From assembly GCA_030690945.1 (NCBI GenBank), contig JAUYFM010000022.1, positions 1,014 through 65,013 on the forward strand: a stretch of 64,000 nt of DNA, given 5' to 3'. Within the stretch, counting starts at the first letter, position 1; each line of letters starts with the position of its first letter. The notes under the pieces were generated by a model. The model saw nothing but the letters and a program-made list of their open reading frames with translations. It had not been told where the DNA came from and made no database searches. This document shows, piece after piece, positions 1 to 64,000 of the stretch. The DNA is from Smithellaceae bacterium (GTDB taxonomy: Bacteria > Desulfobacterota > Syntrophia > Syntrophales > Smithellaceae). Made by a program: the position numbers and the translations under genes.

Positions 1-257
1 GGGGGACAGTGCGAACTTCTACCGTTGGTTTCTCCATCGGAAGCAAGGGCTACATCGGGACGGGATACGGTTGGTCATCAGAATACAAAGACTTCTGGGA
101 ATACGACCCTGCCGCCAATACGTGGACCCAGAAGGCCGATTTCGGGGGAACAGCGCGAGGTAGTGCCGTCGGTTTCTCCATCGGGAGCAAAGGCTATATA
201 GGGACGGGATACGTTGGTTCATCATATTACAAAGACTTCTGGGGGTACGAACCCTAA
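1..257 (+). CDS. C-terminal end of a beta-propeller/Kelch-like repeat protein (5' end outside the window)
   Basis: The frame is open from base 3 to TAA 255-257. The translation shows two copies of a ~47-aa unit, GFSIGSKGYIGTGY...KDFW(E/G)Y(D/E)P. Confidence 0.5.
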   Translation, partial: GTVRTSTVGFSIGSKGYIGTGYGWSSEYKDFWEYDPAANTWTQKADFGGTARGSAVGFSIGSKGYIGTGYVGSSYYKDFWGYEP

Positions 258-258
258 C

Positions 259-426
259 AGTACTCTAAGAGACTTCAATAGGGACGGCAAGACAGACCTT
301 GTTTGGCGCAATACCACCGCGAGCCATGTCTATTACTGGCAAATAGCTACTATGTGTGGCCCGTATGTTCCGGTCCTTACGGATCATCGGCTTCTGCTGA
401 GTCTTCCATGGCGCATTTTGTGGTGA
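259..426 (+). pseudogene. FG-GAP/VCBS-like repeat remnant in the +1 frame relative to the upstream repeat protein
   Basis: The translation NSTLRDFNRDGKTDLVWRNTTASHVYYWQ fits the DxNxDGxxDLxWRN pattern. There is no credible start or RBS of its own, and it begins where the upstream frame stops. Confidence 0.3.
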
Positions 427-556
427 TAGAAAGAAGCGCCTGTTAAACTGGACGTTATCAATGCTTTTAGAGAAAAATGGCTCTTTCCCCTATAAACTCC
501 AAAATGTCGGAAAAAACGAAGTTCGTATATTAGTTGAGCGAAAGGAGAATTATCGA

Positions 557-1558
557 ATGAAGAAAATTATTTTCTTATGTGTACCTGCGTTGCTTATTAT
601 TTATGGTTGCAATCTTTTTAGTCCAAGCCCAAAAGACGTCCTAATGAAATATTTGGATAGCTATAGCAAGGGTAATTACAGCGAAAGTTATCAACTCTTG
701 TCTTCCAAAGATAAAAATTTCAAGAATCAAAAAGAATATGAGACAGAATTCATCGATAATCCATTTGCAAAGATATTTGCAGGGAAAATCTCTTTTAATG
801 TTAAAGATGTAAAGGTAAGTGGCAGTAATGCTGGGGCCATGGTAGAAATTACCGCGCCTGATATGAGCAAAGCAATGGGTGATCTTATGAGTGTTGCATT
901 TGCTTCAGCATTTAGCGACAAAAAAGATACTAAGGCAATGGAAAAGATGATCACCGAAAAACTTAAAGACAAGTCTTTACCAATGACGACCACCAACGAC
1001 AAGTACAATCTGGTAAAGGAGGAAGGTGGCTGGCGTGTATTTCTGAACTGGGAAGGGCAGAAGAAAGCAAGGGACATCGCTGCGGAGGCCGCGAATTTAG
1101 AAAAGAGCAAAAAACTTGTGGAGGCGAAGGCCAAGTATCTGGAAGCTCTTTCAATGGATAATAATAATACAACCGTTCAACAAAAACTTGCACAGATCGA
1201 TAAAAAAATTGAAGAATACAAGATCAAGAAAACATATTTTGATAAACTTGAAGTGCGTAATGTCCATACTGGTTCTGACTTCATCAACAGGACCGGTGTA
1301 TTTGGGGAGGTAAAAAATAACGGCGACAGAACTCTCAAAGAAGTTGAAGTTACTGCATACTGCCTTGATATAAACGACAAGGTCGTGTTTGAAAAAACAT
1401 ATCATCCAGTGCTGGTCTTGGAGAATTCATTTAGTATGAGTGACAATACACCTCTGAAGCCAAACTATAGCAGGCGCTTTGGTTTCAGGCTGGATGATGC
1501 ACCATCCGACTGGAACAAGAAAGTAAAAGTCATCGTCACTGATGTGGAATTTCAATGA
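557..1558 (+). CDS. Hypothetical lipoprotein (333 aa)
   Basis: ATG 557 follows AAAGGAG at 541-547. The N-terminus MKKIIFLCVPALLIIYGC is a lipobox signal peptide. I recognised no catalytic motif. Confidence 0.7.
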   Translation: MKKIIFLCVPALLIIYGCNLFSPSPKDVLMKYLDSYSKGNYSESYQLLSSKDKNFKNQKEYETEFIDNPFAKIFAGKISFNVKDVKVSGSNAGAMVEITAPDMSKAMGDLMSVAFASAFSDKKDTKAMEKMITEKLKDKSLPMTTTNDKYNLVKEEGGWRVFLNWEGQKKARDIAAEAANLEKSKKLVEAKAKYLEALSMDNNNTTVQQKLAQIDKKIEEYKIKKTYFDKLEVRNVHTGSDFINRTGVFGEVKNNGDRTLKEVEVTAYCLDINDKVVFEKTYHPVLVLENSFSMSDNTPLKPNYSRRFGFRLDDAPSDWNKKVKVIVTDVEFQ

Positions 1559-1738
1559 GTGCCACTAGTTGCTCAAGCATGCTGCTTTTTAAAAATAGCA
1601 TTGCTTAACAAGTACATACAGCCGATCGCTACGCTCCGGCTGATGTTGCGTTCCTCTCTTTCAAATAGTAATCCTCAATTCTGATAACTGCCCACTACTG
1701 AAACTAAGTAGATGTAACGCGCAGAATCAAATAATCCG

Positions 1739-1767
1739 GGGCGGGTGTGAAAGCATCCGCCCTTTTT
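1739..1767 (+). terminator. Rho-independent terminator (copy 1 of a duplicated hairpin)
   Basis: GGGCGGGTG-tgaaag-CATCCGCCC followed by TTTTT. Confidence 0.6.
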
Positions 1768-1845
1768 GTGCCATTAACACCTTGACTTATAAAAAAAGAA
1801 ATGAATAAATAAATTTATCAAGTGTTTGTAAGAAAGGGGTAAACG

Positions 1846-2343
1846 ATGAAACGTCTAGCGTTAGTTCTCATTTTGTTGCTTCCGATTGTTGCTTGTGGCT
1901 GGAATTATCAGTGCACGAAGTACACGTCATACAACCTCGGAGAAGAAAATGTAGCGGCGGTGGGCTCCGAAATGGTGCAAACCGGATGCTTTGCCGCCCG
2001 ATATGACCCTACGGGACTAAACCGGGATCTCTGGAAAAGGAGCTCTTACAACGACAGCTCCTTCGTGCAGTTGATCGACAGAGAATTGCGCTACGCCGGA
2101 CGGGAGGGCGATGTCCTACACATCACCAACCGAGAGTACAGCCCATTTACCACTGACAGGACATACAGCGTGGGCTTGACTCGGACGCCTTTCTTCCAGC
2201 AGGTCTACTACGACCTTAAAACGTCGGACAAGATTGTGTTTCAGGATTGGGTGATCAAGGTGCTCGACGCCAACAACCAGCAGATCCGGTTCAAAGTTGT
2301 CAAGGAACCCCCACAGCCCAAGATTCCCCCGCCATTGATGTAA
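1846..2343 (+). CDS. Hypothetical lipoprotein (165 aa)
   Basis: MKRLALVLILLLPIVACG is a lipobox signal peptide. GGGG/AAAGG lies upstream of the ATG. Confidence 0.65.
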   Translation: MKRLALVLILLLPIVACGWNYQCTKYTSYNLGEENVAAVGSEMVQTGCFAARYDPTGLNRDLWKRSSYNDSSFVQLIDRELRYAGREGDVLHITNREYSPFTTDRTYSVGLTRTPFFQQVYYDLKTSDKIVFQDWVIKVLDANNQQIRFKVVKEPPQPKIPPPLM

Positions 2344-2395
2344 GGATGATTCAACCTGAGCGATACTGAGGAGCCGGACGGGATATTTAATTGAT

Positions 2396-2424
2396 GGGCG
2401 GGTGTGAAAGCATCCGCCTTTTTT
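2396..2424 (+). terminator. Rho-independent terminator (copy 2, near-identical to 1739-1767)
   Basis: GGGCGGGTG-tgaaag-CATCCGCC followed by TTTTTT, 53 nt after the stop at 2343. Confidence 0.65.
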
Positions 2425-2485
2425 GTGGGTGAAAAATAAAAAATGGGGACAGAGTGGGGACAAAATGGAAAAAACAGAAAAATAA

Positions 2486-2522
2486 AAGGACTTTCGGTTT
2501 CTTTGAAATGCCGTAAGTCCTT
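2486..2522 (-). terminator. Hairpin terminator downstream of tRNA-Leu
   Basis: AAGGACTT...AAGTCCTT forms an 8-bp stem. A T-run follows on the minus strand and an A/T run flanks it on the plus strand. Confidence 0.45.
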
Positions 2523-2531
2523 GTTTTTATT

Positions 2532-2618
2532 TGGTGCCGGAGCCCGGAATCGAACCGGGATGCCCTTGCGAGCGGGGGATTTTGAGTCCCCTGCGTCTAC
2601 CAGTTTCACCACTCCGGC
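2532..2618 (-). tRNA. tRNA-Leu (anticodon CAA), long variable arm, CCA encoded
   Basis: The reverse complement reads GCCGGAG...CTCCGGCACCA (acceptor stem). The anticodon stem-loop is GGGGA-CTCAAAA-TCCCC, and a GGTTCGATTCC T-arm is present. Confidence 0.9.
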
Positions 2619-2627
2619 ACGGGCGCG

Positions 2628-2655
2628 ATTATATAGACGAGGGGCAAAATGTCAA
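2628..2655 (-). promoter_or_regulatory. Sigma-70-type promoter for tRNA-Leu
   Basis: The minus strand reads TTGACA (2655-2650), a 16-nt spacer, then TATAAT (2633-2628). A GC-rich discriminator CGCGCCC follows, just upstream of the tRNA 5' end. Confidence 0.55.
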
Positions 2656-2723
2656 GCTAAAAACTGTTGACAAGCCACAAAAGCGCATGTTAAGGGGGCC
2701 TCTCGATTCAGGAAGTCTTGATT

Positions 2724-2799
2724 GGGGGTGTAGCTCAGCTGGGAGAGCGCTTGAATGGCATTCAAGAGGCCAGCAGTTCGATCCTGCTCATCTCCACCA
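2724..2799 (+). tRNA. tRNA-Ala (anticodon GGC), CCA encoded
   Basis: GGGGGTGTAGCTCAGCTGGGAGAGCGC...; anticodon stem-loop CTTGA-ATGGCAT-TCAAG; G3:U70 pair; T-arm GGTTCGATCC-like. Confidence 0.92.
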
Positions 2800-2808
2800 A
2801 AAACAAAA

Positions 2809-2841
2809 GGGAAGAACCATGAACTGGTTCTTCCCTTTTTT
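2809..2841 (+). terminator. Rho-independent terminator after tRNA-Ala
   Basis: GGGAAGAACC-atgaact-GGTTCTTCCC followed by TTTTTT. Confidence 0.75.
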
Positions 2842-2931
2842 AATGAGACTCAAGTTTCAGGAACGCAGTGAATTAAAACTTGTTAGTCGAATTATCCCGC
2901 GAGTGAAGCGAGTAGGGATTAATGACACCCT

Positions 2932-5748
<2,817 letters not shown>

Positions 5749-5783
5749 GTTTACTTATATTGGTTTCCTGAATCAGGTAAAGA

Positions 5784-6629
5784 ATGTTTTTTAAGAATTA
5801 TCGAACCATCATCTTTGTTGGCGCCATTTTTACTGCGGCTCTGATCCTGCTTTCGTATAGTTTGAAATACGATTCCGGTACGAGTTTTGTTAAAAAGCTG
5901 GTATTGGAAGCGGCAGCGCCTGTGCAAAAAATGCTTAACGCGTCTATCGAAGGTGTCAGTAAGGCCTGGACGCGCTATATTCATCTGGTTGAGCTGGAAA
6001 AAGACAATAGAATTCTGAAAAATAGAATAGCAGGGCTCCAGACGGAATTGATCCTCTACAAAGAAGGCTACCTGGAGGCGCAAAGACTGCAAAAACTTCT
6101 TTCATTACAAAATGATTATCATCACAGTCCTATTGCCGCCCGGGTCATCGGCCGGGAACAGGCAGCCCTTTCCAAAACTCTCTGGATCAACAAAGGCAGT
6201 GCGCATGGTCTGAAAAGCGGCATGCCGGTCATCGTTCCACCCGGATTAATCGGAAGATTGACGGATGTTTCCTGGCACAGTTCGAAAGTTCTGCTGCTGA
6301 TTGATGAGAATTCCAACGTGGATGTGCTGATACAACGGACGCGGGTGCATGGAATTGTTCGCGGCGCCGGATCGCGTGGTTGTGTGGTCAGATATGTTTC
6401 CAAAATTCAGGATGTCAAAGAAGGTGATGTGATTATGACATCCGGCATGAGCAATATTTTCCCCAAAGGATTGCTTATTGGCAAGGTCAGTCATGTTGAC
6501 CCTATGGATGTTGGATTGTTTTTAAAAATCCAGATAGCCCCCTTGGTTGATTTTACCACACTGGAGGAGGTTCTGGTTCTGGTGGCCGATCAACAGGAAA
6601 TTTTCGCAGAAAAGAAAACAACAAAATGA
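5784..6629 (+). CDS. mreC: Rod shape-determining protein MreC
   Basis: N-terminal TM segment, a coiled-coil (LKNRIAGLQTEL) and a beta-barrel C-terminus, positioned after mreB. Confidence 0.85.
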   Translation: MFFKNYRTIIFVGAIFTAALILLSYSLKYDSGTSFVKKLVLEAAAPVQKMLNASIEGVSKAWTRYIHLVELEKDNRILKNRIAGLQTELILYKEGYLEAQRLQKLLSLQNDYHHSPIAARVIGREQAALSKTLWINKGSAHGLKSGMPVIVPPGLIGRLTDVSWHSSKVLLLIDENSNVDVLIQRTRVHGIVRGAGSRGCVVRYVSKIQDVKEGDVIMTSGMSNIFPKGLLIGKVSHVDPMDVGLFLKIQIAPLVDFTTLEEVLVLVADQQEIFAEKKTTK

Positions 6630-7165
6630 TTTATTATTTATTGTTGCCTTTTGTGACCATTGGGTTGGTTGTATTTCAAAGTATGTTGGCCGACGTCCTT
6701 TTTTCCGGTTGGCTCACGCTGGAACTGTCGCTGGTTGCTGTCATCTATGCCGGGTTTCGTCTGGATTTGATGAAAGGTATTATTCTGTCTTTCATGATGG
6801 GCTTTATGTTTGATGGTGTATCCGGATCAATTCTTGGATTATTTACAGTGATTTACTTGCTTATTTTTATATTTTCTTTTTTTGTTTCATCGCGGATTGC
6901 CTCGGGGAAGTTTTATTTAATCGCTCTTTTCAGTCTGATTTGCTCTCTTGTGGAGTCGCTGATCTTAATTTCGCTCTATCATTTTGTGTTTGAATTTGAC
7001 ATGTTGAATAACGTGCTTTTGGTTTTTGTGCCGCAGGCTTTGCTGATCAGCGTCCTTTCCGTCGGCTTTTTTTATGTGATGCGCAAGGTAGAGGGGTTAA
7101 TGTATGGAAAAACAATGCGGCCTCCGCAACGGACCGGAACCGGCAGAATTTCGGCAGAGGCTTAA
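6626..7165 (+). CDS. mreD: Rod shape-determining protein MreD
   Basis: ATGA overlap with mreC; a small polytopic membrane protein in the canonical position. Confidence 0.75.
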   Translation: MIYYLLLPFVTIGLVVFQSMLADVLFSGWLTLELSLVAVIYAGFRLDLMKGIILSFMMGFMFDGVSGSILGLFTVIYLLIFIFSFFVSSRIASGKFYLIALFSLICSLVESLILISLYHFVFEFDMLNNVLLVFVPQALLISVLSVGFFYVMRKVEGLMYGKTMRPPQRTGTGRISAEA

Positions 7166-8993
7166 AATCGTCCTCATTCTGATCGGGCTGCTTCTGTCCA
7201 TGCTGCTGGTTCGCCTCTGGTATTTGCAAGTCATCAAGGGGGATGAACTCAAGCAGCGGTCGGAAAACAACGCCGTGCGTTTTCGTATAATCCAGCCGTT
7301 ACGCGGCTTGATTATGGATCGCAACGGGGCTGTTGTGGTCGATAATCGTCCGTCATTTGATGTGTTGTACATGCCCACCAAGGGCATCAATCATGAGTTG
7401 CTGCTCCAGAGGCTCAAAGATATTTATAAAACGAAGACGCTGGAGATTTCTTCCGATCGGCCTTTCCCCAAGACCATTAAGCCTTATCTGCCTGTCCGAC
7501 TGGAAAAGAATGTCAGTATGGAAAAAGTCGCCCTGGTGGAAACAAACGTACTTGATCTGCCGGGCGTCTATATCGAGGTCACACCTGTCCGCCTTTATCT
7601 GGATGGAGAAATGATTGCGCCGATTACCGGCTACACGGGTGAAGTCAGCCAGAGGGAATTGGAAGAACCAGAAGGAGATTATTTGTCCGGCGATATTACA
7701 GGAAAGTACGGTATCGAAAAAGTTCTTGATCCGCATATTCGCGGCAGTCGCGGCAATGAACTTGTTGAGGTCAATGCATTTGGTAAGGTCATTAAGAATT
7801 TGGGACGGATTGATCCTGTTTCCGGTTCCAATATTGTGCTGACGATAGATGCCCAATTGCAAAAGGCTGCCTGGGAAGCTTTGGCAGGCCTTGCCGGCGC
7901 GGCCGTCGCGATGGATCCGCGGGACGGTTCGATTCTGGCGATGGTCAGCTCGCCGTCTTTTGATCCGAATCTATTTAATAGCGGTATTGCCCGTGATGAA
8001 TGGGAGAAGCTTCAAAAAAATCCACTGAAGCCTTTATCCAACAAGGCCATTTCCGGACAGTATCCGCCCGGTTCAATCTATAAACTGATTGTAGCCGCAG
8101 CTGCGTTGGAAGAAGGCAGTGTTAATCCCGACACTAAAATATTTTGTAATGGTTCTTTCGAGTTGGGGAATAGAAGCTATCGCTGCTGGAAAAAACATGG
8201 ACATGGGTCGGTTAATCTTCACCGGGCGCTGGTGGAGTCCTGTGATGTCTATTTTTATACGGTCGGAAAGATGCTCGGTGTGGATAAAATAGCAAAATAT
8301 GCGAAGATGTTTGGCTTGGGCGATTTAACCGGCATTGAGCTTGATCATGAAAGAAAGGGGCTTGTTCCCACGCGAGACTGGAAGCTGGCGCGCATGAAAG
8401 AACCGTGGCAGCTCGGCGAAACGATATCGATATCCATCGGTCAGGGATTCAATTTAGCAACCCCGCTGCAGTTGGTGCAAGCCTATAGCTCTCTGGCCAG
8501 CGGGGGTACTCGGTGGCGGCCGCTTCTTGTTCAACGGATCGAATTGTCCAATGGCAGCATCACTAAGGAATATTTGCCCGAAAAAACAGGCGAACTCAAA
8601 TTGAGCCAGCAAACGATGGCGGTGCTCAATCGCGCGCTATGGGGTGTGGTGAATGAACCGGGCGGCACCGGCGCCGCCGCACGCAGGCCTTATGCCGATG
8701 TTTGCGGTAAAACAGGAACGTCCCAAGTGATTGGGCTGCCGCAGAACGACAAAGCCCGCCGCCAGAAAAAAATAGCCGCATTTCATAAAGATCATGCTTT
8801 ATTTGTTTGCTATGCTCCGATGAAAAATCCGGAAATAGCGATAGCTGTTGTTGCCGAAAACGCCGGAGGTGGCGGTGCCGTTGCCGCGCCGATTGCCCGT
8901 AAAATTCTGAATGCCTATTTCGATGCCAAGAGAAAAGAAAAGACGGACCAGGTTGCTGTAATTATTCCACCGGCCGATCAAACCGGAGATTGA
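7104..8993 (+). CDS. mrdA: Penicillin-binding protein 2 (elongasome transpeptidase)
   Basis: SIYK (SxxK) and KTGT motifs with a PBP dimerisation-domain N-terminus. The start is uncertain because it overlaps the mreD 3' end by 62 nt. Confidence 0.9.
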   Translation: MEKQCGLRNGPEPAEFRQRLKIVLILIGLLLSMLLVRLWYLQVIKGDELKQRSENNAVRFRIIQPLRGLIMDRNGAVVVDNRPSFDVLYMPTKGINHELLLQRLKDIYKTKTLEISSDRPFPKTIKPYLPVRLEKNVSMEKVALVETNVLDLPGVYIEVTPVRLYLDGEMIAPITGYTGEVSQRELEEPEGDYLSGDITGKYGIEKVLDPHIRGSRGNELVEVNAFGKVIKNLGRIDPVSGSNIVLTIDAQLQKAAWEALAGLAGAAVAMDPRDGSILAMVSSPSFDPNLFNSGIARDEWEKLQKNPLKPLSNKAISGQYPPGSIYKLIVAAAALEEGSVNPDTKIFCNGSFELGNRSYRCWKKHGHGSVNLHRALVESCDVYFYTVGKMLGVDKIAKYAKMFGLGDLTGIELDHERKGLVPTRDWKLARMKEPWQLGETISISIGQGFNLATPLQLVQAYSSLASGGTRWRPLLVQRIELSNGSITKEYLPEKTGELKLSQQTMAVLNRALWGVVNEPGGTGAAARRPYADVCGKTGTSQVIGLPQNDKARRQKKIAAFHKDHALFVCYAPMKNPEIAIAVVAENAGGGGAVAAPIARKILNAYFDAKRKEKTDQVAVIIPPADQTGD

Positions 8994-9048
8994 TGAACTT
9001 TTTACAAATTTGATGCCTCACCGTAGGATTTGCATTTTAAGGAAGAAA

Positions 9049-10164
9049 ATGATTTTTTTAAAATACGATCGTCGCATATTCCAGAATTTTGACTGGATGT
9101 TATTTGCCTTGGTGATGTCTATCTGCGCCATCGGCATTATCAATATTTATTCCACCGGTTTCAGTCTCATCGATAATCGATCACCGCTTTACTTAAAACA
9201 GTTGCAATGGATTATGCTAGGCCTGTCTTTAATGCTTGTTACTTTTTTAATTGATTACCGCGCTATTAATCAAGCTGCTTATATTATTTATGCGATCTCT
9301 ATTGCGTCCCTGGTTTTTGTGGCCCTGTTCGGCCACACGGCCAATGGCGCGCAACGATGGATCTCTTTCGGATTCCTTTTATTTCAGCCTTCCGAACTGA
9401 TGAAGGTGACCATCATTATCGCCCTGGCCCGGTATTTTGACGATCATAAATCCAACGAACCTTACTTGTTGAGGGAATTATTTGTTCCTTTCCTGATGGT
9501 GATAGTTCCTGGTGTCCTGATCTTAAAACAGCCTGATTTAGGGACGGCGTTAGTGACCATTATTGTTTCCGCTTCGATTGTTCTGTTTATCGGTATGAAT
9601 TGGAAGTCCATCTTAATCGCCGTCGCCAGCGTGTTGGCCATGCTGCCCCTGGCCTGGCTCTTTTTAAAAGATTATCAAAAAGACAGATTGCTGACATTTC
9701 TTTCTCCGGAGAGTGATCCTCTGGGTACGGGCTACCACATCATTCAATCGATGATCGCGATTGGTTCCGGAGGATTTTTAGGCAAGGGATTTTTAAAAGG
9801 TTCGCAAACCCAGTTGAAGTTTTTACCTGAGCAGCAGACGGATTTTGTCTTTTCCGTGTTTGCTGAGGAGTGGGGATTTGTCGGCGGCCTGGTGTTGATG
9901 CTGATGTTTATATCTTTGATCATTTGGGGCTTAAAAATTGCCTGGCATTCAAAAGATTTATTGGGCACGATACTCGCGTTTGGCATTACCGCGCTGATTG
10001 CCTGGCAGGTGGTGATTAACATGGGGATGGTGTTAGGCATGATACCGGTTGTGGGTATTCCATTGCCTTTCTTAAGTTACGGCGGCTCGGCGATAGTGAC
10101 GTTATTGGGAGCGATAGGACTATTGATGAATGTGAGTGTGCGCAGATTTATTTTACAACGTTGA
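9049..10164 (+). CDS. rodA: Peptidoglycan glycosyltransferase RodA (SEDS family)
   Basis: FtsW/RodA/SpoVE-type polytopic protein (PSELMK, SYGGSA motifs). ATG 9049 follows AAGGAAG, and an upstream alternative start exists at 9010. Confidence 0.9.
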   Translation: MIFLKYDRRIFQNFDWMLFALVMSICAIGIINIYSTGFSLIDNRSPLYLKQLQWIMLGLSLMLVTFLIDYRAINQAAYIIYAISIASLVFVALFGHTANGAQRWISFGFLLFQPSELMKVTIIIALARYFDDHKSNEPYLLRELFVPFLMVIVPGVLILKQPDLGTALVTIIVSASIVLFIGMNWKSILIAVASVLAMLPLAWLFLKDYQKDRLLTFLSPESDPLGTGYHIIQSMIAIGSGGFLGKGFLKGSQTQLKFLPEQQTDFVFSVFAEEWGFVGGLVLMLMFISLIIWGLKIAWHSKDLLGTILAFGITALIAWQVVINMGMVLGMIPVVGIPLPFLSYGGSAIVTLLGAIGLLMNVSVRRFILQR

Positions 10165-10198
10165 TGTGTTTGTCATCCAGAATTGCAAGGAGAAGAAT

Positions 10199-10576
10199 AT
10201 GTGGGAAAAAAAGAAACATGTTGAAGATACAAAAGCTTTTTTAGGGAAGGGCGCCGAGTTTATCGGTAAACTTATTTTCAAGGGTAATGTGCGCATTGAT
10301 GGTGACTTTCAGGGAGAGATTTACGGTCAGGGATCCGTTGATGTTGGCCAGGGCGCTTTAGTGAAGGCAAATATGGTGGTTCGTAGTGTTTATGTCGGCG
10401 GTGAAGTTCATGGCAGTATTGAAGTTAAAGAAAAAATCAACATCCATTCCACAGGCAAATTATTTGGCGACGTACGTACGCCAGTCTTTATTATGGAGGA
10501 GGGGGCGCTTTTTGACGGCAGATCACATATGAGTGAATCGAAAGAACAAAAAAATATTAGTTCGGCAGTGGACTAA
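10199..10576 (+). CDS. Bactofilin (polymer-forming cytoskeletal protein, DUF583)
   Basis: ATG 10199 follows AAGGAG at 10187-10192. The pattern GKLIFKGNVRIDGDFQGEIYGQGSVDVGQGALVKANMVV...VHGSIEV fits a beta-helical bactofilin repeat. Confidence 0.85.
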   Translation: MWEKKKHVEDTKAFLGKGAEFIGKLIFKGNVRIDGDFQGEIYGQGSVDVGQGALVKANMVVRSVYVGGEVHGSIEVKEKINIHSTGKLFGDVRTPVFIMEEGALFDGRSHMSESKEQKNISSAVD

Positions 10577-10865
10577 GTCCTTTCAAACACTTATTTCAAT
10601 TGCCATAACACCGAATTTATCAAAAATAGACCGCCGGTCATAAAAAAGCTTGACAAGCAAACAAGGGTATGATTAGTAACCTCCGCCCTCGCGGTGTAGC
10701 TAGTTTCAGCATAAGCCCGGTTATTGAGCTTTAAATTTCTGAAATAAATCACTGCCAGAGATTTCGCTGTTTGAAATGTAGATTAAATTTAATTCACCCC
10801 GATTGCTCCTCGGCAAAAATAGCTTAAAGGGGCAACAGGTTCTGAAAAAAACGACGAGGTAAGTT

Positions 10866-11300
10866 GTGGTCACCGTAATTCCGGATTATACGTTTTTAGT
10901 TCAGATGGCTACTTTCATAGCCTTAGTCTTTATCCTCAATTATCTTCTTTATAAACCCATTTTATCCATCATTGACCGCCGTAAAAAGCAACTTGAAGAG
11001 CTTGAAAACGAGATTAAACTTTTCAAGGACTCTGTTGATAAAAAAGCTGCTGAATATGATGAAAAACTCAACAAGGCTAAGGCCAGCGCTTCTGAGTTGA
11101 AAAAAGAAATTATCGGCGAAGGCGAAACGCAGGCTAAAAGCATCGTGGACGCCGTCCGAAACGAAATACCTTTGATGATTCAGGAGTCTCAGAAGAAGAT
11201 GGATCAGGAAATGCAGGCGGCGCGGCAAATACTGGGTAATCAGTCCCGCAAGCTTTCGCTCGAGATTGCTGAAAAGGTTTTGGGAAGGAGAGTCCAATGA
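10866..11300 (+). CDS. atpF2: F0F1 ATP synthase subunit b'
   Basis: GTG start after GAGGT. One N-terminal TM helix and a long charged helix, directly upstream of a second b-type subunit. Confidence 0.8.
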   Translation: MVTVIPDYTFLVQMATFIALVFILNYLLYKPILSIIDRRKKQLEELENEIKLFKDSVDKKAAEYDEKLNKAKASASELKKEIIGEGETQAKSIVDAVRNEIPLMIQESQKKMDQEMQAARQILGNQSRKLSLEIAEKVLGRRVQ

Positions 11301-11887
11301 AATTTTCACACCGATCAATTCGTTTCTCATTGCTTCTTTCCCTGATGGTTGTTCTTGCTTCAGTCTGCTTGGCTTATGCCTCAGGTGGCGGCGAGGGTGG
11401 TGATTCTTCCCAGTGGAAAGGCTTTGCTTTTAAATCTCTAAATGCAGCTATTATTATTGGTTTTCTGGCCTGGATATTGGCACCTAAAATCAAGGAATTT
11501 TTTGCTGGTCGCCGTCAGGAAATTAAGGAGTCTATGGAAAGCACCACCGCTCAAAAGGCGGATGCCGAGAAACAGTATAGGGAGTATGCCGAAAAGATTG
11601 ATAAAGCTTCCCTGGAAATTGACGGTATTTTTGAGATGATCAAAGCTCAGGGTATCGCTGAAAAACAAAAAATTATTGAGGACGCAAAAAAAATTGCCGG
11701 AAAAATAAAGGAAGATGCTCAGGCTCAAATTGAGCAGGAGCTGAAGAAGGCATCCGGTCAACTGCGCAGTGAAGCGGTTGCGCTTTCGGTGCAGATGGCG
11801 GAAGAGATATTAAAAAGGAATATTACCGCCCAGGATCATGAGGCCATGGTCAAGGAATATATGGATAAGGTGGTGAACAAAAATTGA
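11297..11887 (+). CDS. atpF: F0F1 ATP synthase subunit b
   Basis: ATGA overlap with the b' gene; TM segment plus a coiled-coil rich in A/E/K. Confidence 0.85.
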   Translation: MKFSHRSIRFSLLLSLMVVLASVCLAYASGGGEGGDSSQWKGFAFKSLNAAIIIGFLAWILAPKIKEFFAGRRQEIKESMESTTAQKADAEKQYREYAEKIDKASLEIDGIFEMIKAQGIAEKQKIIEDAKKIAGKIKEDAQAQIEQELKKASGQLRSEAVALSVQMAEEILKRNITAQDHEAMVKEYMDKVVNKN

Positions 11888-12426
11888 TCAGCAATATTTC
11901 TAAACGTTACGCTCGCGCATTTTTTGAAATTGCCGAGGAAGAAAAGCAGCTGGAGCAATATTACAAAGAACTCGGGCAGTTTTCTTCAATTATTGCAGGG
12001 AATAAGGATCTGGGAGGGTTTTTAGCCAATCCGGTTTTTGAACAGGACAGTAAAAAAAATGTATTGGAGAAGATCATCGGTAAATTATCACTTTCTCCAA
12101 TGACGATCAATTTTTTGAAATTGCTGATCGATAAGAAAAGGATCGACGTTCTTTCAGATATCGAAATCTGCTATAGACAGATGATGGATGAGTCATTGCA
12201 GAAGGTGGGAGTAAATATAAAAACAGCATTTCCGCTGTCTCGCGAAATGCAGGATTTCATCAGTGTTAATCTGGAGAAAGTAACTGGCCGGAAAGTTGAA
12301 GTGACTGTTGAAAATGACACTGGCCTTTTGGGTGGCATAGTCATTGGTGTTGGTGATACGCTTTATGACGGCAGCATCAAAAACCAATTGAATAATATGA
12401 GGAATCTCTTAGGGGAGGCAAGATAA
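11884..12426 (+). CDS. atpH: F0F1 ATP synthase subunit delta (OSCP)
   Basis: TTG start overlapping the atpF stop. The N-terminus RYARAFFEIA is typical of OSCP. Confidence 0.85.
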   Translation: MISNISKRYARAFFEIAEEEKQLEQYYKELGQFSSIIAGNKDLGGFLANPVFEQDSKKNVLEKIIGKLSLSPMTINFLKLLIDKKRIDVLSDIEICYRQMMDESLQKVGVNIKTAFPLSREMQDFISVNLEKVTGRKVEVTVENDTGLLGGIVIGVGDTLYDGSIKNQLNNMRNLLGEAR

Positions 12427-12429
12427 AAC

Positions 12430-13944
12430 ATGGAAGCAATCAAGGCGGAAGAAATCAGTCAAATTATTTCTGAGCAAATTAAAAGCTATGAAAAAAAGCT
12501 GGATATAAGCGAAACGGGAACTGTCTTGTCCGTCGGTGACGGTATCGCGAGAGTTTACGGTGTGCAAAATGCAATGGTCATGGAGCTTCTCGAATTCCCC
12601 GGCGGTATCCTGGGCATGGTGCTCAATCTGGAAGCGGATAACGTCGGTGTTGCCGTTTTGGGAGAGGTTACGCATATCAAAGAAGGCGATATCGTTAAAA
12701 GAACTGGCAAAATCGCGCAGGTTCCGGTGGGTGAAGGACTGCTCGGCCGTGTCATTGACGCGACGGGAGCACCGCTGGACGGCAAGGGTCCCATCGAGTC
12801 CAACGAGTTTCGCCGTATTGAAATGGTTGCTCCCGGTGTTATTGCACGCCAACCCGTTAATCAGCCGATGTACACGGGCCTCAAGGCCATTGACGCCATG
12901 ACACCGATCGGTCGCGGCCAGCGTGAACTCATTATCGGTGACCGCCAAATTGGTAAAACAGCCATTTGCATCGATGCGATCATTCGCCAGAAAGACACAG
13001 GCGTCAAATGTATCTATGTCGCCATCGGCCAGAAGAAATCCACCGTGGCACAGGTTGTGGAAAAATTAAGGCAGCATGACGCGATGTCTTACACATGCAT
13101 TGTTGCAGGTTGCGCGTCTGACCCGGCAACGCTTCAGTATATCGCGGCTTACGCCGGTTGCAGTATTGGTGAATATTTCAGAGATAAAAGTCAGGATGCA
13201 TTGATTGTTTATGATGACTTGTCTAAACAGGCTGTTGCTTATCGTCAGATTTCACTGCTCTTACGTCGTCCTCCCGGGCGTGAAGCTTACCCCGGCGACA
13301 TTTTCTATAACCACTCCCGTCTGCTGGAACGCTCAGCCCGTGTCAGTCAGGAACTTGGTGGCGGTTCTTTAACGGCATTACCGATTATCGAAACCCAGGC
13401 AGGCGACGTATCGGCATATATTCCCACAAACGTTATTTCGATTACAGACGGCCAGGTTTATCTTGAACCGAGTTCGTTCTTCTCCGGTATCCGCCCGGCT
13501 ATCAACGTCGGTTTGTCCGTGTCCCGCGTCGGCGGCGCCGCCCAGGTGAAGGCGATGAAACAGGTTGCTGGCACGCTGAAACTTGATCTGGCCCAGTTCC
13601 GGGAACTGGCGGCATTTGCCCAATTCGGTTCCGATCTGGACAAATCCACACAAGCGCAGTTGGATCGCGGTGTCCGTCTGGTTGAGTTGCTTAAACAACC
13701 GCAATACCAGCCAATGTCTCTGGGGCAGGAAATTGTCGTGCTGTTTGCGGGAACAAGGGGTTTTATTGATAAAATCGATGTTGATAAAGTCCAGATCTAT
13801 GAAAAGCAGTTGTTAAGTTTTGTTGAAAGCAAGCATCCTGATATTCTTAAAGAAATAGAAGATAAGAAAATTATCTCTCCTGAATTGGAAAAAAAGATGA
13901 AGGAAGCTCTAACGGCTTTCGACTCCGTTTTTGTAGCAGGATAG
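12430..13944 (+). CDS. atpA: F0F1 ATP synthase subunit alpha
   Basis: GDRQIGKT Walker A and conserved alpha-subunit blocks. Confidence 0.97.
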
Positions 13945-14035
13945 ATTAGAAAAAATAAAAACTGAATTTATAATAAATTCAGGCAATAGGAAAAAATTTA
14001 AAAAGTTTAAATTAAACAGTTGAGGAGAATTTTCA

Positions 14036-14911
14036 GTGGCCTCGCTTAAAGACATAAAAAGAAAAGTTGGCGCCGTTGCAAAGACGAAGCAAATTACACG
14101 CGCCATGAACATGGTTGCCGCGTCTAAATTTAAATCGGCGCAGTTGAAGATGGAAAATTTCCGGCCTTACGCCGGAAAATTTATGGATGTTCTGAATAGT
14201 GTGGCGTTACGCGTGGAAAGCATGACGCATCCACTGCTGACCGTCCGCGATCCCAAAAAAATCAGGGTTATTTGCATGACGTCCGACCGGGGACTTTGCG
14301 GCGGCTTCAATACAAATCTGATTAAGGCGACTGAACGATTTATAAGAGAGAAGGGCAAAGAAGGCAAAGAGATTGCACTCATCAGTGTCGGCCGGAAAGG
14401 AAGAGATTATTTCCGGAAAAAGGTGAATGTTATTGCACAAAAAGTAGATCTCTTAAGTAAATTTGACATGACATTGGCGGTATCCATTGCTGACGAAGTC
14501 ATTACGCCTTTTATCAAGGAAGAATACGATGAATTGTATTTGATTTATAACCAATTTGTCAATGTTTCCGTCCAAAAGCCTACGGTTGTCCGGTTGTTTC
14601 CTTTGCCGTCGATTGGTCAGGATACTGAAGTTGAGTCTGATAAGCGCTTGGATTATGTTTATGAACCATCGGATGAAGTATTACTGCATAAATTGCTGCC
14701 GATGTATGTTCATGTTTTGGTTTTCCGTGCTCTTCTGGAAACGTCAGCCGGTGAAAATGGCGCGCGCATGGCCTCTATGGATAATGCAACCAGCAACTGT
14801 GAAGAACTGATCAGTACGCTGACTCTGAAAATGAATAAAGCAAGACAGGCGGCTATTACGGCAGAGTTGATGGACATCGTTGGCGGTACGGAAGCTCTGT
14901 CGAAAGGTTAA
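14036..14911 (+). CDS. atpG: F0F1 ATP synthase subunit gamma
   Basis: GTG start; MASLKDIKRKV...TKQITRAMNMVAASK and the C-terminal ITAELMDIVGG. Confidence 0.95.
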   Translation: MASLKDIKRKVGAVAKTKQITRAMNMVAASKFKSAQLKMENFRPYAGKFMDVLNSVALRVESMTHPLLTVRDPKKIRVICMTSDRGLCGGFNTNLIKATERFIREKGKEGKEIALISVGRKGRDYFRKKVNVIAQKVDLLSKFDMTLAVSIADEVITPFIKEEYDELYLIYNQFVNVSVQKPTVVRLFPLPSIGQDTEVESDKRLDYVYEPSDEVLLHKLLPMYVHVLVFRALLETSAGENGARMASMDNATSNCEELISTLTLKMNKARQAAITAELMDIVGGTEALSKG

Positions 14912-16378
<1,467 letters not shown>

Positions 16379-16393
16379 TAAGCGAGGATTTCA

Positions 16394-16804
16394 ATGTCGG
16401 ATGAATTAATTCTTGAAGTGGTGACGCCGGAGAAAATGGTTTTTTCCGGAAAAGTCGATGAAGTTACTATCCCCGGAACAGAAGGTGATTTTGGTGTGTT
16501 GCGAGGCCATGAACCCTTCTTAACCTTTGTGGATATTGGAGAACTTTATTATCTTGCCAGTGGTAAAAAAACATATTATGCCGTCAATACCGGTTACGCG
16601 GAAGTAACGGGGGGTAAGGTCACTGTGTTGATTGAGACAGCGGAAAGAGCCGATGCGATTGACAAGGACAGGGCAAATAAGGCAAAAGAAAAAGCAACAG
16701 CCAGCTTGTCGCAGCTGACAAAAGAACATGACGAATATGAAAAAATGCATTTAGCTCTTACCCGGGCTATTAACCGGATTAGCATTGCTGATAAATTCTC
16801 ATAA
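16394..16804 (+). CDS. atpC: F0F1 ATP synthase subunit epsilon
   Basis: The N-terminal beta-sandwich sequence [13 protein letters not shown] is typical of epsilon, and the gene is last in the operon. Confidence 0.9.
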
Positions 16805-16832
16805 AACTCATTCGTCGCAATACTGATAAAAA

Positions 16833-16866
16833 AGGCAGCTCATTACGCTATGGACTGCCTTTTTTA
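16833..16866 (+). terminator. Terminator of the atp operon
   Basis: AAAGGCAG...CTGCCTTT stem followed by TTTTT. Confidence 0.55.
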
Positions 16867-16874
16867 TCAGTATC

Positions 16875-16988
16875 ATACCAAGTCGCCGTCAAAAGTCAAC
16901 AGTAGTATGGGTCTTTAGACCCGTTAAACACGCGAACCTAAAGGTTCGGACTACATTGATTTGTTACCCTTTGAATGCAACTTGGTAT
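16875..16988. repeat. Structured intergenic repeat element, copy 1 (114 bp, MITE/Correia-like architecture)
   Basis: Terminal inverted repeats ATACCAAGT...ACTTGGTAT, an inner GTAGT/ACTAC stem, and two hairpins GGGTC-ttta-GACCC and CGAACC-taaa-GGTTCG. The homologous copy lies at 31915-32064. Confidence 0.75.
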
Positions 16989-17027
16989 CAGTATTTGTCT
17001 GTGTGGCTTTTGGGGTATTGTAATTGC

Positions 17028-17501
17028 TTATTCAACTGAAATATCAATAATTTGAAAGTTGCGGGTTCCTCCAGGAGTTTTAACGACAATTTCATTATCG
17101 ATGCCCTTTCCGATCAATGCTCTGCCGATCGGTGACGTCACGGATATTTTGTTTTGATTGATATCCGATTCAAAAGGGCCAACCAATTGATATTTAATTT
17201 CCTCGCCGTCGTCGCTATCGGCGATGATTACAAAACATCCGAATACTACTTTACCGCTGACCTTTCCAGGTAACGGTATGATGTTGGAGGAAGCCAGATT
17301 GTTTTCTATTTCCTGTGATTTGCCGTATAGATAGGACTGACGTTCTTTTGCTGCGGAGTATTCTGCGTTTTCGGAAAGATCACCATGAGCTCTCGCAATT
17401 TCAATATCTTTAATATTCTCCGGAATGGAGACATTTTTAATGGTTTCCAATTCTTTTTTTAATTTTTCGAAACCCTCTTTGGTTATGGGCATTTTCTCCA
17501 T
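17028..17501 (-). CDS. greA: Transcription elongation factor GreA
   Basis: MEKMPITKEGFEKLKKELE..., the AREHGDLSENAEY-like block ARAHGDLSENAEYSAAKE, and a C-terminal FKBP-like domain. Confidence 0.93.
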   Translation of the reverse strand: MEKMPITKEGFEKLKKELETIKNVSIPENIKDIEIARAHGDLSENAEYSAAKERQSYLYGKSQEIENNLASSNIIPLPGKVSGKVVFGCFVIIADSDDGEEIKYQLVGPFESDINQNKISVTSPIGRALIGKGIDNEIVVKTPGGTRNFQIIDISVE

Positions 17502-17850
17502 AGTTTCTCCAGATGATTTGGCCTTGCTCTGACGTGATCGCTTGGTTCAACAACAGGCAGGAAACTCGATTCATTTTCGTTTAAACGAGAAATAGCGTCA
17601 TGTCAAGAAACATTTCACTTTTTGTTTCGAGGGCATATATAACAATCATAGGTTTTGAATGATTTGCCTGAATCAACCACCTCGCCAAACTGTCGAGGTA
17701 TGAAATGAACGTCCTTATTCCGCGAGCTCGCTACGGAGAATGAACGCTCGTCCCGCTTAAGCGGGATTCAAAATGCAGAAGTTGTTTTGTCGGAAAGTTT
17801 ATGTTAATGAACGTCGGTCAGATAATTAAAGGAGTCTTTAGGTTCAAGCC

Positions 17851-18843
17851 ATGCTGGATAAATACGACAGGGACATAAATTATCTGCGGGTTTCAATCAC
17901 GGACCGATGCAATTTGCATTGCACGTATTGCCGGCCTAAAGAAGGAATTTCGCTGAAGGGGCATGACGATATTCTCCGGTATGAAGAAATTATCCGCATC
18001 GTTTCCCAGGCGGTTAAAATGGGTCTGGTCAAGGTTCGGTTAACCGGGGGCGAGCCGCTCGTCCGCCGTGGCTTTGCCGAATTTGCCGCTGCATTAAAGC
18101 AGACACAAGGTCTTCAGGACATCAGTTTAACGACTAACGGCATTCTGCTGGATCAATATGCAGAAGACATATTCAAGGCCGGAATCACCAGAATCAATAT
18201 CAGTCTTGATTCCCTGGATAAAGACAAGTACTTCCAAATAACCCGGGGCGGTCATCTTGACGATGTGTTTCGGGGCATTGCCGCCGCGGAAAAGGCTGGT
18301 TTTTCGCCCATAAAAATTAACGCGGTTGTGATAAAAGGTTTCAATGATGATGAGGTGCTCGATTTTGCGCAATTGGCGCTGAAGAAACCCTTCCAGATTC
18401 GATTTATCGAAATTATGCCGGTAAGTTCGGTAAACGCTAACCAACCGGAAGATTTTATGCCGACGAATCAACTATTCGACAGAATTTGCAAACACTTCAA
18501 ACTTGAACCCTTAGCGGGCAAGAAAAACAAAACAGATGGTCCGGCCAAAATATATAAGGTTAAAGGCGGACCAGGCGAGATTGGCTTTATTAATCCGGTG
18601 AGCGACCATTTTTGTTCGACCTGCAACCGCCTGCGCTTAACGGCGGACGGCAAATTACGCGCCTGCCTGCTCAAGGATGAAGAAATCGATTTAAGAGCGG
18701 CTTTGAGTCGTCATTGTAATGACGACGAACTGGCCGCCCTTATCCAACAAGCGATTTTACTGAAGCCGGAAAAACACGACCTGGATTGCACGGACAGGCA
18801 TCTGAAAAAATGTCACCGTGATATGTCGGACATTGGCGGATGA
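17851..18843 (+). CDS. moaA: GTP 3',8-cyclase MoaA (radical SAM)
   Basis: YLRVSITDRCNLHCTYC (CxxxCxxC) and the C-terminal CxxCNRLRLTADGKLRxCL cluster motif. Confidence 0.93.
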   Translation: MLDKYDRDINYLRVSITDRCNLHCTYCRPKEGISLKGHDDILRYEEIIRIVSQAVKMGLVKVRLTGGEPLVRRGFAEFAAALKQTQGLQDISLTTNGILLDQYAEDIFKAGITRINISLDSLDKDKYFQITRGGHLDDVFRGIAAAEKAGFSPIKINAVVIKGFNDDEVLDFAQLALKKPFQIRFIEIMPVSSVNANQPEDFMPTNQLFDRICKHFKLEPLAGKKNKTDGPAKIYKVKGGPGEIGFINPVSDHFCSTCNRLRLTADGKLRACLLKDEEIDLRAALSRHCNDDELAALIQQAILLKPEKHDLDCTDRHLKKCHRDMSDIGG

Positions 18844-18983
18844 ACAATACGTTGATGCAATAATCTGGATTTTGAGTATAATAAACCAAGCGTTGATGTT
18901 TGTATAAGCAGAATTTCGTATGAGCGGATAGCGTTGCGGGGAAATTTATAAGTAATGCAGCAATTGATGAGGGGGTTGGCTTC

Positions 18984-19766
18984 ATGTTGTTCGATCCAAT
19001 TCAGGCCGCTTCAGAGAACCAATGGCTGGAAACTGAACCGGGCCGATATATATTTTCCCGGCAGGAGAAGTTAATTCTGGAGTTGGTGTCTCCTTTGGCC
19101 GGTGAAGCATTGCTGGATGTGGGGTGCGGGACAGGGAACTATTTGCGTTTGTTCCAGCAGAAAAATTGTATCCTGACGGGGATTGACTCATCAGATACTG
19201 CTCTGGCGTTAGCTCGAAATAAACTCGGTCATCGATGCGAATTGGTCCAGGGAAACGCCACAGATCTTCCTTTTTCCGATAATGAATTTGATGTGGTCAC
19301 TTTAATCAATGGTCTGCAGGCCGCGGATGATCCTCGCAAAGTTATGGCGGAAGCCGTCCGGGTCAGCCGCAGCCGCGTTTTTGTCGGGTTTTTCAATAAA
19401 CATTCTCTTGCAGGAATACAGCAATCCGTGCGGAAGCTTTTTGGTTTTTCCGTCACCTCAGCCATGCGTTTTTTCACCATCGGTGAAATGCAATCCATTA
19501 TCAACAAAACAATGGCGACTCCTTCTGTCACCTGGGGGTCCGTGATTTATTTCCCTTATCCGGTTTATACATTTTTTTCGGAGTTTGAAGAACTTTTCCC
19601 CATGAAAAATAACCCTCTGGGAGCGTTTGTCGGCATGGTATTTCCAGTCAGATATACCTATCGAACTGCGCAAAATCCCATCATGAATTCATTCGAACTG
19701 AAAACGAAAACGCAGGCGGCAGCTCCGGAAGCTGTTCGGGGCATGCTGCAAGAGAGAGAGCAATGA
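18984..19766 (+). CDS. Class I SAM-dependent methyltransferase
   Basis: LLDVGCGTGNY is SAM-binding motif I, and FDVVT is a motif II-like segment. Confidence 0.75.
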   Translation: MLFDPIQAASENQWLETEPGRYIFSRQEKLILELVSPLAGEALLDVGCGTGNYLRLFQQKNCILTGIDSSDTALALARNKLGHRCELVQGNATDLPFSDNEFDVVTLINGLQAADDPRKVMAEAVRVSRSRVFVGFFNKHSLAGIQQSVRKLFGFSVTSAMRFFTIGEMQSIINKTMATPSVTWGSVIYFPYPVYTFFSEFEELFPMKNNPLGAFVGMVFPVRYTYRTAQNPIMNSFELKTKTQAAAPEAVRGMLQEREQ

Positions 19767-20773
19767 TTCGCGAAGCATTGCTTTATGAAAAGCTTACCGA
19801 TTCCCGCGTGCAGTGCGCATTATGCGCTCACCGGTGTAAAATCAACTCCGGTCGGCGTGGCTTGTGCGGTGTCAGAGAAAATAAGGATGGTATTCTGTAC
19901 TCCCTGGTTTTTGGGACTCTGATTGCCGAGCACGTTGATCCTATTGAAAAGAAGCCGTTTTTTCACGCTTATCCAGCGTCGCGCTCCTATTCTATTGCCA
20001 CCGTCGGCTGCAATTTCAGTTGCGACTTTTGCCAAAATCATGAAATATCTCAAATGCCCCGTTCTACCCTTATGATTACAGGCGAAGATACCGCGCCTAC
20101 GGTCATTGTGGAGCGCTCCCAAAAAAACGGTTGTAAAACAATCGCTTATACTTATACGGAACCGACTGTTTATTTGGAAACCGCTCTGGAAACCGCAAAG
20201 ATCGCCCGCCGGGAGGGTCTCAAAAATGTGTTTGTGACGAATGGTTTTATGACGCCGGAAGCTGTTGAAATGATGGCGCCTTATCTTGACGCCGCCAATG
20301 TGGATTTAAAGTCTTTTCGCGATGGGTTTTATAAGAAACAATGTGGCGCGAGACTCAATCCGGTTCTGGACAGTTTGAAGGAAATGAAGAATCGTGGAAT
20401 ATGGATTGAAATCACAACGTTGCTTATTCCAGGATTGAACGATTCTCTCGAAGAATTAAAGGATATTGCCGCTTTTATTGCCAGTCTTGGTTCGGAAACG
20501 CCCTGGCATATTAGCAGGTTCCATCCGCAGTTTAAAATGCTCAAGGTGCCTCCAACCCCTGTTGCCTTGCTGCATCGCGCCCGTCATATCGGTAAAGAAG
20601 CCGGCTTAAAGTATGTGTATAGCGGTAATGTGCCGGGCGACGAGGGTGAAAACACCTATTGCTCAAATTGCAACAAACTTTTAATTAATCGTTATAGCTA
20701 TAGAGTTGTTGCTAGTCATCTATCGGGGAATTCATGTCCCTATTGTGGGAAGGAACTGGAAGGCATTTTTTAA
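19763..20773 (+). CDS. AmmeMemoRadiSam-system-type radical SAM enzyme
   Basis: ATGA overlap with the methyltransferase. N-terminal VQCALCAHRCKINSGRRGLCGVRENKDG, EKKPFFH, and GCNFSCDFCQN (CxxxCxxC). Confidence 0.8.
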   Translation: MIREALLYEKLTDSRVQCALCAHRCKINSGRRGLCGVRENKDGILYSLVFGTLIAEHVDPIEKKPFFHAYPASRSYSIATVGCNFSCDFCQNHEISQMPRSTLMITGEDTAPTVIVERSQKNGCKTIAYTYTEPTVYLETALETAKIARREGLKNVFVTNGFMTPEAVEMMAPYLDAANVDLKSFRDGFYKKQCGARLNPVLDSLKEMKNRGIWIEITTLLIPGLNDSLEELKDIAAFIASLGSETPWHISRFHPQFKMLKVPPTPVALLHRARHIGKEAGLKYVYSGNVPGDEGENTYCSNCNKLLINRYSYRVVASHLSGNSCPYCGKELEGIF

Positions 20774-20907
20774 AGGATTTTCTCAAAAAGTGATCCGCTA
20801 GGGTTTCCGGTTTAAATTTCCATGTTTTCTCAGCCAATTTTTTCTCCATACCGCCTTTTCCTTAAATCCCATTTTTCTTGTCCCAATGATCAAAGCACTA
20901 TATATTG

Positions 20908-20916
20908 TGGTATAAT
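20908..20916 (+). promoter_or_regulatory. Candidate extended -10 promoter upstream of smc
   Basis: TGgTATAAT sits about 98 nt upstream of the smc ATG, but there is no good -35. Confidence 0.3.
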
Positions 20917-21013
20917 TTTTTTATGAATACATTTTGTTGTATTTTCGCTTTACAAAGGAAATATCTTTTGTTAGACTTCTTTAAAATTTAAACACTTCGA
21001 TTAAAGATACGTC

Positions 21014-24000
21014 ATGAAACTAAAACGGCTGGAACTAACAGGTTTCAAATCTTTCCGCGACAAGGTTGTTATTGATTTTTCCAAAGGGGTCAATGCGGTT
21101 GTCGGGCCCAATGGCTGTGGAAAATCAAACGTGGTCGATGCGATCCGCTGGGTGATGGGCGAGCAGCGAGTCAAAGCATTGCGCGGAAAGAAAATGGACG
21201 ACGTGGTCTTTAACGGCAGTGAGGACGCTGCCCCCGTGAGCATGGCGGAAGTCGTCATGATGCTGGCCAGTAACGGATCGAGCTTTCCGGGTGTTTACGG
21301 CGAATTAACGGAAGTATCCATTTCACGCAAAGTTATCCTGGACGGTGACAGCGAATACTGCATCAATCGCGTGCCCTGCCGTCTGCTCGATATCAAAGAG
21401 TTCTTTATGGGCACGGGTGTCGGCGCCCGAACTTATTCATTGGTCGAGCAAGGTTCCGTGTCCTCTCTGGTGGAAGCCAAACCGGAAGACCGCCGCTTGT
21501 TTATCGAAGATGCGGCCGGCGTGTCCAAATACAAAAGCCGCAAAGATGCCGCTGTTCGTAAGATGGAGGCGACCAAACAGAATATTTTGCGTCTTAACGA
21601 TATCCACAAGGAAGTCAAATCCCAGCTTGGCGCCATAGCCCGGCAGGCTAAAAAAGCTGAACAATACAAAGAAGTAAAACTGCGCATTAAAGAGACGGAA
21701 CTGGTTTTGTCCCGGCAGGGATTTGCCAAACTGGCCGAGAAAAACGTCGCGCTGCAGGACGCGCGTGTGCGGCTCTCCGAGCAGGCTGAAGCCATCAAAA
21801 CTCACATGGAGGCGAAGGAATCCGCTCTGGAAGAAATGAAGGCGAAGCTGCTGGAAAACGATGAACTGATCAGCCGCCATCAAACCGAACTCTATGAAAT
21901 TAAGAATTCGATTAACATCAAGGAAAAGAATATTGAGTTTTCGCGCCGCCGAATGACGGAAGCCTCGGAACGCAAACAAAAAAATCAGGCTGAAATCGAT
22001 TCAATGGAGCATAAGAAGTCGAGTCTGACGGTTGAGATTGAAAATCTGCAAAAGAAAGCTGCGGACGCTTTTAACCAGATGACCCAGCTGCAACAGGACC
22101 TGGATGAAGGACAGCAAAAGGTTCAAGGGCTCCTGGAAGGCGACCGGGAAATTAACAGCCGGCTGGAAGAACATAAAATCCGTTACATTGATGTGATGCA
22201 GGATTTGGCCAAGTTCAACAATATCATTGCGAGCCTCAACAAAAACATGGAGGATTTCCGGAAGCGCGAAGAGAGGGAAATCCGTGAAATCGAGCAGGAC
22301 AAAAACAGGTTTGCCGAACTGACGGATAAACTACAATTGCTTACCGAGGGCCTGGCGGCGGAAGAAGAAGAAATTACCCGGCTTGCAGAGCAGAAAGAAA
22401 CAACCGCCGACGAATTGGACAGAGCCAAATCGGATTTGCAGATGGTCGAAGAGCGAATCACGCAAATCAAAGAAGAGGCGGGCGGCAAGTCATCTCGTCT
22501 GCAATCGCTTTCGGAATTTCAGGCCGCTTTTAAATGGTCCAACGAAGGCGTGAAAAAGGTTATTGAAACGCAGGAAAGTCCGAACACGTTTTACGGCGTG
22601 GTGGCCGATCACATCAATGTGCCACGCGAATATGAATCGGCCGTGGAAGCGGTGCTGGGCGACAAGCTGCAATACGTCGTTGTGAAAAATCAGGAAGAAG
22701 GCGTGCGCGCCATTGACTATTTAAAAAGTTATCAGCTGGGCCGAGGCAGTTTCGTGCCGGTGGAGTTGCGCGGTCATAGCGCTGATACATATAGCGCCGA
22801 GCACCTCCAGGAAGCGGAGCCTCTGCTGCGCAAAGTGATTGTTGAGGAAGAATTCAAGCAGATTGCCGATTGTCTGTTAGGGGATGTCTTATTAACACCG
22901 TCGATTGCCACAGGCATTACCCTATGGAAGAAAAACGGCTTTCGGGGCACCTTTGTGACGCCGGACGGCGATACCATCAGCCCGCACGGCGTGTTGACCG
23001 GCGGCAGCGGATCGGCTGTGGAAAAAAGTCTGTTGGCGACGAAAAGAGAAATCGCGGAACTGGTAACGGAAGTTTCCAGGCTTTCCGTCGAACTGGAAGA
23101 TCAAATTCAGGAAAAGAAGAAACTGGTTTTGTCGATTACCCGCTGGGATGAAGAACTCACCGGATTGAAAAACAGGGCGCACCGGCTGGAGATAGATATG
23201 AACGGCCGGAAAAAGGATATGGAACGTTTCGAAGATGAAACGGGACGATTAAAACAGAGAATTGCCGTCCTCGAATACAACCGTCAGAATATTAAAACAG
23301 AAGAGGCCCAGGCCGAACAAAAATTGCTTGAGATCAAAGCGGATGTTCTTCGGAAAGAAGCGGCGGAAAAAGAGCTCAACGAAATCATTTCCGTATTCAA
23401 TAACCGCCGGCAGCAATCGCGAGCGGCCATTGACGCGCAGGAAAGGCTTCTCACGGATAAAAAAGTTCTGCTGGCCTCCCTGGCGGAGAAGAAGGAAGCG
23501 GATCTGAGAACCGTCGCGCGATTGCAGCATGATAGCAGCGTCAATGAAAGTGAAGTTGCGCGCAAACAAGAAGAGATTATTTCCTGTGAACGCCAGATGG
23601 CCGAGTTGACCTCCGCCGTTGAAACGGATCAGACGGCCCTGCAAGAGCTTTACCGGAATCTGGCCTCCTGCGAAACCGTATTGGCCGAAGTGAAGGAAAA
23701 GCGGGCGAAGGAAGACGACCTGCTGAAGGTTCAGGAAAACGATATTCGGGATATCAAAAAGAAGCTTGATGATTTGCGCCGGCAAGTGAACGAACTGGAA
23801 ATGCAGTGCCGTGAAGTGGCTTTGAGCATCGAGAATCTGCAAAACGTGGTCGCTGAAAAACATAATGTTGATCTGGCGGCCATAATGACGGACTTCACGA
23901 TGGTGGACGATGACAGAATTGCCGAACTTACCGCCCTCTTGGAAAAAGATAAGCAGACGATTGAAAATTTTGGCGAGGTGAATCTGCTGGCGCTCAATGA

Positions 24001-24562
24001 ATATGCAGAACTCGATCAACGCAATCAATTTTTGACGACGCAGTTGGCCGATCTTAACGAGTCACTGTCTTCACTGCAAAGGACGATAACCCGGATTAAT
24101 AAAATATCCCGCGAAAGATTTGCCGAAACCTTTGCCGCCGTCAATGTGTGTTTCAAAGATACTTTTGCTCATATTTTCCCCGGCGGCCGTGGTGAGCTGC
24201 TCTTGACCGATGAAAATGATCTACTGGAAACAGGCGTGGATATTGATATTCAGATTCCGGGTAAAAAAGCGCAAAGCGTCAGCCTGCTGTCCGGCGGTGA
24301 AAAATCTCTGGCGGCGATCGCGCTGATTTTTGCCATTCTGCTGTACCGCCCGACGCCTTTCCTGATTCTTGATGAAGTCGATGCGGCGCTCGACGACGCC
24401 AATACCAACCTGTTTAACCGTCTGATCAGGGATGTTGCCGAGAAGTCCCAGGTCATTATGATTACGCATAACAAAAACACGATGGAAGTCGCCGACACGC
24501 TCTTCGGTGTGACCATGCAAAAACAGGGCATATCGTCACTGGTCTCCGTCAATCTGAACTAA
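21014..24562 (+). CDS. smc: Chromosome segregation protein SMC
   Basis: GPNGCGKSN Walker A, long coiled coils with a central hinge, and C-terminal LSGGEK and LDEVDAALD motifs. Confidence 0.97.
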   Translation: MKLKRLELTGFKSFRDKVVIDFSKGVNAVVGPNGCGKSNVVDAIRWVMGEQRVKALRGKKMDDVVFNGSEDAAPVSMAEVVMMLASNGSSFPGVYGELTEVSISRKVILDGDSEYCINRVPCRLLDIKEFFMGTGVGARTYSLVEQGSVSSLVEAKPEDRRLFIEDAAGVSKYKSRKDAAVRKMEATKQNILRLNDIHKEVKSQLGAIARQAKKAEQYKEVKLRIKETELVLSRQGFAKLAEKNVALQDARVRLSEQAEAIKTHMEAKESALEEMKAKLLENDELISRHQTELYEIKNSINIKEKNIEFSRRRMTEASERKQKNQAEIDSMEHKKSSLTVEIENLQKKAADAFNQMTQLQQDLDEGQQKVQGLLEGDREINSRLEEHKIRYIDVMQDLAKFNNIIASLNKNMEDFRKREEREIREIEQDKNRFAELTDKLQLLTEGLAAEEEEITRLAEQKETTADELDRAKSDLQMVEERITQIKEEAGGKSSRLQSLSEFQAAFKWSNEGVKKVIETQESPNTFYGVVADHINVPREYESAVEAVLGDKLQYVVVKNQEEGVRAIDYLKSYQLGRGSFVPVELRGHSADTYSAEHLQEAEPLLRKVIVEEEFKQIADCLLGDVLLTPSIATGITLWKKNGFRGTFVTPDGDTISPHGVLTGGSGSAVEKSLLATKREIAELVTEVSRLSVELEDQIQEKKKLVLSITRWDEELTGLKNRAHRLEIDMNGRKKDMERFEDETGRLKQRIAVLEYNRQNIKTEEAQAEQKLLEIKADVLRKEAAEKELNEIISVFNNRRQQSRAAIDAQERLLTDKKVLLASLAEKKEADLRTVARLQHDSSVNESEVARKQEEIISCERQMAELTSAVETDQTALQELYRNLASCETVLAEVKEKRAKEDDLLKVQENDIRDIKKKLDDLRRQVNELEMQCREVALSIENLQNVVAEKHNVDLAAIMTDFTMVDDDRIAELTALLEKDKQTIENFGEVNLLALNEYAELDQRNQFLTTQLADLNESLSSLQRTITRINKISRERFAETFAAVNVCFKDTFAHIFPGGRGELLLTDENDLLETGVDIDIQIPGKKAQSVSLLSGGEKSLAAIALIFAILLYRPTPFLILDEVDAALDDANTNLFNRLIRDVAEKSQVIMITHNKNTMEVADTLFGVTMQKQGISSLVSVNLN

Positions 24563-24700
24563 TCCATTCCTTTACTTTAGCAGCAAAAATCGTTATGAAT
24601 ATACAATAGCCTTGGCCGTTTTCATGCGAAGGGCTTCCCGGGGGACGTTTCGCAGGCCATTTCCCAAAGATTATTCTTGAAGAAAGGAATTTGTTGTTAA

Positions 24701-25612
24701 GTGGGTTTATTTGATAAATTAAAAGCGGGACTTGCCAAAACGCGCGAAGTCCTTACCATGGATCTGGATGATCTTATTTTAGGGAAAAAGGTGCTGGATC
24801 AGTCCCTTTTTGACGAGTTAGAAGAGCTGCTGATTACAGCGGATATGGGGCCGCAATTTACCCATGATCTGATTGATGATGTTCAGCAGAGGGTGAAGCG
24901 AAAGGAATTACAGGACGCCTCGCAAATCAAGAATGTTTTGCAGCAACGCATGATTGCGATCCTGAAGCAGATTGAAAGACCATTGGTGATTCCCAAGAAT
25001 CAGCCATTTGTCATCATGGCGATCGGCGTCAATGGCAGCGGTAAAACGACAACCATTGGTAAGTTATCTAATTTATTGCGTAATGATGGTCATGATGTTT
25101 TGCTGGTAGCCGCCGATACCTTCCGGGCGGCGGCCATCGAGCAACTGGAAGTGTGGGGAAAGCGTGTTTCTGTGCCCGTAATCAAGCAGAAAATGAATGC
25201 CGATCCCGCCGCTGTTGTTTTTGATGCAATCGGCAAGATTAAAGCCGGTTTTAAAGGTGTTGTCATTGTGGATACAGCAGGTCGTCTGCATACCCGGACC
25301 AATCTGATGGAAGAGCTCAAAAAGGTCAAAAGGGTTATCAGCAGGGAATTGCCGGGAGCGCCGCATGAGATATTGCTTGTATTAGACGCCACAACAGGCC
25401 AGAATGCTGTCATGCAGGCCAAAATGTTTAAAGAGGATATCGGCGTTACCGGTATCGTGCTCACGAAACTCGACGGAACGTCCAAGGGCGGCGTTGTGGT
25501 GCGCATTGCCGGCGAACTGGGGCTTCCGGTGCGGTTTATCGGCGTCGGAGAGGGCCTGGATGATTTGCGAACCTTCGACAGTAAAGATTTTACGGCCGCT
25601 CTGTTGGATTAA
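24701..25612 (+). CDS. ftsY: Signal recognition particle receptor FtsY (short form)
   Basis: GTG start; GVNGSGKTTT, DTAGR and TKLDG GTPase motifs. Confidence 0.95.
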   Translation: MGLFDKLKAGLAKTREVLTMDLDDLILGKKVLDQSLFDELEELLITADMGPQFTHDLIDDVQQRVKRKELQDASQIKNVLQQRMIAILKQIERPLVIPKNQPFVIMAIGVNGSGKTTTIGKLSNLLRNDGHDVLLVAADTFRAAAIEQLEVWGKRVSVPVIKQKMNADPAAVVFDAIGKIKAGFKGVVIVDTAGRLHTRTNLMEELKKVKRVISRELPGAPHEILLVLDATTGQNAVMQAKMFKEDIGVTGIVLTKLDGTSKGGVVVRIAGELGLPVRFIGVGEGLDDLRTFDSKDFTAALLD

Positions 25613-25635
25613 GATGTAGCTCATGACGGCATTCG

Positions 25636-26283
25636 ATGATGAATAAAATATTTGCCATCGGAGACATACATGGCTGTCTGGATAAGCTCCAGCGTCTTAT
25701 CCAGGACATCGCAGCCGATCCGGCAAAGGATACATTGCTCTTTATCGGCGATTATATTGACCGTGCAGGCGGAGGCAAGGACGTGGTCGATTACGTTTTG
25801 GGCCTCAAAAAGATACATCAAAAAGTGATCTGTCTTTGTGGAAATCACGAAGACATGCTGATTCGCTATCTGGAAGGCATGGACGAGGACATGTATCTGC
25901 AAAACGGCGGCATGATGACGCTTAAAGCTTACGGGATATCCCGGGCGGATGCCCCGCGTGCAAGAAAGGCAAAAATTCCCGTGGATCATCTGCGCTTTTT
26001 TGAATCGCTTTTGCCGTATTATGAAACGGATCAATTTGTATTTGTGCATGCCGGCCTGCTTCCCGGGATATCGCTTGGCGGGCAGTCTTCCCGTGACTTG
26101 CAGTGGATCCGGCAGGAATTTATTGATTCCGACTATGATTTTGGGAAACGAGTTGTCTTTGGACATACTCATTTCAGCGCGCCTCTGATTACCGATAATA
26201 AAATCGGTATTGACACTGGCGCGGTTTACGGCGGCAAACTCACCTGTGTGGAATTGCCGACTCTAAAATTTTATCAGGTATAG
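25636..26283 (+). CDS. Metallophosphoesterase (Ser/Thr phosphatase / ApaH-like)
   Basis: GDIHG, GDYIDRG-like GDYIDRA and GNHE motifs. Confidence 0.8.
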   Translation: MMNKIFAIGDIHGCLDKLQRLIQDIAADPAKDTLLFIGDYIDRAGGGKDVVDYVLGLKKIHQKVICLCGNHEDMLIRYLEGMDEDMYLQNGGMMTLKAYGISRADAPRARKAKIPVDHLRFFESLLPYYETDQFVFVHAGLLPGISLGGQSSRDLQWIRQEFIDSDYDFGKRVVFGHTHFSAPLITDNKIGIDTGAVYGGKLTCVELPTLKFYQV

Positions 26284-26285
26284 AC

Positions 26286-27191
26286 ATGAAAATTATCGAA
26301 TGTGTGCCGAATTTCAGCGAAGGATGCGATTTGGATAAAATCGAATCGATTGCCCGCGTCTTGAAGACATTTCCCAATATCCGCCTGATTGATTACAGCG
26401 GGGACAGTGATCATAACAGGAGTGTCTTTACGTTTCTGGGAAAACCGGAAGATGTGCTGGAAGCGGCGCTGGCCGCATCGGGTAAGGCCCTGGAACTGAT
26501 TGACATGCGCAGTCAGACCGGTGTCCATCCGCGACTGGGGGCTGTTGACGTGGTGCCCTTCATTCCGCTGGGAAGAACAAAAATGGCAGATGCTGTGAAT
26601 CTGGCGCATCTCTTCGGTCATCAATTATATGAACGATTCGGCGTGCCTGCTTATTTTTATGGCCATGCGGCGTTGATCTCCGAGCGCAGCGAACTGGCGA
26701 ATGTCCGGCGCGGCGGATACGAGGCGTTGGCGGAAAAGATGTCCAATCCTGGCGATGCTCCGGATGCCGGCAAGCCGGTATTTAATCCGCGCGCGGGCGC
26801 AACGGCCGTGGGCGCGCGCGAACTGCTGGTAGCCTATAATATCAATCTGAATTGTAATGATTTGAGATTGGCGCAAAAAATCGCATCCCTGATCCGGGAG
26901 AAAAGCGGCGGCCTCCCGCATGTGCGCGCTATCGGTGTCATTTTAAAAAGCAGGCATCTGGCGCAGGTTTCCATGAACCTGACGAATTGCAAAGAAACAC
27001 CGTTTAAAGTGATTTATGAACAGGTGGAAAAGCTTGCGGCCGAGCGGGGCATTGAGATCCTGGAATCGGAATTGATCGGACTGGTGCCCAAATGCGCTTT
27101 TGTCGGCACGAAACCACAAAACCTGAAGTTGGTAAACTTTAATAAAGACCGTTTGCTGGAAACGCATCTGAAGGATTTCGCAGGCAAGTGA
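26286..27191 (+). CDS. Glutamate formimidoyltransferase (FtcD N-terminal domain type)
   Basis: The N-terminus MKIIECVPNFSEG is diagnostic of the family, and the length is about 300 aa. Confidence 0.85.
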   Translation: MKIIECVPNFSEGCDLDKIESIARVLKTFPNIRLIDYSGDSDHNRSVFTFLGKPEDVLEAALAASGKALELIDMRSQTGVHPRLGAVDVVPFIPLGRTKMADAVNLAHLFGHQLYERFGVPAYFYGHAALISERSELANVRRGGYEALAEKMSNPGDAPDAGKPVFNPRAGATAVGARELLVAYNINLNCNDLRLAQKIASLIREKSGGLPHVRAIGVILKSRHLAQVSMNLTNCKETPFKVIYEQVEKLAAERGIEILESELIGLVPKCAFVGTKPQNLKLVNFNKDRLLETHLKDFAGK

Positions 27192-27202
27192 AGCGCCGGA
27201 AG

Positions 27203-27231
27203 TTGACACTCCGGGCAAAGAATGTTAAATC
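27203..27231 (+). promoter_or_regulatory. Candidate promoter for tRNA-Arg
   Basis: TTGACA (27203-27208), a 17-nt spacer, TAAATC, then a GC-rich discriminator. Confidence 0.35.
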
Positions 27232-27263
27232 GCCGCATCCTGCGGGAACCTGAAACCAAGGTT

Positions 27264-27340
27264 GCCCCTGTAGCTCAGATGGATAGAGCGACAGATTCCT
27301 AATCTGTGGGCCGCGTGTTCGACTCACGCCAGGGGCACCA
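27264..27340 (+). tRNA. tRNA-Arg (anticodon CCT), CCA encoded
   Basis: GCCCCTG...CAGGGGCACCA acceptor stem; anticodon stem-loop ACAGA-TTCCTAA-TCTGT. Confidence 0.9.
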
Positions 27341-27845
27341 ATAAAATTAAGTAGTTATATAAATGTAGCTAACCCATTTATCTTTCCATGCTACCCGATG
27401 AGCAATAGAAACAAAACATTTTCAGCAGTAAAATTTACAAATCTCCCCTACATCAATGCCATAATGTTACAATAAAACTAACTTACTATAGGGGTAACAA
27501 TTTGCACATAAAGCACCAGTCCCGTGGAAATATGGAAAATTGAACCTTCAGCAACGCCGCCAAGCCCAAAGCAACCGCGCGCCCTGAGCAATGCTCGACC
27601 TGCCGGAGCACAGCGGGCGATGTGCTTTGCTTTGTGCAAGGGGATCGACCTAACTTCCTTCCGGCTAAACACAAATTATTAATATCTCAAAAGATACAAT
27701 ACTTTATTCCGCAATCCATTATGTTATTTTCTCGATAATTATGATAAAGATTTTCCACATTTTAAGTACTCAGCAATATAAATCGATCAGATTATTATAG
27801 CCTCATCTAAAAGAAGATACAGAAGAAGGAATTAATAATTTATGA

Positions 27846-28094
27846 GTTATTCATCGATCAATTCGCCCGGATGGCAAGAAAATAAACAGCGCCATGTCCG
27901 ATGTATGGAATCGCGATCTGACAAACGACCTGCAAGCTATCCAGGATTGCGGCCCGCAAAGACAAATGGAACTGGAAAGCTACGGCTACCGGTTCCTTAG
28001 GATTAACAAATTCAATTTAAGACCTCAAATCCAGGGGCAGACGGAAAGGGATGTATTAAAACAGTTATTGGCGGAAAATTTTACCTGTCATTAG
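27846..28094 (+). pseudogene. Chimeric gene remnant: phosphatase-like fragment fused to the C-terminal tail of an REase/DUF559-like protein
   Basis: IRPDGKKINSAMSDVWNRDLTNDLQAIQDCGPQ parallels the fragment at 30083-30258. It then switches to ...LESYGYRFLRINKF..., a G(W/Y)xFxRI tail typical of DUF559-like ends. Confidence 0.4.
27873..27958. repeat. Direct repeat A (57-nt core 27902-27958)
   Basis: The core TGTATGGAATCGCGA(T)CTGACAAACGACCTGCAAGCTATCCAGGATTGCGGCCCGCA matches 30202-30258 with one mismatch. Weaker homology extends about 29 nt upstream. Confidence 0.9.
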
Positions 28095-28108
28095 TAAACA
28101 CGCGATCA

Positions 28109-28579
28109 TTGGCAAGGAGCCACGCTATTGCCGTCGAGCGTCTGGCGAAGGATTTGCAAAAAGAATTTGCCGGATCGACCGGATTTTCGGCGCAAAACCT
28201 GTGGTTCATGCGTCAACTGTATACGGAATATAAAGATTTTCCAAATCTCTTACAGCTTGTTAGAGAAATTCCTTGGGGACAAAATATTGCCGTCATGACC
28301 AAGATCAAAGACCCGGATGCGAGGGAATACTACCTGCGGATGACGGCGGAAATGGTCTGGAGCCGCAACGTGCCGGCCCATCAGATCAGTACAGACGCCT
28401 ATGGCCGCCAGCGGAAATCGGCCAAACAACACAATTTTCAAAAGACCCTTGCACCCACGCTGGCCGAACAGGCGGACGAGGCCATGAAGGATGTTTACGC
28501 CCTTGAATTTCTGGGCATCACCAAACCGGTGGTGGAGCGCGAGCTGGAACGGCGAAGTATGGGTAAGAATGTGACTTAA
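28109..28579 (+). pseudogene. Truncated DUF1016/YhcG-family (PDDEXK nuclease) gene; only the middle part is present
   Basis: ...GFSAQNLWFMRQLY...REIPWGQNIAVM...DPDAREYYLRMTAEMVWSRNV...VYALEFLG matches the central DUF1016 region. The N-terminus and the C-terminal nuclease core are absent. Confidence 0.5.
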
Positions 28580-28634
28580 TATTTGGCTTACTTGTAAACT
28601 AAAAGCTTACGTGATGTTAATTGTTAATATTTTA

Positions 28635-28663
28635 TTGACAATTAAAATATTATAGTTTATAGT
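28635..28663 (+). promoter_or_regulatory. Near-consensus sigma-70 promoter upstream of fic, overlapped by an inverted repeat
   Basis: TTGACA (28635-28640), a 17-nt spacer, then TATAGT (28658-28663). TTAATTGT...ACAATTAA flanks and overlaps the -35. Confidence 0.55.
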
Positions 28664-28770
28664 GTCTTACGTTAATTTGGTGTTAAATGTTATTTCGCGT
28701 TATGTAAAATATTTCCTTGCCCCGTTGGAAAAGTCTCACATTTCAAACGGGGCAAACATGGTGTTTAATT

Positions 28771-29925
28771 ATGGCGGCAACTTTCAAACATTTTGATCTT
28801 AAACTCGTTGGGCCTTCTTTTGATTCCAACCTGACTGATTTGGTTATCGAACTGGACTATCTGCGCAAAAAAGAACTTGGCGGTACGACCCATCCATTGG
28901 TATTTTTCCAATTAAAAGAGCTGTTTCATATGCTGGAGAGTCTCTGTTCGGCGCGGATTGAAGGGAACCGTACAACGCTTTCGGAAATTATCGAAAATCG
29001 CTTGGAAGGATCATCATCCGCTGATGAAAAAATACGCGAAATCATGAATATGGAAAAGGCGATGGATTTTATTGATAAAAATGTGAAATCTTTCCCACTG
29101 GACCGCGCTTTTATCTGCCAGTTGCACCGCCTGACGGTGAACGATTTGACACTAGCCCCGAATGGTGAAGGCGATCAGTCACCGGGTGTTTATCGAATAC
29201 AAAATGTCAATATTGCCGGTTCGAATCATAAACCGCCGGAATATTTACAGGTCAATGATTATATGGATGAACTGATCAGGTTCATCAATCAGCCGGTTTT
29301 ACCAAAATATGATTTAATTAAAACAGCTATCGCGCACCACCGGTTTGTTTGGATTCATCCCTTCAATAACGGCAATGGCAGAACGGTTCGCCTGTTCACC
29401 TATGCGTTGCTCGTCAAGCAAGGGTTTCATGTTGACACCGGCCGGATATTGAATCCGACAGCGGTGTTCTGCAACGACAGGGACAAATATTATGATTACT
29501 TATCTGAAGCTGATTCCGGCACAGATCAAGCAATGGCATTGTGGTGTGAATATGTCTTATCCGGCTTAAAGCTGGAAATAGAAAAAATTGACCGGCTGAC
29601 GGAATATAATTTTCTAAAAAAGGAAATCATTATTCCCGCAATTGCTTTTGCGCGTGAAAGAGAAGTCATTACAGACACCGAAGCCAGGGTTTTAAGAAAA
29701 ACAGTCGAGCTTGGCGTGATGCAGGCCTCGGATATCGGAGAATTCTTCAGGAAAAAATCGGCGCCGGAAATCTCCCGCCAGATTGCCCGTTTGAAAAAAA
29801 AGAAGATGTTGCAGCCGGAAAAAGAAGGTTCCCGCAAATATGTCATCCGTTTTGATAACAATTATCTGCTACGCGGCATTATAAAATCTTTGGATGAGAA
29901 AGGGTTCTTGCCGATAAAAGATTAG
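28771..29925 (+). CDS. Fic family protein (Fic_N + Fic + C-terminal wHTH-like tail)
   Basis: The Fic motif is HPFNNGNGRTVRLF, and the N-terminal SARIEG matches the (S/T)xxxE(G/N) inhibitory helix. The start is at ATG 28771. Confidence 0.85.
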   Translation: MAATFKHFDLKLVGPSFDSNLTDLVIELDYLRKKELGGTTHPLVFFQLKELFHMLESLCSARIEGNRTTLSEIIENRLEGSSSADEKIREIMNMEKAMDFIDKNVKSFPLDRAFICQLHRLTVNDLTLAPNGEGDQSPGVYRIQNVNIAGSNHKPPEYLQVNDYMDELIRFINQPVLPKYDLIKTAIAHHRFVWIHPFNNGNGRTVRLFTYALLVKQGFHVDTGRILNPTAVFCNDRDKYYDYLSEADSGTDQAMALWCEYVLSGLKLEIEKIDRLTEYNFLKKEIIIPAIAFAREREVITDTEARVLRKTVELGVMQASDIGEFFRKKSAPEISRQIARLKKKKMLQPEKEGSRKYVIRFDNNYLLRGIIKSLDEKGFLPIKD

Positions 29926-30082
29926 AGACTGTTACAGTGTTACAGGGGGCACGCTGTTACCTTATTAACTTCCTCCTTCAATTCTTCTGTAACCCGCACC
30001 GCCACTGAAGTGAATAGGGATGGGTCCTGGAAAAATTCATGGTTCATCCTTTGGGAATTGTACAAAAGCGGTCAAAATAAGC

Positions 30083-30258
30083 ATGATTAAAACGAGTATT
30101 TGTCATCCGCTGCGGATTGATGAGGTGCAGGTGCCCAATGGTTCGGGCATCATCGGGATGACGTTGTGTTCCGGCAAGAAAACAAACAGTACCATATCCG
30201 GTGTATGGAATCGCGACCTGACAAACGACCTGCAAGCTATCCAGGATTGCGGCCCGCA
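30083..30258 (+). pseudogene. N-terminal fragment of a phosphatase-like gene, cut off at the end of the converging ATPase gene
   Basis: MIKTSICHPLRIDEVQVPNGSGIIGMTLCSGKK...GVWNRDLTNDLQAIQDCGPQ resembles N-termini of bacterial dual-specificity/CDKN3-like phosphatases (from memory only). The frame then runs into unrelated sequence. Confidence 0.3.
30173..30258. repeat. Direct repeat B (57-nt core 30202-30258)
   Basis: Partner of 27873-27958, offset by exactly 2300 bp. Confidence 0.9.
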
Positions 30259-30263
30259 GTTTC

Positions 30264-31403
30264 TTACAGCAAGTCGGTCTCTAACAAATCCAGCGGCAAG
30301 GCAGAGATGTTCTTACTAAGCTGATACTTTTGTTTGCCGGGATAAACAATCCATAATTTAGACAACTGTAAATCGTCCATGGCTGTCTGCATAGATCGGG
30401 TAAGGCGTGGCGCGTCTTCATACTTGAATTCAACACCCCAGTTTTTGCCGCGGTTTTGCCAGAAAAGATCAAGCTCCGCGCCCGCGTGTGTGTTCCAAAA
30501 ATAAAGTTCGTTATCCTGCTTTTCCAACATTCGGCAGACACAGTCAAGCGCAAAACCCTCCCAGGAAGCACCCAGCTTTGGCCATGTTTGCAACTGTTTT
30601 TGCGTCTCGATGGAAGAAAGACTATGATACAGTCCGGAATCGCATAGGTAAAATTTGGGCCGCTTTACAAGCCGTTTACCAATGTTGACATGCCAGGGCT
30701 GGAGAATGCGGATCATAAACGTTCCCTCAAGAATGTCGCAATATTTACGCACGGTCATATCGGATACACCGAAAGATCGGCCCAGTTCGGCGTAATTGAG
30801 AATCTGTCCGTGGTAATGGCTGAGCATTGTCCAGAAGCGACGTAATGTTCGGGCTGGTATGTTGATGCCAAGTTGCGGGATGTCGCGTTCCAGAAATGTT
30901 GTTACATATTGATTCCGCCACACATGACTTTCTTCATCTGTCCTGGCTAGAAAAGACAGGGGTAATCCGCCACGCAGCCAAAGCATTTTGATCTTTGTCT
31001 CGTCAATATCGCTTAAACGAAAACCACCCAGGTAGTGGTAAGCAATTCGGCCGGCAAGTGACTCTGAGCTCTGGCGGATTAAATCCCGTGAAGCACTACC
31101 CAGAATGATAAATTTTCGCTTTTTGTTCTGATCGACAAGATAACGCAGCAACGGAAATAAATCCGGTATGCGTTGGATTTCGTCAATGATAATTACACCT
31201 GAAAGATCTTCGAGCGCAAGCTGCGGCTGATCCAGGCGGGCGGCGTCCCGCGGATTTTCCAGGTCGAAATAATGATCGGCGCCAATAGTCTTTGCCAGTG
31301 TTGTTTTACCGCACTGCCTGGGGCCGAGGATGGCCACTACGGGGAAAATTGCCATCAATTTGGACAATGCAGCTTGATCTTGCTGTCTTTTAATAATCTC
31401 CAT
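30264..31403 (-). CDS. AAA-type ATP-binding protein with DUF4143 C-terminal domain
   Basis: GPRQCGKTT Walker A, IIIDEIQ Walker B, and the architecture typical of the AAA_14/DUF4143 family. Confidence 0.8.
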   Translation of the reverse strand: MEIIKRQQDQAALSKLMAIFPVVAILGPRQCGKTTLAKTIGADHYFDLENPRDAARLDQPQLALEDLSGVIIIDEIQRIPDLFPLLRYLVDQNKKRKFIILGSASRDLIRQSSESLAGRIAYHYLGGFRLSDIDETKIKMLWLRGGLPLSFLARTDEESHVWRNQYVTTFLERDIPQLGINIPARTLRRFWTMLSHYHGQILNYAELGRSFGVSDMTVRKYCDILEGTFMIRILQPWHVNIGKRLVKRPKFYLCDSGLYHSLSSIETQKQLQTWPKLGASWEGFALDCVCRMLEKQDNELYFWNTHAGAELDLFWQNRGKNWGVEFKYEDAPRLTRSMQTAMDDLQLSKLWIVYPGKQKYQLSKNISALPLDLLETDLL

Positions 31404-31566
31404 GGCTGTAACCTAGCAGATCTACCTTGAAAAATCAAACATTATGTATGATATTTCAAGGTGGAAGAGGATGAGAATGATCTTTTGCGTGTTCCGGATT
31501 ATGTGGAAAAGGTGAATTCTTTTCCGACTGATCGACGGACACATAAACGGAGATGCTCATAGGTGG

Positions 31567-31896
31567 TCAGGTTCTGATATGGCATACGCCAAACCCGTCC
31601 CATTCACTCACGGGTTTTGCCGACCTGATGACAAAACCCGCTTTGTTCTGGTTATGCGCACAGGCGATCGTGACGTCTCCTGCCAGCTGGTGGATTTCCG
31701 GGCTCATGACAAATTGCAGACCGTCGGATTCATAAATCAGGTCTGCCTCGCGAACTCCATCCAGGCACAGGCCCAGTGAAGCGTCACAGCAGCCCGTGGA
31801 ATGGAGTTCGATGCGGATCGGCCGGTTCGACTCCTTCGTGGCCAGCGATAGACGGATGGCCTCACCCGCGCCCGCCTCCAAATGGACCAGTGACAT
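31567..31896 (-). CDS. HesB/IscA-like small protein lacking the C-terminal CGC motif
   Basis: ATG 31896 follows AGGAGGGA. IRIELHSTGCCDASLGLCLD...DGLQFVM parallels the IscA block [21 protein letters not shown]...KGVKVVV. Confidence 0.5.
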   Translation of the reverse strand: MSLVHLEAGAGEAIRLSLATKESNRPIRIELHSTGCCDASLGLCLDGVREADLIYESDGLQFVMSPEIHQLAGDVTIACAHNQNKAGFVIRSAKPVSEWDGFGVCHIRT

Positions 31897-31914
31897 GGTG
31901 TCTCCCTCCTTTTT

Positions 31915-32064
31915 ATACCAAGTTGCTATCAAATGTTAACAGGAGTACGGGTCGCTTGTGACCTTTAGGTTATTAGACCCGTTGAATACGCGAACCTAAT
32001 CACCTGAAGGTGACCCGAGGTTCGGACTACATTGTCTCGTTATCCTTTGAATGCGACTTGGTAT
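31915..32064. repeat. Structured intergenic repeat element, copy 2 (150 bp)
   Basis: Same termini and core as 16875-16988. Both apical loops grow from 4 to 22 nt (+18 nt each). Confidence 0.75.
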
Positions 32065-32115
32065 TACCCTTCATCGTGGCCGTTTCGGCGGTGATGAAGC
32101 CTTAAAAACCAGGTT

Positions 32116-34074
32116 TCATATCGTCCATGCCGCGCTCGCCCCTTCTGTTGTGGCCTCGATGATGCGGCGCGGGGTGCTGGCATCGCCAATGATGAAATGG
32201 CGGATGCCTTTTTCCCGAAGCATATCCTTAAAGGTATTCCGGGGGGTAACGCCGATGGCCACGATGACCTGGCTGACGGGTTCCAGCCTTTGCTCTTTCC
32301 CATTGGTGCTGACCAGAACCGATCCTTGCTCGATGGCCTTGACGGTCGTGTTAAACATCAGCCTGGCTCCGGCAGCCCCCAGGCGCCGATGCAGCATTTT
32401 GCCATGGGCTGAGACTGGCGGCACAGGCGGGTTAGCCAGCATCTCAACCAGGGTAACATCCTTGAGGCCCTTCTCACAGAGGAAATCCGCCGTTTCCATC
32501 CCCACCAGACCGCCCCCGATGACGACGACGTGGTCTTTGGGGATAACATCGCCATTCAAAATCTGCCAGGCGTCGCAGACAACAGAGGATGAAATACCCT
32601 CGACCGGACAAGTGGACTTATCGGCGCCAATAGCCAGAATGACGACGTCAGGGTTTCCCTGGACAATCATTTCTTCCGTAACTTCCGTTCCCGTCCGGAT
32701 ATCAACGCCCTTTTTCCGGCACTTCGCCGTGAGGGTTCTGATCCATGTGCCATAGGCCGATTTATGGGGGGCCTTTTCAGCAAAGCGTATCTGTCCGCCG
32801 GTCTCCTTTTCCTGTTCAAAAAGGATGACCTGATGGCCGAGTCTTGCCGCCTCATAGGCCGCAGTAAGACCGCCCGGACCACCCCCGATCACCCACACCT
32901 TTCGGGAAACCACCGCCGGTTTTGTCGGATAGATCAGTTCCTGACCCGTTTCCGGGTTGATGGCGCAACGCACCGACTGCTGCTCCAGTATGAGTCGTTC
33001 GATACAACCCTGATTACAGGCAAGGCATTCACTCGTGTCTTCCGGATGCCCAGCCATGGCATTTTTCAGGAAATCGGGATCGGCCAGATGCTGGCGTGCC
33101 ACGGCGATCATGTCCGCATCACCACGGGCAATGGCTTCGTCCATGATATAGGGATCCGTGAAACGGCCCACGGCGATAACGGGTACCTCCGTCACGTCTT
33201 TGATCTTGCGGGCCAGCCCGACATTGAAGCCCTGCTCATATTCAATGGGGGCGCTCGCATTCGGCGTATCAACGCTGACGGCGGCACTGGCGTGGGTGCC
33301 GAAGGATACGTTGATCATATCCGCGCCGGCGGAAACGAGGTCGGGGATAATCGTCTGTATATCGGAGACGGTATAGCCGTTTTGGATGCATTCCTCTGCG
33401 GAGATGCGGATCAAGATGGGATAATCGTTCCCAACCTGTTTGCGGACCTCCTCCAGGCACTCGATCATAAACCGGGACCGGGCCCGGAAATCGCCGCCAT
33501 ATTGATCAGTCCGCTGATTGGAATGGGCCGAGAGAAACTGCATGAGGAGATAGCCGTGGGCGGCGTGGAGTTCTATGGCATCAAAGCCTGCGGCCCTGGC
33601 ACGAACAGCCGCTGTGCCGAAGGACGTAATGGTCTCCCGGATATCTTCCAGGGTCATCTCCCTGGGCGTTCCGAGGAAGCCATAGATGTAACTCGGAATG
33701 GCCGAAGGGGCGACGGCTGTCTTCCTTTGGGTCTGGAACATACTTTCCCGGCCGCAATGGTGAAGCTGCATGGCGATCTTGCCGCCTTCGGCATGCACCA
33801 CAGCGGCAAGCTTTTTGAGCCCCGGAATGAATTTGTCATCCCACACGCCCAGACATTGGGGCGCCACAGCGCCCAGAGGGTGCACTTCCGTGATCTCGGT
33901 GATGATAAGCCCGGCGCCTCCCTGGGCCCGACGCTTCATATAGGCCAAGGTTGCTTCACTAACCGTGCCGTCAGTGTTGCCCAGCCGTGTGCCCATAGGC
34001 GGCATGACGATCCTGTTGGGGATATTCATGGACTTGACCCGCAGGGGGGTCAGCAGATGTTCTAATGTTTCCAT
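32116..34074 (-). CDS. OYE-like FMN/FAD/Fe-S oxidoreductase (2-enoate reductase / 2,4-dienoyl-CoA reductase FadH family)
   Basis: N-terminal TIM-barrel block (NRIVMPPMGT, HAAHGYLLMQFLS), a CLACNQGC Fe-S motif, and C-terminal VIGGGPGGL and VVVIGGGLVG dinucleotide folds. Confidence 0.85.
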   Translation of the reverse strand: METLEHLLTPLRVKSMNIPNRIVMPPMGTRLGNTDGTVSEATLAYMKRRAQGGAGLIITEITEVHPLGAVAPQCLGVWDDKFIPGLKKLAAVVHAEGGKIAMQLHHCGRESMFQTQRKTAVAPSAIPSYIYGFLGTPREMTLEDIRETITSFGTAAVRARAAGFDAIELHAAHGYLLMQFLSAHSNQRTDQYGGDFRARSRFMIECLEEVRKQVGNDYPILIRISAEECIQNGYTVSDIQTIIPDLVSAGADMINVSFGTHASAAVSVDTPNASAPIEYEQGFNVGLARKIKDVTEVPVIAVGRFTDPYIMDEAIARGDADMIAVARQHLADPDFLKNAMAGHPEDTSECLACNQGCIERLILEQQSVRCAINPETGQELIYPTKPAVVSRKVWVIGGGPGGLTAAYEAARLGHQVILFEQEKETGGQIRFAEKAPHKSAYGTWIRTLTAKCRKKGVDIRTGTEVTEEMIVQGNPDVVILAIGADKSTCPVEGISSSVVCDAWQILNGDVIPKDHVVVIGGGLVGMETADFLCEKGLKDVTLVEMLANPPVPPVSAHGKMLHRRLGAAGARLMFNTTVKAIEQGSVLVSTNGKEQRLEPVSQVIVAIGVTPRNTFKDMLREKGIRHFIIGDASTPRRIIEATTEGASAAWTI

Positions 34075-34115
34075 AGGTCTTCTCCTCTAAAGAATTGAAT
34101 GTTTCGGTTATTAGA

Positions 34116-36527
34116 TCATGTACCGGATTCCAGGTCTTCTGTTCTTGGGTCGGGCCAATGCTTTGTCCCCCCTTCGAAGATGACCGTGAGCACTTTTTTC
34201 GGGTCGGAGGACTCCTCCACATTGGGAAGATTGGTCCCGCCATAACCTGGAAGTGTATAGAATGTGAAATCCAGGGGCATCATGCGGCCTTCCCGCACAG
34301 CCTCCACATATTTTTGAGCCGCTTCGGGATCGGGGACGCCGCGGACATTGCCAAGGAACTTTCGGCCGTTCTGCCGGTGATCGGCAAACGCGCAGGCGCT
34401 TCCATAGAGACTCGATATCCCGATCCTGCCGGGGTATTTCCATCCATAGAGCACCTGTTTGATATACCGATCGAAGGCCAGGGAGTAGCTGGGCCATTTC
34501 CCCTTTCCCCACATGAGACCGGCAAAGAAGGGATCGGCTTCCTCTTTGAGTGACTGGGCCATCAGTTGGGCCACAACAGTTACCAACCCGTACACCTGTT
34601 CTCTGGTGAAGTCGTGCCCTTCGGGGTTCCACTCGGGGTTTGAGCACCTCGGGACGTTGGACAGCATGGCGTAGAAGGCCCGGAAGGGTTCCGATTCATC
34701 TTCATCTGCCTTGGTGCTCATATTGAGACCACCCAAAATATTGGTTGGCCCGTAAAGCCCCTTCTTTCCGTATTCTTCATAGGTCACGGTGCCGTCACCC
34801 GTTTCGTCAAAGGCGTCGAGAAAACTGCGCTTCCGCGATGTCCCCTCCAGCGTATCAACGGCATCCATGTATCCGAAGAATGTTTTCTGCAGATCCCAGG
34901 GCATTTTGTAGGTGTCGGAATAAAGGGCGCTGGTGACGATTTCATTGAAGCGGTTCCCTTCCACAAAACCCAGTCGACCACGGAAGGAGGCCAGGGGATG
35001 CCCCGTGATCGCGTCATGGCCGACCACATAATAGGAGCGTTTCCCCAGACCACGCTGCAGGGCCCGCTCGAAGCAGTAATCCCTGCGGAGGGGGCAGTCA
35101 TAGGCCTTTTCGGTGATAATAGCCTGGCCGTCATATCGCGGCATTGGAACAGCCTGGGGGAAATACCCGCCCATGCCGTCATCAAGGCCACTTTCCTCGG
35201 CCTCTTTAAGGCCCACATTGCTGAACATGTAGCGGGCACAGAAAAGATCAGCCGCCACGGGGTCGATACCTGCCATCACGAGACCCTCGGGTTCCTTGAT
35301 GCCCAGGCCTTGTCCCTGATGATCCCGATTGATGCCTTCCACGGCATCGACGATGTGCATCATAAAAATATTCTGGTTGGCCACGGCGGCGATGATATCG
35401 ATCATGGTTCCCGTCAGGCCGCCTGTCTTTTTCACCAGATAGTTCCCGTCAATGCCTTTTCTGGGAAGGCAGGTTGCGGAGTCCATCTCCGGAACCCATA
35501 CCTGATGCGGAATGGCGCCCTTCATCCCCGGAATTTTCCGGTGGGGCGTTGCGTATTCCCAGGCACAGTTGCTGGAACGGGACACTTCCATGGGATAGAG
35601 GCCAATACCGAGGTTTTTGATAATATTGGTAAAGAGGGCCTGGGCATGAACCTTCAAGCGAGGCAGGTTAATCAGAATGCATCCCGGGTAAGCGGACCGA
35701 TCAGCGGCATCGGAAGGATCGCCGCCGATGATGACTTTATGGAGAATGAGAGAATCAAAATTCTCACCATCTGGAACGGGGATATCCCTTCCTTTTGCCG
35801 GATCGTCGCAGATCCGGTTCAGGTCGTAGACCATAAGCTTGTCCGTCACCTTGCCCGGGGGAAGATAGATGCCCGCCATGCTTTCTTCCAAACCCTGCAT
35901 TGCATCGTCTCCCATGGATGTATCGGATACCTCGGCAAGATACCGGCGGACGAAATAGAAACCCCACCCCCCGTAGAAATTATCGGAGCGTCCTTCAATG
36001 ACCGCTTCGGTTGTCACGGGCCTTCCCGCCGTTTTGATCCGGCGGTAATGGGCGGCAACACTGGACAGGGCCGTGGCGGCCTCGCCGATGCACATCCGGT
36101 AGTAGCTGATGCCCGCTTTGTCATGGAACCAGCGCATCACGGCAGCCACGAAGGGCCATTCCGTATTTCCCGTGCTTCCCGGGGTCGGACCATAGGTATA
36201 GGGGTCAATGTTCTCCGTGCTGACCAGGTTTGGCTTGAAGAGAATCTTTTGTCCCAGATCGAGTCTTTTGCGCAGGAGGGCAAGAAACCCTGTCTCCTCC
36301 TCCAGGGCGGTGAGGGCGGCATCGATGTTTTCGTAGGTATAATTGATCTTCGCCTTGATGTCCTGCCAAGCCGCTTCATCGGTGTTACGGATGACTTTCT
36401 GGAGCAGGGGCCCGGTTCCCTTGTATGATTTTTTGACGTCCATCCGGGCCACGGCCACGGCGGCGCCGTCCTTGTCGATCATGCCGTCACCCAGGGCGGT
36501 ATGAATCAGTTTTTCTTTAATACGCAT
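34116..36527 (-). CDS. Large DUF362-like protein (803 aa) with an uncharacterised ~350-aa C-terminal extension
   Basis: ATG 36527 follows GGAAGGAG. ILFKPNLV, LINLPRLKVHAQALFTNIIKNLGIG and VDAVEGI...MAGIDPVAADLFCARYM follow the DUF362 pattern. The 89 extra N-terminal codons in the track ORF overlap the upstream gene. Confidence 0.55.
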   Translation of the reverse strand: MRIKEKLIHTALGDGMIDKDGAAVAVARMDVKKSYKGTGPLLQKVIRNTDEAAWQDIKAKINYTYENIDAALTALEEETGFLALLRKRLDLGQKILFKPNLVSTENIDPYTYGPTPGSTGNTEWPFVAAVMRWFHDKAGISYYRMCIGEAATALSSVAAHYRRIKTAGRPVTTEAVIEGRSDNFYGGWGFYFVRRYLAEVSDTSMGDDAMQGLEESMAGIYLPPGKVTDKLMVYDLNRICDDPAKGRDIPVPDGENFDSLILHKVIIGGDPSDAADRSAYPGCILINLPRLKVHAQALFTNIIKNLGIGLYPMEVSRSSNCAWEYATPHRKIPGMKGAIPHQVWVPEMDSATCLPRKGIDGNYLVKKTGGLTGTMIDIIAAVANQNIFMMHIVDAVEGINRDHQGQGLGIKEPEGLVMAGIDPVAADLFCARYMFSNVGLKEAEESGLDDGMGGYFPQAVPMPRYDGQAIITEKAYDCPLRRDYCFERALQRGLGKRSYYVVGHDAITGHPLASFRGRLGFVEGNRFNEIVTSALYSDTYKMPWDLQKTFFGYMDAVDTLEGTSRKRSFLDAFDETGDGTVTYEEYGKKGLYGPTNILGGLNMSTKADEDESEPFRAFYAMLSNVPRCSNPEWNPEGHDFTREQVYGLVTVVAQLMAQSLKEEADPFFAGLMWGKGKWPSYSLAFDRYIKQVLYGWKYPGRIGISSLYGSACAFADHRQNGRKFLGNVRGVPDPEAAQKYVEAVREGRMMPLDFTFYTLPGYGGTNLPNVEESSDPKKVLTVIFEGGTKHWPDPRTEDLESGT

Positions 36528-36555
36528 GGTTTGGTTGTGCTCCTTCCGATTTTTC

Positions 36556-37617
36556 TCATATTTCCCTTCGTTGCTGATGAATTGCCATGGTCGCCGTGAA
36601 CAGGTCTTTTTCCGGGACGAATTCCTTGTCCTTGTCTTTCCGGAAGACCTTGATTGCTTCGGTGGGACAGGTGACGGCGCAGACGCCGCAACCGATGCAG
36701 CGGTCCAGGTTGATGTGGGCGACATCGTCCATGGAAATTGCGTCCATGGGGCATCGCTCTTCACAGAGCTCGCAGCCGATACAATCGGTTTCACTCACCC
36801 GGGCAAAGAAGCTGCTGTTAACCATCTCCGAGGGCTTAGCACATTTTTTATAAGCGATAAGAGGGCCGCAGCAGCAATCACAGCACATGCAAAGGGCGAC
36901 GGCGTTCTGGGAGGAACTCAACTGACAGATCAGACCGGCTTCCTCACCTTTCTTCAGAATGGCCAGGGCTTCTTCCTGCTCAACGTAGCGGCCCATACCG
37001 TTTTCCACAAAGTAATGGGTGCCGCTGCCGAAATGGAAACACACCTCCATTGGCTTGCTGCAGGGCTCGTTCAGAAGTGCTTTCTGTCTCCGGCACATGC
37101 AATCGGAAACACCAATATACTTGGCGGATTTGATGGCCGCCTCGGCACTTTCGTAGGGCATGACCTGGGCATCCGAGTCCACGCTTTCGGAAATGGGAAT
37201 CGTCCGCAGATCCCTCGTTTTTCCTTTCATCCAGGTGGCGTCAAACAGAATCGGCCCAAACTCCGCCATGTCTTTGGCAAATTCAGGAGTCATCCGGTTC
37301 ATTTGAAACTCGATGATTCCCACCAGGAATGCGGTTGCCATATATTTATAGCTCCCGGCTTTCCCAATACGAAAAATCTGCCCCTTGTGGGACATCTCAA
37401 AGAGCATCTGCTCGGTTTTTTCCGGATCCGCTCCGATACGGCAGGCAACCTCCGTGGCCGTTTCCGGCATCGGGGTAAGCTTCATCACCATTTCTGCATC
37501 CTCGGGTGAAAAAATGTGCTTCAGAACTCTAAGCTCAATTCCCGATTCCGTATGCAACGGATACCGCTGGGGGAAGGTGTCCAGAAACTCCGCCAATCGT
37601 TGATAAACGTCCTTCAT
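36556..37617 (-). CDS. Cys-rich Fe-S protein (wHTH-like N-terminus, CMCCDCCCGP motif, C-terminal 2x[4Fe-4S] ferredoxin domain)
   Basis: ATG 37617 follows AAAGGAGAG. CIGCELCEERCP and CIGCGVCAVTCP are ferredoxin motifs, with additional Cys clusters CMCRRQ and CMCCDCCCGP. Confidence 0.6.
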   Translation of the reverse strand: MKDVYQRLAEFLDTFPQRYPLHTESGIELRVLKHIFSPEDAEMVMKLTPMPETATEVACRIGADPEKTEQMLFEMSHKGQIFRIGKAGSYKYMATAFLVGIIEFQMNRMTPEFAKDMAEFGPILFDATWMKGKTRDLRTIPISESVDSDAQVMPYESAEAAIKSAKYIGVSDCMCRRQKALLNEPCSKPMEVCFHFGSGTHYFVENGMGRYVEQEEALAILKKGEEAGLICQLSSSQNAVALCMCCDCCCGPLIAYKKCAKPSEMVNSSFFARVSETDCIGCELCEERCPMDAISMDDVAHINLDRCIGCGVCAVTCPTEAIKVFRKDKDKEFVPEKDLFTATMAIHQQRREI

Positions 37618-37670
37618 GATGCTCTCCTTTTTGTAAATAATACATTAACTCCACCCCGGCGCTACTCTTG

Positions 37671-37805
37671 TGTCGCAATCTTTCTTGTCATTGCGAGGCG
37701 CGCAGCGCCGTGGCAATCTCAAACCGTTAGATTGCCACGGCTCCCGAGGGTAGCCTCGCAATGACCTTGTGGCAAAGTCTCAGAGGGGCGCGGAGATTTG
37801 CGATA
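37671..37805. repeat. Nested inverted-repeat element inside the operon
   Basis: The inner stem is a perfect 12-bp pairing, CCGTGGCAATCT/AGATTGCCACGG (37708-37740). The middle stem is 13 bp, GTCATTGCGAGGC/GCCTCGCAATGAC (37687-37699 / 37753-37765). The outer stem is GTCGCAATCT/AGATTTGCGA. Confidence 0.8.
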
Positions 37806-37833
37806 CCCGTTCGGTCCCTCCCATCCCTTTCTC

Positions 37834-38658
37834 TCACCGCCATGTCACCAGCGGTGTATTTCTTTGCGGAATTCGCTCATAGCCGGTTTTGGGGTAACCT
37901 AACATGACCGTGCCATAACATTGGTGCCCCGCGGGCAGGCTCAAGGCTTCGGCCAGGGGTGCATGAAAATTGGCCGCTACCGTGAAATAGCCGCCCCAGC
38001 AGGTTCCCAGCCCTCTGGCATAGGCATAGAGTTCCAGATAGGTCAGGGCGATCACACAGTCCGCTTCGGCAAAAGGCAGGTCGGCCGGGGAATGAACCAG
38101 GATCAAGTTCGGCGCCCCGCGCAGGATCCGGTCTTTCCCGTTATCCCAGGCGGTGATGATGCGACGCATGCGCCGGACCATGTCCTCATCTGTAATGCCC
38201 GGAAGGTTCTGTCGTGTAAAATCGATCACCATCGCTGCGAAGCGCTTCAGCTGGGCCGGGTCTTCAAAAACCGTCCAGTGCACCTGCTGCTTATTGCTCC
38301 CCGTGGGCGCATAGCGGGCCAGATCAATCAAATCCTCCAAAAGATCATGGGGTACGGGTTCTGTTTTGTACTGGCGTATGGAACGCCTCGCCCTTAAAAG
38401 CTGCCCCACGGCCTCCGGTCCAGGAAGAAGGTCCTTTTGCAGGGATGCACAAGCATCGAGAGGCATTGACGAAAGCGTCAAGGCACCGTGAGGACATACG
38501 GCTACGCAGTGGCCGCAGTTGATGCAGAACTCTTCGGCATCCTCTATCGGTGACGGGAAGGCGTTTTTATCCGCCATAGCAATCACCTGTGCCGGACAAT
38601 CTTTCACACAGATGCCGTCACGCTTGCATTTTTTCTGATCGATCATAAAAAGACTCAT
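37834..38658 (-). CDS. Ferredoxin-nitroreductase fusion protein
   Basis: N-terminal CKRDGICVKDCP and CINCGHCVAVCP, followed by a nitroreductase fold (RRSIRQY, APTGSNKQ). The start is ATG 38658, or 38664. Confidence 0.8.
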   Translation of the reverse strand: MSLFMIDQKKCKRDGICVKDCPAQVIAMADKNAFPSPIEDAEEFCINCGHCVAVCPHGALTLSSMPLDACASLQKDLLPGPEAVGQLLRARRSIRQYKTEPVPHDLLEDLIDLARYAPTGSNKQQVHWTVFEDPAQLKRFAAMVIDFTRQNLPGITDEDMVRRMRRIITAWDNGKDRILRGAPNLILVHSPADLPFAEADCVIALTYLELYAYARGLGTCWGGYFTVAANFHAPLAEALSLPAGHQCYGTVMLGYPKTGYERIPQRNTPLVTWR

Positions 38659-38728
38659 ATTCATTTCCTCTTTTCCAGCTCCTTTTTTCCAGCCCATTTA
38701 CAAGCAGGCATAGATTAAATTAATGAAA

Positions 38729-39325
38729 TCACTTAGGCTTCAGGAAGACGTCAAATAAAAGGGAAACGCAGTCGCGAATCGGTTCCGTCGAGTTCTCTAT
38801 CTTCATGCGCAAAAGACTGCCCTCCCATGCATCCCAGCAGAATTGGGCAAGTTTAGTTGCCTTAATGTCCCGACGCACGGTACCCTGAACCTGGGCGCGC
38901 TCGAGATGATAAGCCACGCGGTCACACCAGGTAACCATCACCGATTTCAGGGTGCCGCGACATAACTCGCTGGATTCCGCCAATTCTCCGGCCAAATTGC
39001 CGATCAGACAGCCCGTTTTGATGCGGCAGGCATCCTGGCCCTGAATTATGGACTCGAAAGCGTTACGCAGCATTTTAAGCGGGTCATCATCGGGTCCCCT
39101 GGCAATCAAGATATTCCACACCTCGGAGACATGGTCTGCATAATGTTTTACAATCTCTGCCGCGAAGCCTTCTTTACTTTTAAAATAGCTGTAGAAAGAC
39201 CCCTTCGGAATGCTTAATGCATCTACGATTTCCTGTATGCCCGTACCATGGTAGCCCCGCTCGCAAAACAAGGTAGCGCCGACTTCCAGTAGTTTTTCCT
39301 TGATATGAATATTTTCCCTGACCAT
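38729..39325 (-). CDS. TetR/AcrR family transcriptional regulator
   Basis: LLEVGATLFCERGYHGTGIQEIVDALSIPKGSFYSYFKSKE is a TetR HTH. ATG 39325 gives a typical 198 aa, whereas the GTG-extended track ORF adds a non-homologous 42 aa. Confidence 0.85.
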   Translation of the reverse strand: MVRENIHIKEKLLEVGATLFCERGYHGTGIQEIVDALSIPKGSFYSYFKSKEGFAAEIVKHYADHVSEVWNILIARGPDDDPLKMLRNAFESIIQGQDACRIKTGCLIGNLAGELAESSELCRGTLKSVMVTWCDRVAYHLERAQVQGTVRRDIKATKLAQFCWDAWEGSLLRMKIENSTEPIRDCVSLLFDVFLKPK

Positions 39326-39577
39326 GTCGGCACAATATGACCGGTCATCTTGTTTGTCAAGGAAATTATCATTCCTGGTAAAGTTTGTCCGGGTTTTAAA
39401 GTATTTATCGCCCCAGGAAGAAATGGAATCTTCTATAAATGAACGCGCCACATCTTCATCGACTTCAATAAGGCATGTCTTTTTCTTTCCTTTTGGCGCT
39501 TAAAATCTTATCAATTTAGTCTTTACAAAAGCCTCTCTTCCTGATTAAAGTCAGCGATAAAGCAACAGGAGATTGTT

Positions 39578-40540
39578 ATGACGCAGGCAAACTTGCCGGA
39601 ATATGATTATGATGTTGTCATTATCGGTGGCGGACCGGCAGGTTACACGGCCGGTATCTACGCCGCGCGCGCCGCGCTGAAGACGCTGCTCATCGAAGGC
39701 GCAGGTACAGTCAGCCAGATCACCATAACGGATATGATAGAAAATTACCCGGGCATTCCCGACGGCATCGGCGGGTTTGAGCTGATGCAGCTTTTCAAAA
39801 AGCAGGCACAGAAATTCGGCCTGGAAGTTCTTCCCAAAGACGTAACGGTTGTCAAAAAAAGTCCCGCAGCCCAGGTACTCTGGGAAGTGACCGCCGGAGA
39901 CAAAGTCTATAAAACACTTAGTATTATTGCCGCGACAGGCGCAATGTGGCGCAATCTGGATGTCCCGGGAGAAACAGAATTTGTAGGACGTGGCGTATCC
40001 TATTGCGCCACCTGCGACGGGCCCTTTTACCGCAACCGCGACGTCATTGTAGTGGGCGGCGGCGACACAGCTGTCCAGGAAGCGCTTTTCCTGACGCATT
40101 TTGCCAAAAAAGTAATTGTAATTCATCGCCGCGACAGACTGCGCGCGGCGGGAATGCTGCAAAAAAGGGCTTTTGCCGAAAAGAAAATTGAATTTGTCTG
40201 GAACGCAGCGATTACGGAAATCACCGGCACTGAGTTTGTTACAGGTGTCAAGGTGAAAGATGTCAACACCGGAGTGATCCGCGAAATGGCCGCCGACGGC
40301 GCTTTCATTTTTGTCGGTCGCCTGCCTTACACGGAAATGTTTCAAGGGCTGGTGGAAATGGATAAAACCGGCTTTATAATAACGGATGAACATTTGCGAA
40401 CCAATGCCGCAGGTATTTTTGCCGCGGGCGATTGCCGCTCCAAGCTTTTTCGCCAGGTTGTCACAGCCGCGGGCGACGGCGCCAACGCCGTCCACAGCGC
40501 TGAGTTGTATATCGATGACGTGAAAGGACAGACCTACTAA
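39578..40540 (+). CDS. trxB: Thioredoxin-disulfide reductase
   Basis: VVIIGGGPAG, the CATCDG redox-active disulfide, and a second GGGDTA fold. Confidence 0.93.
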   Translation: MTQANLPEYDYDVVIIGGGPAGYTAGIYAARAALKTLLIEGAGTVSQITITDMIENYPGIPDGIGGFELMQLFKKQAQKFGLEVLPKDVTVVKKSPAAQVLWEVTAGDKVYKTLSIIAATGAMWRNLDVPGETEFVGRGVSYCATCDGPFYRNRDVIVVGGGDTAVQEALFLTHFAKKVIVIHRRDRLRAAGMLQKRAFAEKKIEFVWNAAITEITGTEFVTGVKVKDVNTGVIREMAADGAFIFVGRLPYTEMFQGLVEMDKTGFIITDEHLRTNAAGIFAAGDCRSKLFRQVVTAAGDGANAVHSAELYIDDVKGQTY

Positions 40541-40666
40541 TTTCTAATTGTCATATCGACCGCAGGGAGATATCTTTGAACACAAGACTTCTCACCTTCG
40601 TTCGAAGTGACAATAAATATCGTTTTTTAACGGATTTATTAAATATTTCGAACGGAAAAAATATCT

Positions 40667-41512
40667 ATGGAATTTTTCATCAGCGCCTGGCAGCATCTGC
40701 CCTCGCACATCAGTCCCACGCTTTTCAGCATCGGCTCTTTTCAACTGCGATATTACAGCCTCATGTATCTGGTGGCTTTCGCTGTCGTGTATTTCTTGTT
40801 TGCCTACCGGATTAAACGCAAAGAGATTCCATTAACGACGGAAATTTTCCAGGATTACCTGGTCTGGGCGATGGTTGGACTGATTATCGGCGCAAGGTTC
40901 GGTTACGCTCTATTTTACAATTTCAACTACTACATGTCCCATCCGCTCGAAATTATTATACCATTTGATTTTTCTAATGGCTTCCGGTTTGTCGGTTTGA
41001 GCGGCATGTCTTATCACGGTGGCCTGATCGGCGTAGCTTTGGTAACCCTTTTTTTCTGCCGTAAACACAAGATTCGATATTGGCAATTCGGCGACTGGTT
41101 GTGCGCGGCAGCACCCCTGGGTTACATGTTCGGCAGGTTCGGCAATTTCATCAACGGCGAACTTTGGGGCCGTGTGACCACGGTGCCGTGGGGAATGTAT
41201 TTTCCGCTGGATGCGACACAGAGTCTGCGCCATCCGTCACAGCTTTACGAAGCCCTGTTCGAGGGTCTATTTCTATTTGTCATCCTGTGGTTGCTGCGTA
41301 AGCGAAATCCCTTCGACGGCTTCATGATCGGCCTTTATATTTTCGGATACGGTCTGGTGCGCTTCATTATCGAGTTTTTCCGTGAGCCGGATGCACACCT
41401 GGGGCTTGTTCTGGCATTCAACACGATGGGACAAGTCCTGTGTATAGTCATGATGCTGGCGGGTATTGCCATCATACTCTGGCGTAAACAATCTTCCTCT
41501 TTATTGAAATAA
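40667..41512 (+). CDS. lgt: Prolipoprotein diacylglyceryl transferase
   Basis: LRYYSLMYL, HGGLIG, FGRxGNFINGELWG and HPSQLYE motifs. Confidence 0.93.
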   Translation: MEFFISAWQHLPSHISPTLFSIGSFQLRYYSLMYLVAFAVVYFLFAYRIKRKEIPLTTEIFQDYLVWAMVGLIIGARFGYALFYNFNYYMSHPLEIIIPFDFSNGFRFVGLSGMSYHGGLIGVALVTLFFCRKHKIRYWQFGDWLCAAAPLGYMFGRFGNFINGELWGRVTTVPWGMYFPLDATQSLRHPSQLYEALFEGLFLFVILWLLRKRNPFDGFMIGLYIFGYGLVRFIIEFFREPDAHLGLVLAFNTMGQVLCIVMMLAGIAIILWRKQSSSLLK

Positions 41513-41525
41513 ATCAGGAGGTTTT

Positions 41526-42857
41526 ATGGGAAAGAATCTGGTGATCGTCGGTGGCGGCGCGGGCGGAGGCTCAACGGCCGCCGAAGCGAAACGAAACGAT
41601 CCATCTCTGCGGATTACGATGGTGGAACAAGGAAAATTTGTCGCGGTTGCCGCCTGACCGATGCCCTATTACATCGGCGATGTAATCAAAGATCAAGGCA
41701 AACTGATCGCGCGCACGCCGGAAAAGTTCCAAGAAGGCGGTATCGACGTTTGGCTCCAGACGCGCGTGGTCGGTGTTGATCCGACAAAAGATATTGTCGA
41801 ACTTCAGGATAACCGTCGCATACCCTACGACTTTCTGGTGGTGGCTACGGGCACATCCGCGTTTGTGCCGGATATGCCGGGACTCACTCTACCCGGCGTT
41901 TTTTCGCTTCGGAATCTTGAAGACGCCATCGCCATCAAAACCTGGCTTAAAGAAAAAAGCGCCAACCGTGTTGTGATCATTGGCGGCGGTTTCATCGGCC
42001 TGGAAATGAGTGAAGCGCTCCATGCCGCGGGCATTCATACCACCATCATCCACAAGGACGCGCTGCCGGCCAACCGCTGGGACGCTGCCCTGTCGGCCAT
42101 TATGCTTGAGGAGCTTCAAGCCCACGGCGTGGAATTTGTAGCCAACGCCACAGCACAATCCATCGAAAAGGGAAAAAGCGCGCCGCTTCGCGTCACGACG
42201 GATAAAGGCGAATATGAAGGCGATCTGGTCCTGCTGGCTATCGGCGTCCGGCCTGACGCGCGTCTGGCAAAATCGGCGGGTTTGAAAATCGGTCAATCCG
42301 GCGCGATTGCCGTCAATTTTGCCCAGCAGACATCCATCGAAAATATCTATGCGGTGGGCGATTGCTGCGAATCGTTTCACAAGGTCAGCCGCCGCTGGGT
42401 AAACATTCCACTGGGTGACATTGCCAACAAACAGGGCCGCGTTGCCGGACGCAACATCGGCGGCAAACCACTCACCTTTGACGGCATCGTCGGCGCACAG
42501 TCCTTCCGGCTGTTTAATCTGGAATGTGCGGCCACGGGACTATCGGAACAAGAGGCGGTCGCGGCAGGTTACTCGCCGGCAAGCAATATCACCTGGGGCA
42601 GCGCGATGGCGCCTTCTCTGGGCGTGAGAAAAATCGGCCTGAAATTGATTGCCGACCGGTCATCGGGAAAATTGCTGGGCGCGCAGGCTGTTGGCTTTGC
42701 CGGAGCTGTGGGACGGATCAACGTCCTTTCCGTCGCGCTGTGGACGGGTCTGGGCCTTGATCAAATCGGTTATATTGATCTTGCTTACGCCCCGCCGTTC
42801 AGCGCGGCATGGGACATTATTCATACCGCGGCTCAGGCGCTGCGCCGCACATTATAA
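41526..42857 (+). CDS. CoA-disulfide reductase / NADH oxidase family flavoprotein with in-frame TGA (probable selenocysteine) at 41655-41657
   Basis: AGGAGG at 41516-41521 and ATG at 41526. The N-terminal piece carries VIVGGGAGGGSTA (FAD fold). The TGA lies in ...FVAVAA-TGA-PMPYYIG, the position of the active-site Cys (xxCGxPYY) in this family. The frame is the same on both sides, and a hairpin sits 10 nt downstream. Confidence 0.75.
41658..41686 (+). promoter_or_regulatory. SECIS-like stem-loop immediately 3' of the TGA
   Basis: ATTACATC-GGC-GATGTAAT (41668-41686) forms 7-8 bp with G residues in the apical loop. The stem starts 10 nt after the UGA. The competing hairpin is CCGATG...CATCGG (41658-41677). 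Confidence 0.5.
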
Positions 42858-42872
42858 AAGGATGTGACATCA

Positions 42873-43079
42873 ATGATTTTGTGGTGGGTTTTCTTCGCGG
42901 TCTTTGTTGTTGCCATGCTGGTGCTGGATCTGGGCATTATCAATCGCAAAAGCCATGTGATAAAAATAAAAGAAGCCCTATTGTGGACGTCGTTCTGGGT
43001 GATGCTCGCGCTCATCAATACCTTCAAAGGTGAAGTGCCTCCGGCAAAGATGAAGGAGGGGCATCTTTATGCAAACTGA
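42873..43079 (+). pseudogene. Truncated TerC/Alx-family membrane protein remnant
   Basis: MILWWVFFAVFVVAMLVLDLGIINRKSHVIKIKEALLWTSFWVMLALI matches the TerC N-terminus. After about 50 aa the frame turns hydrophilic and stops, overlapping the next gene start. Confidence 0.5.
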
Positions 43080-43857
43080 GCTTTCCAGCGCTTCACAAAC
43101 CCAGTTGAAAAAATGGGCTAGGCTTACCGAAACCAAAGCGCGGCGGGCAGAAGGAGTTTTTCTGGTCGAAGGCGTAAAGGTTGTAGAGGAGCTATTATCG
43201 AGTGACGGGCAAACAGAAGCCATTTTGGTATTGCCGGAAAAAATCAAAGACTGGGAGGGGCTGGTGGATAAGGCAGATAACAATATACCGATTTATTCGA
43301 TCCCCCGCTCTCAGTGGAAGAAACTCAGCCAGGATAAGGAACCGGAAGGGATAATGGCTGTAGTCCAAATCAAGCCGGAACTGGATTGGACTACCTTTTT
43401 ATCCACGCGCCCTGGAAATACCTTAATTCTTCATGAGACAAACAACCCCGGCAACGTCGGAGCGTTGATGCGCAGCGCACTGTGGTTTGGTTTTAGCAAC
43501 ATAATTTTAAGCGCCAACTCCGCCGATTACACGAACCCCAAAACTGTCCGTGCCTCGATGGGCAGCCTTTTTCATTTGACTATTGTCTCTGATGTTGATT
43601 TAAGAGAGGCACTGCCGCAAATAAAAAAGCATCATTATCTTGTGGGCAGCGATGTGCGCCAGGGACTACCGCCGCGCCCGCTGCCACAAAAAGCAGCTCT
43701 GCTTTTAGGCAGTGAGAGTCATGGCCTGCCGGAGTATTTATTGGCGTTTGCCGATGAGCGCTGGTGCATACCCGGTAATGCTCGGACGGATTCTTTGAGC
43801 CTACCGCAAGCAGCAACAATTATGATGTATGAGATGGGAAAAAGATTTAAGATTTAA
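43069..43857 (+). CDS. TrmH/SpoU-family RNA 2'-O-methyltransferase
   Basis: NPGNVGALMRSA, LLLGSESHGLP and SLSLPQAATIMMYE motifs. Confidence 0.85.
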   Translation: MQTELSSASQTQLKKWARLTETKARRAEGVFLVEGVKVVEELLSSDGQTEAILVLPEKIKDWEGLVDKADNNIPIYSIPRSQWKKLSQDKEPEGIMAVVQIKPELDWTTFLSTRPGNTLILHETNNPGNVGALMRSALWFGFSNIILSANSADYTNPKTVRASMGSLFHLTIVSDVDLREALPQIKKHHYLVGSDVRQGLPPRPLPQKAALLLGSESHGLPEYLLAFADERWCIPGNARTDSLSLPQAATIMMYEMGKRFKI

Positions 43858-43874
43858 GTTTTAAGGAAGAACAA

Positions 43875-44207
43875 ATGATATCATACATTCAAGTGACGAC
43901 CACCACGGAAACCAAGGAGCAGGCGCAAACACTCGCTCAACATCTGGTGGAGACAAAGCTGGCTGCCTGTGTGCAGATTACCGGTCCCATTACCAGCATC
44001 TATCGGTGGAAGGGCAAAGTGGAAAAAACGCAGGAGTGGTTCTGCCTGATCAAAACAAGGGATAATTTTTACAATAAAGTGGAAGCCGTGATTAAAAACC
44101 TGCACCCTTATGAAACAGCGGAGATTATAGCCGTACCGATTGTTAAAGGCAGCAAAGAATATGTGCGCTGGATTGATGACGCGTTAGAGAAGACAACTAA
44201 AGACTAA
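43875..44207 (+). CDS. cutA: Divalent-cation tolerance protein CutA
   Basis: 110 aa; LAACVQI...SIYRWKGKVE...E...IKT pattern. Confidence 0.85.
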   Translation: MISYIQVTTTTETKEQAQTLAQHLVETKLAACVQITGPITSIYRWKGKVEKTQEWFCLIKTRDNFYNKVEAVIKNLHPYETAEIIAVPIVKGSKEYVRWIDDALEKTTKD

Positions 44208-44366
44208 AGTATGCTGAAAAATTAGAAAAGCAGCAACATTTTCTACGATTCGCCTGCTTAATTAATGGGTATCCTTGTTCTGCTGAAGAACGAAATATGA
44301 TTACTCAACTGGAAAGCATATTTCTTAACAAATAGCGTAGACTAATACAATTGATCAGGAGTCAAC

Positions 44367-47048
44367 ATGCAGGAAATCAACAATATAAAATTTCATAGTT
44401 TTAGTGTCGGCGAAGCGTTTACCCGGTTGGGTTCAACAGAGGCAGGATTGTCGGAGGAAAAATCCAACGAACGAATTGACACCTTTGGATTCAATGAAAT
44501 TACCGAAACGAAAAAAGATCCGGCATGGAAGAAGCTACTAGGGCAGTTTGCTAATTTGCTGATCATGATTCTGATAATTGCGTCAATCATCTCGGCTTTG
44601 ATGGGCGATACTATCGAAGCGATATCGATTGTTGTCATTGTGCTCTTGGCCGGGATATTGGGTTTTGTACAGGAATATCAGGCACAGAAGGCAATTGAAT
44701 CACTCAAGAAAATGGCGGCGCACAAGGCGCTGGTACTGCGCAACGGCATGGAGCACTTGATTGAAGCACGGTTGCTGGCGCCTGGGGATGTTGTGGTACT
44801 CAAGACGGGCGACACGATTCCGGCGGATGCCCGTTTGATCGAAGCGGCCAACCTTACGCTGGAGGAGGCGGTGCTTACGGGTGAATCGCAGGGCGTTGTT
44901 AAGAATGCCGGGATGACCTTTCCTGAAAATTGTGCGGTGGGTGACTGCCTCAATATGGTTTATGCAGGAACCGCTGTGTCCAACGGACGTGGTAAGGCGC
45001 TGATTTGCGCAACAGGTTCGCACACTGAATTCGGCAAAATTGCCGAGATGCTGAAGAAGGAACCGGAGAAGAAAACCCCTTTGCAGAAGAATCTCGATGC
45101 ACTGGGCAGCCGGATCGGCATCTTTGCTTTGGTGGTTGCCGTCACAATGAGCGCAGCCGGAATATTAAAAGGATACGAGTTGGTAAAGATGTTCATCTGG
45201 GGCGTTGCCCTGGCGGTGGCCGTCATTCCGGAAGCGTTGCCGGCGGTGGTAACCATTTCTCTGGCGCTGGGGGTGCGCCGTATGGTGAAACGCCGCGCCC
45301 TGGTTCGCAAACTGCCGGCGGTGGAAACGCTCGGTGCTGTTAATATCATCTGCAGTGACAAAACCGGCACGCTCACCGAAGATCAGATGACGGTGCGCCG
45401 TATTTATGTTGACGGCAAGATTGTGTCCGTTACAGGCGCTGGATATGATCCGGTAGGTGAGCTGAAGTGCAATGAGGTGGCGTATGACAACGACAATGCT
45501 GCCCTTGCGCAACTCATGCAGATCGGTTCGCTGTGCAACGACTCACATCTGATTAAAAAAGACAAGTGGGTGATTACCGGTGATCCTACCGAAGGCGCGC
45601 TGGTAGTGTTGGCTGCAAAAGCCGGTTTGAATAGCGATGCGCAGCGGGGTCATATCTCACGTATCGCCGAGGATCCGTTTACCTCGGAAAAAAAGCGCAT
45701 GACCACCTACCACTCAATTAATAACGAAACTTTTGCTTACAGCAAGGGCGCCGGAGAAGTAATGCTTGGTTGTTCAACGCAAATCATGACAGCGCAGGGC
45801 ATCATTGCGATCACCGATGAAACAAGGATGCATTTACAAAACGTGATCAGGCAATTTGCCGAAGATTCGCTCCGCATAATCGGATTTGCTTATAAGAAGA
45901 TAGAATCTTTTACGAAAGCGCAGCCGGAAGAGGGGATGATACTTGTCGGATTTGTGGGTATGATCGATCCGCCGCGCGCCGAGGTCTTTGCAGCGATCCG
46001 TCGCTGTGAAAGCGCCGGCATCCGTCCGGTAATGATCACGGGCGATCATAAAATTACCGCCGTAGCGATTGCGCGGGAGATTGGCATATTGAAAGACGGC
46101 AGCGCCTATTCCGGTGAGGAAATCGAACAGATGAGTGATGAGACCTTCAACCGCATTGTCAACGAGGCAAATGTTTTTGCCCGCATTTCACCGGCGCACA
46201 AGTACCGCATCGTTGAAGCGTTGATGGCACAGGGCAACATTGTAGCAATGACCGGTGACGGCGTTAATGACGCACCGACGCTCAAGAAAGCCAATATCGG
46301 CATCGCAATGGGAATCACCGGAACGGACGTAAGCAAGGAAGCAAGCGACATGATTCTCACGGATGATAATTTTGCTTCGATCGTTTCGGCAGTGGAAGAG
46401 GGGCGAACAATATTTGAGAATATCAGAAAATATTTGGTGTATCTGCTCAGCGGAAATATGGGAACGGTGATTGGCATCATAATCGCAATGGTTGCGGGAC
46501 TTCCTCTGCCGCTGACTGCAGTGCAGATATTGTTTATCAATTTTGTCATGGATGGACTGGTGGCCATTGCTCTGGGTGTTGAAGCACCGGAGCCGGGAAT
46601 CATGGACAAGAAACCGCGTGCGGTTAAAGAAGGCATATTAAACACTTCTGCATTGTCAGAAATTTTCCTCGCCGGGGTGTGGATTGCTCTCCTGACAACA
46701 ACGGTTTACGCATATGCGCTGCATACCGGCGCGAGTGATCTAAAGGCCGGTACGATGTTTTTCACCGCACTGGTGTTTGCGCGACTGGTAAACGGTTTTG
46801 CCTGTCGCTCGTTGCATCAGAGCATTTTCATTATGCATCCGTTTTCCAATCTTGCGCTTGTGGCTAGTGTACTCGTTACAATAATAATGGTTATTGGTAT
46901 GATTCATCTGCCGGCACTGCAGGTCGCATTTGGCCTGACAGCTCTTGTAAATTTTGACTGGCTGCTGGTGACGCTGCTGCCGCTGACGCTCCTCGTATTT
47001 ACTGAAGTGGTAAAGTTGATCAAGCGTAGAATTACGAGGGGGAAATAA
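44367..47048 (+). CDS. Cation-transporting P-type ATPase (P2-type, Ca2+/Mg2+-like)
   Basis: [19 protein letters not shown] and TGDGVNDAP motifs with 10-TM-like hydrophobic blocks. Confidence 0.93.
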
Positions 47049-47202
47049 GTGGATGGGGCAGATTTATAAAAGGTTAATTTTAAAAATTAGAGGGAGGGTT
47101 TTTTGAGAAACATTGTTACTATCTCCTTCTATCCTGTCAACAGAAAGTTTGTGAAGAATTACATCGGTAGGGCTTTGATTAAAAAATCCGATGGTCTGAC
47201 AA

Positions 47203-47649
47203 ATGACAGAATTACTTGATCCTGGTTATATCGGACTCTTTTTGGCAGCATTTCTTGCTGCAACTGTGCTCCCGTTCAGTTCAGAGGTTCTGTTCAGTAC
47301 CATGCTCTACGGGGATTATGATTTTACACTCTGCCTGCTCTCTGCAGCGGCAGGCAATACTCTGGGGGGTATGAGCAGTTATCTTCTCGGCTTTCTGATA
47401 AAATGGGATTGGCTTGAAAAGTACATGAATATCAGAATGGAAAAAGTGAAATCCCTCCATTCAAAAATTAAAGACCGTATAGCCATTGCCTCTCTTTTAT
47501 GCTGGCTCCCTGTAATTGGTGATCCACTGGCTGTAGCCCTCGGATTTATGAGAGCTCCGGCACTAAAGGTTGTAATATTTATGTTTGCCGGTAAATTTCT
47601 CAGATACTTTGCATGGGGACTTCTTACTCTGAAAATTATAAATTTTTAG
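47203..47649 (+). CDS. YqaA/DedA-related small membrane protein
   Basis: GYIGLFLAAFLAATVLPFSSEVL is a typical YqaA N-terminus. Confidence 0.65.
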   Translation: MTELLDPGYIGLFLAAFLAATVLPFSSEVLFSTMLYGDYDFTLCLLSAAAGNTLGGMSSYLLGFLIKWDWLEKYMNIRMEKVKSLHSKIKDRIAIASLLCWLPVIGDPLAVALGFMRAPALKVVIFMFAGKFLRYFAWGLLTLKIINF

Positions 47650-47829
47650 TGCAATAATTGAATGTTTATTTTATACCATTTCGCTTTCTAAGAATAGTGA
47701 GGTTGCAAGAAGAAGGAGGCAACGAGGCTTATTTTACATACATTGAGAAGGCAGTCGACACTGCCAACAAAGCTAGCCACAGAACGCGAGTTGGCATGAA
47801 TGAACAATCTTTCTTTTTAAGGAGAAAAT

Positions 47830-49887
47830 ATGTCAAGCAAAAATGAGGTAGAGAAAAAGTGCATTAATACCATCCGATTTCTCGCTGCCGACGCCATTGA
47901 AAAAGCCAAATCCGGCCATCCGGGCATGCCGCTCGGCGCGGCGGCGGCGGCTTTTACTTTATGGACAAAACACCTCAAACATAATCCTAAAAATCCTGAA
48001 TGGCCGGATCGCGACCGCGTTGTTCTGTCATCCGGACATGCCTCGATGCTTTTGTACGCTCTCTTGCATTTGACCGGCTATGATCTGTCGCTCGACGATA
48101 TTAAAAATTTCCGCCAGTGGGGCAGCCGCACTCCGGGACATCCTGAATACAAACATACGGCGGGTGTGGAAGTGACCACCGGGCCTTTGGGACAGGGACT
48201 GGCCAACGCTGTCGGCATGGCCATTGCCGAGGCGCATCTGGCGGCGCGGTTCAACAGCGAAGGACAACCCATCGTTGACCATTACACGTATGTTATGGCC
48301 GGAGACGGAGACATGATGGAAGGTGTCGTTGCGGAAGCCTGCGCTTTGGCCGGTCACTTACGGTTAGGCAAACTGATTGTTCTTTATGACGACAATAAAG
48401 TCACTCTCGCCGGTTCCACGGGATTATCCTTTACTGAAAATATCGAAATGCGCTTCAAGTCTTACGGCTGGCAGGTGCAAAAAGTTCAGGACGGCAATGA
48501 TGTCGCCGCCATCGACCGGGCTATTAAAAAAGCTAAAAAAGAAACCGGCAAGCCCTCGCTGATTTGTGTGCAGACGACCATCGGTTACGGCGCGCCCGGC
48601 AAACAAGGCTCCTGCGATGCGCATGGCTCGCCGCTGGGAGAAAAGGAACTGCAAGGCGCGAAAGACACTTGCGCCTGGCCGACCGAAGAGCTCTTCTATG
48701 TTTCCGATGATGTTTGCAAATATTTCCGCAAGGCTGTTTCCCGCGGCAGGAGAAGCGAAAAACTGTGGCTTTCGACACTTTTGGCTTACCGGCAAAAAGA
48801 CGCGTTTCTGGCCGCCCAACTGGAAAGAACGCTCGCAGGCGAACTTCCCGCCGATTGGGAAGCGGCACTCGCCGAATTTCCCGCTGATTCCAAAGATGTC
48901 GCCACCCGCAAAGCCTCTGAAATCGTCATGCAGGCCATTGCGGCCAAAGTCCCGGAACTGGCCGGAGGCTCGGCGGATCTCAATCCCTCAACATTTACCT
49001 GGCTCAAAGGTCTGGGTGATTTCCAAAGTGAGGCTTTGTCCTGCGAAGGCCTGCACGGCATGGTGGGCGGGGCATGGGATTACACGGGACGTAACATCCA
49101 CTTCGGTGTGCGCGAGCATGCGATGGGAGCCATTGCCGTGGGTTTGGCGCTGCACGGCGGTGTGATTCCTTACACGGCAACCTTTCTAACTTTTGCCGAC
49201 TACATGCGCCCGCCCATGCGGCTGGCGGCCCTGATGGGTTTGCGCGCTATTTTTGTTTTCACGCATGATAGTATTGGCGTGGGAGAAGACGGTCCGACGC
49301 ATCAACCCATTGAACAGATCATGAATTTGCGGCAAGTGCCCAATATGACCGTGCTGCGTCCGGCGGATGCCAATGAAACAATCGAAGCCTGGCGGATAGC
49401 CTTAACCAATACCACCGGTCCCACTACGCTGGTTTTCAGCCGTCAGAACTTACCGGTACTGGATCGGCAGGTCTGTGCTTCCGCCACCGGCGTGCGTCAA
49501 GGAGGTTACATCCTATGGGAATCATCGCCGAATCCGGAATTAATTCTGATTGCCACCGGTTCGGAGGTCGCGATGACGCTTTGGGCCGCCCGTAAACTTG
49601 CCGAAGAAGGCGCTAAGGTTCGAGTGGTCTCGCTTCCCAGTTGGGAAATATTCGACCGCCAGCTGCAGGAGTATCGCGATTCCGTATTACCTCCGCAAGT
49701 AACCGCCCGCCTTGCCGTGGAAGCCGGCATCAAGCTTGGCTGGGAACATTATGTGGGACTGACGGGAAAAATTATCGGCATGGAAACCTTCGGCGCGTCC
49801 GCGCCCGGGCCGGTGCTTTATGAAAAATTCGGCTTCACGTCTGCTAACATTGTCGCGGTGGCCAAAGAAATGCTGTCCATTCATTAA
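47830..49887 (+). CDS. tkt: Transketolase
   Basis: [30 protein letters not shown] (ThDP motif) and the C-terminal domain. Confidence 0.96.
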
Positions 49888-49902
49888 CGAAGGAGAAATG
49901 TC

Positions 49903-51597
49903 ATGCAGAAGACAGGTGTTTCTTTTTTACTCGGTCCCTATCAGAGCGCCGTAACCAATGCATTGGAGAAAATGCGCCGCAGCAATATTGTTGCGCGCAT
50001 CTGGGCCAACGATTTCCGCGTCTGGAAACCGGTGCCTGAGGAAATTTCCAATCGACTGGGCTGGTTGCATGCCCCTGTGGAAACGTCCGCAAACGCCGGC
50101 AGAATCCGAACCTCGCTTACGCCTTTCACCAACGGCAGTATTGAAGATGTTGTCCTTTTGGGCATGGGCGGATCGAGTCTGTCGGCGGAAGTTTTCAACA
50201 ACATGTTCGGAAGCGCGCCGGGTTTTCCGAGGCTGCAAGTTCTGGATACAACCGATCCAGTGACTATCCTCGGCGTGGCTGAAAAACTCAACCTGGAGAA
50301 AACGCTTTTTATTGTTTCTTCAAAATCGGGATCGACTCTGGAAATCATTTCGCTCTTTAATTATTTTTACAACTTAACCGACGAAAAACAGGGGATTTCG
50401 GCCAACGAGCATTTTATGTTCATTACCGATGAAGGCAGTCCGATGCTTGAGCAGGCCTGGCAATTGCAGCTTCCATATATTTTTTCCAACAATCCCAATA
50501 TCGGCGGCCGCTATTCGGCGCTTTCCCTGGTGGGAATGATACCCGCGGCATTAATTGGCGTGCAGATCGAAAAACTGCTGCAAAGCGCGGTGGGGGCCGC
50601 CAGGCAGGAAAAAACTGATTTCTTTTCCGGCAAAGGCGATTCCACCGGATGTCTTTTAGGCGCCGCTTTGGGAATACTGGCGCAGTACGGCCGCGATAAG
50701 CTCACGTTGATGCTTCCGCCGTCCTGGAGCTCTTTTGGTGATTGGCTGGAACAACTAATTGCAGAGAGCACCGGCAAAGAGGGCAAGGGAATTCTGCCGG
50801 TATTGAACGAACCGCAGATGGACGTAAGCGCTTACGGGAAAGACCGGGTCTTTGTCATTTTTCATCATGACCGGGACGAATGGAATTCACGGATAACCCA
50901 ACTGGCGAGCGCCGGGCATCCCATCTTGAAAATTCGGATTAGCGATGTCTATGATCTGGGCGGTCAAATGTTTCTGTGGGAAATGGCGACGGTTGTCGCT
51001 GCTCATCTCATGGGAATCAACCCATTTGATCAACCGGATGTCGAAGCGACCAAAAAGCACACGAACCGGATGATTGCGGAACTCAAAAACAATGAGGCGT
51101 GGTCAAAGATGCAGCCCGCGCAGACTTTCGGCGACTGTTATGTTTACGGCGATATTTCCGGGACGACCGTTTCCGAAGCGCTGACACAATTTCTAACGCC
51201 CGCGGCGGCAAACGCTTATGTGGGGTTGCAGGTTTATTTAAGTCCGTCACCGCAGATCGACAAAGCGCTGGGAGAGTTGCGGGCCGCGATTTCTCGTAAA
51301 TATGGGATAGCCGTAACGGTCGGCTACGGACCCCGCTACCTGCATTCGGCAGGCCAGTTACATAAAGGAGATGCCGGCCGCGGCCTGTTTATTCAGCTGA
51401 CCGGCAGAAACAAGAGGGATATTGAGATTCCCGATGCTCTTGGCAAATCCGACTCGTCGCTGACCTTCGGGCAGCTCAAGGCCTCGCAGGCCGAAGCGGA
51501 CAGGCTTGCGCTCACGGATAAAGGCCGCAAGATTATCCGCATCCACTGGAAAAAAGATGCTGCCGCCGGATTAAGAACTCTGGCTGCCAATCTTTAG
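49903..51597 (+). CDS. pgi: Glucose-6-phosphate isomerase (PGI/SIS type resembling the PGI half of transaldolase-PGI fusions)
   Basis: VLLGMGGSSL and FIVSSKSGSTLE SIS motifs; GGRYS. Confidence 0.75.
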   Translation: MQKTGVSFLLGPYQSAVTNALEKMRRSNIVARIWANDFRVWKPVPEEISNRLGWLHAPVETSANAGRIRTSLTPFTNGSIEDVVLLGMGGSSLSAEVFNNMFGSAPGFPRLQVLDTTDPVTILGVAEKLNLEKTLFIVSSKSGSTLEIISLFNYFYNLTDEKQGISANEHFMFITDEGSPMLEQAWQLQLPYIFSNNPNIGGRYSALSLVGMIPAALIGVQIEKLLQSAVGAARQEKTDFFSGKGDSTGCLLGAALGILAQYGRDKLTLMLPPSWSSFGDWLEQLIAESTGKEGKGILPVLNEPQMDVSAYGKDRVFVIFHHDRDEWNSRITQLASAGHPILKIRISDVYDLGGQMFLWEMATVVAAHLMGINPFDQPDVEATKKHTNRMIAELKNNEAWSKMQPAQTFGDCYVYGDISGTTVSEALTQFLTPAAANAYVGLQVYLSPSPQIDKALGELRAAISRKYGIAVTVGYGPRYLHSAGQLHKGDAGRGLFIQLTGRNKRDIEIPDALGKSDSSLTFGQLKASQAEADRLALTDKGRKIIRIHWKKDAAAGLRTLAANL

Positions 51598-51740
51598 CAG
51601 GCTGTTCAAATACCCTAAAGGGCACGCGAAGACTTAGAGGCAAGACGCGCGAGGGTCGAGCAGCGGAGCGTACTTTGAGAGTACGTGAGCATGCGAGATC
51701 CGAAGCGTAACGCAGCACATGAGCCTTTTTCAACAGCCTG
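51598..51740. repeat. Imperfect palindromic spacer between convergent genes
   Basis: CAGGCTGTTcAAA (51598-51610) pairs with TTTcAACAGCCTG (51728-51740). The central hairpin is CGTAC-tttgaga-GTACG. Confidence 0.5.
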
Positions 51741-51751
51741 TTAGTCTGTCA

Positions 51752-52330
51752 TCAACGCGCTTCCGTAATCACGCGAAGAATATCCGGTGCGTGCCGTTCG
51801 GACGGCGCGGAAATGGCTTTGGGATAGCCCAGAATAATCGGTGCGACAATCCGGCAGCTGTCGGGAATACCCAACTCGGCTCTTAATTTAGGATCGCGGA
51901 TATTTGCGCCCAAGGCAACCCAGCAGGTGCCCAAGCCCCGGGCTGCCGCAGAAAACATGATGTAGCTTGCGGCAAGCGCACCGTCCACATCCAGCGAACC
52001 CACCGACTTTGCCCCGACGATATAAATGACGCAGGACGCATTGTAAAACACATTAAAATTCTCGTTTTGAAGAAACGTAACGTAGTCGGGATTGAGTTTG
52101 ATCTTTTTGTCGGCATTATCCTGCAGGAGATTGGCCTTGCTGTCGTCAGACAGGGCCTTGATTGTTTTGCGGCATTGAACCACGACAAAACGGCAGGGTT
52201 GATTGTTGCTGGCGGACGGCGCGAGCGTCGCTTCCTGAAGGATTTCCTCAACAATCTTGAGGGGGACCTCTTTTTCTTCGAAATCCCGGATTGCCCGTCT
52301 TTTCTGTAATAACTCGGAAAAAGTCATCAT
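51752..52330 (-). CDS. Nitroreductase family protein
   Basis: RRAIRDF, APSASNNQP and the typical ~190 aa length. Confidence 0.85.
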   Translation of the reverse strand: MMTFSELLQKRRAIRDFEEKEVPLKIVEEILQEATLAPSASNNQPCRFVVVQCRKTIKALSDDSKANLLQDNADKKIKLNPDYVTFLQNENFNVFYNASCVIYIVGAKSVGSLDVDGALAASYIMFSAAARGLGTCWVALGANIRDPKLRAELGIPDSCRIVAPIILGYPKAISAPSERHAPDILRVITEAR

Positions 52331-52352
52331 GGTATTTCCTCCTTTCTTTCGC

Positions 52353-52985
52353 TTATGCAGGTAAAAATAAGGATATAAAAGTTATAATGCCGTATTGGAA
52401 TATGTCAATCACCGGGTTGAGCGCTCCCAGAAACAGCAGGCCCAGTACAATAAAAAACCCGAAAGGTTCGATTTGATACAGCACGCGGTTGAATGATTCC
52501 GGCGTGAAACCCATCAGAATTTTCGAGCCGTCCAGCGGCGGAATAGGGATTAAATTGAATGCCGCCAGCATGATGTTGATATGCGACAGTAAATAAAGCA
52601 CCTGATAAAGCATACTGCCCGGTTCGGGAGAAATCAGCCGCCATAAAAGCAGTGCGCAAAAGGCAATGATGATGTTGGCCGCAACGCCGGCGGCGGAAAC
52701 CAGGATCAATCCCTTGCGTCTTTGCGGCGCGGGAATATTTTCCAGGTTGATCGGGACCGGTTTGGCCCAGCCGAAACCGACAATCAAAAGCATCAGCGAG
52801 CCGATGGGATCAAGGTGCTTGATCGGATTGAGCGTCAGCCTGCCCAGCCATTTAGCCGTCGCATCGCCCATCCGGTAGGCTACCCAGCCATGCGCCAGCT
52901 CGTGTAAAATCACAGAATACAAAAGCAACACGGCCAGCATGACAAAGGCCGCCGGATCGCTCATCAACAAACGGATTAAACCCAT
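52353..52985 (-). CDS. Site-2 protease family (peptidase M50) membrane protein
   Basis: HELAHG zinc motif within a polytopic protein, plus LIPIPPLDG. Confidence 0.85.
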   Translation of the reverse strand: MGLIRLLMSDPAAFVMLAVLLLYSVILHELAHGWVAYRMGDATAKWLGRLTLNPIKHLDPIGSLMLLIVGFGWAKPVPINLENIPAPQRRKGLILVSAAGVAANIIIAFCALLLWRLISPEPGSMLYQVLYLLSHINIMLAAFNLIPIPPLDGSKILMGFTPESFNRVLYQIEPFGFFIVLGLLFLGALNPVIDIFQYGIITFISLFLPA

Positions 52986-53008
52986 AATTTTTTTACACCA
53001 TCACTTCT

Positions 53009-54181
53009 TTATTTCTTCTTTTTAGCCTTGTTCAGCAGATCACCGAACGTGCCCATTGTTTTAGGCGCTTTGGGCATATAGCTCTGATAGTCGTCTTTTT
53101 CTTCCGACGAGCCTTTTTTCTCCTCGCTGCTTGTAGCCAGATCCAGTGATATTCTCTTATTCTCGCGGTCGATCTTTTCGATCTTCACGTCGATTTCGCG
53201 ATCCTTGGACAGGACGTCCTGGGCGTGCTTGATCTTTTTCCCTTTGCCCAGTTTGGAGATATGCAAAAGCCCATCCACACCCGCTTCCAGCGTGATAAAC
53301 GCGCCGAAATCCGTCAGCCGCGATACCTTGCCCTTGTGGATGCTGCCTTCGATGTATTTGCCGACAACTTCATTCCACGGATCGGGGAGCGTATCCTTGA
53401 AGGATAAAGTCACGCGGTCGTTTTCCCAATCCAGGTTGATGATGATGGCTTCAATGGTGTCGCCCGGCTTATAGAGAGATCGGGTGTCTTCCACTCTGCC
53501 CCAGGTCATTTCCGAAACGGGCAGAAGCGCCTGCACGCCGCCGATATCGACAAACGCGCCGAAGTCGCGCACGGAGGTTACGATGCCTTGCACCGTCATG
53601 CCTTTTTGCAGGGAGTCTTTCAGGGCGGATTTTTTCTCCTCTTCGATTTTTTCAAGCAACGGGCGGCGCGACAGGACGATCTTGCGGCCGTTTTCTCCAT
53701 ATTCTATGACAATGAAATCGAATTTTTTGCCGACGTAATCTACGGCATTATCGATTCTTTTTCTGTCCATTTGCGAGTAGGGACAAAAGCCGCTCGCGCT
53801 GGCGCTGATTTTTACGGAGAAACCGCCTTTAATTTCTTTTTCGACGGTGGCTTCGAGAGGAATTTCATTTTGATAGGCGTTGACTAGAAATTCATCCACG
53901 CTTTTGCGTGCCAGCAGTTTGGTGGTAAAGAGTCTTTCGCTGTGACGCGACGAAAGGAAGTAGACGGTGACGGTGTCGCCTTCTTTAACGGTCAGATTGC
54001 CCGTGTCATCGAGGAATTCTTTTTTGTCAATATAGCCTTCGCTTTTAGCGCCCAGATCAATAAAAATCCATTCCGGAGAAATTTTTACAATCGTCGCTTC
54101 TACTTTTTCTCCCACGGAAAAACGCTTGGGGGTGGAGTAGGATTCCTCGAACATTTCGGCAAAAGTCTTTGTGTCGTCCAT
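53009..54181 (-). CDS. S1 RNA-binding domain protein (ribosomal protein S1-like, 4 S1 repeats)
   Basis: Repeated G-x-V-x-G-x-V...GAFVD/GAFITL S1 motifs and a lysine-rich tail. Confidence 0.8.
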   Translation of the reverse strand: MDDTKTFAEMFEESYSTPKRFSVGEKVEATIVKISPEWIFIDLGAKSEGYIDKKEFLDDTGNLTVKEGDTVTVYFLSSRHSERLFTTKLLARKSVDEFLVNAYQNEIPLEATVEKEIKGGFSVKISASASGFCPYSQMDRKRIDNAVDYVGKKFDFIVIEYGENGRKIVLSRRPLLEKIEEEKKSALKDSLQKGMTVQGIVTSVRDFGAFVDIGGVQALLPVSEMTWGRVEDTRSLYKPGDTIEAIIINLDWENDRVTLSFKDTLPDPWNEVVGKYIEGSIHKGKVSRLTDFGAFITLEAGVDGLLHISKLGKGKKIKHAQDVLSKDREIDVKIEKIDRENKRISLDLATSSEEKKGSSEEKDDYQSYMPKAPKTMGTFGDLLNKAKKKK

Positions 54182-54355
54182 AATCTATGTCCTTTTGTTT
54201 TTTATTATCGGCTTCAAATATCACGAAAAGGTTTTTTTGTCCCTCATAAAATTATTGCCATGCTCGCAAATAGCGTGAAACTCAAAAAACTCTGGATAAA
54301 TTTAAAAATATGTATTATGGATCACTATAAAAATATCTAAGGAGTTTGACAACTT

Positions 54356-55657
54356 ATGCGTTTTGAAATTTCCCGCGGCGGCAGCGGGCTGACTTATGAA
54401 ATCCGTAACATCGTGCTTATCGCCAAAAAGCTTCAGGAATACGGCGTGAAAATTATCTGGGAAAATATCGGCGATCCGGTACAAAAAGGTGAAAAAATTC
54501 CCGATTGGATGAAAGAGGTTCTCATCGATATTATTAAGGAAGACGCCTCTTACGCGTATTCACCCACCAAGGGGATGGATGCCACGCGTACGTTCATTGC
54601 TGATCGCGTTAATTCACGCGGCAAAGTTCAGATTACGCCTGAGGATGTCATTTTTTTCAACGGTTTGGGTGACGCGATTGCCCGCGCCTATAGTTCCATT
54701 CAGGTGGATGCCCGCATGATCATGCCGGAGCCGACGTATTCCACGCATTTTATGGCGGAAGTGCTCCATGCTTCTTTTCCGTCCAATACGTACCGGATGA
54801 ATCCTTATAACAACTGGCATCCCGATCTCCGTGAACTGGAGCAGAAAGTCAAAAGCCATAAGGCGATTGTCGGCATCCTGATTATTAATCCCGATAATCC
54901 CACCGGATTTGTGTATCCGGTCGAGGCGCTCCAGAATATTGTCAGGATCGCCAGAGAAAACGATCTTTTTGTGATTTCCGATGAGACCTATATCAATATA
55001 GTCTATAACGGCAAAACGACTGTGCCGATTGGCGATATTATCGGCGATGTTCCCGCAATCGCCATGAAGAGCATATCCAAAGAAGCTCCCTGGCCCGGCG
55101 CGCGCTGCGGCTGGATGGAAGTGTATAACGCGGACAAAGACCCGATTTTTGCCCGCTTCATCAATACAATTCTGCATCAGAAGATGTCGGAAGTGTGCTC
55201 CACCACGCTTCCGCAAATGGCAATTCCCCGGATCATGACGCATCCGGAATATAAAAATTATTTGCGGGAGCGCACGCAGCATTACGAAAAGCTCTCCAAC
55301 ATTGCCTACGGCATTTTGAAAGATGTTCCTTTTCTGATTGTCAACAAAACCAACGGCGCCTTTTATATGACGGTCCTGTTCAACGAATCGGTGCTCAATG
55401 AACGGCAATTCCTGCCGATTGAGCAGCCGGAAATACGAAGTTATATAGAGAGTCTCACCAAAGACATTGAGTACGACAAACGGTTCGTTTACTACCTGCT
55501 GGCGTCCACAGGTATCTGCGTAGTGCCGCTGACGTCATTTTTCTCGCCGCTGCTGGGTTTCCGTATGACGCTCCTGGATAAGGATGTTGATGAATTTGAA
55601 TTTGTCGTAAAAACCATCGCTGCAAAAATTACAGACTATATTCATTCGAGCAAATAG
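54356..55657 (+). CDS. PLP-dependent aminotransferase, class I/II (AlaA/AlaC-like)
   Basis: NPDNPTG and SISKEAPWPGARCGW (SxSK PLP lysine). Confidence 0.85.
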   Translation: MRFEISRGGSGLTYEIRNIVLIAKKLQEYGVKIIWENIGDPVQKGEKIPDWMKEVLIDIIKEDASYAYSPTKGMDATRTFIADRVNSRGKVQITPEDVIFFNGLGDAIARAYSSIQVDARMIMPEPTYSTHFMAEVLHASFPSNTYRMNPYNNWHPDLRELEQKVKSHKAIVGILIINPDNPTGFVYPVEALQNIVRIARENDLFVISDETYINIVYNGKTTVPIGDIIGDVPAIAMKSISKEAPWPGARCGWMEVYNADKDPIFARFINTILHQKMSEVCSTTLPQMAIPRIMTHPEYKNYLRERTQHYEKLSNIAYGILKDVPFLIVNKTNGAFYMTVLFNESVLNERQFLPIEQPEIRSYIESLTKDIEYDKRFVYYLLASTGICVVPLTSFFSPLLGFRMTLLDKDVDEFEFVVKTIAAKITDYIHSSK

Positions 55658-55703
55658 ATTCAGTTTTTGATGGAAGAAGAACAACCTGATTTTTAAAACA
55701 AAA

Positions 55704-55746
55704 AGAGCAGAAGGTTTGTTTTGAATAACCTTCTGCTCTTTATTTT
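55704..55746. terminator. Bidirectional terminator between convergent genes
   Basis: AGAGCAGAAGGTT-tgttttgaat-AACCTTCTGCTCT forms a 13-bp stem, flanked by an A-run on the left and a T-run on the right. Confidence 0.8.
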
Positions 55747-55774
55747 TAGAAGTAACGCAATTTTTCAGTTACTT

Positions 55775-56149
55775 CTAGTATCTGCCGCCACCGCCGCCAC
55801 GATTTCCGCCACCACCGCTGCGATTTCCACCAGCGCCGCCGCCACGATATCCACCGCCACCGCCGCCACGGTTTCCACCGCCGCCGCCTGCGCCAAATTC
55901 CTTCTTCGGTCTGGCTTCGTTAACTGTAATGGCCTTACCGTCCAGCATGCCGCCATTAAACTTCTGAATGGCCTGAGTTGCGCCTTCTTCCGTTTTCATT
56001 TCGACAAAACCAAATCCCTTGGACTGACCGGTAAATTTGTCTTTAATAATGGACGCGGAAGCGACTTCGCCAGCTTCCGCAAAGTTTGTCTTCAGGTCTT
56101 CATCCGTGACCTTGAAAGACAGGTTGCCGACATACAAATTCTTGTTCAT
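55775..56149 (-). CDS. RRM-type RNA-binding protein with glycine/arginine-rich tail
   Basis: NLYVGNLSF (RNP2), KGFGFVEM (RNP1), and a C-terminal GGGNRGGGGGGYRGGG repeat. The start is at ATG 56149. Confidence 0.88.
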   Translation of the reverse strand: MNKNLYVGNLSFKVTDEDLKTNFAEAGEVASASIIKDKFTGQSKGFGFVEMKTEEGATQAIQKFNGGMLDGKAITVNEARPKKEFGAGGGGGNRGGGGGGYRGGGAGGNRSGGGGNRGGGGGRY

Positions 56150-56505
56150 TTTAGTTCCCTTTCTCTTTATGCCAATGGTTGGCATATGTTAAACCTTCGT
56201 TCCCCCGTGGGGTTCCACAAAGCATCGTCATCACCCCCATCCAGCTCCTGATTGAGAAGGAAGGTTGAAGGGAGGGCCTGTATGCCTCACCTGCCAGGCA
56301 ATTGTTCTTGCCTGGTTTATCGATATCGCCTGCGACTTTTCATGGGTCGTGTTGTCTTTACCGGGCGATAAACAAAAAACCACCAGGACAAAAAGCGGTT
56401 CCGGTGGTTGCGTCTCATTGATTAAAAGATGGTTCAGTATTCTAAAAAACAGCACGCTCTGAAACGGAACATGATCATAATACCGGACAATAGTCAAGCG
56501 GGTTT

Positions 56506-56640
56506 TTTACTGAGCCATTGATCGTCTGTGCGCCCGATCGGGTCGGATTGCTAAGCGACATCATTGGTTGCATGACGTCGGAAGGCTACAATATCCTGAG
56601 CGCAAAAATTCATTATCTAGTAGCCGGCATGGCTGCTCAT
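56506..56640 (+). pseudogene. ACT-domain remnant (GlnD-like) with no start codon
   Basis: The translation TEPLIVCAPDRVGLLSDIIGCMTSEGYNILSAKIHYL fits the ACT pattern xDRxGLLxxIxxxxxxxGxNIxxAKI. A stop lies immediately upstream in frame. Confidence 0.35.
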
Positions 56641-57274
56641 TTGAGTTCCGGAATAACTCAGGTCATGTCATTATAATATATTGATTTTATTATTAATATT
56701 ATAGTTAAAAGGCGCTGCATAGCCCCGTCTGTAATGTCCTGTCTGCCGCCCTAAATATTTCTTGACAGGATGTTGATATTAGAGTAGGTGAGTCCCCAAG
56801 GATAGATTGACTTGCGGTCAAATTTTGACCTCATGTTCAGAAATCAGTAAGATTCAATACTTTTAGCGCTTTGAAAAAAGTGACGCCCCGTCTAAAACAT
56901 GCGTATCAGGGGCAAATAGTTAATTCTTTAATGAAAAAGTGACGCAGGCGAGCTTTCTCGGGCGCTTCGCCGCTTAAGGTAAAAATAAAGTTTTAACGTG
57001 TTCACAGATGGCGGTGCACACCTCAACTCAATGAGTTAACTTACTCATTGCACACCTTAAGCATACTGGGCGCTCGTGCTTGCAGGCTTATTCCCAGTTA
57101 ATCTATGGCATTTAAAAGCGGTGCTCGATGCTGCGGAAAATAAAGAGTGGTGGTGTTTCAAAAATTTTATGTAGTGATGGGTGCCTTGAATTAAATGGAT
57201 AAGTTATTTTTTTGGCGAAACGTTGAACAGACGTTTAAAAATTCAAAAATTTAAAACTAGGAGGAATATTTAAC

Positions 57275-59248
57275 ATGGCGGATGCAGGGAAGGTTCAATT
57301 GAAGGAAATATATCCGGTTACGGAAAAAATGAAGAAGAATGCCTGGGTCAGCGGAAGAGCTGCCTATGATGCAATGTGGAAAAAATCTACTGAGCAGCCG
57401 GAAGCTTTTTGGGCGGAAATCGCCGAGCAGCAGGTGACATGGTTTAAGAAGTGGGACAAAGTTATGGATTATAACTTTGATATTAAAAAAGGTCCCATCT
57501 ATGTGAAATTCTTTGAAGGCGCTAAACTCAACATTTCTTACAACTGTCTCGACAGGCACCTCGAAAAACGCGGCAACCAGATTGCGATTCAGTGGGAAGG
57601 CAACGAGCCGGGCGAAGAAAAAGCATACACCTACAAAATGCTGCACGAAGAAGTTTGCAAGTTTGCCAATGTTTTGAAGGCTAATGGTGTCGTGAAGGGC
57701 GACCGTGTTGTTCTTTATATGCCGATGGTTCCGCAACTGGCGATTGCCACTCTGGCTTGCTCCCGTATCGGCGCCGTCCATGGCATCGTTTTCGGCGGAT
57801 TCAGCGCCGACGCTCTGCGTGACAGAATTGTCAACTGCGAAGCGAAAGTACTGGTGGTTTGCGATGGAACCTTCCGTGGCAACAAGGCTGTTCCACAGAA
57901 AGCTATTGCTGATGATGCATTAAAAGCATGTCCTTCTGTCAAGTCAGTAATTGTTGTCAACAGAGTCGGCGACAAAATCAAGTGCGATATGACTGCCGGC
58001 CGTGATAAATGGTACAATGACGAAATGGCCAAAGTGGATGCCAAGTGCGAACCGGAATGGATGGACGCCGAAGATCCCCTGTTCATCCTCTATACGTCAG
58101 GTTCAACCGGACAGCCCAAAGGCGTTATGCACACCACGGGCGGTTACCTGGTTTACACTTCTTACACCCACAAGGTCGTTTTCGATTATCATGACGGCGA
58201 CGTCTATTGGTGCACGGCCGACCTGGGCTGGGTCACCGGTCACAGCTACATTGTTTACGGACCGCTTTGCAACGGCGCGACATCCGTTATGTTTGAAGGC
58301 GTTCCCAATTACCCGACCTACAGCCGTTTCTGGCAGGTGGTCGAAAAATACAAAGTTAACATTTTCTACACCGCACCTACCGCTATCCGCGCGATTGCCA
58401 AAGAAGGCGACGAATGGGTTGGTAAAGCAGACATTTCATCGTTGCGCATTCTGGGAACCGTCGGCGAGCCGATTAACCCCGAAGCGTGGAATTGGTATTA
58501 CAATATGATCGGTAAGGGCAATTGCCCCATCGTGGATACCTGGTGGCAGACGGAAACAGGCGGAATTCTGATTACCCCGCTTCCCGGCGCTATTGATATC
58601 AAACCGGGCATGGCCACTATGCCGTTCTTCGGCGTACAGCCGGTGCTTGTGGATGATGAAGGAAAAGAATTCAAAGATACAGTGGCCAGCGGCGCACTGT
58701 GCATCAAAGTACCATGGCCCGGCATCATGAGGGGCGTCTATGGCGATCCCAAGAGATTTCAGGAAACCTACTTTGAACAGTTCCCCGGCTACTATGTAAC
58801 CGGTGACGGCTGCCGCCGCGACAAGGACGGCTATTATCAGATTACCGGTCGTATTGATGACGTTATCAATGTTTCCGGTCACCGCATGGGAACAGCCGAA
58901 GTGGAAAGCGCTCTGGTTGCTCATAACAGCGTTGCCGAAGCAGCAGTTGTCGGTATGCCGCATGACATCAAGGGACAGGGCATTTACGCCTTCGTGACCT
59001 TGAAGACCGGTGTTGCTAAATCCGACGAGCTGAAGAAAGAACTCATCGCTCACGTTCGTACGATAATCGGGCCGATTGCTACCCCCGATAAGATTCAGTG
59101 GGCGGATGGTCTTCCCAAAACACGCAGCGGCAAGATCATGAGAAGAATTTTGAAGAAGGTTGCCGCGAATCAGCTAAACGAGCTGGGAGATACCAGCACG
59201 CTGGCCGATCCGTCGGTGGTTGATGATATCGTCAAAAACAGACAGTAA
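57275..59248 (+). CDS. acs: Acetyl-CoA synthetase (AMP-forming)
   Basis: AGGAGG at 57259-57264; [26 protein letters not shown] and the C-terminal SGKIMRR. Confidence 0.96.
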
Positions 59249-59252
59249 TGCA

Positions 59253-59291
59253 AACGCCCGGTTCTCTCCCAGAGGGAATCGGGCGTTTTTA
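59253..59291 (+). terminator. Rho-independent terminator after acs
   Basis: AACGCCCG...CGGGCGTT followed by TTT. Confidence 0.65.
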
Positions 59292-59371
59292 TAGAATGAA
59301 AGGTATAAGAAAATTTTAAATGCACGGTTCGCCCCATCTGTGCGACGTGCAGGAGAAGGAGGTTTTTGACA

Positions 59372-60142
59372 GTGAATATTATTGCATGTGTGAAGCAAGT
59401 GCCGGACACTGAAGCACAGATCAAAGTGAAAGCTGACGGATCGGGCATCGAGGAAGGCCAAATCAAATGGGTTATGAATCCCTATGATGAATTTGGCGTA
59501 GAAGAAGCATTAAAACTGAAGGAAAAAAATGGTGGCGATGTCACAGTCGTTTGCGTCGGCCCCGCGAGAGCCATGGAAACGATTCGGACGGCTCTGGCCA
59601 TGGGTGCGGATAAGGGTGTGCATATCTGCGATCCCGCTTTTGACAATGCCGATGCGTTTGTTGTAGCCAACGCTCTGGCCGCGGTGATCAAAACCCTGCC
59701 CCACGACATTATTTTTTGCGGACAGCGTGCCATCGATGATGACTCAGGGCAGGTCGGCGCCATGCTGGCTGAAGCTCTGGGTTTGCCGCAGTTAACGCTG
59801 GTCACCAAGCTGGATTTTGCCGGCTCCTCCGTCAAAGTGATTCGCCCCATTGAAGGCGCGCAACTTCTGATTGAGACAGCATTGCCCTGTGTGGTGACAT
59901 GTCAGAAGGGTCTTAATGAACCGCGTTACGCGTCGCTGCCCGGCATCATGAAAGCGAAGAAGAAACCAGTTGATGTGAAAGACGCTGCCGCCGTTGGTAT
60001 TGCCACCGACGCGAAAGCGAAAGTAGCCAAGACTGTTCCACCTCCGGCCAGGCCTCCCGGGAAGATCATCTGCGGAGATGAGCCCGCGCAAAAGGCGGCG
60101 GAATTAGGCCGGTTACTCAGAGAAGAAGCAAAAGCTATTTAA
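59372..60142 (+). CDS. etfB: Electron transfer flavoprotein beta subunit
   Basis: GTG 59372 lies 9 nt after GGAGG. (M)NIIACVKQVPD is a typical EtfB N-terminus. Confidence 0.9.
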   Translation: MNIIACVKQVPDTEAQIKVKADGSGIEEGQIKWVMNPYDEFGVEEALKLKEKNGGDVTVVCVGPARAMETIRTALAMGADKGVHICDPAFDNADAFVVANALAAVIKTLPHDIIFCGQRAIDDDSGQVGAMLAEALGLPQLTLVTKLDFAGSSVKVIRPIEGAQLLIETALPCVVTCQKGLNEPRYASLPGIMKAKKKPVDVKDAAAVGIATDAKAKVAKTVPPPARPPGKIICGDEPAQKAAELGRLLREEAKAI

Positions 60143-60164
60143 TTAAGAAGCGGAGGAATTGAAA

Positions 60165-61142
60165 ATGGCAAAAGGAGTCATGATAGTAGCAGAACAGCGG
60201 GACGGCGCGCTCAGGAAAATCAGCCTGGAACTGGCCTCGACAGCCCGCAAGCTTGCCGACCAGACCGGCGATGAAGTCAGCGCCATTCTGCTTGGTTCAG
60301 GTATAGAAGGTTTGGCCGCGGAGCTCGGCAAATACGGTGTAGATAAAGTTTTCGTGGGCGACAATGCCGCCATGGAACCTTACATCACCGAAGCGCACGC
60401 CGCCGTGGTTGCCAAAGTGGTTAAAGAAAATGATCCGGCAATCCTGCTTTTGGGCGCGTCGGTTCAGGGTAAAGATCTGTCCGCCCGCGTGGCCGCGAAA
60501 TTAGCCACGGGCCTCGCCACAGATTGTACGGATGTAAAGCTTGACGGTGGCAAATTTGTTGCCATCCGTCCCATGTATGCAGGAAAGTGCTTTGGCGAAA
60601 TCGTCACCAGCGCAACACCTGCGATGGCATCTTTGCGTCCCAATGTGTTTCCGGCGGCTGAAAATGCCAAAGCCGGGACTGTTGTGAAAGTGGACGCGGC
60701 TGTGGATGCAGCGTCGATCAAGAGCAAAATTCTGGAAGTTCAGAAAGACACCAGTGGCAAAGTCGATTTGACGGAAGCCAACGTGATTGTCTCCGGTGGT
60801 CGCGGCATGAAAGGCCCCGAAGGATTTGGCATTCTCGAAGAACTGGCCGCAGTGCTTAAAGGTACGGTTGGTGCGTCCCGCGCGGCAGTTGATGCCGGCT
60901 GGAAACTGCAAAAAGATCAGGTTGGACAGACCGGTAAGGTTGTTTCTCCGAACCTTTACATCGCCTGCGGTATTTCCGGCGCGATTCAGCATTTGGCCGG
61001 TATGAGCTCATCCAAGTGCATCGTTGCGATTAACAAAGATGCGGAAGCTCCTATTTTTACCAAAGCGGATTACGGTGTGGTGGATGATCTGTTCAAGGTT
61101 GTTCCCGAGTTGACAGCTGTTTGTAAGAAGCTGGTTGCTTAA
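60165..61142 (+). CDS. etfA: Electron transfer flavoprotein alpha subunit
   Basis: ATG 60165 follows GGAGG. The C-terminal FAD block is [21 protein letters not shown]. Confidence 0.92.
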
Positions 61143-61152
61143 TTAATTTATG

Positions 61153-61192
61153 AGGTCTTTGCCCCGCATCGTGGGGCAAAGACCTTTTTTTG
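61153..61192 (+). terminator. Strong hairpin terminator/attenuator between etfA and the Fe-S oxidoreductase gene
   Basis: AGGTCTTTGCCCC-gcatcgt-GGGGCAAAGACCT forms a 13-bp stem, followed by TTTTTTT. Confidence 0.7.
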
Positions 61193-61245
61193 GCGCTGGC
61201 TATGGTGTAGTCAAGAATCAGCCCTCAAGTTATGTTGGAGGATCA

Positions 61246-63450
61246 ATGAAAGAACATGCATTTTATGTAGGTCGTGAAGGCCGCGAAGTTTTCTGGAACA
61301 TCCCCCTGCCGGTGTTTGAGATTCTGCTTTTCGCGCTCACGGCGGTTGCGCTGGGCATATTCGGCTATGGTGTGTACCATCGCTGGCGGATATGGAAAGC
61401 GATGGGCAAGCCGGAAATGCGCCTGGACAACATCAAGGAAAGAGTCATAACGGTTCTCAAAGAAATTTTCCTGCAAAATAAAGTCCTGAAAGACCCTTAT
61501 CCCGGAATCATGCACGCCTTAATTTTCTTTGGTTTTTTTGTTTTAATTTTTGGCGCCGCTTTTGATGCCGGCCAGCATCATGTTACGGAACCGCTCTTTG
61601 GCTGGACATTCCTGAAAGGCAATTTTTATTTAGGTTTTTCATTTCTGATGGATCTGTTCGGACTGTTGGTACTGATCGGTGTGATTATTGCGCTCGACCG
61701 CCGCTTTGTTCAAAAACCGGACCGTCTGGGTTATAAAGGCGAGATCGACAACACCCCCGATGACGTTATCGTTCTTCTACTCATCGGCGCCATCATCATT
61801 ACCGGGTTTATCGTCGAGGCGCTGCGCATATACGTAACCAATCCGCCCTGGGAAGTCTGGTCGTTTGTGGGCTGGCTTTTGTCCCGCACCTTTACGGGCA
61901 TAGAACTGGACACCGCCCGCATCCTGCACCAATTAACCTGGTGGCTGCACGCGGTTCTGGGGCTGGGTTTCATCGCGTACATTCCCTATTCGCGCCTGCT
62001 GCACATCATCACGACGCCCGCGAACCATTTCCTTGAATCCTACAAGCCGACCGGTTACATTGAACCCATCCGTGATTTTGAAAATGCGGAAGCGTTCGGC
62101 GTGGGCAAGCTGGACGAATTTACCTGGAAGCAGATTTTTGATTCCGACGCCTGCACGCGCTGCGGACGCTGCCAGGACGGTTGCCCGGCTTATCTGACCG
62201 GCAAGCCTCTGTCGCCCAAGAAAATGGTCCAGGATATTAAAACCTACTGGCTGGAAAACGCCCCGGCGGCGGTGGCGGCAAAAAAGGCGGAACTCGAGGC
62301 GAGCGGTGAGGCGGCCAAGCAGAATGTCTTTATGCGGGGGCTGAACAAGGTTGACTCCGTCGTCGACAAGGCAGTGCTCTCCTTCAAGCGCGACAAGGCC
62401 CCTGCGGAGAAGGCTCTTGTGGGTGAAGTCGTTGACCTGCATGAACTGTGGGCCTGCACCAACTGTATGTATTGCATGGAACACTGCTCGGCTTCCATCG
62501 AGCATGTGCCAAAGATTATTGATATGCGGCGTTACAAGGTTTTGACCGAAGCGGATTTCGCTCCCGAACTGCAATTGACCTGTCGCAATATGGAAAACAA
62601 CTCCAATCCGTGGGGTGTGGGTGCTCATTTGCGCGGTGATTGGGCCAAGGAATTGGGCATCAAAACATTGGCTGAAGATCCCAGTGTGGAATATCTGTTC
62701 TACGTGGGTTGTTCGGGTTCGTTTGACGACCGCGGCAAAAAGATTTCCATCGCACTGGCTAAGATTTTGCAGGAAGCGGGTGTCAGCTTTGGTATCCTGG
62801 GTAATGAAGAAGGCTGCTGTGGCGACTCAGCGATGCGCGCCGGGAACGAGTATCTCTTCCAGACGCTGGCCCAGACCAATATTGACGTGATGAACGGCTA
62901 TGGCGTGAAGAAAATCATCGCCATCTGTCCGCACGGTTATAACGCGCTGAAGAAAGACTACCCGAATTTCGGCGGCAACTTTGAAGTGTACCATCACACC
63001 GAGATCATCGCGAAGTTGATTGCCGACGGCAAGATCAGATTGACTCAGCCGCTGTCGGGAACGTTTGTCTATCACGACTCCTGTTTCCTCGGGCGTTACA
63101 ACAACGTTTACGATCAGCCTCGTCAGATTCTGAAAGCCATTCCCGGTCTCCAACTGGTGGAAATGGAGCGCAGCTTCGACAAGAGCTTCTGTTGCGGCGC
63201 CGGCGGTGCCAGAATGTGGATGGAAGAAGATATCGGAGAGCGAATCAACAATGCACGCACCAAGCAGGCGATGGCCGTTAAGGCCGACACGATTGCCGTA
63301 GGTTGTCCGTTCTGCCTCACCATGATGTCTGACGGCATCAAGGATCAGCAGATGAGCGAAACGATGCAGGCTTGGGATATCGCTGAACTGGTTGTTAAGG
63401 CAATGGGCAAAGAAGAAGTTAAGCCACCCGTTGATGCATGTGCGGTCTAG
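61246..63450 (+). CDS. Membrane-bound (Fe-S) oxidoreductase: N-terminal polytopic domain + 2x[4Fe-4S] + two CCG domains (Etf-associated, HdrD/GlpC-like)
   Basis: ATG 61246 follows GGAGG. It has about 5 N-terminal TM helices, CTRCGRCQDGCP and CTNCMYCMEHC motifs, and CCG-type motifs (CCGDS, CCGAGG). Confidence 0.8.
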   Translation: MKEHAFYVGREGREVFWNIPLPVFEILLFALTAVALGIFGYGVYHRWRIWKAMGKPEMRLDNIKERVITVLKEIFLQNKVLKDPYPGIMHALIFFGFFVLIFGAAFDAGQHHVTEPLFGWTFLKGNFYLGFSFLMDLFGLLVLIGVIIALDRRFVQKPDRLGYKGEIDNTPDDVIVLLLIGAIIITGFIVEALRIYVTNPPWEVWSFVGWLLSRTFTGIELDTARILHQLTWWLHAVLGLGFIAYIPYSRLLHIITTPANHFLESYKPTGYIEPIRDFENAEAFGVGKLDEFTWKQIFDSDACTRCGRCQDGCPAYLTGKPLSPKKMVQDIKTYWLENAPAAVAAKKAELEASGEAAKQNVFMRGLNKVDSVVDKAVLSFKRDKAPAEKALVGEVVDLHELWACTNCMYCMEHCSASIEHVPKIIDMRRYKVLTEADFAPELQLTCRNMENNSNPWGVGAHLRGDWAKELGIKTLAEDPSVEYLFYVGCSGSFDDRGKKISIALAKILQEAGVSFGILGNEEGCCGDSAMRAGNEYLFQTLAQTNIDVMNGYGVKKIIAICPHGYNALKKDYPNFGGNFEVYHHTEIIAKLIADGKIRLTQPLSGTFVYHDSCFLGRYNNVYDQPRQILKAIPGLQLVEMERSFDKSFCCGAGGARMWMEEDIGERINNARTKQAMAVKADTIAVGCPFCLTMMSDGIKDQQMSETMQAWDIAELVVKAMGKEEVKPPVDACAV

Positions 63451-63481
63451 TGCAAACACGACCAGCATGATTAACTGATTT

Positions 63482-63523
63482 AACAAAGAGCCCGATCTGA
63501 AAAGAAAGGGCTCTTTGTTTATT
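63482..63523 (+). terminator. Terminator after the Fe-S oxidoreductase gene
   Basis: AACAAAGAGCCC...GGGCTCTTTGTT forms a 12-bp stem, followed by TATT. Confidence 0.6.
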
Positions 63524-63598
63524 AGGCAAATAGGCTGTCAGGCTGAACGACCGATCCCCACTGAAGGGGGCGCGCGGTCAAGCTGAAGGAGCAGATAC

Positions 63599-64000
63599 AT
63601 GTCATTACATCTCAATAAATTAAAATCTTTTCATGGCAGAAAAGGCCCCCTGTTGTTGATTATCATGGACGGCGTGGGCATAGGTAAAGCAGATGAAACG
63701 AATGCCGTTTACCGGGCCGATACACCCAACCTTGATAAGTTGTTCAAATCTGATCTATACACGCAACTGAAGGCTCACGGTATGGCAGTTGGACTGCCCT
63801 CAGATGATGACATGGGAAACAGCGAGGTAGGGCACAATGCCATGGGTGCCGGGAGGGTCTTTGAACAGGGCGCCCGTCTTGTAAATGCGGCGCTCAAAAC
63901 GGGAAGAATTTTTCAAACCGAGGTCTGGGACAGCATCGTAAAGCGTTCCCAAAACGGGGGGACGGTCCATTTTATCGGGCTGCTCTCAGACGGGAATGTC
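63599..64000 (+). CDS. gpmI: 2,3-bisphosphoglycerate-independent phosphoglycerate mutase (N-terminal part; runs off the window)
   Basis: GAAGGAG RBS and ATG 63599. LLIIMDGVGIG...NAV..A.TPNLD and MGNSEVGHNAMGAGR motifs. The frame stays open to the window end, so it is absent from the ORF track. Confidence 0.88.
   Translation, partial: MSLHLNKLKSFHGRKGPLLLIIMDGVGIGKADETNAVYRADTPNLDKLFKSDLYTQLKAHGMAVGLPSDDDMGNSEVGHNAMGAGRVFEQGARLVNAALKTGRIFQTEVWDSIVKRSQNGGTVHFIGLLSDGNV

What the first reader, a model, noticed from the sequence alone, without database searches (positions are those of the whole stretch)
27873..30258. 57-nt near-perfect direct repeats exactly 2300 bp apart bracket the fic module
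Seen in sequence: 27902-27958 and 30202-30258 are identical except for one base (T27917 versus C30217). Similarity decays over about 29 nt upstream of each core and stops abruptly at the same 3' base (...GGCCCGCA). Both copies lie in fragments of the same phosphatase-like reading frame (…(D/G)VWNRDLTNDLQAIQDCGPQ). The bracketed 2.3 kb carries an REase-tail remnant, the DUF1016 fragment, and the fic promoter and gene. Inference: either a circular fic-bearing segment integrated by recombination within this core (att-like duplication), or a segmental duplication followed by decay. Either way, the repeats allow precise RecA-mediated excision of fic.
Basis: partly seen in the sequence, partly recalled or inferred. 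Interest (0 to 1): 0.55.

Follow-up and report, generated by a model that had tools for sequence, protein, structure and literature searches.

The report
Duplicated phosphatase gene relics around fic
The two near-identical 57-base repeats are real, but they are leftover front ends of a broken phosphatase gene inside a decaying defence-gene island of a Smithella-like bacterium, not the scars of a fic element inserting itself, so the finding is ordinary.

Summary
The repeat is confirmed: 86 nt at 93% identity, a 57-nt core with one mismatch, spacing 2300, and only two copies in the window. Both copies are 5' pieces of a DSP/CDKN3-type phosphatase gene.

Copy 2 (30083-30259) is the resident gene's own start. 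It is cut by a 1.2-kb DUF4143 ATPase cassette, and a middle piece of the gene survives beyond the cassette at 31461-31532.

Copy 1 (27873-27958) is a second, 5'-truncated copy. It is fused through a 19/23-nt patch of imperfect homology to the last 44 codons of an SF1 helicase-nuclease gene.

The 2.3 kb between the copies is not an insert. Helicase tail, DUF1016 relic and fic is the natural gene order downstream of that helicase in other genomes, where Fic is 93% identical. A deletion then joins the fic stop codon to the phosphatase's native upstream region.

Both repeat junctions also occur in a Smithella MAG whose interior carries different genes, so they predate and are independent of fic. 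I found no recombinase, circle or empty site.

Rare RecA-mediated loss of fic is possible but not evidenced. It is unexplained why copy 1 ends exactly at the ATPase cassette border. Interest is low.

The parts
27264..27340 (+). tRNA-Arg(CCT). It forms the left border of a low-GC islet (~27341-31460) of degraded defence-type genes.
   Evidence: ARAGORN and Rfam tRNA at 67.9 bits. GC drops to 0.36-0.48 inside the islet versus 0.5-0.6 in the flanks.
27341..27872 (.). AT-rich spacer of unknown origin between the tRNA and copy 1. It has no gene, no integrase and no repeat of the tRNA 3' end.
   Evidence: It was found only in the same sample's contig L001 among the 112 loci fetched.
27873..27958 (+). 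Repeat copy 1: a 5'-truncated relic (codons ~31-59) of a second copy ('P1') of the phosphatase gene. The 57-nt core is 27902-27958.
   Evidence: It is orthologous to the complete 5' part inside the 104-aa ORF P0001 of a Smithella MAG, with 3 differences in 86 nt.
27959..28094 (+). Segment T: the last 44 codons plus stop of an SF1 helicase-nuclease gene, fused in frame to copy 1 at junction J1 (27958|27959).
   Evidence: tblastn with a helicase tail gives 77% identity over 52 aa. Full-length helicases end ...YDTQRQMELESYGYRFLRINKFNLRPQ. T is the natural end of an intact helicase gene in L014 and L097. There are 19/23 matches between the phosphatase and helicase sequences ending at the junction.
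28095..28579 (+). Relic of a DUF1016/YhcG-type nuclease gene, truncated at both ends.
   Evidence: Pfam DUF1016_N E = 2.8e-26, covering profile positions 49-137 only. It is only 35% identical to the full DUF1016 gene of the relative, so it is a different gene. Its first ~30 nt are still present between T and fic in L097.
28606..29925 (+). fic module: promoter region (TTGACA-17-TATAGT at 28635-28663) and Fic gene 28771-29925.
   Evidence: Pfam Fic E = 1.1e-17 and the promoter scan at 11/12. The protein is 93% identical to the Fic that directly follows the helicase gene in L097, and the promoter DNA aligns.
29925..29927 (.). Deletion junction. To the left, the window matches the fic block of L097 up to the stop codon. 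To the right, it matches the phosphatase upstream block of L096. In L097, the MTase and Res genes follow fic.
29948..29972 (+). Solo copy of a 25-nt motif (GGCACGCTGTTACCTTATTAACTTC). In L096 this motif bounds, in inverted orientation, an element with a Y1 (IS200/IS605-type) transposase.
29927..30082 (+). Native upstream region of the resident phosphatase gene.
   Evidence: Window 29948-30176 is ~92% identical to L096 15-248.
30083..30259 (+). Repeat copy 2 ('P2'): the first 59 codons of the resident phosphatase gene, complete from its start codon. The repeat is 30173-30258 and the core is 30202-30258. It ends at junction J2.
   Evidence: tblastn with the intact phosphatase of L015 gives residues 1-61, 69% identity, E = 5e-23.
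30260..31460 (-). DUF4143/AAA_14 ATPase cassette inserted in the phosphatase gene. The gene is 30264-31403, and its promoter region with a 22-nt-arm inverted repeat is at 31421-31465.
   Evidence: Pfam. Phosphatase sequence lies on both sides. The same unit plus ~82 nt of phosphatase lies at a different locus in other Smithella genomes, and homology ends at 31460. The inverted repeat folds with z = -5.1 and is conserved upstream of distant homologues.
31461..31532 (+). Surviving middle piece of the phosphatase gene (codons ~65-88, VEEDENDLLRVPDYVEKVNSFP), to the right of the ATPase cassette.
   Evidence: tblastn gives 67% identity over 24 aa, E = 1e-5. The DNA alignment to intact L015 shows the piece, and it is further decayed in the two relatives.

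Best explanation
The repeats are two relics of the 5' part of one DSP/CDKN3-type phosphatase gene. They lie in a small, decaying defence-gene islet next to tRNA-Arg in a Smithellaceae genome.

Shown:
- Copy 2 is the resident gene's own start with its native upstream region.
- The gene was cut after codon 59 by a 1.2-kb DUF4143 ATPase cassette, and a middle piece of the gene remains on the far side.
- Copy 1 is a remnant of a second copy of that same truncated 5' part. It is joined in frame to the last 44 codons of an SF1 helicase-nuclease gene at a 19/23-nt patch of imperfect homology.
- What lies between the copies is inherited island DNA: helicase tail, DUF1016 relic and fic, as found downstream of the intact helicase elsewhere. 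A deletion then removed the MTase and Res genes and joined the fic stop codon to the phosphatase's upstream region.
- Both junctions are shared with another Smithella genome that has different genes between them.

Inferred:
- The ATPase insertion came first. A copy of the already truncated fragment, arriving with a different Type III-like restriction island, was later joined to the helicase gene by short-homology illegitimate recombination. That event put two island versions in tandem.
- Later lineage-specific deletions and homologous exchange between island variants gave the present mosaics.
- The repeats have no dedicated function. They are long enough for rare RecA-dependent deletion of the 2.3 kb, but nothing indicates that this is used.
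For: Gene identity:
- 562 homologues.
- PTP-SAK, Tc-R-P and CDKN3 hits on full-length members.
- An intact close homologue reads through the break point in L015.

Copy 2 is native and split by the cassette:
- Phosphatase residues 1-61 match at 30083-30265 and residues 65-88 match at 31461-31532.
- The upstream region is shared with L096.

Copy 1 is fused to the helicase tail:
-.
- The helicase is intact, with T as its natural end, in L014 and L097.
- The junction patch has 19/23 matches, and fewer than 1e-4 of random pairs score as well.

The interior is inherited:
- Fic is 93% identical, and the promoter and post-T DNA are collinear with L097.
- The fic block ends at its stop codon, and the L096-type block follows.
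- The MTase fragment beside the truncated copy 2 in the relatives equals the start of the MTase that follows fic in L097, at 94-98% identity.

The junctions are old and independent of fic:
- The Smithella contigs L004, L005 and L007 carry both junctions on one contig with ATPase(+), SLFN and an MTase fragment between them.
- The T/C difference is lineage-specific: copy-1 type has T and copy-2 type has C, in both genomes.

Order of events:
- The ATPase plus ~82 nt of phosphatase exists at a second locus with 23% divergence at fourfold sites.
- Copy 1 and copy 2 differ by only ~7%.

Not a generic repeat or mobile element:
- Two copies in the window.
- Zero hits in JGI metagenome and viral contigs.
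- fic is absent from viral contigs.
- No recombinase ORF in the islet.
- The repeat end has no special fold.
Against: - Copy 1 ends within 1-2 nt of the ATPase cassette border of copy 2. For a chance illegitimate join this is a roughly 1-2% coincidence, and my account does not explain it.
- The order of events rests on comparing divergence over short stretches (57-185 nt).
- In the relative, the DNA upstream of copy 1 is an unrelated restriction system, so the source of the second copy was not seen.
- The distribution of characters is incompatible with a simple tree and requires recombination between island variants. J1 is in the window and the Smithella MAG but not in L014. The MTase-fragment deletion is in the Smithella MAG and L014 but not in the window.
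- I could not examine reads, so low-frequency excision products cannot be excluded.
- All genomes involved are MAGs or metagenome contigs.
Confidence: 0.75

Rival explanations
1. Break points at the ends of a mobile ATPase cassette. In this reading the DUF4143/COG1373 ATPase gene with its palindromic promoter region is a discrete mobile unit. Cleavage or excision at its ends produced DNA ends. These were then joined elsewhere. That created the copy 1-helicase junction exactly at the cassette's left border, and it also moved the cassette with 82 nt of flanking phosphatase to a second locus.
For: - Copy 1 ends within 1-2 nt of the cassette's left border.
- The cassette's right border, the outer edge of the inverted repeat at 31460|31461, is the same in the phosphatase insertion and in the copy at the B12-binding/DinB locus.
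- The ATPase family is very widespread at 77-85% identity across several lineages and sits in different contexts.
- DUF4143 is classed as a PD-(D/E)XK nuclease fold of unknown function (PMC3424549).
Against: - No transposase or recombinase, terminal repeats or target duplication were seen.
- Conservation up to the palindrome in distant copies is expected for a promoter or operator and says nothing about mobility.
- Only one informative pair of contexts exists.
- The left border differs between the two events.
- The junction to the helicase shows the signature of ordinary short-homology joining.
- The GC-rich patch TTGCGGCCCGCAGG could simply be a favoured annealing site.
Confidence: 0.15
2. 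att-type duplication. In this reading a circular 2.3-kb fic-bearing segment integrated by site-specific or Campbell-type recombination within the 57-nt core, so the two copies are attL and attR.
For: - There are near-identical direct repeats with an abrupt common 3' end and a short palindrome (TTGCGGCCCGCAA) at that end.
- The k=31 assembly graph of SRR13727535 is formally compatible with a 2.3-kb circle plus a deleted chromosome.
Against: - The interior is not a unit. Its left 2 kb is collinear with DNA downstream of an intact helicase gene in L097 and L014. Its right 0.3 kb is the phosphatase gene's own upstream region and start.
- Both junctions occur in the Smithella MAG with a different interior.
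- The sequence variants of each copy go with the same right-hand partner in both genomes.
- No recombinase gene lies in the islet.
- Neither the core nor fic is in viral contigs.
- The repeat end shows no structure.
Confidence: 0.03
3. Assembly artefact. In this reading the window contig joins sequences from different strains or molecules through the 41-nt exact repeat, so the two copies are not on one molecule in this order.
For: - The source is a metagenome-assembled genome.
- A k=31 assembly breaks at both copies.
Against: - The exact repeat is only 41 nt, shorter than ordinary reads and the final k of common assemblers.
- The pairings in the window (copy-1-type variants with the helicase tail, copy-2-type variants with the ATPase) are the same as in independent k141 contigs of another genome that span both junctions.
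Confidence: 0.04

Closest known systems
Decaying, mosaic defence islands at tRNA-linked hot spots (restriction-modification, helicase-nuclease, Fic, COG1373 ATPase and Schlafen-like genes turning over by deletion, insertion and exchange between variants). The general picture is from my own knowledge of the defence-island literature.
   Same: - Position next to a tRNA gene and low GC.
- Content of restriction-type, nuclease, Fic and COG1373/DUF4143 genes.
- Many truncated genes.
- Different cargo between the same flanks in related genomes.
   Different: - No integrase and no tRNA-end direct repeat were found.
- The repeats are fragments of a gene that belongs to the island's right edge, not island borders.
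Short-homology (illegitimate or homology-facilitated illegitimate) recombination junctions, as described for bacterial deletions, duplications and foreign-DNA acquisition (own knowledge: work of Ehrlich and colleagues; de Vries and Wackernagel 2002).
   Same: - The copy 1-helicase junction lies at the end of a 23-nt patch with 19 matches between the two parental sequences.
- The relatives' junction between the MTase fragment and copy 2 lies at a shared ACCTG.
   Different: - The parental molecules were not observed.
- Whether the event was a duplication within one chromosome or a join with incoming DNA is inferred.
attL/attR repeats of integrative elements that carry a surrogate end of their target gene.
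   Same: - Direct repeats lie inside a protein-coding gene.
- One copy has a complete gene start.
- There is an abrupt common end and a small palindrome at the border.
   Different: - There is no recombinase.
- The interior is not a discrete element.
- The target gene is not restored.
- The junction partners are a helicase gene fragment and an ATPase cassette rather than element arms.
RecA-dependent deletion between short direct repeats (minimal efficient processing segment of roughly 25-30 bp in E. coli; own knowledge: Shen and Huang 1986).
   Same: The 41 exact and 57 near-exact bases in direct orientation, 2.3 kb apart, exceed that minimum. Precise loss of one copy plus the interior is therefore mechanistically possible.
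   Different: - No deletion product was seen.
- Both copies persist in two diverged genomes.
- The organism's recombination parameters are unknown.

Membership tests
attL/attR of a site-specific integrative element | A recombinase (integrase, resolvase or transposase) gene lies inside or beside the bracketed DNA. | tested here: not met
   All ORFs of 27341-31460 are accounted for as a phosphatase/helicase fusion relic, a DUF1016 relic, Fic and the DUF4143 ATPase. A recombinase acting in trans is not excluded.
attL/attR of a site-specific integrative element | The bracketed DNA is a discrete unit that is absent, leaving one core copy, in relatives or present as a unit elsewhere. | tested here: not met
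   The left 2 kb is collinear with DNA downstream of an intact helicase gene in L097 and L014. The right part is the target gene's own start. The Smithella MAG has both junctions with another interior. No empty site was found.
attL/attR of a site-specific integrative element | Excision products (a circle junction and a repaired chromosome) are detectable. | not testable with these tools
The k=31 contigs of SRR13727535 break at the repeats and cannot distinguish the forms.
Duplicated pseudogene fragments (segmental duplication followed by decay) | Both copies are recognisable parts of one gene family, and an intact gene exists in relatives. | tested here: met
   establish the family. The intact gene in L015 reads through the break. 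P0004 and P0008 also read through it.
Duplicated pseudogene fragments (segmental duplication followed by decay) | Further pieces of the gene and ordinary rearrangement junctions (insertion, short homology) explain the borders. | tested here: met
   The middle piece lies at 31461-31532 beyond the ATPase cassette. The 19/23 patch is at the helicase junction. The coincidence of the two 3' borders remains unexplained.
Functional DSP/CDKN3-type phosphatase | The catalytic HCxxGxxR(S/T) loop and the full ~170-190-aa domain are present. | tested here: not met
   Both copies stop at codon 59. No C-terminal part with the active-site loop is in the window (tblastn). Compare HCRGGIGRTG in L015.
tRNA-linked genomic island | A tRNA gene lies at one border, with an integrase and a direct repeat of the tRNA 3' end at the other border. 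| tested here: not met
   tRNA-Arg is present. There is no integrase, and no repeat of the tRNA end appears among direct repeats in 27200-40000. Only the position and composition fit.
Fic/DOC family protein | A Fic domain with the motif HxFx(D/E)GNGRxxR. | tested here: inconclusive
   The Pfam Fic domain hits at E = 1.1e-17. The motif reads HPFNNGNGRTVR, with N in place of D/E, and an SxxxEG(N) stretch (SARIEGN) lies upstream (sequence). Activity cannot be judged here.
Generic interspersed repeat (REP/MITE-like) | Many copies per genome and across genomes. | tested here: not met
   There are two copies in the window, 0 exact matches in JGI metagenome contigs and viral contigs. Only two other genomes among 185,579 species representatives have close relatives at protein level.

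The most novel reading that the evidence does not exclude
The DUF4143/COG1373 AAA-ATPase gene with its palindromic promoter region is a self-contained mobile cassette. Its ends are recombination-active. On this reading, breaks at its borders explain why copy 1 ends exactly at the cassette's left edge. They would also explain why the same right edge bounds the cassette both in the phosphatase gene and at a second locus, where it carried 82 nt of phosphatase along. The 57-nt 'core' would then be passenger DNA of a new kind of mobile defence gene.
Probability: 0.15. Interest if true: 0.55.

Novelty: new member of a known kind. Interest (0 to 1): 0.2.

Why it matters
It matters mainly as a caution and as a worked example. 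Near-perfect direct repeats that bracket a toxin-like gene look like att sites. Here, comparison with four related locus versions shows they are duplicated gene debris in a defence island that is being rebuilt by insertion, short-homology joining, deletion and exchange between variants.

The practical consequence is modest. In this genome fic sits between 57-nt direct repeats and could be lost by rare homologous deletion.

The side observation deserves a systematic look because that gene family is one of the commonest unexplained components of defence islands. A COG1373/DUF4143 ATPase unit occurs at two loci with one identical border, and its other border coincides with a rearrangement end point.

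Tried and rejected
1. **Family scans of the short fragments.** Pfam and NCBIfam found nothing for the fragments themselves. The family had to be identified through the exhaustive protein search.
2. **First word-indexed protein search.** With the 59-aa piece it gave only 3 hits.
3. **Exact 41-mer scans.** Scans of JGI metagenome contigs and of viral contigs gave 0 hits. The Fic search in viral contigs also gave 0.
4. **Junction artefact idea.** Many tblastn matches to P0001 start before the junction. I considered that the fusion junction might therefore be an artefact of my reading. The matches turned out to be weak alignment overhang into the 19/23-nt patch shared by the helicase and phosphatase genes.
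5. **Simple tandem duplication of the whole island.** I considered this and rejected it. The restriction genes upstream of copy 1 in the relative are unrelated to those upstream of copy 2, and its DUF1016 gene is only 35% identical to the window's relic.
6. **Inversion model for the ATPase junction.** I rejected it because the phosphatase middle piece beyond the cassette is on the same strand as copy 2.
7. **Lower divergence of the 57-nt core.** I tested whether this signals selection or gene conversion. It is not significant (3/57 versus 19/128, Fisher p = 0.08).
8. **Hairpin at the repeat end.** None was found (z about 0 to +1).
9. **Apparent similarity between the DNA after the two junctions (CAAATCCAG...).** I dismissed it because in copy 2 that stretch encodes the conserved C-terminus of the ATPase on the other strand.
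10. **Upstream regions of the relatives.** I could not reach upstream of the SNF2 gene in the Smithella MAG or of the helicase in L014. Look-ups are limited to window proteins and search hits.
11. **Local files.** Several fetched loci never appeared as files for local BLAST, so those comparisons were made with the alignment tools.
Full report
**Observation.** The repeat is real and sits at the stated coordinates.
- Positions 27873-27958 and 30173-30258 are 93% identical over 86 nt, with spacing 2300.
- The 57-nt core differs only at T27917 versus C30217.
- Identity ends after ...GGCCCGCA in both copies.
- With up to 3 mismatches the core occurs twice in the window, against none expected.
- Contigs from a k=31 assembly of run SRR13727535 are identical to the window. 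They end or start exactly 30 nt into the exact part of each copy, so the repeat is in the reads. That graph alone cannot say whether the 2.3 kb is integrated or circular.

**Setting.**
- The repeats lie in a low-GC islet (~27341-31460) directly downstream of tRNA-Arg(CCT) at 27264-27340.
- On the left are housekeeping genes: smc, ftsY, a metallophosphatase and formiminotransferase. On the right are a HesB-like gene and an OYE-type oxidoreductase.
- The source is a Smithellaceae MAG. A 100% identical ATPase, P0272, sits on a 79-kb contig.

**What the repeated sequence is.**
- Copy 2 lies within an ORF whose first 59 codons (ATG at 30083) have 562 homologues. Many are 165-200 aa long, and the full-length ones hit the DSP-phosphatase families PTP-SAK, Tc-R-P and CDKN3.
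- A close, uninterrupted homologue in L015 reads ...AIQSWGARALVNLMEEHEYELLKVPDYVEKV...HCRGGIGRTG. It runs straight through the point where both window copies stop.

**Copy 2 is the resident gene, split by an insertion.**
- tblastn with the intact protein finds residues 1-61 at 30083-30265. It also finds residues 65-88 at 31461-31532 on the same strand (67% identity, E = 1e-5). The DNA aligns as well, and the two relatives keep a more decayed version.
- Between these two pieces lies a 1.2-kb unit. It holds a DUF4143/AAA_14 ATPase gene on the minus strand (30264-31403) and its promoter region with a strong inverted repeat (31421-31465, z = -5.1).
- About 15 nt of phosphatase (ALVNL) are missing.
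- The 155 nt upstream of copy 2 and its first 95 nt are ~92% identical to contig L096. There the same gene is cut at a different place by an element with a Y1 transposase.

**Copy 1 is fused to a helicase gene's tail.**
- The 136 nt after copy 1 are the last 44 codons of a ~1440-aa SF1 helicase-nuclease, ending ...YDTQRQMELESYGYRFLRINKFNLRPQ....
- In L014 (Syntrophaceae MAG, 148-kb scaffold) and L097 (GCA_002403385.1), this tail is simply the end of a helicase gene that is not fused to any phosphatase fragment.
- At the junction, the helicase reads GCAGAGCTATCTGGATTACGACACGCA|AAGACAAATGG. The phosphatase reads GCAAGCTATCCAGGATTGCGGCCCGCA|. That is 19 matches in 23 nt ending at the junction, and fewer than 1e-4 of random window pairs score as well.
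- This is the signature of short-homology illegitimate recombination, not of a site-specific crossover.

**The bracketed 2.3 kb is inherited island DNA.**
- In L097 and six other assemblies, the helicase gene is followed directly by a 384-aa Fic protein that is 93% identical to the window's. The MTase and Res genes come next.
- The end of the tail, the DNA just after its stop codon (TAAACACGCGATCAT...) and the fic promoter region all align between the window and L097. Only about 30 nt of the DUF1016 relic remain in L097.
- On the right, the window matches L097 up to the fic stop codon (29925). From ≤29927 it matches the phosphatase upstream block of L096.
- So one deletion removed the MTase and Res genes.
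- The bracket is therefore: helicase tail + DUF1016 relic + fic | deletion | native phosphatase upstream region + start.

**Four versions of the locus.** The labels G1-G4 are mine.

| Label | Source | Gene order |
|---|---|---|
| G1 | window | tRNA-Arg – spacer – truncated copy 1\|tail – DUF1016 relic – fic – deletion – copy 2\|ATPase(-)\|middle piece |
| G2 | Smithella MAG GCA_964351355.1 and k141 contigs L004-L009 | SNF2 … MTase – Res – complete copy 1\|tail – ATPase(+) – SLFN-like – MTase(1-106)\|last 42 nt of copy 2\|ATPase(-) |
| G3 | L014 | helicase not fused to any phosphatase fragment (only its last 690 codons lie within the locus) … tail – ATPase(+) – MTase – Res – hyp226 – MTase(1-106)\|last 42 nt of copy 2\|ATPase(-) |
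| G4 | L097 | helicase (called as two ORFs, 866 + 566 aa) … tail – fic – MTase – Res, with no phosphatase piece |

- Both repeat junctions of the window are thus present in G2 with a different interior.
- The T/C difference and the five upstream differences are lineage markers. Copy-1 type goes with the tail and copy-2 type goes with the ATPase, in both genomes.
- The MTase fragment beside copy 2 in G2 and G3 is 98% identical to the start of G3's own full MTase, and 94% identical to G4's MTase after fic. It was joined to copy 2 at a shared ACCTG.
- The characters conflict. The copy 1-tail junction is in G1 and G2 but not G3. The MTase-fragment deletion is in G2 and G3 but not G1. The tail-end and cargo allele pairs G1 with G4, and G2 with G3. 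So island variants have exchanged parts by homologous recombination.

**Order of events.**
- The ATPase unit plus about 82 nt of adjoining phosphatase (window 31460 to ~30178) also lies at a quite different, housekeeping locus in other Smithella genomes. There it sits between a B12-binding protein gene and dinB.
- The two versions are 90.4% identical over 1250 nt and differ at 23% of 157 fourfold sites. The phosphatase piece is about as diverged.
- Copy 1 and copy 2 differ by only ~7%: 13 substitutions and two indels in 185 nt. The core is not significantly less diverged than the rest (p = 0.08).
- So the phosphatase-ATPase junction is older than the split of the two copies. Copy 1 descends from an already truncated fragment. 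This partly explains why both copies end at the same base: there was no more phosphatase to copy.
- It is not explained why the join to the helicase gene was made at the very last bases before the cassette.
- Possible reasons are a GC-rich annealing hot spot (TTGCGGCCCGCAGG), a break at the cassette border, or chance (roughly 1-2%).

**Function and mechanism.**
- Nothing indicates that the repeats do anything.
- There is no recombinase gene in the islet and no structure at the repeat end.
- The core occurs nowhere else beyond these close relatives.
- There is no phage-borne fic, and no empty-site or circle variant.
- With 41 exact and 57 near-exact bases in direct orientation, rare RecA-dependent deletion of fic is possible. 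This is from established knowledge on minimal homology for RecA recombination. The persistence of both copies in two diverged genomes argues that it is infrequent.

**Rivals.**
- The att-type model fails three defining tests (see the membership table).
- An assembly artefact is unlikely. The exact repeat is shorter than reads, and the copy-specific variants pair with the same partners in independent k141 contigs.
- The only rival with some weight is that the ATPase cassette is itself mobile and its ends seed rearrangements. Its left border coincides with the end of copy 1. Its right border, the outer edge of the conserved inverted repeat, is identical in two contexts.
- Against this, more distant copies keep the inverted repeat but not the phosphatase piece. 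Conservation up to a promoter or operator is expected anyway, and no transposition hallmarks were seen.
- DUF4143/COG1373 is listed as a PD-(D/E)XK fold of unknown function (PMC3424549).

**Verdict.** This is a real feature with an ordinary explanation: duplicated debris of a phosphatase gene in a mosaic, decaying defence islet. It is a new instance of a known kind of thing. Interest is low (0.2). The most novel reading not excluded is a mobile DUF4143 ATPase cassette (probability about 0.15).

Noticed in passing
window 30178-31460; L104 9944-~11225 (also L105-L110): The DUF4143 ATPase gene, its promoter inverted repeat and ~82 nt of adjoining phosphatase sequence occur as one 1.25-1.3-kb unit at a second, housekeeping locus in other Smithella genomes, between a B12-binding protein gene and dinB. 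The two versions are 90.4% identical and differ at 23% of fourfold sites. The right border is identical to the border of the insertion in the phosphatase gene.
   Followed up: partly
window 31421-31465; L104 ~9944-10000; L111 and L112 ~3945-4000; L004 ~10425-10465: A strong inverted repeat (TTGAAAtATCA...TGATtTTTCAA, fold z = -5.1) lies just upstream of the DUF4143 ATPase start. It is conserved in copies of 84-95% protein identity in unrelated contexts. The paralogous ATPase(+) of the relative has a similar palindrome (CATTGAAAATTCGGATTG-ACA-ATCCGAATTTTCAATG). It is probably an operator for the protein's own HTH domain.
   Followed up: partly
window 27873, 30173-30183; L096 248|249; L104 ~11225: Three independent break points fall within 10 nt of GGCAAGAAAA in the phosphatase gene: the 5' border of copy 1, the border of the phosphatase piece that travelled with the ATPase, and the insertion point of a Y1-transposase element in L096.
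   Followed up: no
window 29948-29972; L096 15-39, 261-285 (+) and 1112-1136 (-): A 25-nt motif (GGGACGCTGTTAACTTATTAACTTC) bounds, in inverted orientation, an ~850-nt element with a Y1 (IS200/IS605-type) transposase fragment in L096. It also occurs as a solo copy upstream of the phosphatase gene in both L096 and the window. It is the only copy in the window.
   Followed up: partly
L014 3957-6092 and 9690-10010; L004 12999-13319: The 106-codon MTase fragment beside the truncated copy 2 duplicates the start of a full Type III-like MTase 5.7 kb upstream in the same genome (98% identical). The same fragment and junction are in the Smithella MAG, which lacks the full gene. This shows exchange or duplication between island variants.
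   Followed up: partly
window 28771-29925: The Fic protein has a non-canonical active-site motif, HPFNNGNGRTVR, with N where D/E is usual. It also has an SARIEGN stretch resembling the inhibitory (S/T)xxxE(G/N) motif, and a C-terminal part with weak HTH-type hits. In L097 it sits between a helicase-nuclease gene and a Type III-like MTase/Res pair.
   Followed up: no
window 27341-27872: The 532-nt spacer between tRNA-Arg and copy 1 is AT-rich, with one GC-rich patch (~27540-27650). It has no ORF of note, no Rfam hit at gathering threshold and no match in any fetched locus except the same sample's contig.
   Followed up: partly
L095 1343-2034 (GCA_019136075.1); P0012: In other genomes the same phosphatase family is followed by, or fused to, an ADP-ribosylglycohydrolase-like region (Pfam hit in P0012, and reading through in L095). 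In L095 the phosphatase itself carries an internal deletion and frameshift.
   Followed up: no
window 31567-31932: The HesB/IscA-like gene on the right flank has its best hit to the NCBIfam 'IscA_HesB_Se' subfamily (E = 1e-15, below the cut-off). The ORF as listed starts with TTG and overlaps the decayed end of the phosphatase gene region.
   Followed up: no

Follow-up and report, generated by a model that had tools for sequence, protein, structure and literature searches.

A putative selenocysteine codon in place of the catalytic cysteine in a CoADR/NADH oxidase-family flavoenzyme gene of Smithellaceae

The 64-kb stretch of Smithellaceae DNA analysed here ("the window") contains a gene in which an in-frame TGA is, judging from comparison with its relatives, almost certainly a selenocysteine (Sec) codon at the catalytic-Cys position of a flavoenzyme of the CoADR/NADH oxidase family. 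Positions 41526-42857 form one frame of 443 codons including the predicted Sec44, followed by TAA at 42855-42857, and the TGA at 41655-41657 is its sole interruption. We are highly confident in the overall reading, namely that this is a single gene for an FAD- and NAD(P)H-binding flavoprotein whose UGA would be decoded as Sec by way of an adjacent hairpin. The ORF lister reports 41661-42857 alone (398 aa). The positions that the initial annotation gave for the AGGAGG, ATG, TGA, hairpin and TAA are all exact, and it correctly placed the FAD-binding GxGxxG on the short piece upstream of the TGA (Table 1). The trxB and lgt genes that it named as neighbours both score above the cut-offs of their models, TIGR01292 and TIGR00544, and the lgt stop codon is the TAA at 41510-41512. 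The ATG at 41661, in the spacer between the UGA and the hairpin, is a false start chosen by gene callers.

Table 1. Coordinates of the predicted selenoprotein gene, its parts and its upstream neighbours
Feature	Position	Strand	Basis or remark
trxB (thioredoxin-disulfide reductase)	39578..40540	+	TIGR01292, 381.5 bits vs cut-off 343.45
lgt (prolipoprotein diacylglyceryl transferase)	40667..41512	+	TIGR00544, 249.7 bits vs cut-off 118.9; directly upstream
Shine-Dalgarno AGGAGG	41516..41521	+	4 nt 5' of the true ATG 41526; read directly
Complete predicted selenoprotein CDS	41526..42857	+	Translation, Pfam, end-to-end alignment with PDB homologues
FAD-binding GxGxxG (GGGAGG, residues 9-14)	41550..41567	+	5' of the TGA
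Predicted Sec codon UGA, residue 44, in motif AA-U-PMPYY	41655..41657	+	Redox-active Cys position
Spacer between UGA and hairpin, 10 nt, CCGAUGCCCU	41658..41667	+	Includes ATG 41661
Candidate bacterial SECIS, 8-bp stem and GGC triloop	41668..41686	+	Comparative and alifold
Second Rossmann motif GGGFIG (residues 153-158), NAD(P)H binding	41982..41999	+	Pfam Pyr_redox, residues 148-224
GDCCE, FAD-binding GD motif and vicinal Cys280-Cys281	42357..42371	+	Kept in Sec- and Cys-type proteins

The product of 41526-42857 is, by its domains and alignments, a member of the single-Cys(Sec) FAD/NAD(P)H family that includes the CoADR, Nox, Npx and NSR enzymes. Pfam Pyr_redox_2 matches residues 4-288, spanning the TGA (E 2.7e-60), and Pyr_redox_dim matches residues 329-428 (41.2 bits against a cut-off of 25.3), so that the GxGxxG, second Rossmann motif and dimerisation domain that define the single-Cys pyridine-nucleotide-disulfide oxidoreductases are all present; where these enzymes have, some 40-48 residues into the protein and in an xxC-x-x-P-Y context, their redox-active Cys, this gene has UGA. 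HMMER alignment with PDB chains places codon 44 opposite the catalytic Cys of both the Thermus thermophilus NADH oxidase (6RUZ, GACGLPY) and the Pyrococcus horikoshii CoADR (5L1N and 4FX9, HAPCGIPY). The best solved relatives are these T. thermophilus and P. horikoshii proteins (6RUZ, and 4FX9, 5L1N and 3KD9), with E values of 2.5e-86 to 1e-80 over residues 1-439. They share with it both Rossmann motifs, the dimerisation domain and the active-site xxC(G)xPY segment; identity is modest, and they have Cys and GDVAE where the Smithellaceae protein has the predicted Sec and GDCCE. The best NCBIfam model is TIGR03385, and the CoADR equivalog cut-offs lie above the scores obtained (388 against 578.8 for TIGR03385, 378.1 against 458 for NF007123 and 240.2 against 394 for NF010037), indicating that CoADR activity or substrate cannot be transferred to this protein. 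Of the initial description as a CoADR/NADH oxidase homologue, the family assignment thus stands on the Pfam and PDB alignments, with CoADR and Nox as candidate activities.

Among species-level Smithellaceae/Syntrophaceae genomes, codon 44 is TGA in 28 and TGT or TGC in 24, and TGA is also found there in at least 120 metagenome contigs; the Cys-type homologues have Cys in this column, and a large clade of close relatives has TGA there. Each Sec-type CDS contains a single internal stop and, unless a contig end or a frameshift cuts it short, is of full length; the 23 complete Sec-type orthologues that were analysed have 443 codons each. Two of the Sec-type sequences, L025 (OY820932.1) and L047 (OY821638.1), come from complete chromosomes. 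Most Sec-type and Cys-type copies lie in a trxB-lgt-gene-SpoU-CutA locus, and synteny with trxB is seen at nearly all Sec-type and many Cys-type loci, indicating that the two types are positional orthologues. The Cys-type orthologues of Smithella and other Smithellaceae (e.g., P0005, P0034 and P0037) are 72-81% identical to the window protein across 443 residues with zero indels, and they share with it Cys280, Cys281 and Cys334; they differ in having a TGT or TGC codon 44, Thr46 (Met here) and Gln34 (Glu here), and also differ at Glu80. In their sources these proteins are named "FAD-dependent oxidoreductase", "NADH peroxidase" or "CoA-dependent NAD(P)H sulfur oxidoreductase".

The initial annotation had kept open the possibility of a nonsense pseudogene. 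Such a TGA is one base change away from TGC or TGT and the ORF is truncated in public annotations, so a pseudogene or a sequencing or assembly error might be entertained; the same TGA is, however, present in 28 species-level genomes and at least 120 metagenome contigs from independent assemblies, and those Sec-type assemblies that are free of indel errors have no additional stops or frameshifts. In addition, pairwise protein identity within the TGA-type set goes down to 71%, and dN/dS is 0.09 over codons 1-43 and 0.14 over the rest of the gene (0.07 over codons 1-43 in the Cys-type genes), which indicates strong purifying selection upstream of the TGA, with selection maintained downstream as well. 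Conservation of the TGA in 28 genomes together with this dN/dS value of 0.09 refutes the pseudogene, and error or decay of any sort is extremely improbable as an explanation of the stop.

Ten nucleotides past the TGA begins a hairpin, ATTACATC-GGC-GATGTAAT, whose stem pairs AUUACAUC (41668-41675) with GAUGUAAU (41679-41686) around a GGC triloop (41676-41678). The initial annotation had described it as a 7-8 bp hairpin with G in its apical loop, and it proves to have 8 bp and a GGN triloop. The full hairpin is present in 28 of 28 Sec-type genome sequences but in only 1 of 24 Cys-type sequences, and the mean minimum free energy (MFE) of the 19-nt segment is -5.1 kcal/mol in the former and -0.3 kcal/mol in the latter; TGA and hairpin are thus kept together in close relatives. 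With a codon-degenerate pattern that allowed any synonymous codon, the full hairpin was found in 120 of the 120 TGA-type metagenome matches listed. Among these listed matches the stem codons TAT, TAC, ATC and GAT are invariant, GTA is present in 119 (the lone GTG retains a U.G pair), and all four third bases are used in the loop codon GGN. The third positions of the spacer codons for Pro45 (CCG, CCC, CCA or CCT) and Pro47 (CCC, CCT or CCG) are similarly free to vary. Synonymous diversity, with a gene mean of 0.41, has its whole-gene minimum at codons 37-53 in the Sec-type genes only, and there it is 0.0-0.09 at stem codons 48-50 and 52-53 and 0.72 at loop codon 51. Since the stem codons spell a conserved peptide, YYIGDVI, the protein accounts for some of their conservation, and only the synonymous-site evidence is independent of this; that evidence indicates that the RNA structure of the hairpin is under selection beyond the protein code.

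Comparative RNA folding agrees with this. In 25 distinct sequences 100% of stem cells are paired, and covariation support amounts to a single compensatory event, a C:G to U:A change in a diverged paralogue, L012. RNAalifold, with 26 sequences and with 130 distinct 150-nt sequences, gives the 41668-41686 helix and no other as consensus, and the latter set contains no further conserved helix that would make a longer SECIS or a lower stem with the invariant GCC GCC before the UGA. The + strand of the 64-kb window has eight perfect 8-bp hairpins with a loop of 3-9 nt and a G in the first two loop positions, giving a chance expectation of about 0.003 such hairpins in the approximately 22-nt interval allowed after a given TGA; on the comparative data the association of hairpin and TGA is far beyond chance. 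The single-sequence MFE fold favours a different stem, CCGAUG/CAUCGG (41658-41663 with 41672-41677). In four species a C.C mismatch breaks this competitor, and in L012 it has two mismatches; it shows no covariation and was never chosen by alifold, so the comparative data favour the 41668-41686 hairpin.

The archetype of bacterial SECIS elements is that of E. coli fdhF. Like bacterial SECIS elements, the hairpin is located in the coding region, a short way 3' of the UGA, and has a small apical loop that begins with G-G. The bSECIS model of Zhang & Gladyshev, as summarised in PMC13188914, has a loop of 3-9 nt, an upper stem of 4-16 bp, a G in the first two loop positions, a UGA-to-loop distance of 16-37 nt and an MFE of -7.5 kcal/mol or lower. 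The hairpin agrees with the geometry (GGN loop of 3 nt, 8-bp stem and 18 nt from UGA to loop) and so with three of the four published model constraints. Its own folding energy, -5.2 to -5.7 kcal/mol, is above the -7.5 kcal/mol threshold, and the 45-nt MFE of -8.8 kcal/mol uses the competing stem in this sequence. It differs from the model element in being only 19 nt long, AU-rich and of -5.7 kcal/mol, without a bulged U or lower stem in the window; in six species a 3-bp lower stem lengthens it, to -8.8 kcal/mol. A gathering-threshold Rfam scan of the window gave three tRNAs only and no SECIS-type family. Taken with the Cys/TGA column and the conserved pairing of TGA with hairpin, the bSECIS geometry of the hairpin supports the initial proposal that the TGA encodes Sec.

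The ATG at codon 46 raises the question of a split gene, in which translation would stop at the UGA and re-initiate at AUG 41661, three nucleotides on, to give a 43-aa peptide with the FAD loop and a 398-aa protein, the two associating non-covalently. Translational coupling through UGA-N3-AUG is plausible, the gene callers' annotation matches it, and Met46 (ATG) is strictly tied to the main TGA clade, the Cys-type proteins having Thr. In L012, nevertheless, TGA and hairpin are both present and ACC (Thr) replaces the ATG, so that this copy cannot re-initiate; there is no Shine-Dalgarno sequence ahead of 41661; the products would be without the catalytic residue; and a split gene would leave unexplained why synonymous sites in the hairpin are frozen when a loop base is free. 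We consider a split gene very unlikely and Sec insertion at an uninterrupted reading frame the better account of these facts.

Nor is there reason to think that this lineage reads UGA as sense (Trp or Gly). The in-frame TGA itself, and nothing else, speaks for such a reassignment, which we regard as vanishingly improbable: among ordinary stops in the window TGA is the most frequent, terminating 12 of 26 Pfam-supported genes, which indicates that UGA is not reassigned; it also terminates several orthologues of the gene under study (L020, L025), and at no in-frame TGA in the window other than 41655-41657 does read-through span a conserved domain. A six-frame scan of the window for ORF pairs joined by an in-frame TGA, with Pfam checks, found no second selenoprotein gene.

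The genes for Sec synthesis and insertion do not lie nearby. ARAGORN scans of the window and of every related locus gave no tRNA-Sec, Pfam checks found no selA, selB or selD in the window, and tblastn with E. coli SelA, SelB and SelD gave zero hits in the window and related loci (1.2 Mb). The literature does point to a Sec trait of the Smithellaceae lineage: a Smithella composite genome has complete selA, selB, selC and selD (Mukai et al. 2016), and selenoproteome surveys list 16-19 selenoproteins in Syntrophus aciditrophicus. Our literature search on Smithella selenoproteins found no direct statement beyond that tRNA paper.

The same paper bears on another alternative, in which the hairpin recodes the UGA but the amino acid inserted, always or when Se is scarce, is Cys, carried by a Sec-like tRNA-Cys (selC*) that a second SelB (SelB*) would deliver. 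Mukai et al. (2016) reported selC* tRNA-Cys genes in the Smithella composite genome and selB* in Syntrophobacterales, and proposed the selC* system for Syntrophobacterales and Desulfobacterales; a selC* tRNA with a UCA anticodon can decode the opal Sec codon as Cys, and 24 orthologues and paralogues have a functional Cys here. On the other hand, they linked UCA anticodons to cysS*-bearing Desulfobacterales and found the full Sec apparatus in all selC*-containing genomes, the window and related loci (1.2 Mb) contain no selC*, selB* or UCA-anticodon tRNA, and a TGY codon would be cheaper were Cys the intended residue. Cys insertion is accordingly quite unlikely in our estimation. A dual scheme, in which the one UGA and its 19-nt hairpin serve SelB and Sec-tRNA(Sec) or, under Se-poor conditions, the selC* tRNA-Cys with SelB*, is likewise unlikely; if true, it would yield a Sec or a Cys enzyme from a single gene.

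Sec decoding in this kind of protein has precedents, as the initial annotation had stated. The earliest prokaryotic surveys already list a NADH oxidase/CoADR selenoprotein family, with Geobacter metallireducens WP_011365774.1 (COG0446/TIGR03385) as prototype; it is also known from the Olavius delta-1 symbiont and was counted in 19 organisms in a 2016 ISME J survey, and it is not among the listed selenoproteins of S. aciditrophicus, a surveyed relative. Like the G. metallireducens type, the Smithellaceae gene is from an anaerobic member of the "Deltaproteobacteria" and encodes a COG0446/TIGR03385-type flavoprotein of the same superfamily, in which (predicted) Sec takes the place of the redox-active Cys around residue 44 and x-x-P follows. 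The gene thus adds a member to an already known selenoprotein family and is not a new kind of system. The published family motif, UGxP, sets the Smithellaceae proteins apart, since they have UPMP and their Cys-type orthologues CPTP. The Smithellaceae Sec-type thus looks like a separate subfamily, and it probably arose by a separate Cys-to-Sec conversion.

The product would be a 443-residue flavoprotein of the homodimer type that binds FAD and NAD(P)H and has Sec in place of the catalytic Cys. In the proposed decoding, a SelB-type elongation factor carrying Sec-tRNA(Sec) would bind the 41668-41686 hairpin and deliver Sec at the UGA. Sec44 would then lie against the flavin and alternate between a selenolate and an oxidised form, which may be a selenenic acid or a selenenyl-sulfide with CoA or a persulfide substrate, and would be re-reduced by NAD(P)H via FAD. 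Because the gene is part of the conserved trxB-lgt-gene locus, its product probably takes part in the redox homeostasis of thiols, persulfides or peroxides in a strictly anaerobic syntroph.

All Sec-type entries that we found in the protein databases begin at Met46 and are 398-399 aa long, without the FAD loop and the catalytic residue; these truncated entries indicate that the gene is systematically mis-called in Smithellaceae metagenome-assembled genomes. The locus is an unusually clean natural experiment, with Sec and Cys positional orthologues and a very small candidate SECIS of 19 nt whose stem lies within the codons of a conserved peptide. In L012, Cys appears to have been converted to Sec a second time and independently, with the same hairpin carrying a compensatory change. 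We note that 5-7 of the 8 hairpin pairs already form in most Cys-type genes, and there is thus partial support for the idea that the YYIGD(V/I)I coding sequence was pre-adapted as a SECIS and was recruited twice independently, in the main clade and in L012. The locus would be convenient for studying the origin of SECIS elements and the minimal requirements of SelB. Smithellaceae are important syntrophic degraders of alkanes and propionate in digesters and sediments; the corrected annotation would give them an extra selenium-dependent thiol/peroxide-redox flavoenzyme beside trxB, and such an enzyme bears on the trace-element (Se) needs of Smithellaceae communities.

The gene starts at ATG 41526 behind AGGAGG (41516-41521), encodes MGKNLVIVGGGAGGGSTAAEAKRNDPSLRITMVEQGKFVAVAA before an in-frame TGA at 41655-41657 (codon 44), and continues in the same frame as PMPYYIGDVIKD... 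until TAA 42855-42857. A perfect inverted repeat, ATTACATC-GGC-GATGTAAT, occupies 41668-41686, 10 nt 3' of the TGA. These positions agree with the initial annotation on re-reading of the sequence, and the upstream neighbours it named, trxB and lgt, are confirmed (table). The mechanical ORF list of the window gives the gene only as 41661-42857 (398 aa), with the Met two codons past the TGA as its start. Retention of the TGA in 28 genomes, coding selection and hairpin conservation support the proposal that the UGA is recoded as selenocysteine (Sec), which we consider very probable from this comparative evidence.

Protein searches used a translation with Cys for codon 44, and the product is then a full-length pyridine-nucleotide-disulfide oxidoreductase, and this family membership is clear. 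The CoA-disulfide reductase (CoADR) equivalogs TIGR03385 and NF007123 are the top NCBIfam models, with H2O-forming NADH oxidase next; every equivalog score is under its curated cut-off, and these scores assign no substrate. The nearest solved structures, Thermus thermophilus NADH oxidase (6RUZ, E 2.5e-86) and Pyrococcus horikoshii CoADR (5L1N/4FX9/3KD9), align across residues 1-439, and codon 44 falls in their catalytic Cys column (GAC-GLPY and HAPC-GIPY), where the initial annotation had placed it.

Homologues are found in Smithella, Smithellaceae and Syntrophaceae as two kinds of database entry, full-length 443 aa proteins with C-P-T-P-Y-Y (about 72-81% identity) and truncated 398-399 aa proteins that begin MPYYIGD (84-97% identity). 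The contigs behind the latter carry a 43-codon ORF, the TGA, one codon and then the called gene. Among the best 120 protein-database matches there is no full-length Sec form, each Sec-type entry being a 398-399 aa truncation. ATG 41661-41663 is the false start that gene callers pick; residue 46 is Thr in Cys-type proteins, and its Met form is perfectly tied to the main TGA clade.

Sampling each species by a single genome gave 52 loci, and the proposed check of this column for Cys or Sec came out in favour of Sec, with TGA in 28 distinct genomes (Sec-type, motif AA-U-PMPYYIGDVI) and TGT/TGC in 24 (Cys-type, AS-C-PTPYYIGD). Every Sec-type coding sequence has exactly one internal stop and is 443 codons long, save where a contig end or a noisy-assembly frameshift cuts it, and the 43 complete sequences align without gaps. 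Most copies of both types share the locus trxB-lgt-gene-(TerC)-SpoU-CutA, so they are positional orthologues. The Nei-Gojobori dN/dS of codons 1-43 is 0.09 in Sec-type genes (0.14 in the rest of the gene) and 0.07 in Cys-type genes; by these ratios the upstream fragment is under protein-coding selection as strong as where it is surely part of the enzyme. Such selection upstream of the TGA rules out a nonsense pseudogene or a sequencing error. Reassignment of UGA to a sense codon is likewise ruled out, since TGA is the stop codon used most often in the window (it closes 12 of 26 Pfam-supported genes) and also ends some orthologues of this very gene.

Both types also keep Cys334 (window 42519-42533) and a vicinal Cys280-Cys281 straight after the FAD-binding GD motif (GDCCES, window 42357-42371), where solved homologues have GDVAE for GDCCE; these cysteines could be resolving thiols for Sec/Cys44. 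Downstream, a 211-bp geneless gap (42858-43068) separates the gene from that of the SpoU methyltransferase. In most relatives (e.g. loci L001 and L002) a TerC-family membrane protein gene fills this slot; the window has lost it, as have L004, L006 and L008, the loci most closely related to it. Locus L045 (CAVSZS010000013.1), labelled 'Candidatus Aminicenantes', has an 87%-identical, frameshifted Sec-type gene in Smithellaceae synteny, which points to mis-binning together with indel errors from long reads. L005 (ERZ25039472 contig_92663) likewise has many split genes, this one among them as a 416-aa fragment.

On the + strand of the whole window there are only 8 perfect hairpins of 8 bp whose loop measures 3-9 nt and has a G in its first two positions, so about 0.003 would be expected in the short interval behind one TGA. 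The hairpin proposed in the initial annotation is the helix picked by the comparative data, but not by the single-sequence minimum free energy (MFE) fold, which favours a rival stem, CCGAUG/CAUCGG; that stem does not hold in four species or in the L012 locus and shows no covariation. Across 26 aligned sequences every cell of helix 41668-75/41679-86 is paired (100%), this helix is the only RNAalifold output, and the single compensatory change, C:G to U:A, is in L012 (AUUAUAUC-GGU-GAUAUAAU). As anticipated for relatives carrying the TGA, the full 8 bp form in 28/28 Sec-type against 1/24 Cys-type genes, with mean 19-nt MFE of -5.1 and -0.3 kcal/mol, respectively. Synonymous codon diversity in the 23 complete Sec-type genes (gene-wide mean 0.41) reaches its whole-gene minimum in windows starting at codons 37-46; it is 0.0-0.09 at stem codons 48-50 and 52-53 and 0.72 at loop codon 51 (GGN). 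Cys-type genes have no such dip at the hairpin codons.

A metagenome pattern that fixed the peptide U-P-M-P-Y-Y-I-G-D-V-I and permitted any synonymous codon matched at least 120 contigs. In the 120 matches listed the helix is complete in all, TAT, TAC, ATC and GAT are invariant, GTA is present in 119 (the lone GTG retains a U.G pair), the GGN codon uses all four bases, and both spacer Pro codons and the Ile54 third base vary. The 43-codon N-terminus is open, with GxGxxG, in 112 of the 115 contigs long enough upstream. For 130 distinct 150-nt sequences alifold again gave this helix alone, and only codons 44, 46, 48, 49, 50, 52 and 53 exceed 97% third-position conservation. The Zhang and Gladyshev bSECIS consensus, as summarised in PMC13188914, has a UGA-to-loop spacing of 16-37 nt and an MFE threshold of -7.5 kcal/mol. 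Loop length (3 nt), loop G (it begins GG), spacing (18 nt) and stem length (8 bp) all lie within it, in line with the SECIS assignment, and at -5.7 kcal/mol the hairpin is less stable than the threshold requires; in six species a 3-bp lower stem brings the value to -8.8 kcal/mol. Just before the UGA, the codons at 41646-41654 (TTT/GTT GCC GCC) show almost no synonymous variation in the main Sec clade from genomes; GCC GCC still predominates in the metagenome set, with codon 41 variable. No pairing partner was found for these codons, which may reflect a codon-context effect on Sec insertion.

A Kimura-distance NJ tree, with codons 37-60 left out, places 22 sequences in a single main Sec clade. 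Inside it, on a long branch, is a Cys-type (TGC) gene of the trxB-lgt locus (L042:3001-4329) whose hairpin is degraded to 4/8 pairs; it is a possible Sec-to-Cys reversal, the crude NJ placement being weak evidence. Conversely, the Sec-type L012 gene (L012:3001-4332, PHBJ01000005.1) groups among Cys-type sequences. This paralogue lies off the trxB-lgt locus, between RND efflux pump and cation-efflux (CDF) genes, with a CCG/4Fe-4S protein gene beyond the latter, and the same MAG has a syntenic Cys-type copy (L056). It retains the Cys-type PTP motif, has a hairpin version of its own, and is probably a second, independent Cys-to-Sec conversion. Because L012 has TGA and hairpin with no ATG after the TGA, it argues against re-initiation at Met46. 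In most Cys-type genes 5-7 pairs of the 8 are already present, so YYIGD(V/I)I is near a SECIS by coding accident.

No tRNA-Sec or sel genes were found in the window or in 1.2 Mb of related loci, and the Sec trait of the lineage, the weak point here, is backed by the literature: a Smithella composite genome has a complete selA/B/C/D set (Mukai et al. 2016), and Syntrophus aciditrophicus has 16-19 selenoproteins, SelD among them. The same composite genome contains selC*, a Sec-like tRNA-Cys (Mukai et al. 2016), which makes insertion of Cys at the UGA by a selC*/SelB* system a minor possibility beside Sec.

Elsewhere in the window, a tRNA-Arg(CCT) and the genes after it may be a small integrated island, and GC rises from 0.46 to 0.56 just past it. 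A high-GC block of redox genes follows (32116-38697, minus strand); with the listed GTG start, its 892-aa ORF would run ~240 nt into the gene before it, and the true start is probably further downstream.

Protein domains and neighbouring features of the candidate selenoprotein gene
Feature	Location	Strand	Remarks
Pyr_redox_2	residues 4-288		Pfam, E 2.7e-60; extends across TGA
Pyr_redox	residues 148-224		Pfam
Pyr_redox_dim	residues 329-428		Pfam
trxB	upstream neighbour of the gene		TIGR01292 above cut-off; bona fide
lgt	upstream neighbour of the gene		TIGR00544 above cut-off; bona fide
tRNA-Arg(CCT), then island candidate genes	27264-31403		
Fic/DOC-family gene	28717-29925		follows tRNA-Arg(CCT)
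DUF4143/AAA_14 ATPase gene	30264-31403	minus	
OYE + Pyr_redox_2 Fe-S flavoenzyme	in 32116-38697	minus	BaiCD/FadH-like, under equivalog cut-offs
892-aa ORF	in 32116-38697	minus	DUF362 domain
4Fe-4S protein	in 32116-38697	minus	
Ferredoxin-nitroreductase fusion	in 32116-38697	minus	
TetR regulator gene	after redox block, just upstream of trxB		

Sec in this family is already known from 19 organisms in a 2016 survey, from an Olavius symbiont and from the Geobacter metallireducens prototype (WP_011365774.1); Syntrophus aciditrophicus is not reported to carry an NADH oxidase/CoADR-family selenoprotein. Compared by published motif alone, the prototype has Sec in the same column but reads UGxP, whereas the Smithellaceae Sec-type has UPMP and its Cys-type sisters CPTP. 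The Smithellaceae Cys-to-Sec conversion was probably independent of the known Sec family, as these motifs suggest, and we class the gene as a new member, widespread in Smithellaceae, of an already known selenoprotein family. The mechanism is not new; the value of the finding lies in the correction of annotation and in a natural Sec/Cys and minimal-SECIS system.
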